Part shown: in pieces, positions 1 through 34,521 of the stretch
How the letters are laid out: each line of letters opens with the position of its first letter
Numbering within the stretch: position 1 is the stretch's first letter
Assembly: GCA_944349915.1 (NCBI GenBank)
Contig: CALVNU010000001.1
Coordinates: 1-34,521 of the forward strand
DNA: 34,521 nt
Source of the DNA: an uncultured Clostridia bacterium
GTDB taxonomy: Bacteria > Bacillota > Clostridia > Christensenellales > UBA1242
Direction: 5' to 3'
The notes under the pieces: model-generated
What the model was told of the DNA's origin: nothing
Seen by the model: only the letters and a program-made list of their open reading frames with translations
Databases searched by the model: none
Position numbers and translations under genes: made by a program

Positions 1-378
1 AAATCCAAAACAAGGCACATCGTGCGGAACTTCAATTGGTGAGAAAACCAAATCTTTAAATTGAAATTGACTGTCAAAAAGTTGTCTATTTTTTAATGCA
101 ACCTTTTTCAATTTTTCATCTAATCCCACCCAAACTTTTTCATGGGCAAAGACTGGGATATTAAATTTGTTAGAAAACACATCAATGCCTTTTATATGAT
201 CGCTATGTTCATGCGTAACAACAATTGCGTCTATTGAAGAAGGGGCAATCGATAAAACCTTCAATTTTTCTATTGTTTGTGTTGCATTTATCCCATCGTC
301 CAGCAAAATTTTGCTATTTTCGGTTTCTATATATGTGCAGTTTCCATCACTGCCAGAAGTTAAGTTTACAATTCTCAT
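1..378 (-). CDS. MBL-fold metallo-hydrolase (YycJ/WalJ-like), N-terminal 126 codons; the rest lies beyond the left edge
   Basis: Hand translation of the minus strand from ATG (378..376) gives MRIVNLTSGSDGNCTYIETENSKILLDDGINATQ...AIVVTHEHSDHIKGIDVF... It has the HxHxDH metal motif (THEHSDH) and is open to base 1. It is missing from the ORF track because it has no stop inside the window. Confidence 0.8.
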   Translation of the reverse strand, partial: MRIVNLTSGSDGNCTYIETENSKILLDDGINATQTIEKLKVLSIAPSSIDAIVVTHEHSDHIKGIDVFSNKFNIPVFAHEKVWVGLDEKLKKVALKNRQLFDSQFQFKDLVFSPIEVPHDVPCFGF

Positions 379-414
379 GCAATGAGTTTAGCACAATAAA
401 TAAAAAAAAGCAAT

Positions 415-570
415 TTACAAAAGCAAATTTTGTAGAATTTTGTTGCAATTTGTTGCTTCTTGAAGAGCGCTTGTATTAGACGGCGTTAAAATTAAAGCCA
501 ACATCGTCATTGCCCACACAAAAAAACAAAATAATATTATCATAATGATAATAAAAATACGATTCTTCAC
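415..570 (-). CDS. possible 51-aa single-pass membrane peptide (below the track size cutoff)
   Basis: GTG 570..568 to TAA 417..415 gives (M)KNRIFIIIMIILFCFFVWAMTMLALILTPSNTSALQEATNCNKILQNLLL: a basic N-terminus followed by a hydrophobic helix. There is no SD. A TGTTAAAAT extended -10 on the minus strand (585..577) ends 6 nt before the GTG. An alternative ATG lies at 543..541. Confidence 0.3.
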   Translation of the reverse strand: MKNRIFIIIMIILFCFFVWAMTMLALILTPSNTSALQEATNCNKILQNLLL

Positions 571-671
571 AGTTCTATTTTAACATTTATCTTTTTTACA
601 TTGAAATGAAAAGAAATGGCTTTTTGTCTAGATTTGCCAGATATTGTCGAGATAAAAGGTCTGCTTTTTGT

Positions 672-700
672 TTGACATATTTTTAATGTGGTGTTAAAAT
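672..700 (+). promoter_or_regulatory. sigma-A type promoter of metG
   Basis: TTGACA (672..677), 17-nt spacer, TAAAAT (695..700) preceded by TGT (extended -10). AGGAG at 709..713 lies 5 nt before the ATG. Confidence 0.6.
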
Positions 701-718
701 AACAGGACAGGAGACATT

Positions 719-2290
719 ATGAAAGAAAAGTTTTATATCACAACACCAATTTATTATCCAAGCAACAAATTTACGCTTGGAAATTGCTATACCACTGTTA
801 TTTGTGATACCATTGCAAGATTTAACAGAAAACAGGGCAAAGATGTTTTTTTCTTGACTGGGACAGACGAGCATGGACAAAAAATTAGTTTATCTGCTCA
901 AAAGGCTGGCAAAAATGAAAAACAATATCTTGACGAAATGATAGCGGACGCAAAAGCGCTTTGGTCTTTGCTGGGAATAACATATGATAAGTTTATAAGA
1001 ACAACCGACGACTATCATGAAAAGGCTGTGCAAAAGATTTTTGACAAACTTTATGAAAAGGGATATATCTATAAAGGAAAATACAGCGGGTTGTATTGCA
1101 CACCATGTGAGTCTTTTTGGACAGAAAGCCAACTTGTTGACGGAAAATGCCCAGATTGTGGCAGAGAAGTCAAGGTGCAAGAAGAAGAGGCATACTTTTT
1201 TAAACTTTCACAGTTTTCGGACAAATTGTTAAAACTCTATAAAGACAATCCATCATTTTTGTTGCCAACATCAAGAGTTAACGAAATGGTAAACAATTTT
1301 ATCAAGCCAGGACTTCAAGATCTGTGCGTTTCAAGAACTTCGGTAAAATGGGGTGTTCCAGTTGATTTTGACCCATCACATACTATCTATGTTTGGATTG
1401 ATGCGCTTTCAAACTATATCACAGCGCTTGGTTATGGTTCGGAAGATGAGAGGCTGTTTGAAAAATTTTGGCCAGCAGATGTTCACATTATAGGCAAGGA
1501 AATTGTTCGCTTTCATGCAATAATTTGGCCAGCAATGCTTATGGCACTTGACCTTCCTCTTCCAAAACAAATTTTTGGACATGGTTGGATGCTTTTTGGT
1601 GGCGACAAACTTTCTAAAAGCAAAACGGCAAATGTAAAAGAATGTGTTGACCCAAGAATTCTAGTTCCTAGATATTCTCGCGATGCAGTAAGATATATTT
1701 TGCTTCGAGAAATCCCGTTTGGTTCAGACGGTAATTATTCTACAGAAAACTTTTTGACAAAATTTAATGCAGAACTCTGCAATAATTTTGGAAATCTTGT
1801 GTCAAGAACCTTCTCTATGCTTAAAAAATATTTCAATTTGGTTGTGCCAGAAGTAAAAGAATATGGGCAAAACGAAATTGACCTTCAAAATAAAGTGCTA
1901 AAAGAAAAGGATAATGTGCTTTTGTATATGAAAAATTATGATGTTTCAAAGGCAATCACTTCAATTTTCAATATTTTTTCGGAAGCAAACACATATATTC
2001 AATTGGCAGAGCCATGGGCAGTTGCAAAAGAACAGGGTAAAGAAGAAAGCCTTAAGGCAATTTTGAGAACACTTCTTGAGTGTATAAGGCTTGGCTGTGA
2101 ATTGTTGGAACCTTTTATGCCAGATGCGCCAAGAAAAGTGCTTTCTGCCATTGGCAAAGAAAATAAGACCTTTGAAGACCTTGACAAATTTGAAGGACTT
2201 ATGGCAGGGCAAACCGTTCAAGAACTTCCAATTTTATTTCCGCGCCTTGATGTTGCAAAAGAACTTGAAGAATTATCAAAATTAAGTTAA
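719..2290 (+). CDS. metG: methionine--tRNA ligase, short form without the C-terminal tRNA-binding domain
   Basis: 523 aa. MetRS-typical FYITTPIYYPS N-terminus, TGTDEHGQKI, CTPC...CPDC zinc knuckle, KLSKS (1607..1621) and a WPADVHIIGKEIVRFHAIIWPAMLMAL core. The HIGH position reads TLGN (see findings). Confidence 0.93.
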   Translation: MKEKFYITTPIYYPSNKFTLGNCYTTVICDTIARFNRKQGKDVFFLTGTDEHGQKISLSAQKAGKNEKQYLDEMIADAKALWSLLGITYDKFIRTTDDYHEKAVQKIFDKLYEKGYIYKGKYSGLYCTPCESFWTESQLVDGKCPDCGREVKVQEEEAYFFKLSQFSDKLLKLYKDNPSFLLPTSRVNEMVNNFIKPGLQDLCVSRTSVKWGVPVDFDPSHTIYVWIDALSNYITALGYGSEDERLFEKFWPADVHIIGKEIVRFHAIIWPAMLMALDLPLPKQIFGHGWMLFGGDKLSKSKTANVKECVDPRILVPRYSRDAVRYILLREIPFGSDGNYSTENFLTKFNAELCNNFGNLVSRTFSMLKKYFNLVVPEVKEYGQNEIDLQNKVLKEKDNVLLYMKNYDVSKAITSIFNIFSEANTYIQLAEPWAVAKEQGKEESLKAILRTLLECIRLGCELLEPFMPDAPRKVLSAIGKENKTFEDLDKFEGLMAGQTVQELPILFPRLDVAKELEELSKLS

Positions 2291-2339
2291 ATAAAAACGC
2301 AAGTTTTTGTCCTAAAATTATAAAAAACAATATAAAAAA

Positions 2340-2397
2340 CCACTACTTGCAATTTTGATAGCCAAATCAAAATTTGTCTATAGTGGTTTTTATTTTT
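2340..2397. terminator. long imperfect hairpin flanked by an A-run and a T-run; likely bidirectional terminator for convergent metG and spmB
   Basis: CCACTA (2340..2345) pairs with TAGTGG (2381..2386), with an inner ATTTTGAT/ATCAAAAT stem. It is followed by TTTTTATTTTT and preceded by AAAAAA. Confidence 0.65.
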
Positions 2398-2539
2398 CCG
2401 CCTTGATTAATAAAGCAAAAAATTTATTGAGAAAAATCATGAAAAAATAATAAAAATAAATAAAAAAACAATAAAATTAATAAAAAACCAAATTAATTTA
2501 GAATTTTTTGATTTATGTTTGTTTTTAATTGTGATTTTA

Positions 2540-3046
2540 TCACATGATTTTGCATAACAAACAAGCAAGAACAGAACCAACTGTCGAGCAAATTAGTGCA
2601 ACGGGAATTGCATATAAAAGTTTTTTAACATTTGTTTGCGACATATATATTGTGGTTACATAAAAAATAGTTTCGCTAGAGCCAAGTATAACACAAGCGC
2701 AACGCGAGATATAACTGTCTGCTCCATAAGTTAGCAGAACATCATTAAGCAGGGCATAACTTCCAGAGCCAGTAAATGGACGCAATAGCACAAGTTCTAC
2801 AAGTTCTGTAGGAATTGACAGAAGGTTGAAAACTGGGGCAAAAAATTGGGCAAGCAGAGCAGTTATTCCGCTTGAACGAAGAAGAGTTACAGCAATCATA
2901 ATTGCAGTGATATAAGGAAAAATATCCACCACTAAAGGAATGGATTTTTTTGCTCCGCGGATAAAGGTGTCATAGCAATTGACTTTTTTAAAATGGGCAT
3001 ATACAAAAATAAAGATAAAAAGCAGGGGGAGAATGTAAATACTCAA
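2540..3046 (-). CDS. spmB: spore maturation protein B / nucleoside-recognition (Gate) domain membrane protein
   Basis: 168-aa polytopic membrane ORF with a TTG start overlapping the spmA stop (TTGA). The SpmA-SpmB pairing and size are typical. It ends TGA TAA. Confidence 0.8.
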   Translation of the reverse strand: MSIYILPLLFIFIFVYAHFKKVNCYDTFIRGAKKSIPLVVDIFPYITAIMIAVTLLRSSGITALLAQFFAPVFNLLSIPTELVELVLLRPFTGSGSYALLNDVLLTYGADSYISRCACVILGSSETIFYVTTIYMSQTNVKKLLYAIPVALICSTVGSVLACLLCKIM

Positions 3047-3615
3047 ATTTTCTTCCCCCTTTTAATAAATTTTGCACACAGTTTGACAAGAAAAATTGCA
3101 AGTATGGTTGTTACAATTGTCGTGATTAGAGTTGGCAAAATAATATCTGCAGGAGATGTGGAGCCAGCAGTCTGCCTTAAAGCAATAACCGTGGTGGGTA
3201 AAAGTTGAATAGATGTGGCGTTTATCACAATCAACATTATCATTGGCGTTGAAGCAACAGGAGAGCCGGTGTCCATTTTTTGTAGCGCCTTTATTGCAAG
3301 CGGAGTGGAAGCATTGCCTAATCCAAGCATATTTGCCGAAATATTCATGGCAATCAATTTTTCGGTTGCGGGGTCTTTAATATTAAAAATCTTTTTGATT
3401 GCAGGGTGCAAAATTTTTGCTAATTTTTCGCTCATACCACTTGCTTCTACAAGTTCCAAAATGCCAAGCCATACTGCATAAACGGCACAAAGTTCAAAAG
3501 CGAGTTTTACAGAAGCGGTGGATGCGTCAAGCATCTGGCTTAACACAGAGCCAGGGGCAGACCAAAGCAAGAAACAGATTGATGCAACAATCATCAACAG
3601 CCAAATGTTGTTCAT
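3043..3615 (-). CDS. spmA: spore maturation protein A / nucleoside-recognition domain membrane protein
   Basis: 190 aa: MNNIWLLMIV...AMNISANMLGLGNASTPLAIKALQKMD, typical of the SpmA/Gate domain. It ends with TGA. Confidence 0.8.
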   Translation of the reverse strand: MNNIWLLMIVASICFLLWSAPGSVLSQMLDASTASVKLAFELCAVYAVWLGILELVEASGMSEKLAKILHPAIKKIFNIKDPATEKLIAMNISANMLGLGNASTPLAIKALQKMDTGSPVASTPMIMLIVINATSIQLLPTTVIALRQTAGSTSPADIILPTLITTIVTTILAIFLVKLCAKFIKRGKKI

Positions 3616-3735
3616 GTTATTTATATTATTCTGCGCGAAAGAATTTTAGCATTCAAACAATGCAAAGCAAAAATTAAATGCAAAAAACAATTAAAATCAA
3701 ACAATATGATTTAAAAAAAATTTTTTCTAAAAAAT

Positions 3736-3897
3736 TTTAAGAATTTGACATTTTTAATATTTTAAGAATGTGATATTTTTAAATAAATTTACGAATTTTG
3801 ATATTTTCAATTATTTACGAATTGTGACATTTTTTCTAAAAATTTTAAGAAATTCAATAATTTTGCCTAAAAATTTGAAGATATTTGACTTTTTTGT
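3736..3897 (+). repeat. array of six degenerate 25-30 bp direct repeats, core TTTA[AC]GAAT[TG]TGA[CT]ATTTTT
   Basis: Unit anchors TTTAAGAA/TTTACGAA/TTTGAAGA sit at 3736, 3761, 3788, 3814, 3844 and 3874. Five of the six carry a -35-like box (TTGACA, GTGATA, TTGATA, GTGACA, TTGACT). The last unit supplies the -35 of the tatD promoter. Confidence 0.6.
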
Positions 3898-3913
3898 TTA
3901 TTAAGGTTAAAAT
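3885..3913 (+). promoter_or_regulatory. sigma-A type promoter of tatD-rsmA
   Basis: TTGACT (3885..3890), 17-nt spacer, TAAAAT (3908..3913). AAGGAG lies at 3922..3927. Confidence 0.6.
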
Positions 3914-3932
3914 CAAAACAAAAGGAGCAGTT

Positions 3933-4706
3933 ATGTTTATTGACACGCATTGTCATTTGACAGACAAACAATTTGCAGACGATATTGAATTGACATTTGA
4001 TTATTCACAGCAAGTTGGCGTTGACAAATTTATCACATCTGGTTTTGATTTGCCTTCTTCTCAAAAGGCGGTTGAATTTGCAACAAAGCATAATAATGTA
4101 TATGCAACAATTGGTATTTATCCAGAGTTTGCAGACAAGGCGGATTTGCAAGGGCTGTCATCACTTAAAGAACTGGCGCAAAATGCAAAAGTTGTTGGAA
4201 TAGGCGAGATTGGTTTGCAGTTTACAGAAGGCGCACCAGAGAAAGAGGTGCAGATAAAGGCGTTTGAAAGGCAGATAGAACTTGCTTGCGCCCTTAAAAA
4301 ACCGATTGTTATACACAGTCGAGATGCAATGGGTGCAACAATTGAAGTTCTTGAAAAAAACAAAGACAAATTGGTCTATGGCGGGACCATGCATTGTTTT
4401 AGCGGAAGCACAGAAAGTGCTATGCGAATTATCAAACTTGGTTTATACATTTCGGTTGGAGGGGTGTCAACATTTAAAAACGCCATCTCTCTTAAAGAAA
4501 CATTATCGCATATTCCGCTTGATAAAATGATTTTGGAAACAGATTGTCCATATCTCACACCGCACCCATATCGCGGGAAAAGAAATAGCCCAGCATATAT
4601 TCCAACAATTGCAGAAAATTTGGCAAAGATTAAAGGTGTAACGGTGGACGAAGTTGCAAAGGTCACCTATGCAAACTCAAAAAAATTGTTTAGGCTGGAG
4701 GGCTAA
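3933..4706 (+). CDS. tatD: TatD-family metal-dependent DNase/hydrolase (YabD-like)
   Basis: MFIDTHCHL start motif, an AAGGAG RBS 5 nt upstream, and EIGLQF, VIHSRDA, GTMHCFSG and LETDCPYLTP motifs. The track start at 3885 is an unsupported TTG extension. Confidence 0.9.
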   Translation: MFIDTHCHLTDKQFADDIELTFDYSQQVGVDKFITSGFDLPSSQKAVEFATKHNNVYATIGIYPEFADKADLQGLSSLKELAQNAKVVGIGEIGLQFTEGAPEKEVQIKAFERQIELACALKKPIVIHSRDAMGATIEVLEKNKDKLVYGGTMHCFSGSTESAMRIIKLGLYISVGGVSTFKNAISLKETLSHIPLDKMILETDCPYLTPHPYRGKRNSPAYIPTIAENLAKIKGVTVDEVAKVTYANSKKLFRLEG

Positions 4707-5486
4707 ATGGAACACAAATTTAAAAAGCAGTATGGTCAAAACTTTTTGTCAGACACAAACTTGCTTAAGGCTATTGTCAGTGATGGCAACATAACCCAAG
4801 ACGATGAAGTTTTAGAGATAGGGGCGGGCGCCGGGGCGCTAACAAAAATTTTAGACCAAACAGCAAAAAAAGTTGTATCGTATGAGATTGACACATCTTT
4901 GCAACCTCAACTTCTTTCGCTAGGGCTTGCTCGTACAACATTTGTTTTTGCAGATGCTTTAAAAGAAGATATAAAAAAAATAGAAAGTCATTTTAGTCAT
5001 AACTATAAACTTGTTGCAAATCTGCCTTACTACATCACTTCACCGCTAATTTTTAAGTTTTTAACAGAAACCAGCAAAACAGAAAGTTTGACAATCATGG
5101 TTCAAAAAGAAGTTGCCGAGCGCATTGTTGCCAAAGCAGGCTCAAAAGATTACGGAGTGCTCAGCATCATGTGCCAGTTTTACACTTCGCCCTCTATAAA
5201 GCGCATTGTCAGCAAAAAGATGTTTTATCCACAACCGAAGGTTGATTCTGCAGTTGTAACAATGGTCAGAAAAAAACAGCCAGAAGTTGACGGCGAAAAA
5301 TTTTCTATGTTTATCAAAAAATGTTTTTCCATGCGCAGAAAAACTCTTGCAAACAATTTGAATGGATACAACGGCATAAAAAAATCAGACCTTTCACAAA
5401 TTGCAGGCGACATTGACCTAAATTTGCGCCCAGAAATGCTGTCAATTCAACAATTTTTACAACTTTTTAAAAATTTTGAAAATTAA
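4707..5486 (+). CDS. rsmA: 16S rRNA (adenine1518/1519-N6)-dimethyltransferase
   Basis: KKQYGQNFL N-terminus, the VLEIGAGAGALT SAM motif and NLPYYITSPLIF. Its start abuts the tatD stop (TAAATG). Confidence 0.93.
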   Translation: MEHKFKKQYGQNFLSDTNLLKAIVSDGNITQDDEVLEIGAGAGALTKILDQTAKKVVSYEIDTSLQPQLLSLGLARTTFVFADALKEDIKKIESHFSHNYKLVANLPYYITSPLIFKFLTETSKTESLTIMVQKEVAERIVAKAGSKDYGVLSIMCQFYTSPSIKRIVSKKMFYPQPKVDSAVVTMVRKKQPEVDGEKFSMFIKKCFSMRRKTLANNLNGYNGIKKSDLSQIAGDIDLNLRPEMLSIQQFLQLFKNFEN

Positions 5487-5510
5487 AAAAACAATTTATG
5501 CAAAATATTG

Positions 5511-5539
5511 TTGATATTTGTAATTTTTTTTGTTATAAT
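5511..5539 (+). promoter_or_regulatory. near-consensus promoter of the 5575 membrane protein gene
   Basis: TTGATA (5511..5516), 17-nt spacer, TGT-TATAAT (-10 at 5534..5539). The GGGGGA RBS lies within 5561..5570. Confidence 0.65.
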
Positions 5540-5574
5540 GTAGACAATAAAAGAAATTTAAAGGGGGAAGTTGA

Positions 5575-6594
5575 GTGAACGCAATTTCAATGCTGGGCGA
5601 CATAACTTGGTGGGAGAAAATAGTTACACTTTTTGATGCTATCCCAAAAGTTATATATTTCCTTTACACATGTATTGCAAGCGCGGCAGACGCAATGCAA
5701 CTTTTGGTGCGCAGGCTTTGCGGACTTGACATTTATTATAACAATCAAGGACAAATTGTTCAAAAACAAGACCCTTTAACAGAGTTTTTAAATGGCATTT
5801 TGGGAATAGGCGACACCTCTGGTGCCATGCAAGCATTAAACACAACCTTTTGGTCATTAACAATATTTGCACTTATCTTGCTTGCGCTTACTTCAATTGT
5901 TGCAATCATCAAATCGCACTATAATGAAGATGTAAGCAAAACAAGCCCAGCAAAAATTTTGTATGGCGCTTTTAAAGCAATCTTGACTTTCTTTATTGTT
6001 CCAGCATCAGTTATTATCGGTCTTCAACTTTCAGGCCTTTTGTTGAGAACACTTGATGGTATTACCGGTGGCACCGCGGATTCTGGTACTATTTCAGGGA
6101 TTTATGGCTCTACCGATAAGTTTAAGCCATACACTGCCGGAGAGGGGGAAGAACAATATTCAAGTTACGCGGCATATGATATGTTTGGAATTGGTGCACC
6201 TGCAACAAACTCTCCAATTTCGGGACAACTTTTTAGGGCGGCGGCTTACAACTGCAACAGATTTAGAAATGGAGATTACAGTCAATCAGATATTTCAACC
6301 ATGTCTATGGGTGGCATATTTGGCCAAGGTCCAAGTTACAGCGCGGCTACAGATAAACTTGAATATGTGGCATATCAAGTTGACTATGCATTTATGAACA
6401 ACCTTCAATTATCCAGCGGTTATAGTATAGACTCTTTGGAAGACAGTGCAAACAGCACTGACAATGGTGCACGGGTAAGTTTGATGACTTTTGCTGTGGG
6501 AAGCACTTATGACACTTTCTCAAAATATGAAGTAAGTTTAGTTTGGATATACTATTCGCTTTGGCACTTCAATTTTATTGTAGGTTTTGCTTGA
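5575..6594 (+). CDS. polytopic membrane protein of unknown function, N-terminal part; ends at a TGA inside a hydrophobic segment
   Basis: GTG start 5 nt after AAGGGGGAAG. Several hydrophobic helices (e.g. WSLTIFALILLALTSIVAIIK, ILTFFIVPASVIIGLQLSGLLL) are followed by a G/S/A/Y-rich loop. The ORF stops at TGA 6592..6594 in ...HFNFIVGFA*. Confidence 0.7.
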   Translation: MNAISMLGDITWWEKIVTLFDAIPKVIYFLYTCIASAADAMQLLVRRLCGLDIYYNNQGQIVQKQDPLTEFLNGILGIGDTSGAMQALNTTFWSLTIFALILLALTSIVAIIKSHYNEDVSKTSPAKILYGAFKAILTFFIVPASVIIGLQLSGLLLRTLDGITGGTADSGTISGIYGSTDKFKPYTAGEGEEQYSSYAAYDMFGIGAPATNSPISGQLFRAAAYNCNRFRNGDYSQSDISTMSMGGIFGQGPSYSAATDKLEYVAYQVDYAFMNNLQLSSGYSIDSLEDSANSTDNGARVSLMTFAVGSTYDTFSKYEVSLVWIYYSLWHFNFIVGFA

Positions 6595-6615
6595 GCAATC
6601 TCTAGTTTTGGTATT

Positions 6616-8166
6616 ATGATTTCAATCATCATTGGTTTGATGATGAGGCTTATCAAGAGTGCAGCAATGTTCCTTATCTATCCACCACTGCTTGGACTTG
6701 CTCCAATGGATGATTTTAAAGCTTTCAAGAGTTGGTCAAATGAATTTATCAAACAAATTCTCTCGGCATTCGGTGCGATTGTTGGTCTAAATTTGTTGTT
6801 CTTGATTTTGCCTTATGTTCAACAAATTTCATTCTTCAATATAGATCTTCTTGATGCTATTGTAAACTGTGTATTCCTTGTTACCGGTCTTATCATGGCA
6901 AAAGACTTTATTTCAATGGTGGCAGGATTTGTTGGCGGAGGAGATGTTTTCTCAACTGGCGAATCAAACAAAGGTCAAGTTGCACAGCAAATCGGCAAAG
7001 GATTAAAATATTCTGTTGGCGCAGGGGCTGCTGTAGCAGCGCCATTGGCCTTGCCAGCAGTATTTGCAGCAAAAGGGATAAAAAGAAAAATAGCACGAAA
7101 GATGACCACAAGTCTCAATACTGCAAATAATTCTATTAAAAATTACAACGAGGCTGAAAATGAATATCAAGAAAAACAAAAAGCTTTTGATAGTGGTGAG
7201 TGGAAAAAGGATAGGGCATTTTTGGATGAACAAATGACGAAAGATGCCTCTTTAAAATCACAATATGAGCATCAAATGAAAAGCTGGAGATCAGCGGGGA
7301 AAAGTGAAGAAGAAGCCAAAGAACTTGCATATAGTGCCGTAGCAAACAGTTTTGAAACAAACCATAAAGATGCTAAAGACCAATATACGGCAGAATCGAA
7401 AAATAAGATGGACGTCGCTAAAAATGATATGAGAACGAATGTTATGGCAGTAACTAACGATAAAGACGCGGAACATGTCGAGAAGATGTTACAATCGGAA
7501 GATGGAAGATCACAACTGTTGCAACAAAATGATAAATCAATTGAAAGATGGGCAACAAAAAATTATCTTAATAAAGATGGGTCTTCTTCTGCGAAAGGCA
7601 CATTAACAATGCTTGGAAATACAATTAAATCAGCATTTGGGCCATTGAAAATTTTTGCAAAAGATATTTCAGGGGCACTGAATATCGATAAACTTGCAAA
7701 GCAAATGAAAACATTAACTTATCAAGTGCAAGGGAAGAATGAAGATGGCTCTCATGCAATAAAACCATCTCAATATAAGCCTGATGAAACAACGACAAGA
7801 AAGGCTCTAACAAAGCAATTTGAAAAAGAAGCTTTAGAAAAGGGGTATACGAGAGGTTCTGCTCAATTTAATCAGTATGTAAACGACAATTTGGCGGAAA
7901 CATTAAGATATAATAATCGTCAAGCTGCAAAAGAAATCGGCAGAGCTGTTTCAGATGCAATAACCAAGACTTTTGGTGGTACGACATTAATGATGGGGGC
8001 AAATGTAGCTCCTATTGGGGCGCGACTTGAAGGCGAGAAATTGCAACAGCAACAACTTAAGAAAACAGATGATTCAATTAAGGCACAAGAAACTACCAAC
8101 AAGAAGCTTGATGAACTTATTGACCTTCTTGGAAAAGGTGTTGTCAAATCACCTCCTGGTCCATAA
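6616..8166 (+). CDS. continuation ORF: membrane helices followed by a long K/E/Q/D-rich, probably coiled-coil or disordered tail
   Basis: Same frame as 5575..6594 (both start at position mod 3 = 1). There is no SD before ATG 6616. It begins mid-helix (MISIIIGLMM...). The tail from about residue 160 is highly charged. Confidence 0.55.
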   Translation: MISIIIGLMMRLIKSAAMFLIYPPLLGLAPMDDFKAFKSWSNEFIKQILSAFGAIVGLNLLFLILPYVQQISFFNIDLLDAIVNCVFLVTGLIMAKDFISMVAGFVGGGDVFSTGESNKGQVAQQIGKGLKYSVGAGAAVAAPLALPAVFAAKGIKRKIARKMTTSLNTANNSIKNYNEAENEYQEKQKAFDSGEWKKDRAFLDEQMTKDASLKSQYEHQMKSWRSAGKSEEEAKELAYSAVANSFETNHKDAKDQYTAESKNKMDVAKNDMRTNVMAVTNDKDAEHVEKMLQSEDGRSQLLQQNDKSIERWATKNYLNKDGSSSAKGTLTMLGNTIKSAFGPLKIFAKDISGALNIDKLAKQMKTLTYQVQGKNEDGSHAIKPSQYKPDETTTRKALTKQFEKEALEKGYTRGSAQFNQYVNDNLAETLRYNNRQAAKEIGRAVSDAITKTFGGTTLMMGANVAPIGARLEGEKLQQQQLKKTDDSIKAQETTNKKLDELIDLLGKGVVKSPPGP

Positions 8167-8194
8167 TCAAATGGCTTAAGTTGAAAACAGAAAA

Positions 8195-8223
8195 ACATCA
8201 AAGTTTAAACTTTGGTGTTTTTT
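8195..8223 (+). terminator. intrinsic terminator after the membrane protein gene
   Basis: ACATCAAAGT (8195..8204), TTAA loop, ACTTTGGTGT (8209..8218, one G-T pair), then a T-run. Confidence 0.7.
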
Positions 8224-8224
8224 G

Positions 8225-8253
8225 TTGCACATTTTGCCAAAATTTGTTAAAAT
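8225..8253 (+). promoter_or_regulatory. promoter of engB, -10 only 6 nt from the ATG
   Basis: TTGCAC (8225..8230), 17-nt spacer, TGT-TAAAAT (8245..8253). The ATG is at 8260. Confidence 0.5.
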
Positions 8254-8259
8254 GGTGCT

Positions 8260-8844
8260 ATGAATATTGTAAATGCAGTTTATTTTACAAGTGCGGTGGA
8301 CAGGACAGGGCTTGTTGCAGACGAAAAAGCACAATTTGCTTTTGTTGGCAGAAGTAATGTCGGAAAAAGTTCGCTTATCAATCGCCTTGTCAATCAAAAA
8401 AGACTGGCAAAAACTTCATCAACACCAGGGCTTACCAAAATGGTAAACTATTTTTTGGTTAACAACAATTTTTATTTTGTTGACTTGCCAGGTTATGGCT
8501 TTGCAAAAACAAGCCATAAAAGCAAAACGATTTGGGCAGAAGTTATAAACGCATATCTTTCAAACAACAAAAATTTGCTGTGCGTGTTTGTGTTGTTAGA
8601 CATAAGGCATAAACCAAGTGCGCTTGACGGGGCAATGATAAAATATTTGCTAGCCTGTGGAATCTCATTTAAGATTGTGCTTACCAAAGCAGATAAGATT
8701 GCCAAAAGCAAGATTTTTCAAGCGGTGCAGTCAATTGCAAGGCAACTTGGCATAAGAAGCGAAGCGTGTGTTGCAGTAAGTGCAGAAAACGGCTATGGCA
8801 TAGAAAATCTTCTTCAATTTATTGAAGGCAAACTTGAGGCTTAG
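8260..8844 (+). CDS. engB: ribosome biogenesis GTP-binding protein YsxC/YihA
   Basis: G1 GRSNVGKSSLIN, G3 DLPGYG and G4 TKADK motifs; 194 aa. Confidence 0.92.
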   Translation: MNIVNAVYFTSAVDRTGLVADEKAQFAFVGRSNVGKSSLINRLVNQKRLAKTSSTPGLTKMVNYFLVNNNFYFVDLPGYGFAKTSHKSKTIWAEVINAYLSNNKNLLCVFVLLDIRHKPSALDGAMIKYLLACGISFKIVLTKADKIAKSKIFQAVQSIARQLGIRSEACVAVSAENGYGIENLLQFIEGKLEA

Positions 8845-8846
8845 GT

Positions 8847-10034
8847 GTGGAACGGTTAAAGATAGAAGAAATCGGTTATGGTGGAGAGGGCGCTGGCAAA
8901 CTTAATGGCAAGGTCTGTTTTGCCAAGTTTGCTTTGCCAGGAGAGATTGTTCAAATTGAGATAACCAAAAACAAAAAGTGGTTTTGTGAGGGCGCGCTCA
9001 AGGCGGTTTTAGAGCCAAGCCCAAGGCGAGTCAAACCTTTGTGCCCATACTTTTCTGTTTGTGGTGGCTGTGATTTTCAACATGTAAGTTATTCTAACGA
9101 ACTTGAGATAAAAAAAGAAATTCTTTCAAAGCAACTAAACAAAATAGGGCAAAACATTCCAGTCAAAGTTGTTGCGAGCGGTAAAGAATATTTTTATCGC
9201 AACAAAATCAAACTTGTAAACAAAAATGGGCTAGGTTACCATGATATTTTTGGCAATATTGTTTTGATTGAGAATTGTCCGCTTGCAGAAAAGCAAATCG
9301 ACAGTTCAATCGGAACAATTTCCCAGTTCTTAAAAACATACAATTTGCCAATCGATTTTGTTGAAATAAAGGTGCAAAATAACGTCCGCCTTGTCAATTT
9401 TTTTGCAAAAAGAAAGATTATGATAGATGTCAAACCGCTTGCAACAGTGCTTGACAACACCCAATTTTTTTTGACTGTGCAAAACAAAAGCCTTTTACTT
9501 TTTGATAGCAGTAAAAAAGATATAATCAATCCAAATGTTTTTCATCAAGTCAACAATCAAGTTGCCGATGCGCTCTACAAAAGAGCAGTTCAAAATATTG
9601 CTGGCATGACTGTTGCAAATTGTTATAGTGGAGCCGGGCTTTTTAGCGCTATGTTGCTAACAAATGGCGCAAAAAAGGTCTTTGGACTGGAATTGGGCAA
9701 GAATGAACATAACGAGGCAGAGAGACTTAAAAAAAGCCTAAACCTTGACAATCTTACAAATATACAGGGCGATTGCGCAAAAACTTTGCAAACCGTTGCT
9801 GGTCAAGTTGATATAATAATTGTTGACCCACCACGCGCTGGCATGAGCGAAAAAGTTTGCCAAAGCATTGACAATTCAAAGGCCAAATCTTTGATTTATA
9901 TTTCATGCAATCACGCAACCTTCACTCGCGACTGTGGCAGGTTGAAAAATTATCAACTTAAAAAGATTGAAATTTTTGACATGTTTCCCAAAACTGCAAA
10001 TTTTGAAATTTTTGCAATATTATGCCGAAAATAG
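8847..10034 (+). CDS. 23S rRNA (uracil-C5)-methyltransferase, RumA/RlmD/RlmCD family (TRAM domain, Fe-S cysteines, SAM methyltransferase)
   Basis: GTG start 7 nt after GAGG. CPYFSVCGGCDFQH cluster motif, VDPPRAGM motif IV and the catalytic Cys context YISCNHATFTRD. Confidence 0.85.
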   Translation: MERLKIEEIGYGGEGAGKLNGKVCFAKFALPGEIVQIEITKNKKWFCEGALKAVLEPSPRRVKPLCPYFSVCGGCDFQHVSYSNELEIKKEILSKQLNKIGQNIPVKVVASGKEYFYRNKIKLVNKNGLGYHDIFGNIVLIENCPLAEKQIDSSIGTISQFLKTYNLPIDFVEIKVQNNVRLVNFFAKRKIMIDVKPLATVLDNTQFFLTVQNKSLLLFDSSKKDIINPNVFHQVNNQVADALYKRAVQNIAGMTVANCYSGAGLFSAMLLTNGAKKVFGLELGKNEHNEAERLKKSLNLDNLTNIQGDCAKTLQTVAGQVDIIIVDPPRAGMSEKVCQSIDNSKAKSLIYISCNHATFTRDCGRLKNYQLKKIEIFDMFPKTANFEIFAILCRK

Positions 10035-10079
10035 TTTTTGTTTTTTGCATTTTGTGTTATACTAATTTTGAGGTGAATT

Positions 10080-10646
10080 ATGGCTGGTAATGCTTACAAA
10101 CATGGGCTTCGTCCTAAAGTTATCGCATATCAAGAGGCTTTCGACCGCTTTGTTGCCGAACGCAAAACAATCAACACGGCAATAGATAAAGGGACAGTTG
10201 CTTCCGCTTTTAACCAACTTATTGACAAATCTATGCACCAAGATGCAGTTGCAATGGATGTGCTTGCTTATTATTATAAATCTGGCATAACCAACTTTTT
10301 GCCAGAAAATTATACAAAATATTTGCACTATGAACTGCTTGCCTGCGCAAAAGGAAACAACTTTGCAATCGACAAAATGCAATTTTTGTTTACCAATGTT
10401 TACAATCAAATTTTAGATAGTGAAGACCTTGATGTGATTGTTTATCTTAATGATGTAACCGAAGACAATTTTGCCTTTATTTTTGGCAAGGAAATAGCAA
10501 AGGTAATGGTTAAAAAATATTCTATCAATGCAGAAGACCTTGCAAATCAACCAAACGAAAAAGTTCCATTTAAAAACGAGATGTTGATAGAATTTAAAAA
10601 AGACTTGCAAGACGCAACTCCAGAAATCATCGAAAAACTAAAATAA
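10080..10646 (+). CDS. hypothetical protein, 188 aa, possibly one Sel1-like repeat
   Basis: GAGGTG RBS 4 nt before the ATG. The segment AMDVLAYYYKSGITNFLPENYTKYLHYELLACAKGNNFAIDKM loosely resembles a Sel1/TPR-like repeat. No other motif was recognised. Confidence 0.55.
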   Translation: MAGNAYKHGLRPKVIAYQEAFDRFVAERKTINTAIDKGTVASAFNQLIDKSMHQDAVAMDVLAYYYKSGITNFLPENYTKYLHYELLACAKGNNFAIDKMQFLFTNVYNQILDSEDLDVIVYLNDVTEDNFAFIFGKEIAKVMVKKYSINAEDLANQPNEKVPFKNEMLIEFKKDLQDATPEIIEKLK

Positions 10647-10650
10647 AAAA

Positions 10651-10668
10651 AGCAAGATTAGTCTTGCT
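10651..10668. terminator. hairpin AGCAAGA-TTAG-TCTTGCT preceded by an A-run (T-run on the minus strand)
   Basis: A 7-bp perfect stem sits directly after the 10646 stop. It is a poor plus-strand terminator (followed by TGGTTTG) and a better one on the minus strand. Confidence 0.4.
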
Positions 10669-10826
10669 TGGTTTGCAGACAAATTATCTTCCTGCAAAAG
10701 AACAAATGAGAAAAGGCTGGAGAAACGCTCAATGCCAGGAGATTAATTTTCCCAAATTACAAATTTGAGCGTTTTTTAGTAAACAATATAAGAAAATATT
10801 TGCAAAATTTAACGATTTTTTGTTAC

Positions 10827-10850
10827 AGCAAGAGTAGTCTTGCTTTTTTT
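10827..10850 (+). terminator. intrinsic terminator, second copy of the same hairpin
   Basis: AGCAAGA (10827..10833), GTAG loop, TCTTGCT (10838..10844), running into 7 T. Confidence 0.65.
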
Positions 10851-10889
10851 ATGCAAAACATTGCGAAAAGCAATCTTTTTATTTTCTAT

Positions 10890-11324
10890 TTATTCAAAAA
10901 TATTTTTGCTTAAAATTAGCCGGTCGGTTATCATGCGCTCAAGTTCGCCACCATGGTTGCTGGTCTTTGAAAGTTCAAACAGCGACATGATAAGTCCGCT
11001 TTCATTTCCTATATAACGCAAAAATATTTTTGATTTATCTCCTTTTGGGGCAGGCGTGAATGGCAATTTAATATTATATATTTCTTCAAAAGCCTTTATC
11101 TGTTTGCAGGTGAGCGTGTATAAACGAAATGTGTTTAAAAAACCACCCAAACAAAATAGCAAACGATTTACTGTTGAAAAATATTGTATTGCCTTTTCCA
11201 CCTTTTCACTGTCATCTTCGGCATTTATCAACTTAAACCGATTTTCGCCAAAACTGTTCATATATTCTCGTGCAATTTTTTCATATTCATCTATTGTAAG
11301 AATTTTATCATCTTCATACAACAT
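10890..11324 (-). CDS. hypothetical protein, 144 aa, downstream of the coupling-protein gene
   Basis: GAGGGA RBS 6 nt before the ATG. No recognisable motif. Confidence 0.55.
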   Translation of the reverse strand: MLYEDDKILTIDEYEKIAREYMNSFGENRFKLINAEDDSEKVEKAIQYFSTVNRLLFCLGGFLNTFRLYTLTCKQIKAFEEIYNIKLPFTPAPKGDKSKIFLRYIGNESGLIMSLFELSKTSNHGGELERMITDRLILSKNIFE

Positions 11325-11541
11325 GCTTTTCCCTCTGACTTTATTTATTCATTAGCCATCTTTTTTGTGTTTAAAATTTAACTTTTTTAAAATTAACACC
11401 TCAAATTTATTTTACAAGAAAATTAAGAAAGAAGATTATCTGCAAGGGGAATGGCTTGTAACAATTGTTTGCATAAAGATTTTGAAGAAATTTAATCACC
11501 AAATTGTTTAAAAGATGGCGAAAATTATAGCAAAAAGCAAT

Positions 11542-11567
11542 AAAAAAAAGCCCAAGCGGGCTTTTTT
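11542..11567. terminator. bidirectional intrinsic terminator (A-run, GCCC-AAGC-GGGC, T-run)
   Basis: AAAAAAAAGCCCAAGCGGGCTTTTTT lies 20 nt downstream of the coupling-protein stop on the minus strand. Confidence 0.7.
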
Positions 11568-11586
11568 AAAATCTATCAAATAATTT

Positions 11587-13596
11587 TTAAAATCTATCAA
11601 ATGGGCTTCTTGGTTTAAGATTAAGAACCAATCTGTTTCTCTCTTTAACATCGTAATACAATTTTTTTGCATCAAGTTTTTTAGATATTCCCATTTCTTT
11701 TGTCGCCTTAGATTTAATCATGCAATCTGCAGCCCAGAAAGGTGTCATCTTGTCTTTTACAATATCTTTTGAGAACACTTTGGCAATAATTGTCCATTTT
11801 GGCAGAGTTCTAAGTTCACTTTCTTCAACAAGTGGACGGCGTGTTCTTTGAGTGCTGGTGTTGGTGGTTGTCCCAGAATCGCCTTTGTCTGATTTTGATT
11901 TGCTCTCTTCGCTATGAAACACAGTGATTTCTCCGCAAGATTTTGAAAAGGCTTGAATTGTTTGATCATCTTCCGAACCAAGGAATATTTGTGTCTGGAA
12001 GTTTCCTCGAATGTTTGTTGCTTCGTCTGCTCCGTATTTTATGTCAAGTTGTTTGTAAGACTGCAAGATAATTTCAAAGAATATTTTTCTTGAGCGGGCA
12101 ACTGTAACCATTGTTCCAAAGCCTTCAATTTTTGGCATGTTACCAAATTCGTCAAGAACAAAATATACAGGTCTTGGTAGAGATTGATTTGGGCTTGAGT
12201 TTGCAACATCAACAAGGGTTCTGTATAATTGATTGATACAAAGCACTGCAAGGTGATGTCTTTCAACTTTGTGATCTGGTATTTTTAAGAAAAATGCGGT
12301 AGGTTGTTGCGGTATTTCTTTAAAGTTAAGGTCTGTGGCACTTGTCATGTATAAGATACCTTCATCGGTTAGTGAGCCGAGCATAGTTCCAAGTTGACCA
12401 AGGAAAGATGCTTGAGTTACAGAACTTGTTCCGCAAATTGTTTGCATAAGTTGGTGCACGCTAGAGTTGATTTCATCTCTGCCTTCTGAATATGCCGACA
12501 ATGTTTTTAAAGCACTGTCTCGGTCGGACATTTTTGGGTCACGAATATTTGCAATCTTTGTCATGTTGAAGAAATTAAATTTTTCTTTGGTCATGCCAAG
12601 TCTAGGGTCGCGACTGTCTTCAAGCATCGCCTGCATAATTCCAAGGATAAAGTCTTGACAACCACGCGACCAAGAAGGGTCTTTTGCGCCTTCATCAACA
12701 GGGGCAATGGCAATTGCTACATTTCGAAGTTCTGCTTTTGCTTGAACTTCAAGTTGTCGTTTTCTTGCCTCAAGTTCTTCACGCAAAACTTCATTGTTAG
12801 GAAAGGCTTTGCCCTCAAATCCATACCACACATCGCCATAAGTTGCGCCTTTCACCATCTCGGCGGAGAAAGTCTTGTATCCTGCATCTTCCGGGGTTAT
12901 GTTGGTAAATTTTTTAACTTCATCTCCAAGTTTTGTTGCTCTTTGATAAAGGTCAAAAGCATTTTCCATAGGGTTCCATCTTGAAGATGAGAAAGGGTCG
13001 TCAATGTCAAGCACCATAATGCGATAGCCCTCTTTTTTTAGCACATTTGCGTGGTCGCGGTAAAGTTCGCCTTTTGGGTCGGAGATAACCAAACTAGGTT
13101 TTTGGCCAGAATGAGCAAAAATTCTAATGGTTGGGCTTACTAATGACTGGGTTTTTCCGACACCGGTTGTTCCTAATACAAGTGCGTGATTTTCTTCTTT
13201 CATGCAAATGTTCAAGCTTCCGCGCTCTTCTTTGATATAGAATGGGAATCCTGTTTTTTTAATGTTTGGCAGGTTGCGCCAGTTTGTAAAAATAAGGTCT
13301 TTGTCATTTTCAAGGTCTTCTTTGGTCAAAAATTTAGAGTCATGGTTGATTTCAAATGTTTCACCTGTTGAAGTTTGACCTTCGTTATCATATTTTTTAT
13401 CTTTAATTTTGCTTGTAAGCCCAAATATAAAACCACCAGCAGCACCAACGGCAGCAAGGGCAATACTAGGCACTGCTTGCAATGCTTCTACAATGTTTTG
13501 GTCGGTTGCTGCAAAGTATGAAATTGCAACTCCAATGCCATATCCAAAAATAGCAAAGACAAGCATCAAGATTAAAGACAATCTAAATTTTTTCAT
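11587..13596 (-). CDS. type IV secretion/conjugation coupling protein, TraG/TraD/VirD4 family ATPase with two N-terminal TM helices
   Basis: Start moved to ATG 13596..13594 (MKKFRLSL...), which sits 6 nt after GAAGGAGAG. Walker A is LVLGTTGVGKTQSLV and Walker B is VYFVLDEFGNMPKI. The TraG-D_C-like tail reads VARSRKIFFEIILQSYKQLDIKYG...IFLGSED. 669 aa. Confidence 0.85.
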   Translation of the reverse strand: MKKFRLSLILMLVFAIFGYGIGVAISYFAATDQNIVEALQAVPSIALAAVGAAGGFIFGLTSKIKDKKYDNEGQTSTGETFEINHDSKFLTKEDLENDKDLIFTNWRNLPNIKKTGFPFYIKEERGSLNICMKEENHALVLGTTGVGKTQSLVSPTIRIFAHSGQKPSLVISDPKGELYRDHANVLKKEGYRIMVLDIDDPFSSSRWNPMENAFDLYQRATKLGDEVKKFTNITPEDAGYKTFSAEMVKGATYGDVWYGFEGKAFPNNEVLREELEARKRQLEVQAKAELRNVAIAIAPVDEGAKDPSWSRGCQDFILGIMQAMLEDSRDPRLGMTKEKFNFFNMTKIANIRDPKMSDRDSALKTLSAYSEGRDEINSSVHQLMQTICGTSSVTQASFLGQLGTMLGSLTDEGILYMTSATDLNFKEIPQQPTAFFLKIPDHKVERHHLAVLCINQLYRTLVDVANSSPNQSLPRPVYFVLDEFGNMPKIEGFGTMVTVARSRKIFFEIILQSYKQLDIKYGADEATNIRGNFQTQIFLGSEDDQTIQAFSKSCGEITVFHSEESKSKSDKGDSGTTTNTSTQRTRRPLVEESELRTLPKWTIIAKVFSKDIVKDKMTPFWAADCMIKSKATKEMGISKKLDAKKLYYDVKERNRLVLNLKPRSPFDRF

Positions 13597-13631
13597 ATTC
13601 TCTCCTTCTACGGAAACTATCTTATATATAA

Positions 13632-13660
13632 AGAATATCACTATTTTTATAAAAAATCAA
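13632..13660 (-). promoter_or_regulatory. candidate promoter of the coupling-protein gene
   Basis: On the minus strand: TTGATT (13660..13655), 17-nt spacer, TGA-TATTCT (-10 at 13637..13632). Confidence 0.4.
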
Positions 13661-13709
13661 ATAATTGATTAATAAAATAAAGTAAAAACAGAAAAAATTA
13701 ACAATAAAC

Positions 13710-13738
13710 TTGATTTTTTATGCAAAAAGCAATATAAT
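13710..13738 (+). promoter_or_regulatory. near-consensus promoter pointing at the tRNA, 209 nt upstream of it
   Basis: TTGATT (13710..13715), 17-nt spacer, TATAAT (13733..13738). Confidence 0.55.
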
Positions 13739-13946
13739 ACAAGTGTTTTTGTGGAAAAGCATATGCCTGCATTTTACTAGCATAGATAGTGCTTTATACC
13801 AAAACAAATAAAAGCCCATCAAATGTAAAACAACATAAGATAAAACCGCTTTACAGCCACCAGTTATATCTCTGTAGAAAAGTTGGATATCACAATTGAT
13901 TTCGGATTGCATTGCAAGGGGAATGACAATCAAAAATATCGTATTT

Positions 13947-14021
13947 GCTCCCATGGTGTAGTGGATAACACAATGGTCTTCGGAACCATTGAGGAGGGTT
14001 CGAGTCCTTCTGGGAGCGCCA
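13947..14021 (+). tRNA. tRNA-Arg, anticodon TCG, CCA encoded
   Basis: Hand-folded cloverleaf: acceptor GCTCCCA/TGGGAGC; D stem GTGT/ACAC with loop AGTGGATA (G18 G19 A20); anticodon stem ATGGT/ACCAT with loop CTTCGGA (U33, anticodon TCG, G37); 4-nt variable loop; T arm GAGGG-TTCGAGT-CCTTC; discriminator G; CCA. Confidence 0.8.
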
Positions 14022-14042
14022 CTAAATTTTTGTGAGGTTAAT

Positions 14043-14537
14043 ATGAATTTGAGATATAGAGAACTTGACAATGACGATTTTTATACTTGGGAAAAGATGG
14101 CACGACCTCTATTTAGTGAAGACGATTTTTGTGATGCAGATTATCTAGTTCAACTTGGGAATAAGTTGAAAGGCTGGGTTCTCTTAGACAATAATAATGA
14201 GTGGATCGGCTGTTGTTTTATTGACAACAAAAAGCACCTATATAATGAACAAGGTATTCACTTTCTTGAAGTATGTACATTTCCAAAATATAGAAATAGG
14301 GGATATGGCAAATGCCTTATGAAAATTATGTTTGACAATTCTTTATCAAAAACGAAATCAGTTTGTATTGCTCCAGATAATATACCTTCCAAAAAACTTT
14401 TTGAAAAATATGGTTTTACAAAATATTGCAAACGTAAATGCTGGGAAGTTTATCTTTGTGACAAAGATTTTTATCCTGACAAGTTAAAAAATTTAAAAAT
14501 GATTAAAATTGAAAAATCGCAAGAAATTGAAAGATAA
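14043..14537 (+). CDS. GNAT-family N-acetyltransferase
   Basis: ATG 14043 follows GAGGT. Motif A is FPKYRNRGYGKCLM and the downstream NIPSKKLFEKYGF is GNAT-typical. The track start at 13989 overlaps the tRNA and was discarded. Confidence 0.72.
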   Translation: MNLRYRELDNDDFYTWEKMARPLFSEDDFCDADYLVQLGNKLKGWVLLDNNNEWIGCCFIDNKKHLYNEQGIHFLEVCTFPKYRNRGYGKCLMKIMFDNSLSKTKSVCIAPDNIPSKKLFEKYGFTKYCKRKCWEVYLCDKDFYPDKLKNLKMIKIEKSQEIER

Positions 14538-14592
14538 TATATTAGCAATTTTATTTTGTTTTGTCAACTAATTGCTAATATATTATCTTTTT
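14535..14592 (+). terminator. intrinsic terminator with a 16-bp perfect stem
   Basis: TAATATATTAGCAATT (14535..14550) pairs with AATTGCTAATATATTA (14570..14585) across a 19-nt loop, followed by TCTTTTT. The left arm contains the stop codon. Confidence 0.7.
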
Positions 14593-14661
14593 AATTTTAG
14601 CGATTTTAAAGTTTTTGTTTTTCTTTGGTGGAAGATGTAATTTTTTATTTTTGCTCATAAT

Positions 14662-15447
14662 TTACTCTTTGTTACCCAAATATTTTATCATTTTAAATTC
14701 TTCACAAATTATATCAATATTATCATTGAACGGGATTCCTTTTAATAATAGTTCTTTTGAAAAGAATTCTTTATGAATTGATTTCCAAGATTTTAAAGTT
14801 CTATCTTTTTCTCCTTCTTTGAACGCGTGTTCTTCTGTAGCTTTATCAAAAGTTGTTTTGTAAATTTTGGTTGTTTGTAAAATTATTTTTTTAGTTTTAT
14901 CCCAATTAGCAAGAATTGAAAATCCTGTATTTAGTTTATCATTTTTATTGTATAAATATGAAGTGGCAGTTTTATCACCTTTTACTACAAGATCAAATAA
15001 TTCATCTGCCATTTTTTTGTTATCACCAAAATGCCAGTCCACAATGTCTTGTTGAAATCGTAGTAAATATCCATCAGGGTCTTGAACCAAAAACTCCAAA
15101 ACATGATTTATAATATCGTTTTCTTGATAATCACTAACTAGCAGATCAATAAAAATTTTAATATTATGTTGTTTTAATGAATTATAAACTTGTGAAATAT
15201 CTGGTAATATTATTTGAAAATTTACACCTCTACCTAAAGGGTATTTCATATCATCTGTTACATTCCAACTTCCATTAGATGAAGGAAGAGTTAATTGTTG
15301 CAACATAATTTGACAATTGCCTAAAACAAGCATTGCGAAATCATTTCTTGCATATGCTATTTCAAAACCTAAAATTTCCGTGTAAAATTTTTTTGATTTT
15401 TCTAAATCAAAAACTCTTAATTCTGGGATTAAACAATTAAAATTCAT
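14662..15447 (-). CDS. two-domain protein: N-terminal glyoxalase/bleomycin-resistance (VOC) fold plus C-terminal ASCH domain
   Basis: The N-terminus LRVFDLEKSKKFYTEILGFEI...DPDGYLLRF is VOC-like. The C-terminal half, ELFDLVVKGDKTATSYLY...KEGEKDRTLKSWKSIHKEFF, is ASCH-like. An AAAGGAA RBS is present. Confidence 0.7.
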   Translation of the reverse strand: MNFNCLIPELRVFDLEKSKKFYTEILGFEIAYARNDFAMLVLGNCQIMLQQLTLPSSNGSWNVTDDMKYPLGRGVNFQIILPDISQVYNSLKQHNIKIFIDLLVSDYQENDIINHVLEFLVQDPDGYLLRFQQDIVDWHFGDNKKMADELFDLVVKGDKTATSYLYNKNDKLNTGFSILANWDKTKKIILQTTKIYKTTFDKATEEHAFKEGEKDRTLKSWKSIHKEFFSKELLLKGIPFNDNIDIICEEFKMIKYLGNKE

Positions 15448-15704
15448 ATAAAATTCCTTTTTCTAATATGGATTATATCATAAATTAAACATAAATCTAA
15501 TAACTGTTACAAATTTTTGCAGGAAAAATGCAAGATTTTTGCAAATGGACTGTTTTGTGCTGTTTTTTTTGCCTGTTTAATTTGTTTATTTTCTAAATAG
15601 TAAAAAAACAGTTTTATTTGCTTTTTGTCTATAAAATGCGTTTTTTAGTTTAATGTCAAATGTAAATAAACCGCAGGGATTGTTATATATTTTTTTAAAT
15701 TTTG

Positions 15705-15732
15705 TTGATAATTTTGCAAAATGTGGTATTAT
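15705..15732 (+). promoter_or_regulatory. promoter of the transglutaminase-like gene, -10 only 7 nt from the ATG
   Basis: TTGATA (15705..15710), 16-nt spacer, TGG-TATTAT (15724..15732). The ATG is at 15740. Confidence 0.45.
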
Positions 15733-15739
15733 ATATTAT

Positions 15740-18421
15740 ATGAAAAATAATTCATTAAAGCATGCAACATTCTCTATTTTTAAATTGATGAGTTTTGTTT
15801 GTCTTCTTTTGTGTTTGTCGTTTTTTGTAGGTATAATTCCAATATCTACAAATCAACAGGCGGAAGGGGCGAGTTCAACATCAATTGAAAATTATGATGA
15901 TTATATTGATTATTTTAAAGCAAATACAGATGACCCTTTAAACAATGCTTTGGTTGCGTTTTACACGGCATTTGAAAATAATATTGAAGAGATAAAAAGT
16001 GGCTCGTTTGAAATTTCCATGAGAGAGGAAGGGCTATACAATGCTGTCAAATCTTTGTCCTATCAAGATATACATTCTGCTTTGGCGGGAGCAGTAAATG
16101 CTTTTATGTATGACAACCCAGAAAACTTTTTTATTGATTTTACTCAAATAGACATGTCGTTTCCACCGTTTAATAGTATATTTTTAAAATATGATGTGAC
16201 TGTTTCGGCAAATATTTGTTATATTGAAGGAATTGTCAATCAAAACAGTTTAGACAATATGATAGAGCAAATGAGAACCGAGCGTGATGAAATAATCGAT
16301 TTATTATATGCAACATATGGAGATAATCCAACAGATTATCAAATTGTCTATTTTGTAAATGATTATCTTGTGGATAATGTGGTGTATGATGTAACAACAA
16401 ACAAAACCTTTGTGCACACAGCGTATGGCGCTCTTGTTAATGACGAAGCAGTTTGTGATGGTTATGCCTATGCGGCGCAATATATTTTAGACGAACTCGG
16501 AGTTGCCAACCTTGTTGTGGCAGGAAAAGCGTACAATCCGTCAACAGGAAGCAGTGAGGGCCACATGTGGAGTTATGTGAAACTTTATGGGCATTGGTAT
16601 GGTCTTGATGTAACATGGAATGATCCAATTTATTATTTTACTCCGTCCGAAGCGGTTTACAACGCAAACAAAGTGAGATATTTTTTGGTTGGTGGAGATG
16701 AGGCAACCCAAACAGGATTTTACAAAATGGAGGGCGATTCGGATGCTCGCGTTGTAAGTAATTATCAAATTTATTTTACTTCAAACGATACCAAACTAAC
16801 CATGGAACTTCCGCATCCAGTTATTGAAAAAGAAGACTATATAGACCCAACATTTGAAGTGAGAACGCAAAAGAAAACGAGTGGAAATTCCACGGAGTCG
16901 ATGGCGATTTCGCTTGTGGCGCAAAACAAACTTGATGATATGTATTTTGCCTATAGCGTAAGTTACGATAATGGTGCAACATTTGGAGAAAAAGTTAAGT
17001 GTGAAAATTCAATGGCTATTTCCGATTCTGCTAAAAATGGCACCTACAAGTTTTATTTGATGTCAAGCGATGGGAAAATTGTAAAAGAAAGTCAAACGGT
17101 TGCGGTTGAAGTGGGGCAAAAATATAACTTAACAATCAACAGCCAAGAAGGCGTTGAATATCAAATTATCCCAGACCAAATTGACGGATATTATGAAGGG
17201 AATTATGTGAAAATTGAGTTGACGGCCCTGCCTATTGGAAAGGAAGGTGTTATAACAAGCAATCAAGTTGAAATTGCACAAATTGAAGAAAATTGGTTTG
17301 CTTTTAATTTTCCAAAGGGTGATTTAACTCTTGAAATTGGAACTCAAGACAAACTTTATAATATATTAGTAGCAGTGCAAGCACAAGGTGTTGAATATGA
17401 AGGTGCTGTTGAATATGAACTTGATAAAACCGAAGCCTATTATCAAAACAAGGTGCAATTGACAATCAATTCACTGCCGATTGGGAAAGAACTTGCTGGA
17501 GTTAAAATTGGGGAGATGGAATATGAAGGCGAGTTGGCACTAGGACAGCCTATTGAGATTACTATGCCACCAAATGATTTGGAAATTACCATTTTGCTTG
17601 AAGATATTGTGTATGATGTTATGCTCACAAACAATTCCGAATATCAAATTGATTACAATAGCAACGCAATCTATCAACAGGAAGTTAGTATTGTTGCAAC
17701 AAACTTACCAGAGAATAAAAAAATTGTTATTTCTGGCGTTGAAAATATACAGTATTTGACCAACTCGCAAGCATCTTTCGTTATGCCAGCGGACAATGTT
17801 GAAATAACACTTGATGTTGAAACCTTGGTGGAACATTCAATTTCCGTTTTGACCGAAAATGGAGTTGAAGTTTCTTTAAACCATTCGCAAGCTTATTTTG
17901 GGCAAGAAATTTTTGTAAATCTTTCTTACAATTACAATAAATATCGTGTAAATTCTGTTTTAATCAACGGGATTGAAGTTGTAAAAGTAGATAATTATAC
18001 CTATAGTTTTATAATGCCAGACGAAGAAGTTGAAATTGTGCTTGATGTTTATCAAATTCCAAACATTGTTATCACAAACGATATAGAATATACATTGACA
18101 TTTAATGAAGACACGAAAGGATATTATTATTTGATTACATTGGCAAATGTGCCGTCAAATTTATATGTTAAAAATATTAGCATAATTAACGAAAATGGCG
18201 AAAGTGTTTCTGCGATAACACAAATAAGTCAAAACACATTCCGCGTTGATGTTGCAGAAGATGATTTGACTATAACATTCAACTTTGGCGAAAAAGATTC
18301 AATGCCAGACAATAGCAAAGATGATTATATGCAAATTCTGGCGTTTGCACTAATATTTATTGCTGTGGTAGCCTTTGTTTCTCTTGTGATTTATCTTATA
18401 AGATTAAAAAGGAAGAAATAA
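15740..18421 (+). CDS. membrane-anchored extracellular transglutaminase-like (papain-fold Cys-His-Asp) protein with tandem beta-rich modules
   Basis: Start set at ATG 15740 (MKNNSLKHATFSIFKLMSFVCLLLCLSFFVGIIP, signal-like). The triad context is AVCDGYAYAAQY (Cys codon 16454..16456), EGHMWSYV and GLDVTWNDP. A C-terminal TM helix ILAFALIFIAVVAFVSLVIYLI is followed by RLKRKK. Confidence 0.78.
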   Translation: MKNNSLKHATFSIFKLMSFVCLLLCLSFFVGIIPISTNQQAEGASSTSIENYDDYIDYFKANTDDPLNNALVAFYTAFENNIEEIKSGSFEISMREEGLYNAVKSLSYQDIHSALAGAVNAFMYDNPENFFIDFTQIDMSFPPFNSIFLKYDVTVSANICYIEGIVNQNSLDNMIEQMRTERDEIIDLLYATYGDNPTDYQIVYFVNDYLVDNVVYDVTTNKTFVHTAYGALVNDEAVCDGYAYAAQYILDELGVANLVVAGKAYNPSTGSSEGHMWSYVKLYGHWYGLDVTWNDPIYYFTPSEAVYNANKVRYFLVGGDEATQTGFYKMEGDSDARVVSNYQIYFTSNDTKLTMELPHPVIEKEDYIDPTFEVRTQKKTSGNSTESMAISLVAQNKLDDMYFAYSVSYDNGATFGEKVKCENSMAISDSAKNGTYKFYLMSSDGKIVKESQTVAVEVGQKYNLTINSQEGVEYQIIPDQIDGYYEGNYVKIELTALPIGKEGVITSNQVEIAQIEENWFAFNFPKGDLTLEIGTQDKLYNILVAVQAQGVEYEGAVEYELDKTEAYYQNKVQLTINSLPIGKELAGVKIGEMEYEGELALGQPIEITMPPNDLEITILLEDIVYDVMLTNNSEYQIDYNSNAIYQQEVSIVATNLPENKKIVISGVENIQYLTNSQASFVMPADNVEITLDVETLVEHSISVLTENGVEVSLNHSQAYFGQEIFVNLSYNYNKYRVNSVLINGIEVVKVDNYTYSFIMPDEEVEIVLDVYQIPNIVITNDIEYTLTFNEDTKGYYYLITLANVPSNLYVKNISIINENGESVSAITQISQNTFRVDVAEDDLTITFNFGEKDSMPDNSKDDYMQILAFALIFIAVVAFVSLVIYLIRLKRKK
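17117..18297 (+). repeat. five tandem ~75-85 aa protein modules within the transglutaminase-like gene (divergent InlB-B-repeat-like)
   Basis: Each module starts Y-N/D-[LIV]-x-[LIV] or similar and ends F-x-M-P-x-x-[DE]-[LV]-E-I-x-[LI]. The module endings are FNFPKGDLTLEIG, ITMPPNDLEITILL, FVMPADNVEITLDV, FIMPDEEVEIVLDV and RVDVAEDDLTITFNF. The repeats are diverged at the DNA level. Confidence 0.6.
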
Positions 18422-18586
18422 CCTTTAAAAAATATTAAATAAAAAAGCAGGCTGTGTAAGTAAAAATTTTAAAAACGATAAAATTTTGTAAAATTATCAA
18501 AAAATGCTTGTTTTTTGAAATATTTGCTATAAAAATGCTAAAATTTATCGAAATTTCATGTAATTTTATAAAATAAGTGCTAAATA

Positions 18587-18620
18587 AAGACCGTCAATAA
18601 AATGGCGGTCTTTTGTTTTA
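18587..18620. terminator. hairpin terminator between the convergent transglutaminase-like gene and gpmI
   Basis: AAGACCG (18587..18593) pairs with CGGTCTT (18606..18612), followed by TTTTGTTTT. Confidence 0.6.
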
Positions 18621-18693
18621 AAAATTTATAGATTTGACAAAGTTGAAAAATTTTTAGTCTATAACTTTTACAATAAGTTTATGTTGAATATTT

Positions 18694-20202
18694 TTAAAAA
18701 AGTGGCTTGTTCATGTTGTTAGGAATTTCAATCCCTAGCAACTTGAGAACTGTTGGCGCAATAGATGCAATAGAGCACTTCTTGGCAAGTTTGACATTTT
18801 TGTGTTTCTCGGAAGCAAGATAACATGGCACAGGGTTTGTTGTGTGAGATGTGATTTTATTACCATTTTTGTCAAACATAAGTTCTGCATTGCCGTGGTC
18901 GGCAGTTATAATGCAGTCTCCGCCAGCCATAATTGTTGCAAGCGCAAGCGCATAGGCTTGTTTTTCTACACATTTGATTGCTTCTTTTGTAGACTCAAAA
19001 TTTCCAGTATGTCCAATCATGTCTGGGTTTGAGTAGTTGACCAAAATAAAATCATATTTTGCAGATGCAATAGCATCCAAAGTTTCTTCTGTTATTTCAA
19101 TTGCTCTCATTTTAGGATAGTAGGAAAAATCTTTGGCATTAACGCTTTCAATAAGTTTTCTATCTTCATTTTTGTATGGTTTTTCTATTGTCCCATTAAA
19201 AAAGAATGTTACATGGGCATATTTTGTGGTTTCGGCAATGTGGAATTGTTTTAAGCCATGCCTAGAGATGATTGCAGAAAGGTTGTCTTCAACCACTTCG
19301 GGAGGATATATAACATTGAGTGTTTTGAAATTTTCACTGTATAGTTCCATTGGTGAGAAAAGTAAATTTTTAAATTTTTTCACTTTAAATTTGTCAAATT
19401 TTGCATTTGTAAGCGCATTTGTAAGTTCAATAGCGCGGTCTGCGCGAAAATTATAGAAAATAACGCTATCCTTATCCTTTATTGTGCCTTCTTTGTCTAA
19501 CAAAACGGGCAGAACAAATTCGTCAAATGCACCAGTTTGATAACTTTCTTTTAAGGCTTCTTTGGCGGACAAGTTTTTAAAGTTTTTTCCATACACCAAT
19601 GTTTTGTAAGCAAGTTCCAACCTGTCATAGCGCTGTTCTCTGTCCATTGCATAAATTCTGCCTGCCAGTGAAGCAATTTTATAAGGAGTGTCTTTTATTG
19701 CTTGCTCAACCATATCAATATATTTTGCACCGCTGTTTGGTAAGGTGTCTCTGCCGTCCATAAAAGCATGGATAAAAACTTTATTCAAGCCATTTTCCTT
19801 GGCAAGTTTTATAATTGCTAGCAGGTGGTTTATATGGCTATGAATTCCACCGTCGGACAAAAGGCCCATCAAATGTAGCGAACTATTATGTTTTTTTGCA
19901 TATAAAATCGCCTTTAAAATATGTTGATTTTTAAAAAACGCTCCACTGCGAATATCATCATTTATTTTTTCAAGACTTTGTAAAACAGTTCTTCCAGCGC
20001 CCAGTGTAAGATGGCCAACTTCGCTGTTGCCCATTTGTCCAGCAGGCAAGCCAACGGCAAGCCCACTTGCTTCAAGGGTGGTGTAAGGATACATTTTTTT
20101 TAGTTTGTCAAGGTTTGGAGTTCCTGCCTCTGTAATGGCGTTCCCATACCTATCCTTTCTTATTCCAAAGCCATCTAAAATTATAAGCGTTACCATAATC
20201 AT
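18694..20202 (-). CDS. gpmI: 2,3-bisphosphoglycerate-independent phosphoglycerate mutase
   Basis: 502 aa with the LIILDGFG N-terminus, NSEVGHLTLGAGR (catalytic Ser context), GGIHSH and ITADHGNAE. The start may instead be the ATG two codons downstream. Confidence 0.93.
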   Translation of the reverse strand: MIMVTLIILDGFGIRKDRYGNAITEAGTPNLDKLKKMYPYTTLEASGLAVGLPAGQMGNSEVGHLTLGAGRTVLQSLEKINDDIRSGAFFKNQHILKAILYAKKHNSSLHLMGLLSDGGIHSHINHLLAIIKLAKENGLNKVFIHAFMDGRDTLPNSGAKYIDMVEQAIKDTPYKIASLAGRIYAMDREQRYDRLELAYKTLVYGKNFKNLSAKEALKESYQTGAFDEFVLPVLLDKEGTIKDKDSVIFYNFRADRAIELTNALTNAKFDKFKVKKFKNLLFSPMELYSENFKTLNVIYPPEVVEDNLSAIISRHGLKQFHIAETTKYAHVTFFFNGTIEKPYKNEDRKLIESVNAKDFSYYPKMRAIEITEETLDAIASAKYDFILVNYSNPDMIGHTGNFESTKEAIKCVEKQAYALALATIMAGGDCIITADHGNAELMFDKNGNKITSHTTNPVPCYLASEKHKNVKLAKKCSIASIAPTVLKLLGIEIPNNMNKPLF

Positions 20203-20220
20203 TTTTCCTTTTACCGAATA

Positions 20221-20249
20221 ATTTTATAAAAACAAGCAAAAAATGTCAA
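20221..20249 (-). promoter_or_regulatory. consensus-like promoter of gpmI
   Basis: On the minus strand: TTGACA (20249..20244), 17-nt spacer, TAAAAT (20226..20221). Confidence 0.6.
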
Positions 20250-20326
20250 TTTTTTAGCCTTTTTTACGCAAATTTTATAGAAAAATCTTAAAATTATTGT
20301 TTTTAGAATGTGCAAAACATAAAATT

Positions 20327-21028
20327 TTAAAAAAGATTATAGCGCTCTTTATGGATAATTGCGTTGAAAAGTTTTTCTTTGCAAGAAGGAAAAGAGGCTT
20401 CTAAAATTGTTAAAAGTTGTTTTGCGTTCTCTCTTTCTGTGTGTTTGTTGGCAGGGCATGGATTGTAAAGAACTGGGAAATTTTTGCTTATGTTTTGCAA
20501 ATCTTTTTCTTCCACATAAAGCAGTGGCCTTATAACAGTAAGATCGGTTTTTGAAAGATATGTTTTTGCTTTAAAGGTTGAAAGCCTGCCTTCAAAAAAC
20601 AAAGAAAGCAAAAATGTTTCAATAAGGTCGTCTCTATGATGACCAAGCGCAACCTTGTTGCAACCAAGTTCTTTAGCCTTGCCGTTTAACAGCCCTCGCC
20701 TTAAATTTGCGCAGAGTGAGCAGGGATTTTTTTCTTTGCGAATGTCAAAAACAATTTCAAAAACATTTGAAGGCACAATGGTTAGTGGAACTTCAAGTTT
20801 TTCGCAAAAAGATTGGAGGTGTGAAAAATCACTTTTCCCACCCGTCAAATCAACAGAGATTGCAATTAGTTCAAAGTTTGGGAAAATATATTTTTGATAC
20901 TCTTTTAATGCCACCAGAAGACTTAAACTGTCTTTTCCGCCAGACAGCCCAACTGCAATTTTGTCTCCATTTTCAAGCAAAGAATGTTCTTCTATAGCCT
21001 TTCTCATTAAACTTAAAATTTTTCTCAT
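20327..21028 (-). CDS. ttcA: PP-loop ATPase, tRNA 2-thiocytidine (TtcA) family
   Basis: SGGKDS PP-loop, the CSLCANLRRG CxxC motif and GHHRDDLIET. 233 aa with a GAGGT RBS. The subfamily assignment is from memory of motifs only. Confidence 0.75.
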   Translation of the reverse strand: MRKILSLMRKAIEEHSLLENGDKIAVGLSGGKDSLSLLVALKEYQKYIFPNFELIAISVDLTGGKSDFSHLQSFCEKLEVPLTIVPSNVFEIVFDIRKEKNPCSLCANLRRGLLNGKAKELGCNKVALGHHRDDLIETFLLSLFFEGRLSTFKAKTYLSKTDLTVIRPLLYVEEKDLQNISKNFPVLYNPCPANKHTERENAKQLLTILEASFPSCKEKLFNAIIHKERYNLF

Positions 21029-21324
21029 ATTAACCTCAATTTTGATTTTATCATAAAAAATTGAAAAAAATATAGAAAAATATAAAAAATTCGTAAAAAA
21101 TATAAAAATTTTGAAAAAAAAAATAAAAATTTACAAATAATGCTTTAAAATAACATTTTTTAACAATTTTGCAACATTTTTCTGCTTGATTTTTTAAGGT
21201 TGTAAAATAAACAAAAGTTTTTTATCTGTCTTTTCTAACACATAAAAACAAAAATATATAAAAAAATAAATAATAAATTAAAAAAAATTTAAAAAATTAA
21301 TTATCTACTACAGCCCAAATTTAT

Positions 21325-21353
21325 TTGACAATTTATGACATAAAAAGTATACT
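21325..21353 (+). promoter_or_regulatory. consensus-like promoter of the giant gene
   Basis: TTGACA (21325..21330), 17-nt spacer, TATACT (21348..21353). It sits downstream of a ~250-bp almost pure A/T tract. Confidence 0.62.
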
Positions 21354-21440
21354 TTTTATAAAGGTCGACAGAAGACCTCTTTTGTCGAGCAATTTGTGTT
21401 TAATATTTTTGAAATTACAAATATTAAACAAGGAGGCAGA

Positions 21441-21509
21441 ATGAAAAAATTTATTGTTGCATTCTTAAGTTTATTTACTTTGCTTGGCGCATCTATTCTG
21501 TATGCGTGC
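21441..21509 (+). other. lipoprotein signal peptide with lipobox
   Basis: MKKFIVAFLSLFTLLGASILYA|C: KK n-region, hydrophobic core, and an L-Y-A-C lipobox with the Cys codon at 21507..21509. Confidence 0.8.
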
Positions 21510-24500
21510 GGGCCAACAAATATAGAACTTTCTCTTTCACAGCAAAGTGTGTCTTTGCAACTTAACGGAACAGAGGAAGCCAAGGTTGCCACTATTATTG
21601 CAGATGTGACAGGAACAGACGATAAATCAATATCGCTTGACTTTGTCTATGATGACGATATTATTTCTCCATCTGTGTCTCAAAACAGTCAAGGGCAAAG
21701 CGTTATCACCCTAACTGCAACCAATGAGGGGAGTACCGAACTTGTTGTTACAACAAAACAAGGCAGTGTAAAAAAATCTATCTACATTGAGGTTTATACA
21801 GAAGTAACTTCAATGATTGAAAAGAAAGAAGACATTGCAGAGGGGGAGAAGAGCACAAGATTTTTGATTAAAAATGACACATATCAAACTTTAGATGCAA
21901 ACAGTCTTATTTCATTTACTCCATCTACAAGCACAAGAAAAAATGTGGTTTGGACATTTGAGGCTAGTGGCACAACAGAGTATAACGGTGCAAATATTGT
22001 CGGCAATCAAATTTACATTCCTCAAACCTTTAGCGAAAACGAGGTTGTTTTAAGGGCAACTTCGGCAAACAATCCAGATGTTTATGTTCCAAACAACATT
22101 ACAATACCTGTAATAGAACAAATCACAATTGAAAATATAAGGCTTGGCGCGTCTATTTATGCGACCACAGGTTTTGATTACACAACGACGGCAAACGGAG
22201 AACCTTTGGGTGAAGTTTCTGTTGAAATCACCCCAAATCTCTCACAGTATGAAGATTCTGGAGATCCTTCACCAGACGGCCCACATGAAGATATTGCTTA
22301 CATAAAAGTTGAAACAGAATTGACTAACAGCCTTGAACTTATCCCAACTATCACCGATGTGTATGGAAATCCGTCAAATTTGTTGACTGTGCTTAGTGAG
22401 AACACTACAAATGGATACATTTTTTCTGTAAAAGCATCAAAGTCTTCTGTGAACCAGGACTTTTATGTTTCTTTCAAAATTGGCTATAAAAACTATGATT
22501 ATAGCATTGATATTTCTTCTGCATATCAAGAAATCGGGCAAGAGTATGGCAGAATTTTAGTTGAAGCGGCAGATAAAATAGAAAAAGTTTCTGTTCTTAG
22601 AAATAATATAGACGCCAGCCTTAACACTCAAACGCTTTATTCTCATTATGCAAGCAATGTAAATTCTGGTTATGGTCAATTGTATAATGTAAAACTTACC
22701 CCAGACACTGTTTTATGGGGAGAAAATGGCGAGGCAACTGGAGAATACACAATTTCGTTGCCAGCACAAGAAGGTGATATCAATCCAATCAAGGCATACT
22801 ATCGTTTAAATGGTGTTTACACAGAAATCGGCTTTACGCTTGAAAATGGCGTGTGGATTTCGGAAAAAATTGCAAGCACATCTTCTCTCACATTCGAGCA
22901 TAACCTTTACCTTAAGGCAAATGAAGAATATTTTGCAGAGCAAAGCATCACATTTAAAAGCGGTATTTTACTTACTTTTGCTTCAATTGATAATCCTAGG
23001 GCATCAACCGCAACAGTTGAATTCAACATTGTTAAGACGGCAGATGAGATGTCAATTACAGGCGAGAACGATGAGGCTGTTTCTGAAATTTCAATCAACA
23101 GCACAACTGCCACAGAAATGCAATTTATATTTATCTTGCATGGACAAACAACTGTTGATGGCTTGTCTGTAAATTCAAACAGCCAATATGTTGAAGAATT
23201 TGGCTCGCCAGAATTTATTTCAACAAATGGTGGAGAAAATGTTCGTTTTAGCATTACTATCAAATTAAAGAATGAATATATTGGACTTACCAACAGAAGC
23301 ACATCATTTACCATTAGGCATGAAAACGGAACAGAAAGTTTGCCAATAACTTTGAATATTTATTTCCCACTTACAAACGCAACTGTTTCTGCGAGCAACA
23401 CATCGGCATCAATTGTGATGAATAATCAAAGCAGTTATATAATTTCAAATGACGGTATAAACTTAAACGGCTCTCTCTCTGCAGGCGTGTTAATGCTAAA
23501 AAATGGAACAACAACACCACTTATTCATAGTTATAACACAAGTTCAAACGGCAAAGAGGCAAATGCTACAGTGTCGGTAAACTTCTATGATTTTGATGAA
23601 AACAACGAATATGGAATAAGTTTGCAAGATTTTCTTGCTTTATACAATAGCACTAGTGAAGATATAGAAAGCAATTTGCAAACTATTATTGACAGGGCGG
23701 TGGAGACAAATAGCAATGTTGTAACTTTTGATAGTTATGCAAATAACAATCTTAGAACAACACATGAAGGTTACACATACATTGTGTTTACATATCAAGG
23801 CATTGGTGAAGGAGCAATAACTGCGTCATTCAAGAGAGTTGTGCTTGTTCACTCATATAATGCAGTTGAAAGTTTTAATGTCAATCCTGCAAGTGATAGA
23901 AACTTTACTCTTTATGCCAGCGATTCTGTTGGCGAAACGGGTGATACAATTCAAAAAACAATCACCGTTTCATATTCTTCAAACGCTATAACTTACAAAG
24001 CAAATTCAAACTTTAAATTTATAACAGAATTTGCTGGTGTAAGATATACTGGAACAATTGATGACAATTCAAGAGTGATTTGGTATGATGAAAACAACAA
24101 TGTCAACACAGAACTTGACAAATATTTCCAAATCACAGCAGTACCACAGGATACACATATTTCATTTACAGTCTATGCAATCTCTACAAACGGACAAATA
24201 AACAGTCCTCATACAATCTATCTTCAATATATCCTTACAAGTGGAAATGCAGGGCTTAACAATGCAGGGCTTAATGACTCAACTTCTCCATACGAGGCAG
24301 TTGTTAGTTTTACAATTATAAATGCCGACAGGGTGGAAGAGGTTATTGTTGACGGTGTTGATGAAGACGGTATCTATTTTGAAATCGGCTCTTTGACTTC
24401 AACATCACAGTTTGTTATTGTACAGACTGGGCCAAGCAATGCAAAAAACACTGGTGTAAGTTATGTTGTTGCAAATAAAAATGGAGAACAAACCTCTCCT

Positions 24501-27500
24501 ATTGTAAATGTTACAGCCCTTCCTAGTGTTAACACAAGACTTAAAATCGACCTTTTAAACACAATTCAACAGGGCACAAGTGGAGCACTTTATATTTTCC
24601 CAACAGATGCAGTTAATAACGGAATTATAAACTATCAATTTACCAACAGCCAAGGTGAAATTGAAAGGGGAACACTCAACCTTGCCGACCTTGGAAAAAC
24701 CAGAAGCGACAAAAAGACAAACTTTGAATATTTGATTGAAAATGCTTTCTTTACAAATAACCAGGGCGAGCAGATTAGTTTTGCCAACATCTTTAAAAAG
24801 GTTAAAATCGAAGTTGCCGACGGAAGAAGTTTTGCTCATGCTTTTAGAGTTTATGACGAAACTGGCTTTGACCATGGAGATGGCTCAAGCACATATTTCT
24901 ACTCTGTTATGAACGATATATCTGTGGGCGCTGGCAATGTTTTTGACAACTTTACAGGTGGCGTACAAGGATATAATAACAACAGCGATATCACAATAAC
25001 TTTGACTGGCTCTAATTTTGCAAACACACTTACAAAAAACGGAAGTGAAGGTGGTCAAATTCGAGATATCTCCTTCAATGGAAATGTTACAGGAACGGGC
25101 TTTGTTGTTGGAACAAATAACGGCACAATCACAAATGTTACAGTTGATACCAATGGGCTTTATAGCAGTGTTTTAACAGGAAACGACTCATATGTTGGCG
25201 GAATTGCTGGCATTAACGGCAAAAGCGGAACAATTACAGATGTGTCTGTTTTAGGGCTACAAATCAACGCCGGAAATTACACGGTAGGCGGTGTGGCTGG
25301 TCAAAACAAGGGTATAATCACCATTGCAAGAGTAGAATTCTACAACCTGGCAAACACAGAAAACACAGAAGGAACCAAACTTAACACATTCAAAGGCTCT
25401 GTTGTTGGTGGCGTTATTGGCGAACAACAAGTTTCTGGAACAATCTCTCAAGTTTATGCTTACGACTATATCTTGACAAATAACACAAGCAACGCAAGGC
25501 TTAATGGCGCTAAAGTTGGCGCTATAGTTGGAAACTATACAGCAAGCGGGCAACTTACTTTTGTTGAAAGTTTTGCCGTTGTTGACAATTTAAGCACACT
25601 TGAAAACTTTGTAGGCTCAAAAGCAGACAGTGCAACATTGTCTTTTGCAAACAGTTATATTGGATATTATAATGATAGCAATACATATACATTTGTATAT
25701 TCAATGTCGGATGGAGAAAACAGCGACTTTGCAAACAATAGCGAGCGCATTATCACTTCAAGCGATGCAAACTTTAATAAAAATATAAATGGTGGAAATG
25801 CATATTTAAGATATTTCTATCAAGATGAAAAGGTTTCAACTATAAATTCTACTTTCAACACGGTTTTAGAGAACAACTTGTATAAAGCAATTCAAACAGG
25901 CTCTTCTCTTGTATTCTTTAGAAACAATATCAATGTTGGAACAAATTCTCTTTCAACATCACAATCTCAAGACTATAAAGAGTTAAACACAATTTCAATT
26001 GCAGATTTGCTTGAAGGCTACAATAAAAACATAATTGTTTCTTCAAATTCAAGCAGTGTGATTGTTAGTGGTTCGGAACTGTTTATCCAATCAATTGGTC
26101 AAGGAAAGTTGACAATTTATTCAAAACAAGATGTTTCCGTCAATATTGATACAGATTTTGTTGTTGACAAAGCATTAAGCACAATTTCCTTAATTTCGGA
26201 AAACGCAACAGGAACAGTTGAACATTTTGCTCAAGACAGTGAAACCACAGTAAATATTCAAAAATCAAAATCAAGATTATTTGTCGCAGGATTTACTACG
26301 ACAAGCGTTTATCTTGGACTTGACGCGCAAGAGTTTGAACTTGATATGCTTTCAAACTTTGCGTTCTCGGCAAAGAATGCAGATGCCGAATCTTCTATAA
26401 CAGAAACAAAAGACAAATCATCATTTACACAAATTTCAAGCACAACATTTAGCGTTGTTTCAAATGGGGATAGTGCTACAACATACACAATCTATCCAGT
26501 TTTGAGTGATATGACATCACTTCAAGGGCTAGTTGATGTTACTATCACAATCAATCCTGTTGATGGTGCGATAGCAATCGGCTATGATGGTGATGAAATT
26601 TCAATGTCTCCATCAACAGTTGCCTATGTCAATGTTACAATGGAAACTACCGATGCAAATGATACAGTTGCACCACAAATGTCTTTGGTTGCAAATGGCG
26701 TTGAAACAAAACTAACTAAGAAAGCAGCCGACAATACATTTACATTCTATAAACCACAAGACACAACGCCGATATTTACAGTTACAAGAAGCACTCCTAC
26801 AACAGACAGCAGTAGTGGTATGATTCAAACAAAAGAATTTTCTTTTAGATTTGAAGTTGCGGATGAGTATAAAGACAAACTTAACCAAGATGAGCAGTAT
26901 AGCGTAAATTTTGTTTCTAGTTCTCAATTTACTTCTGGCTCATTAACAATCAACCTGGCAAGACAGGGTATTACAAAAGCAGATGTAACCAATTTCAAAG
27001 TTGACCAAACCTCTTTTAATAGTGGCATAACTTCATACACAACATTAAGCACTTCAACGGGCGTTATGGCTCCAGGAACATCTTCAATTCTCCATGCAAG
27101 TGTAAATCCTGCTTATGCTTATTATGATTATATGGAAGTTACTGTAACTGGTGCTCCAATTGCAAGCGCTGTTGTGTTTATTCCTGTTGAAAAAACAAAC
27201 AGTAATTTACAATATAGAACTACAGAAGATATAACATTTGAAACTTTGTCAAATGGCTTTAGATTTACACCGGCTTCTTCGTATACGCGTGATGAATATG
27301 GCGGAATAAATCCAAAATATGACCTATATTTCCACGCAACCTTCAACCGCGCTATTCCAGAAGATTGCACCCTTACAGTTACTGCAACATATTATGTGTT
27401 CAACAAAGAGACAGGAGAGGCTCAAGTTGTTGACTATGTAAACACTTTTATCTTTGTATCATATCTTGCCGAGCCAACAATTACGGTTGATGGATACAAC

Positions 27501-30500
27501 TCCACCTTGCTTGCTAAAGGCGGAAGCGCAGAACTTAAAATTGCAGTAAACCTTGACCAAGAAATAGAATCTATCAATATTACAAACGCAAGCCAAGGCA
27601 TTGAATACAAATTTATAGAAGAAACAATTGACCAAGTTAATAATAAGAGAATTTATACATATAATTTGCAAGCATCGGTTCTTGCAGCAAGCACAACCGA
27701 TGATAACAGAATTTATATCAAGGCAACTGTTATAAGAAGATTAAACAACAACATTGAAAGAAAAACAACAACCGCAACAGTAACTCTTGTTGACTTTAAG
27801 ATTGATGCAGACGAAACCTATGTTGAAGGTGCAGTCAACGGAGTGCTTAATGTTTATGCAAACATCAATCAAACAGTTTCGCTTCATTATGTTTTTGACC
27901 CAGAAACAATAAACTATGACACATCAAATAGTTTGGCAGAAGACGCATACGATGATATTATGGCCAACAGAGGTACTTTTGAGAGAAATCATAGTTATCC
28001 GGCAACGGCCGGCGGGGCAATTACAGGAGGACAAACTGCAGACTATTTGATTAATGTTGAAGAAAGAGAAGTGGGAGGAAGAACAGAGTATCATGCTATT
28101 CCACTTGAAGATAGAATGTGGTATGTGGTTGGCAACAGCCTTATTCCAATCAAAGGTGCAGATGCAGAAAATTCTTTATTTGATATAAGTGTTGATGAGG
28201 AAAGTGGCGAAATAAACATCAAAGCCAAAACTTTGACACAAGCATCGCAAGAAATGTTGATAAGAACGTATGTTACAACAAACGGTGAAACAAGAACTAT
28301 TGAAACATATTTTACACTTCAAGTTACACCATGGACAAGTCAAGACCTTCCATCTATGATAACTTCTGCACAAGAATTCCTGTCTCTTGCAGAAAGTGAA
28401 GGCGAAGGTATGTATGATTATATCTTGATGAACGATATTGTGCTTGAAGATTACACACCATTCAACACCGACTATATTTCAAGCCTTGACGGAAACGGCT
28501 TTACAATTCACATCAAATCTTTCAACACAACGGCAGAATCAAGCGTGCTTAACCTTGCACTGTTTAATACAGTAAATGAAAACACAACCTTAAAAAATCT
28601 TCGCGTCAACTTGTATAATGGTGGACAAGTTAATGTTGACCTAAATTCTGTAAGCACATTAAATATGGCAGGCCTTGCAATAACCAACAATGGTATCATC
28701 ACAAACAGCGAAGTTGTGTCATTCTATACGGACAGGTATGCCATTGGGCCAAGCGGTTTAAATGAAAATGCCACAAATCAAATTTCGGGAGACCATGGTA
28801 TAAATATCAATTATACAAGAGGCTCAACGGCAATTTCGATGAGCGAAAACTCTTCTTGGACAAGTCGCGTTGCAGGTTTTGTTTTGACCAACAATGGAAA
28901 TATTACAAACTCCAGAGTTGGCGGAGATGAAATTGTTGAATTGTTGGAAGTTGACCCAACATATAACAATCAAATCACTGCCAGAATAACTGCGCTTGAC
29001 AACTTTACAATCAAGGCTCAAGGTCAAGTTGCAGGTTTTGTACTTGAAAACCAAGGCAGTATTGCAGCATCTTTTGTTAAAAACCTTGCAATCAACAACG
29101 AAAGCAAAACTGCAAGAGAAGGCAAGGCGTATGCGGTAGGTTTTGTTGGCACAAACACTGGCAAAATTTTGACAAGTTATGTTGAAGGCGTAAAACAAAC
29201 ATCAACAGAAAACAAACGCGTTTATGCAAGAACAGGTTCTCAAATTACAACAGAGCAGGCTGTTATTGCGGGCTTTGTTTTGACCAATTCTGGAGAAGAT
29301 TCATTGATTGAAAACAGTTATTCAAACATCATGATTTCAAATGGAGATGTCCAGAATGGTGTATATCTTGCGTCGGGCTTTGTTTACCGAAATGAAGGCA
29401 GGGTGGCAAATTGCTATTCAGCAAGTCAAATTGAAAACCAACGCTATTCTCAAATGAACTTCTCAGGTTTGAGCCCTGCTGGCGAACTTCTTGCAGATGG
29501 TGAATATGAAAATTGTTACTATTACAATATGGAATATGATTCAACGGATGCAAACACAGGTTCAAGCACAGAATCAGACTTTGACACCAATGTTTTAATG
29601 ATTCCAGACCCTTCAAGGTCAGAATATTTCTATGGTTTCTCAATTGCAACTTATGGCGGAGAAGACGGCATATGGGCAATGGATACAAATGCTGTTTCTG
29701 GCGAGGGATTGCAACTTCTAGAGCCAAACGATATTGCAATTTCTTACAGGTTTGTAAACTATCTTGAATATAACGCAGATGGTTCTATAAACACAGATGG
29801 CGAATACCAACTTCCATACGGAATAATTTATGTTACAGACGGAACAACAGAATATCAAATCAATCCATATTATGGTTCAGATTCAAACCCAATAATTATA
29901 AGAACAGCGCAAGAGTTTATTGAAATCACTGGTGCTAGCGAGTCTACACCGATACAAGAACAATACAAAGAAACAATTCACGGCACATACAGACTTGTTG
30001 GAGATATTGATATGAGTGCATTTAGTTCTCAAATCATGTCGCTTCCTTCAACTCAAAGTGCATTTAGTGGAAAATTATATGGAAATGGCTTCACAATCAG
30101 TGGGCTAAGTCTTTCATACAACGGCAATAATTTGGCATATGGATTGTTCAAGTCAATCGAGCCATACACAGTGTCAGGAACAAATACAACATATTATCCA
30201 AGAGTTGTGGGACTTCATATCGAAACAAGTTCAAACATGCTTGCGGCAGACACCACATTTGTGGGAACTCTTGCTGGATATATTAAAGATGCAATGATTG
30301 TCAATGTCTCTGTTACATATTCAAACGGTGCAATGGTGCAGGGCAGAAACTTTGTTGGCGGAATTGCAGGACTTATTTCAGGTGATTCTATAGTTAAAAA
30401 CATCACAATCACAAATCCAAACATAACTGCAGTAAGAAATGCTTCAACAGGCACAACAACCTTTGAAGTTAGCGATATCAACACATTCAGAAACTCTGTT

Positions 30501-33500
30501 TTGTCAGGATTAAACTATACATACACATTTACAGGTTCAGATTCAATTGCAACTCAAACTTTGCCATATTCTTATGCCGGCGGTGTGGCTGGTTATGTTG
30601 ATATATATTCATCACCACAATCATACTTTACATACACAACAACACCGGAATACAATGTAACCGTTGTAAGAGTGCTTGGAACGGTCAATATTACAGGTCA
30701 AGTTGCGGGTGGATTGTTTGGGCTTACCGCTCATCAAACTTTTGTTGAAGACGCAGGCATAACAATAAAAGGTCAAATGTCGCAAAACACATCGCATATC
30801 TTAAGCGTAAAAGATTATGCGGGCGGTGTGATTGGTCAATCATTTGGCTACCTTTCAAAACTGTTTGCAACACATGAAGATGATGTTCAACAAGCAATAG
30901 AGGACAACATTGCCTCCTTCTACACAGGCAACACTTCTGTTGAGCGTGGAATTCTCAATTTATTCATGGCGGAAAATCAATCAAGCACAAGTTACACACA
31001 AAAAGCCATTGGCGGACTTGTTGGCTTTGTTGGGTCTGGTATATTGCAAACATCCTATGCAAAAATCAATGTTATTTCAACATCAGCCCAAAGCGCTGGC
31101 GGACTTGTTGGCGAAATCAATTTGACAGGTGCAAGAAGTTATCACTACGAAACACTTGTTGGAGACGGATACAGCAAGTTCTTGTTCCATGAAACCTATG
31201 CAACAGGTGATGTAAGGGCTTACACCTTGCAAAATGGAACTCTTAGCGAAGGCCTTAGCGGTGGTATTGTTGGAAAAATCGGCGACTCATCGGACAGAAT
31301 AACTTTCCTTGCAACAAACGCAATCAATTTCTTCACAAATATTGATTACAGAACAAATCAACCTTATGACACCTTTGCAACAAAATTAGACGACATTGAT
31401 GCAACAGCCATCGGTGCAAATGGCACTGTATATCGTGCAAATTATGTATATCAATTTGTTGGTGGCGCTACAAAAAATGTTGTTATGTCAACTGCAGTCA
31501 CTTTTGCACAGGCAAAAAATATTTCTGGTGCAGAAGGTGCAAAATCTATTGGTTATGTTCAAAGTTATGTATTTGACGGCGACACCACGCCAGTTGTTAT
31601 CAATCTATATAATGGTTACTCATTCAGTTTCTACGGAGACGATATACTGCAACCTGTAGAGTCAATCAGCACTTACACAAACGGTTCGGCGGGATATCAG
31701 GCAACACAAAAAGTGTTCTTAAACAGCATGGTTTGGGATACAAACAATTGGATTCACAATTCCGACCAAATCTTCCCAGAAATCAAATATTCAATTGGAC
31801 AACCTACAACGATTTACCTTGACTGCTACAACATAGCAGAAGTTTTGCAAATGATGACCGAAAACAATAATTTAAATGTTATCGTGCGTGGTTTAACAAG
31901 TGCAGACTCAACAGAATATAGCGATGTTGATATTTCAACATATCAGGCAACTTACCTATTAAGCGGATTTAGCGGAACAATCTCCAGCAGTGAAAATTAT
32001 ATAGATACAGTAAAAGGCAGACAAGTAAGGCTTATCATAAGCAATTCATTGTTTGAGTCAACTGCGGGTGGCTTTACAATGGACAGTGTCCATATTCAAG
32101 TTGGTGAGGGCGCAGCGGATAGTGATGATGCTAATCTTCAAATTGAAGGTGGAATTATAAGCAAAGCAGAAATGGAACTTGCCACTCTCAACAACATCTC
32201 TTTGTATATCAAAAAAGCAATAGATGTTCAAATAACAGCAGAGGGTGATGCCGGATTGATTGCTCCTGTTTTGGATGGAACTTCAATTGAAAGTTTTAGG
32301 TTTTTCATTGACACAGGTTTGGCAACAGACACAACGATTATGGCGGTAAAAGCGTCAGAAAGCGCTTCAACGCCTACTAATCTAAATGTAGGCTTGATTG
32401 CTGGAAGGGCAGAACAAAACACCACAACTTCACCAATGAATATTTACAATGTTCAAATTTTATATGATGAAACTTCTGGTGCTTCTGGTACTCTTCGTCC
32501 TCTTAACGCAATTTCAGTCGATGTACAAGCGTCACAATCAGCAAACATTGGATTGTTCTTTGGTTCAATTTCAAAGGCGAATAGAACAGATGTAATCAGA
32601 ATTGCCGACTGCAACATGAGCCTAATTATGCCAAATTATAAAATCAAAATAAACGGCAAAGGTCTCGCTATGCAGGAATTTGGCTCTCAAGCAAAAATAG
32701 GTGGATTTGTTGGACATGTTGCGGGACTAGACAGCCTTACACTTCTTAGTGCGGGAGATGAACAAACGACAGAACTAGAAATCACAGTGCCGGATAAGTC
32801 AAGTGTTGGTCAAGGCCAATCATTGTATGTTGGCGGAATGTTTGGTACTGTTGGCGGTGCAAATTCCAACGGTGTTGCCGTTTCAACTGCGCAGATAGGA
32901 ACTAGCGACCCGCCTACTATAACACTTGATGTTAAAATCACGCCAGAATCTTCAAGCGGTTCAACATATGGTAGCATTTATTTCGGTGGTGTTGCCGGTC
33001 GAACCACACGAGCACTGCCAGTCAATAATATGACAATCAATTTAACTGCAAAAGTTGTTGGATCACAAAACAGTTATATCGGAGGCGCTGTTGGTATGTA
33101 TAATTCTGCAGACGCAACCGTTATTCAAGGTCTTACAACAACCACAACCATACAAGGCTCAACAACGGAGACTATCGACATCGGTAGTGCATATCTTGGC
33201 GGAATGTTTGGTAGTATTGGTGCACCTGGTATGGGGGATGGAAGTGGAAGTACAGTTATAATACAAGGCACAGATGACCCTACACTACAAACGACATCGA
33301 ACCCTAATACTTCAAAATTAAAAATAGAGGACATAAGTGCAACAAGCCCTCAAATAGGAGGAATTGTTGGCTATACTGCTGAAGGGACCGAAATAGAAAA
33401 TTATCAAATCATGCTTGATATAAGCAATATAACAAGCAACAATGCTAGCAAAACAGGATACAATGGTTCAACAAACATCGGAGGAGTTGTTGGTAGTGCA

Positions 33501-34521
33501 ACCAACAGTGTTAAAATGAATAACATAAAAGTCACAACTGGTACTGACTATAGTGGTATTAATATTTCCGATAAAGCAGAAATTAACTTTGCTGTAGGCT
33601 CTATGTTGGGATATAGCACAAGCAAAATTTTATCAGACGGAAAACTTTATTCGAATATGCCAATTAATTACACGCAGACAGAGTCCAGCACAGACACAGG
33701 ATTGTTATATTTTGGCGGGTTGTTTGGATATCAACATAACAATCTCTCATCCGGGGACAATGCAACCAGTATTGGAGATGGTTCAAGTGCTTATACTGGC
33801 AATATAACAGCATCCTTAATTGATAAGGGCTCTACAATTTACCTTGGTGGTATTTTTGGAAATGTAAAAGTGGGGCAGCTTAATACTAACATTACAACCG
33901 CAATTTTTGGTGGAAAAATCATTGTTAAACATAACCACAACACCATTTCCAACAAAGTCTATATCGGTGGCACCATAGCCAATGTTGACGTGCCGAATGG
34001 GGCTTTAGGAACCGTAACAATTTCAAGAGCCATCAATTATGGTGATGTGTTTATTGATTATGGAGAAAACACTACTGCCAGAATGTCAACCTACACCTTT
34101 GGCGGAATAATTGGGCATATTAACTCTAATGACAAATTTGGAACGCTAAAAGATTCGTACAGCATGGTTACAAATCACAATTCTCGCCTTGCTGGGTCGG
34201 GTGCAAATTCGGTTACTTCTGACATGACCGGCGCTTTGGTTGGCAGTGGAACTTTAAGCGACGACTCTTTGGATAACTACTATAACTCGGCAGTCTGCCT
34301 TGCCTATGACGACCAAGGCACCGATATTGGGTATACGGCGGCCGGAAATGGTTACAACGCAACGGATAGCACTTCAAATATCATAGACAAAGTTTATAAT
34401 CAAACCTTATCCCAATTTCCAGTATTTTCATACTTTGCGTTTCCTGGTGGTACAATCCCAAGTAAACTTAAGCCTACAACATTGTCAACCGACAACAATA
34501 CAATAACAACAGGCTCAGGTT
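21441..34521 (+). CDS. giant surface lipoprotein (more than 4,360 aa, 3' end outside the window) with Ig-like modules and GLUG-like beta-solenoid repeat blocks
   Basis: I translated every codon in the frame of ATG 21441 and found no stop through base 34521. AGGAGG (21431..21436) lies 4 nt before the ATG. The nearest upstream in-frame stop is TGA at 21334..21336. The gene is absent from the supplied track, apparently because it has no in-window stop. Confidence 0.9.
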   Translation, partial: MKKFIVAFLSLFTLLGASILYACGPTNIELSLSQQSVSLQLNGTEEAKVATIIADVTGTDDKSISLDFVYDDDIISPSVSQNSQGQSVITLTATNEGSTELVVTTKQGSVKKSIYIEVYTEVTSMIEKKEDIAEGEKSTRFLIKNDTYQTLDANSLISFTPSTSTRKNVVWTFEASGTTEYNGANIVGNQIYIPQTFSENEVVLRATSANNPDVYVPNNITIPVIEQITIENIRLGASIYATTGFDYTTTANGEPLGEVSVEITPNLSQYEDSGDPSPDGPHEDIAYIKVETELTNSLELIPTITDVYGNPSNLLTVLSENTTNGYIFSVKASKSSVNQDFYVSFKIGYKNYDYSIDISSAYQEIGQEYGRILVEAADKIEKVSVLRNNIDASLNTQTLYSHYASNVNSGYGQLYNVKLTPDTVLWGENGEATGEYTISLPAQEGDINPIKAYYRLNGVYTEIGFTLENGVWISEKIASTSSLTFEHNLYLKANEEYFAEQSITFKSGILLTFASIDNPRASTATVEFNIVKTADEMSITGENDEAVSEISINSTTATEMQFIFILHGQTTVDGLSVNSNSQYVEEFGSPEFISTNGGENVRFSITIKLKNEYIGLTNRSTSFTIRHENGTESLPITLNIYFPLTNATVSASNTSASIVMNNQSSYIISNDGINLNGSLSAGVLMLKNGTTTPLIHSYNTSSNGKEANATVSVNFYDFDENNEYGISLQDFLALYNSTSEDIESNLQTIIDRAVETNSNVVTFDSYANNNLRTTHEGYTYIVFTYQGIGEGAITASFKRVVLVHSYNAVESFNVNPASDRNFTLYASDSVGETGDTIQKTITVSYSSNAITYKANSNFKFITEFAGVRYTGTIDDNSRVIWYDENNNVNTELDKYFQITAVPQDTHISFTVYAISTNGQINSPHTIYLQYILTSGNAGLNNAGLNDSTSPYEAVVSFTIINADRVEEVIVDGVDEDGIYFEIGSLTSTSQFVIVQTGPSNAKNTGVSYVVANKNGEQTSPIVNVTALPSVNTRLKIDLLNTIQQGTSGALYIFPTDAVNNGIINYQFTNSQGEIERGTLNLADLGKTRSDKKTNFEYLIENAFFTNNQGEQISFANIFKKVKIEVADGRSFAHAFRVYDETGFDHGDGSSTYFYSVMNDISVGAGNVFDNFTGGVQGYNNNSDITITLTGSNFANTLTKNGSEGGQIRDISFNGNVTGTGFVVGTNNGTITNVTVDTNGLYSSVLTGNDSYVGGIAGINGKSGTITDVSVLGLQINAGNYTVGGVAGQNKGIITIARVEFYNLANTENTEGTKLNTFKGSVVGGVIGEQQVSGTISQVYAYDYILTNNTSNARLNGAKVGAIVGNYTASGQLTFVESFAVVDNLSTLENFVGSKADSATLSFANSYIGYYNDSNTYTFVYSMSDGENSDFANNSERIITSSDANFNKNINGGNAYLRYFYQDEKVSTINSTFNTVLENNLYKAIQTGSSLVFFRNNINVGTNSLSTSQSQDYKELNTISIADLLEGYNKNIIVSSNSSSVIVSGSELFIQSIGQGKLTIYSKQDVSVNIDTDFVVDKALSTISLISENATGTVEHFAQDSETTVNIQKSKSRLFVAGFTTTSVYLGLDAQEFELDMLSNFAFSAKNADAESSITETKDKSSFTQISSTTFSVVSNGDSATTYTIYPVLSDMTSLQGLVDVTITINPVDGAIAIGYDGDEISMSPSTVAYVNVTMETTDANDTVAPQMSLVANGVETKLTKKAADNTFTFYKPQDTTPIFTVTRSTPTTDSSSGMIQTKEFSFRFEVADEYKDKLNQDEQYSVNFVSSSQFTSGSLTINLARQGITKADVTNFKVDQTSFNSGITSYTTLSTSTGVMAPGTSSILHASVNPAYAYYDYMEVTVTGAPIASAVVFIPVEKTNSNLQYRTTEDITFETLSNGFRFTPASSYTRDEYGGINPKYDLYFHATFNRAIPEDCTLTVTATYYVFNKETGEAQVVDYVNTFIFVSYLAEPTITVDGYNSTLLAKGGSAELKIAVNLDQEIESINITNASQGIEYKFIEETIDQVNNKRIYTYNLQASVLAASTTDDNRIYIKATVIRRLNNNIERKTTTATVTLVDFKIDADETYVEGAVNGVLNVYANINQTVSLHYVFDPETINYDTSNSLAEDAYDDIMANRGTFERNHSYPATAGGAITGGQTADYLINVEEREVGGRTEYHAIPLEDRMWYVVGNSLIPIKGADAENSLFDISVDEESGEINIKAKTLTQASQEMLIRTYVTTNGETRTIETYFTLQVTPWTSQDLPSMITSAQEFLSLAESEGEGMYDYILMNDIVLEDYTPFNTDYISSLDGNGFTIHIKSFNTTAESSVLNLALFNTVNENTTLKNLRVNLYNGGQVNVDLNSVSTLNMAGLAITNNGIITNSEVVSFYTDRYAIGPSGLNENATNQISGDHGININYTRGSTAISMSENSSWTSRVAGFVLTNNGNITNSRVGGDEIVELLEVDPTYNNQITARITALDNFTIKAQGQVAGFVLENQGSIAASFVKNLAINNESKTAREGKAYAVGFVGTNTGKILTSYVEGVKQTSTENKRVYARTGSQITTEQAVIAGFVLTNSGEDSLIENSYSNIMISNGDVQNGVYLASGFVYRNEGRVANCYSASQIENQRYSQMNFSGLSPAGELLADGEYENCYYYNMEYDSTDANTGSSTESDFDTNVLMIPDPSRSEYFYGFSIATYGGEDGIWAMDTNAVSGEGLQLLEPNDIAISYRFVNYLEYNADGSINTDGEYQLPYGIIYVTDGTTEYQINPYYGSDSNPIIIRTAQEFIEITGASESTPIQEQYKETIHGTYRLVGDIDMSAFSSQIMSLPSTQSAFSGKLYGNGFTISGLSLSYNGNNLAYGLFKSIEPYTVSGTNTTYYPRVVGLHIETSSNMLAADTTFVGTLAGYIKDAMIVNVSVTYSNGAMVQGRNFVGGIAGLISGDSIVKNITITNPNITAVRNASTGTTTFEVSDINTFRNSVLSGLNYTYTFTGSDSIATQTLPYSYAGGVAGYVDIYSSPQSYFTYTTTPEYNVTVVRVLGTVNITGQVAGGLFGLTAHQTFVEDAGITIKGQMSQNTSHILSVKDYAGGVIGQSFGYLSKLFATHEDDVQQAIEDNIASFYTGNTSVERGILNLFMAENQSSTSYTQKAIGGLVGFVGSGILQTSYAKINVISTSAQSAGGLVGEINLTGARSYHYETLVGDGYSKFLFHETYATGDVRAYTLQNGTLSEGLSGGIVGKIGDSSDRITFLATNAINFFTNIDYRTNQPYDTFATKLDDIDATAIGANGTVYRANYVYQFVGGATKNVVMSTAVTFAQAKNISGAEGAKSIGYVQSYVFDGDTTPVVINLYNGYSFSFYGDDILQPVESISTYTNGSAGYQATQKVFLNSMVWDTNNWIHNSDQIFPEIKYSIGQPTTIYLDCYNIAEVLQMMTENNNLNVIVRGLTSADSTEYSDVDISTYQATYLLSGFSGTISSSENYIDTVKGRQVRLIISNSLFESTAGGFTMDSVHIQVGEGAADSDDANLQIEGGIISKAEMELATLNNISLYIKKAIDVQITAEGDAGLIAPVLDGTSIESFRFFIDTGLATDTTIMAVKASESASTPTNLNVGLIAGRAEQNTTTSPMNIYNVQILYDETSGASGTLRPLNAISVDVQASQSANIGLFFGSISKANRTDVIRIADCNMSLIMPNYKIKINGKGLAMQEFGSQAKIGGFVGHVAGLDSLTLLSAGDEQTTELEITVPDKSSVGQGQSLYVGGMFGTVGGANSNGVAVSTAQIGTSDPPTITLDVKITPESSSGSTYGSIYFGGVAGRTTRALPVNNMTINLTAKVVGSQNSYIGGAVGMYNSADATVIQGLTTTTTIQGSTTETIDIGSAYLGGMFGSIGAPGMGDGSGSTVIIQGTDDPTLQTTSNPNTSKLKIEDISATSPQIGGIVGYTAEGTEIENYQIMLDISNITSNNASKTGYNGSTNIGGVVGSATNSVKMNNIKVTTGTDYSGINISDKAEINFAVGSMLGYSTSKILSDGKLYSNMPINYTQTESSTDTGLLYFGGLFGYQHNNLSSGDNATSIGDGSSAYTGNITASLIDKGSTIYLGGIFGNVKVGQLNTNITTAIFGGKIIVKHNHNTISNKVYIGGTIANVDVPNGALGTVTISRAINYGDVFIDYGENTTARMSTYTFGGIIGHINSNDKFGTLKDSYSMVTNHNSRLAGSGANSVTSDMTGALVGSGTLSDDSLDNYYNSAVCLAYDDQGTDIGYTAAGNGYNATDSTSNIIDKVYNQTLSQFPVFSYFAFPGGTIPSKLKPTTLSTDNNTITTGSG

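Follow-up and report, generated by a model that had tools for sequence, protein, structure and literature searches.

A 13-kb open frame from an uncultured Clostridia bacterium is the 5′ part of a giant, selectively maintained lipoprotein gene

The 13-kb open reading frame (ORF) that starts at ATG 21441 is a real gene truncated at its 3′ side by the window edge, and the segment 21441–34521 covers the 5′-most two-thirds of an authentic giant lipoprotein gene maintained by selection. The window is the whole analysed stretch of 34,521 nt on the forward strand of contig CALVNU010000001.1 (GCA_944349915.1) from an uncultured Clostridia bacterium. Translation from the ATG to the last window base at 34521 read through 4,360 sense codons without a stop, as an earlier sequence-only reading had claimed; the other five frames contain 197–336 stops each across the same span, and the probability of 4,360 stop-free codons at the local base composition is about 3e-137. 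The first in-frame stop 5′ of the ATG is a TGA at 21336. The ORF is missing from the six-frame list that accompanied the sequence because the listing tool omits ORFs open at an end, and the listed ORFs (≥100 aa) in this span are indeed antisense or, for 22810–23172, out of frame. The most common residues of the deduced protein are T, S, G, N, and I, the same five that had been named beforehand. Searches for direct, inverted, and tandem DNA repeats found no long ones in the giant gene, and a self-versus-self BLASTP of the protein gave essentially no internal matches, making a repeat-driven misassembly unlikely.

A 6,601-aa protein (P0008) aligned with the window protein in a single HSP across aa 1–4359 at 61.7% identity, the last window residues aligning to its aa 4387; its sequence is identical on 17 independent contigs, some of them 0.2–1 Mb long. 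Nine further syntenic orthologues were identified, six of which are from species-representative metagenome-assembled genomes (MAGs) of uncultured Clostridia. The ORF is uninterrupted in all six of these GTDB representatives, with 6,445, 6,152, 6,066, and 6,145 codons where it is complete and >4,662 and >5,695 codons in the two cases where it exits the contig end; P0009 (6,223 aa) and P0011 (6,029 aa) are also intact. The shared gene order is Transglut_core, iPGM, ATP_bind_3, and the giant gene. The dN/dS values ranged from 0.09 to 0.32 across comparisons and were 0.18–0.19 versus the loci L006 and L011, decreasing to 0.09–0.11 at aa 2400–3200. Judged by these sequences, the syntenic orthologues are single ORFs of about 6,000–6,600 codons under purifying selection. 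The full product is thus predicted to comprise roughly 6,000–6,600 residues, and about 2,000 C-terminal residues are probably missing from the window copy; the earlier suggestion that the gene is cut by the window edge agrees with the orthologue lengths of 6,029–6,601 aa.

Some relatives in the databases look broken, as would be expected if the ORF arose from misassembly or were a decaying pseudogene left open by chance: locus L001 has a TAA where Ser987 stands, L004 contains two frameshifts, and L003, L005, and L009 are split. However, the splits in L003 and L005 are scaffold N-gaps, and the L001 stop is located 45 nt from a contig end at a coverage of 3.7×, at a position where P0008 has Ser identically on all 17 contigs. 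The frame is kept open in ten independent genomes with dN/dS well below 1, and a chance-open frame has a probability of about 1e-137. These comparative data refute the artefact or pseudogene reading, which we consider extremely unlikely. The breaks also bear out the statement that giant genes are often fragmented, the causes being scaffold N-gaps, frameshifts, and one stop near a contig end. Their presumed rarity was overstated, as UniProtKB contains >41,000 proteins of ≥5,000 aa (PMC11573180).

The promoter, ribosome-binding site, and lipoprotein signal assigned to the gene from the sequence are all present and are kept in 14 orthologous loci (Table 1). Hairpin b was the only one of the two leader hairpins recovered by RNAalifold from the 14 loci (−3.9 kcal/mol, one compensatory pair), and an Rfam search with the leader gave no match. 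The N-terminal sequence MKKFIVAFLSLFTLLGASILYAC, followed by G, contains the lipobox and Cys23. An L[YS]AC[GTS] motif is present in every orthologue, and the C23 column is invariant. Neither a second transmembrane segment nor a C-terminal LPxTG sorting signal was found in any orthologue; an internal LPxTA match occurs at aa 3741 in two of them.

Table 1. Features of the giant gene and its upstream region (window coordinates; domain borders are approximate)
Feature	Position	Strand	Basis
SigA/sigma-70-type promoter, TTGACA-17 nt-TATACT	21325..21353	+	11/12 consensus matches; both hexamers kept in 14 orthologous loci
5′ leader, about 80 nt, conserved	21354..21440	+	14-locus alignment, mean column identity 81%
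Hairpin a in leader	TCGACA 21365-21370 / TGTCGA 21383-21388	+	
Hairpin b in leader	GTTTAATATT 21398-21407 / AATATTAAAC 21420-21429	+	
Shine-Dalgarno AGGAGG	21431-21436	+	ends 4 nt 5′ of ATG
Predicted type II (lipoprotein) signal peptide, aa 1-22, lipobox L-Y-A-C, lipidated Cys23	21441..21509	+	translation, hydrophobic N-terminus
Predicted N-terminal stalk, tandem Ig-like beta-sandwich array, aa 24 to about 1129	21510..24827	+	AF2 + Foldseek
Putative beta-helix module 1, about aa 1130-1520, GGxxG/GLUG-like motifs aa 1220-1323	24828..26000	+	motifs only
Middle beta-rich region, about aa 1521-2299	26001..28337	+	40-76% identity to orthologues
Predicted beta-helix module 2, about aa 2300-2829	28338..29927	+	AF2, Foldseek, motifs
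Putative beta-helix module 3, about aa 2830-3440	29928..31760	+	Glug score, GLUG-protein homology
Putative module 4 onward, aa 3441-4360+, GGxxG repeats aa 3754-4221	31761..34521	+	motifs; ORF exits window

Searches of Pfam, NCBIfam, PHROGs, and PDB sequences with the window protein gave nothing significant. The domain architecture was deduced from two AlphaFold2 (AF2) models with low overall confidence (mean pLDDT 57–60, MSAs of 6–7 sequences), in which only about aa 2305–2690 and some Ig-like domains were modelled confidently; aa 1521–2299 and 3441–4360, about 40% of the window protein, lie outside the structural assignment. Foldseek TM-scores were low because the queries were multi-domain. 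At the level of fold prediction, the first ~1,100 residues appear to form a string of Ig-like beta-sandwich domains. The model of this stalk is all-beta (mean pLDDT 57, 60–88 inside domains) and matched the tandem Ig-like arrays of Nup210, the S-layer proteins SbsC and Sap, desmoglein, and titin with E values of 1e-10 to 1e-6; a Pfam Big_1 match at aa 42–111 was weak (E 0.02). The middle region (aa 1521–2299) gave no matches in family searches and may be a spacer or Ig-like.

The region aa 2241–3400 is predicted to contain a right-handed beta-helix of the GLUG/IgA1-protease-N-domain type, with high model confidence for aa 2305–2690, where the pLDDT was 80–97 and the secondary structure was that of a short-strand solenoid. 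Module 2 starts with a cap (DYILMNDIVLEDYTPF..SLDGNGFTI) followed by six AGFV.xN.G.I.NS-type repeats; no other part of the protein is as conserved (dN/dS 0.09–0.11). Its Foldseek matches included the Streptococcus pneumoniae IgA1 protease (6xja, E 3.9e-5) with maximal match probability, and 3n6z with a TM-score of 0.47 (normalised to target). Module 3 (59–74% identity to orthologues) has a cap (YRLVGDIDMSAF..FSGKLYGNGFTISGL) and GG[ILV][AVF]G repeats at aa 2973–3274. It contains the highest Pfam Glug score in the window, 20.4 bits at aa 2972–2996, just below the cut-off of 20.5, and in BLASTP it matched a genuine GLUG-repeat protein (L017; Glug score 175 bits) with E 3e-8 and several further HSPs. 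In module 1 (55–63% identity across orthologues), sub-threshold Glug matches were found at aa 1250–1275 and 1278–1293, and in orthologue L004 a Glug score of 23.7, above the cut-off, was obtained past the position of the window end. Taken together, at least four beta-helix modules are inferred for the window, module 3 also by GLUG-protein homology and modules 1 and 4 by motif clusters only. The Ig-like modules and G-G-x-x-G solenoids proposed by the sequence-only reading are thus supported at fold level (aa 1–1150 and aa 2305–2690, respectively), but their simple order, Ig-like domains followed by solenoid, is not, since other beta-rich regions are interspersed between at least four beta-helix modules.

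The best structural matches were the N-domains of M26 IgA1 proteases (S. pneumoniae ZmpA 6xja and 6xjb, Gemella haemolysans 7uvk, and the Bacteroides ovatus 'putative IgA1 protease' BACOVA_03286, 3n6z; E 3.9e-5 and 2.5e-3, both at maximal match probability), which share the right-handed beta-helix with GGxxG/GLUG coils after a cap, along with weak Peptidase_M26_N and Glug signals in sequence. The structural match and the weak Peptidase_M26_N matches in P0008 and L017 would fit an M26-like (ZmpA/B/C) zinc metalloprotease. However, the match is confined to the N-terminal beta-helix region of these enzymes, neither the window protein nor any of the nine long orthologues contains HExxH, and searches gave no M26 catalytic-domain match and no C-terminal LPxTG sorting signal. 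For the sequences at hand, a protease of this type is therefore refuted and carries hardly any residual probability. The giant protein further differs from the M26 proteases by at least four modules per chain, a 4–5 times larger size, an N-terminal lipid anchor, and undetectable sequence similarity to the PDB entries.

Beta-helices of the same superfamily also scaffold polysaccharide lyases and hydrolases, and at least one module might be a catalytic pectate-lyase-like-superfamily lyase, hydrolase, or esterase of a surface-anchored multi-enzyme degrading host or dietary glycans. Weaker Foldseek matches comprised the fucoidan lyase FdlA N-domain (E 0.006–0.1), pectin methylesterases, RbmB lyase, a PL6 lyase, and phage tailspike depolymerases, and the very strong conservation of modules 2–3 (dN/dS about 0.1) is as expected for an active site. 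Against this, searches with tiles of the protein recovered no CAZy-type Pfam or NCBIfam family even at E ≤ 10, PDB profile searches gave no matches, the top-ranking folds were the non-catalytic IgA1-protease beta-helix domain and 3n6z, and no catalytic residues were identified. We consider such a multi-enzyme unlikely. In agreement with the earlier statement that no catalytic motif is recognisable, neither HExxH nor a toxin domain was found in any orthologue.

The stretch of about aa 3600–4200 (nt 32241–34040) is hypervariable and indel-rich, with orthologue identities of 12–37%, gaps of up to 48%, and dN/dS of 0.28–0.32. The synonymous divergence between L008 and L015 varied from 0.04 to 0.81 per 400-aa block. 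The best reading of these alignments is a mosaic, fast-evolving distal part next to a conserved core. Replacement or mosaicism of the C-terminal third among genomes that are otherwise close, together with tails that differ among orthologues, would also suit a polymorphic toxin or contact-dependent effector, in which a long filament delivers a variable C-terminal toxin with its immunity gene downstream. However, the downstream 189-aa gene is conserved at 58–97% while the C-terminus of the giant diverges, and is replaced by a RadC-like gene in two species; it thus shows no immunity-like co-variation. The last 2,300 aa of P0008 contain no toxin, Rhs, LXG, or pretoxin domain, and variability extends over thousands of residues instead of being limited to a tip of ~150 aa. 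A toxin is largely refuted by the missing domain and co-variation and is very improbable. A structural envelope component, that is, an S-layer-like coat or wall-spanning scaffold instead of an adhesin, would be compatible with the N-terminal matches to SbsC, Sap, and EA1 and with a single-copy, chromosomal, syntenic gene with strong promoter and RBS. The S-layer matches, however, reflect generic Ig-like strings, SLH, CWB2, and other S-layer anchoring domains were not found, and the hypervariable mosaic distal third suits an interaction surface better than a lattice, leaving this function improbable.

With moderate confidence, and based on fold class and architecture, we favour a surface fibre or adhesin, as had been suggested from the sequence, that is lipid-anchored at its N-terminus and combines a conserved core with a fast-evolving, mosaic distal region. 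The precursor would leave the cytoplasm through Sec, receive a diacylglyceryl group at Cys23 from Lgt, and then be cleaved by signal peptidase II, so that the N-terminus would remain tethered to the outer leaflet of the membrane. A stalk through the wall would be formed by the Ig-like array, and the beta-helix modules would face outward as a non-catalytic binding fibre mediating adhesion to glycans, glycoproteins, or other cells. Since the anchor is N-terminal, the C-terminal part would be distal, and its fastest-evolving mosaic portion may form a tip that is exposed and either determines specificity or varies antigenically; the common function would be carried by the conserved core (aa 2200–3200).

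Among known systems, GLUG-repeat proteins (PF07581; the L017 protein is a 1,081-aa protein of Anaerohalosphaeraceae) share the cap xRLxxDIDMSAF..FxGxxxGNGxTISxL followed by GG[ILV]xG coils; in the window, by contrast, the repeats have diverged to the point that Pfam Glug does not exceed the cut-off, the module 2 coil is an AGFV..N.G.I variant, and the modules form part of a giant Ig-rich lipoprotein. Giant1–5 of Apilactobacillus kunkeei (3,000–8,000 aa) are likewise giant, elongated surface proteins of Firmicutes that diversify by intragenic recombination, and their beta-solenoids are thought to bind glycans or epithelia (PMC12863079). Further beta-solenoid adhesins, the Limosilactobacillus reuteri SRRP binding region (5nxk, 5ny0) and S. 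pneumoniae PfbA (4mr0), were matched by Foldseek with E 0.04–0.18. No sequence homology to any of these was detected. Unlike them, the window protein has multiple internal or distal solenoids instead of a single N-terminal one and a lipobox instead of a C-terminal wall anchor, lacks serine-rich repeats, and belongs to a family confined to a clade of uncultured Clostridia.

Bacterial giants of ≥5,000 aa (West-Roberts et al., bioRxiv 10.1101/2023.11.21.568195; 'The neglected giants', PMC11573180) are similarly predicted to be extracellular and beta-rich, are also fragmented in draft assemblies, and lack functional annotation; surface attachment is their second main class (PMC11573180). The window giant is far smaller than the 30,000–85,000-aa Omnitrophota proteins. 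It also differs from other giants in that its sequence is non-repetitive and that the gene, instead of being strain-specific, belongs to the stable, syntenic core of its clade. As judged from the orthologous loci, the gene stays in one piece across a small group of uncultured spore-forming Clostridia, and its product is a new, uncharacterised family within the known class of giant bacterial surface/adhesin-type proteins.

The reading frame of the giant gene was translated from ATG 21441 to the last base of the window, and all of its 4,360 codons were sense codons, in agreement with the sequence-only reading. The other five frames of this span contained 197-336 stops each, and a stop-free run of this length has a probability of approximately 3e-137 at the local base composition. 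Upstream, the frame is first closed by TGA 21336; thus, ATG 21441 is the first start that has a ribosome-binding site. As also described earlier, the mechanical ORF list does not contain the frame, and its entries of ≥100 aa within this span lie antisense or in another frame; the omission is due to the list leaving out ORFs that are still open at an end. The promoter and Shine-Dalgarno site proposed in the sequence-only reading were both located, and together with the leader and the lipobox they were conserved among the orthologues. The computed composition bore out the described enrichment in T, S, G, N, and I, and the protein is strongly acidic (453 D+E versus 232 K+R) with only 7 Cys. The gene occupies 38% of the window and is approximately 20 kb long in relatives.

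Positions of the giant gene, its expression signals, and neighboring features in the window
Feature	Position	Strand	Remarks
Two adjoining ORFs (339 and 516 aa)	5575-8166		Several hydrophobic segments; long charged/coiled C-terminal half
Orphan ORFs	10080-10646, 10890-11324		Among several adjoining the coupling-protein gene
VirD4/TraG-type type IV coupling protein	11587-13641	minus	T4SS-DNA_transf, E 3e-42
tRNA-Arg(tcg)	13947-14021		Adjoins the coupling-protein gene
Glyoxalase/ASCH gene	14662-15447	minus
Transglutaminase-core protein (922 aa)	15653-18421		Transglutaminase-core E 3e-7; N-terminal TM/signal segment, repeated beta-rich segments, C-terminal TM
Promoter TTGACA-17-TATACT	21325-21353		11/12 positions match
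5′ leader (~80 nt)	21354-21440
Leader stem-loop 1	21365-21388		Apparent compensatory changes: TCGACA/TGTCGA versus GCGACA/TGTCGC and GGTCGA/TCGACC
Leader stem-loop 2	21398-21429		AU-rich 10-bp stem immediately 5′ of the Shine-Dalgarno site
Shine-Dalgarno AGGAGG	21431-21436
Giant gene	21441-34521		Start ATG 21441; 3′ end beyond the window

Across 14 orthologous loci, the 5′ leader showed a mean column identity of 81% versus approximately 72% for coding DNA; it had no Rfam match. It may stabilize or regulate the ~20-kb mRNA.

With the N-terminal 1,000 aa as query, only two proteins matched in a set of 5.8 billion, and five matched the central 1,160 aa; all were unannotated fragments, one of them titled 'MAG: hypothetical protein, partial [Clostridia bacterium]'. 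Exact-peptide scans of genome and metagenome contigs gave no relatives of the C-terminal 500 aa, and a word-indexed protein search gave no match to the C-terminal 1,000 aa, because this stretch is the hypervariable part. An exhaustive HMMER search with aa 3401-4360 identified the collinear proteins P0008 (6,601 aa), P0009 (6,223 aa), P0011 (6,029 aa), and P0010 (4,146 aa, at a contig end). The window protein aligned to P0008 in a single HSP (aa 1-4359 versus 1-4387, 61.7% identity) and to the other three with 45-49% identity over approximately 4,000 aa. The exact P0008 sequence was present on 17 contigs, some of them 0.2-1 Mb long; since P0008 is nearly identical at its N-terminus to another related protein, P0001, both probably come from one species or from two very close ones. 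A GTDB search with a profile built on the conserved β-helix module 3 (aa ~2830-3440) identified six species-representative MAGs, all titled uncultured Clostridia or Firmicutes bacterium. In all six, the orthologue is a single uninterrupted ORF of 6,445, 6,152, 6,066, or 6,145 codons, or runs off the contig end after >4,662 or >5,695 codons, and the closest one (locus L011) shares 64.7% identity over 4,318 aa. Full-length orthologues were located in P0008, P0009, and P0011 and at loci L011-L016. Judged by their length, approximately 1,700-2,250 C-terminal residues of the giant protein would lie outside the window. To date, the family is known from a narrow clade of uncultured Clostridia only.

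An unannotated and unrelated-looking giant ORF of 3,929 aa was found in the gut Lachnospiraceae Candidatus Merdisoma sp. (NZ_JBQHTG010000003.1, 4184-15973). It had no Pfam matches and shares only a β-helix cap motif with module 3 (41% identity, 63 aa).

An assembly artefact or a pseudogene is refuted by these comparative data. Tandem Repeats Finder and searches for direct and inverted repeats revealed only short codon-level motif repeats (20-49 nt, 60-90% identity), mainly codons of the GGxxG coils and of the AGFV repeats in module 2, and a BLASTP self-comparison of the protein with 150-aa tiles gave one marginal match. The gene is thus non-repetitive, which makes a misassembly by repeat collapse unlikely, and its GC content of 0.35-0.41 is in line with that of neighboring genes. 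Public protein sets contain it as unannotated pieces of 900-3,800 aa that result from scaffold gaps, frameshifts, and contig ends, as the earlier remark on the frequent fragmentation of such genes had anticipated. The two-gene calls in loci L003 and L005 were caused by scaffold N-runs. L004, a Logan single-run contig, has two frame changes (~4020-4050 and ~8178-8186, equivalent to aa ~1030 and ~2438); homology runs on across both, the last ORF reaches the contig end, and the gene spans approximately 6,200 codons in total. In L001, a TAA at 11342-11344 occupies the position of Ser987, where P0008 has Ser; it lies 45 nt from the contig end at 3.7x coverage, and in-frame homology continues. The frame changes in L004 and the TAA in L001 may be sequencing errors or real or phase-variable disruptions. 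None of the apparent breaks in these four loci speaks against an intact gene, and we consider it virtually certain that the giant gene is real and intact.

Selection on the gene was evaluated by the Nei-Gojobori method. The dN/dS values were 0.18-0.19 for the window versus L006 or L011, with dS near saturation, and 0.29-0.54 in less diverged pairs; by block, they were lowest at aa 2400-3200 (0.09-0.11) and highest after aa 3600 (0.28-0.47). Identity to P0008 was 74-84% at aa 2200-3200 and 33-37% with many indels at aa 3600-4200, where identity to the other three orthologues was 12-34%. The comparison with related genomes that the sequence-only reading had proposed thus yielded at least 10 genomes that keep the giant gene intact under purifying selection. 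Between L008 and L015, synonymous divergence per 400-aa block ranged from 0.04 to 0.81, indicating a mosaic gene whose C-terminal third has been exchanged by recombination. Mosaic divergence with an essentially replaced C-terminal third was observed both in this pair and in L006 versus L011; at the level of sequence comparison, it points to intragenic recombination or cassette exchange.

Pfam and NCBIfam searches with the whole giant protein gave no matches. When Pfam was searched with 600-aa tiles, the sole recurrent signal was the GLUG motif, and a weak Big_1 match was obtained at aa 42-111. The best GLUG score in the window (20.4 bits, E 6e-4; other tiles 7-14) narrowly missed the gathering threshold of Glug (PF07581, 20.5 bits); the orthologue in L004 exceeds it (23.7 bits) only in a module that lies past the end of the window. 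In PDB sequence searches, neither the single protein nor the P0008 C-terminus nor two orthologue profiles matched any entry. At the sequence level, the protein belongs to an unannotated family outside Pfam and NCBIfam coverage.

Structure prediction, also proposed in the sequence-only reading, yielded Ig-like and β-helix folds where Pfam was nearly silent. The AlphaFold2 model of aa 1-1150 (7-sequence MSA, mean pLDDT 57) is all-β, with single domains reaching pLDDT 70-88, and Foldseek matched it to Ig-like domains arranged in series (Nup210, SbsC, Sap, and EA1 of S-layers, desmoglein, titin, and filamin), which accords with the Ig-like modules read earlier. A structural, S-layer-like role of the giant protein was considered and appears improbable. 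The model of aa 2241-3400 was poor overall (6-sequence MSA, mean pLDDT 59.8) and contained a short-strand solenoid at aa 2305-2690 (pLDDT 80-97 with this shallow MSA). Its Foldseek matches in the PDB were the Streptococcus pneumoniae IgA1 protease 6xja (E 3.9e-5, probability 1.00), the β-helix of a Bacteroides ovatus 'putative IgA1 protease' 3n6z (E 2.5e-3, target-normalized TM 0.47), and the G. haemolysans IgA1 protease. The model thus predicts a right-handed β-helix like that of 3n6z and the IgA1-protease N-terminal domain. The GGxxG solenoid of the sequence-only reading therefore stood as a predicted β-helix, and its assignment to Pfam Glug stayed below threshold within the window.

A reading as an M26 IgA1 protease (ZmpA/B/C) was rejected: unlike Peptidase M26, the giant protein and its orthologues have neither an M26 catalytic domain nor HExxH, which was absent from the 4,360 aa of the window protein and from nine orthologues of up to 6,601 aa, consistent with the lack of a catalytic motif reported before. 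The Peptidase_M26_N match in P0008 was weak and sub-threshold (24.2 versus 27.7). Weaker Foldseek matches of the aa 2241-3400 model comprised FdlA (a fucoidan lyase), the binding region of the L. reuteri SRRP, PfbA, and enzymes with a pectin-lyase fold. The lyases among them and the strong conservation of the core modules would fit catalytic modules that degrade glycans; however, there was no family HMM match, pectate-lyase-like enzymes (PL/GH28/CE8) giving only weak fold matches (E 0.006-3), and we regard a glycan-degrading function as unlikely.

By motif counting, GG[ILVF]xG and GF[VI] coils cluster at aa 1220-1323, 2479-2646, 2973-3274, and 3754-4221, and the four clusters correspond to four β-helix modules (aa ~1130-1520, ~2300-2829, ~2830-3440, and 3441 onward). 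A conserved cap, DYILxNDIxL..P...F.GxxDGNGxTI, opens modules 2 and 3; the start of module 1 is weaker and cap-like. Module 3 matched a 1,081-aa protein from Anaerohalosphaeraceae (locus L017, Pfam Glug 175 bits) by BLASTP with E 3e-8 and further HSPs of 4e-4 and 1e-3, so that homology to a bona fide GLUG-repeat protein is detectable from sequence. Between modules 1 and 3, hhalign gave a weak match (probability 11%, E 0.003). Together with the near-empty self-BLASTP of tiles, this suggests that the modules are ancient and diverged, and their sequence does not prove a common origin. An hhalign match of A5 to A4 was discarded as trivial, as A4 includes full-length proteins covering module 3. In the literature, 'GLUG' turned up in unrelated senses only. 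Several deeply diverged GLUG-type modules in one chain are a less usual feature of the protein; giant surface proteins of Ig-like and β-solenoid domains as such are a well-known kind.

Lipoprotein signals comprise a positively charged n-region, a hydrophobic h-region, and a lipobox [LVI][ASTVIY][GAS]C with the Cys within the first ~35 residues (PROSITE PS51257). The giant protein N-terminus, MKK-FIVAFLSLFTLLGASI-LYAC23-G, has all of these. The signal peptide, read as MKKFIVAFLSLFTLLGASILYAC followed by G, matches the earlier description of a signal peptide with lipobox; the lipobox recurs in all orthologues, with C23 invariant. None of the complete orthologues has an LPxTG sorting signal at its C-terminus (the C-terminus of the giant gene itself lies beyond the window), and a second hydrophobic segment was found neither in the window protein nor in nine long orthologues. 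The orthologues thus differ from sortase-anchored adhesins, including serine-rich repeat proteins, whose sorting signal combines a C-terminal LPxTG with a TM segment and a charged tail. A lipobox as the predicted exclusive anchor of a chain of more than 6,000 residues is a less usual feature in a wall-bearing spore-former.

The gene order Transglut_core protein (~880-920 aa), MscS, iPGM and PP-loop ATPase (minus strand), and giant gene is conserved, the MscS gene of relatives being missing from the window. In relatives, the giant gene is succeeded by a 189-aa gene and then PPDK. The 189-aa conserved protein (58-97% identity) is present in some species (L006 29880-30449, with equivalents in L008 and L010); in others (L011 20867-, L016 20276-), a 277-aa RadC/JAB-like protein is encoded downstream. 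A polymorphic-toxin or contact-dependent inhibition system was disfavored and dropped, as conservation of the downstream gene does not follow that of the giant C-terminus and the two do not co-vary, and the C-terminal 2,300 aa of P0008 had no toxin family match. PHROGs searches with tiles of the giant protein gave no matches, and the synteny is with housekeeping genes; the gene is not a prophage fibre. The contigs of relatives encode Spo0A, SipL, SpoIIR, SleB, YpeB, SpoVG, and SpoIIID, indicating endospore-forming Clostridia as hosts. The giant gene is a stable core gene of its clade, again a less usual feature.

Further observations concern the upstream genes. The 922-aa transglutaminase-core protein keeps its synteny with the giant gene in every relative, where it is 877-884 aa long; speculatively, it might be a surface cysteine protease or cross-linker functionally tied to the giant protein. 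The segment 14537-15568 around the Glyoxalase/ASCH gene shares 95.8% DNA identity with L006 251-1281, and the shared synteny outside it is approximately 72% identical to L006; this sequence pattern suggests a recent horizontal exchange of the gene between species. The region 10062-14021 with the coupling-protein gene is possibly the remnant of an integrative conjugative element at a tRNA. The two adjoining ORFs farther upstream had no Pfam match.

We favor a surface adhesin or fibre, N-terminally lipid-anchored with an Ig-like stalk and outward β-helix binding surfaces, as the probable nature of the giant protein. The conserved promoter, leader, Shine-Dalgarno site, and lipobox suggest that SigA-dependent transcription would be followed by Sec export, lipidation of Cys23 by Lgt, and cleavage by LspA, leaving the product anchored in the membrane by its N-terminus. 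The Ig-like array would form a stalk through the cell wall, and the β-helix modules would present binding surfaces facing outward. With the anchor at the N-terminus, the C-terminal part would be distal; its hypervariable and mosaic sequence is as expected for an exposed tip, which may be adhesive or antigenic. Giant Firmicute surface proteins with β-solenoid binding domains diversified by recombination have been described (PMC12863079), and surface attachment is the second main class among bacterial proteins of at least 5,000 aa (PMC11573180).

A more far-reaching reading, which we hold to be rather doubtful, combines an undescribed clade-specific family of lipid-anchored 6,000-6,600-aa proteins with several β-helix modules, a novel activity such as glycan processing in the invariant aa 2200-3200, recombination-driven cassettes in the distal third that set strain-specific host, partner, or phage-receptor specificity, and a structured leader as dedicated control or stabilizing element of the ~20-kb mRNA. 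If true, the giant protein would be a major niche determinant of this uncultured gut Clostridia lineage.

No domain library recognizes the giant protein, and its full-length orthologues permit annotation as one gene. Lipid anchor, Ig-like stalk, β-helix core, and mosaic distal part make up a testable model of a wall-bearing Firmicute fibre without a sortase signal. Given its share of the window and its intactness under purifying selection, the giant protein is likely among the main surface determinants of these organisms and a likely target for studies of colonization, aggregation, and phage or immune recognition.
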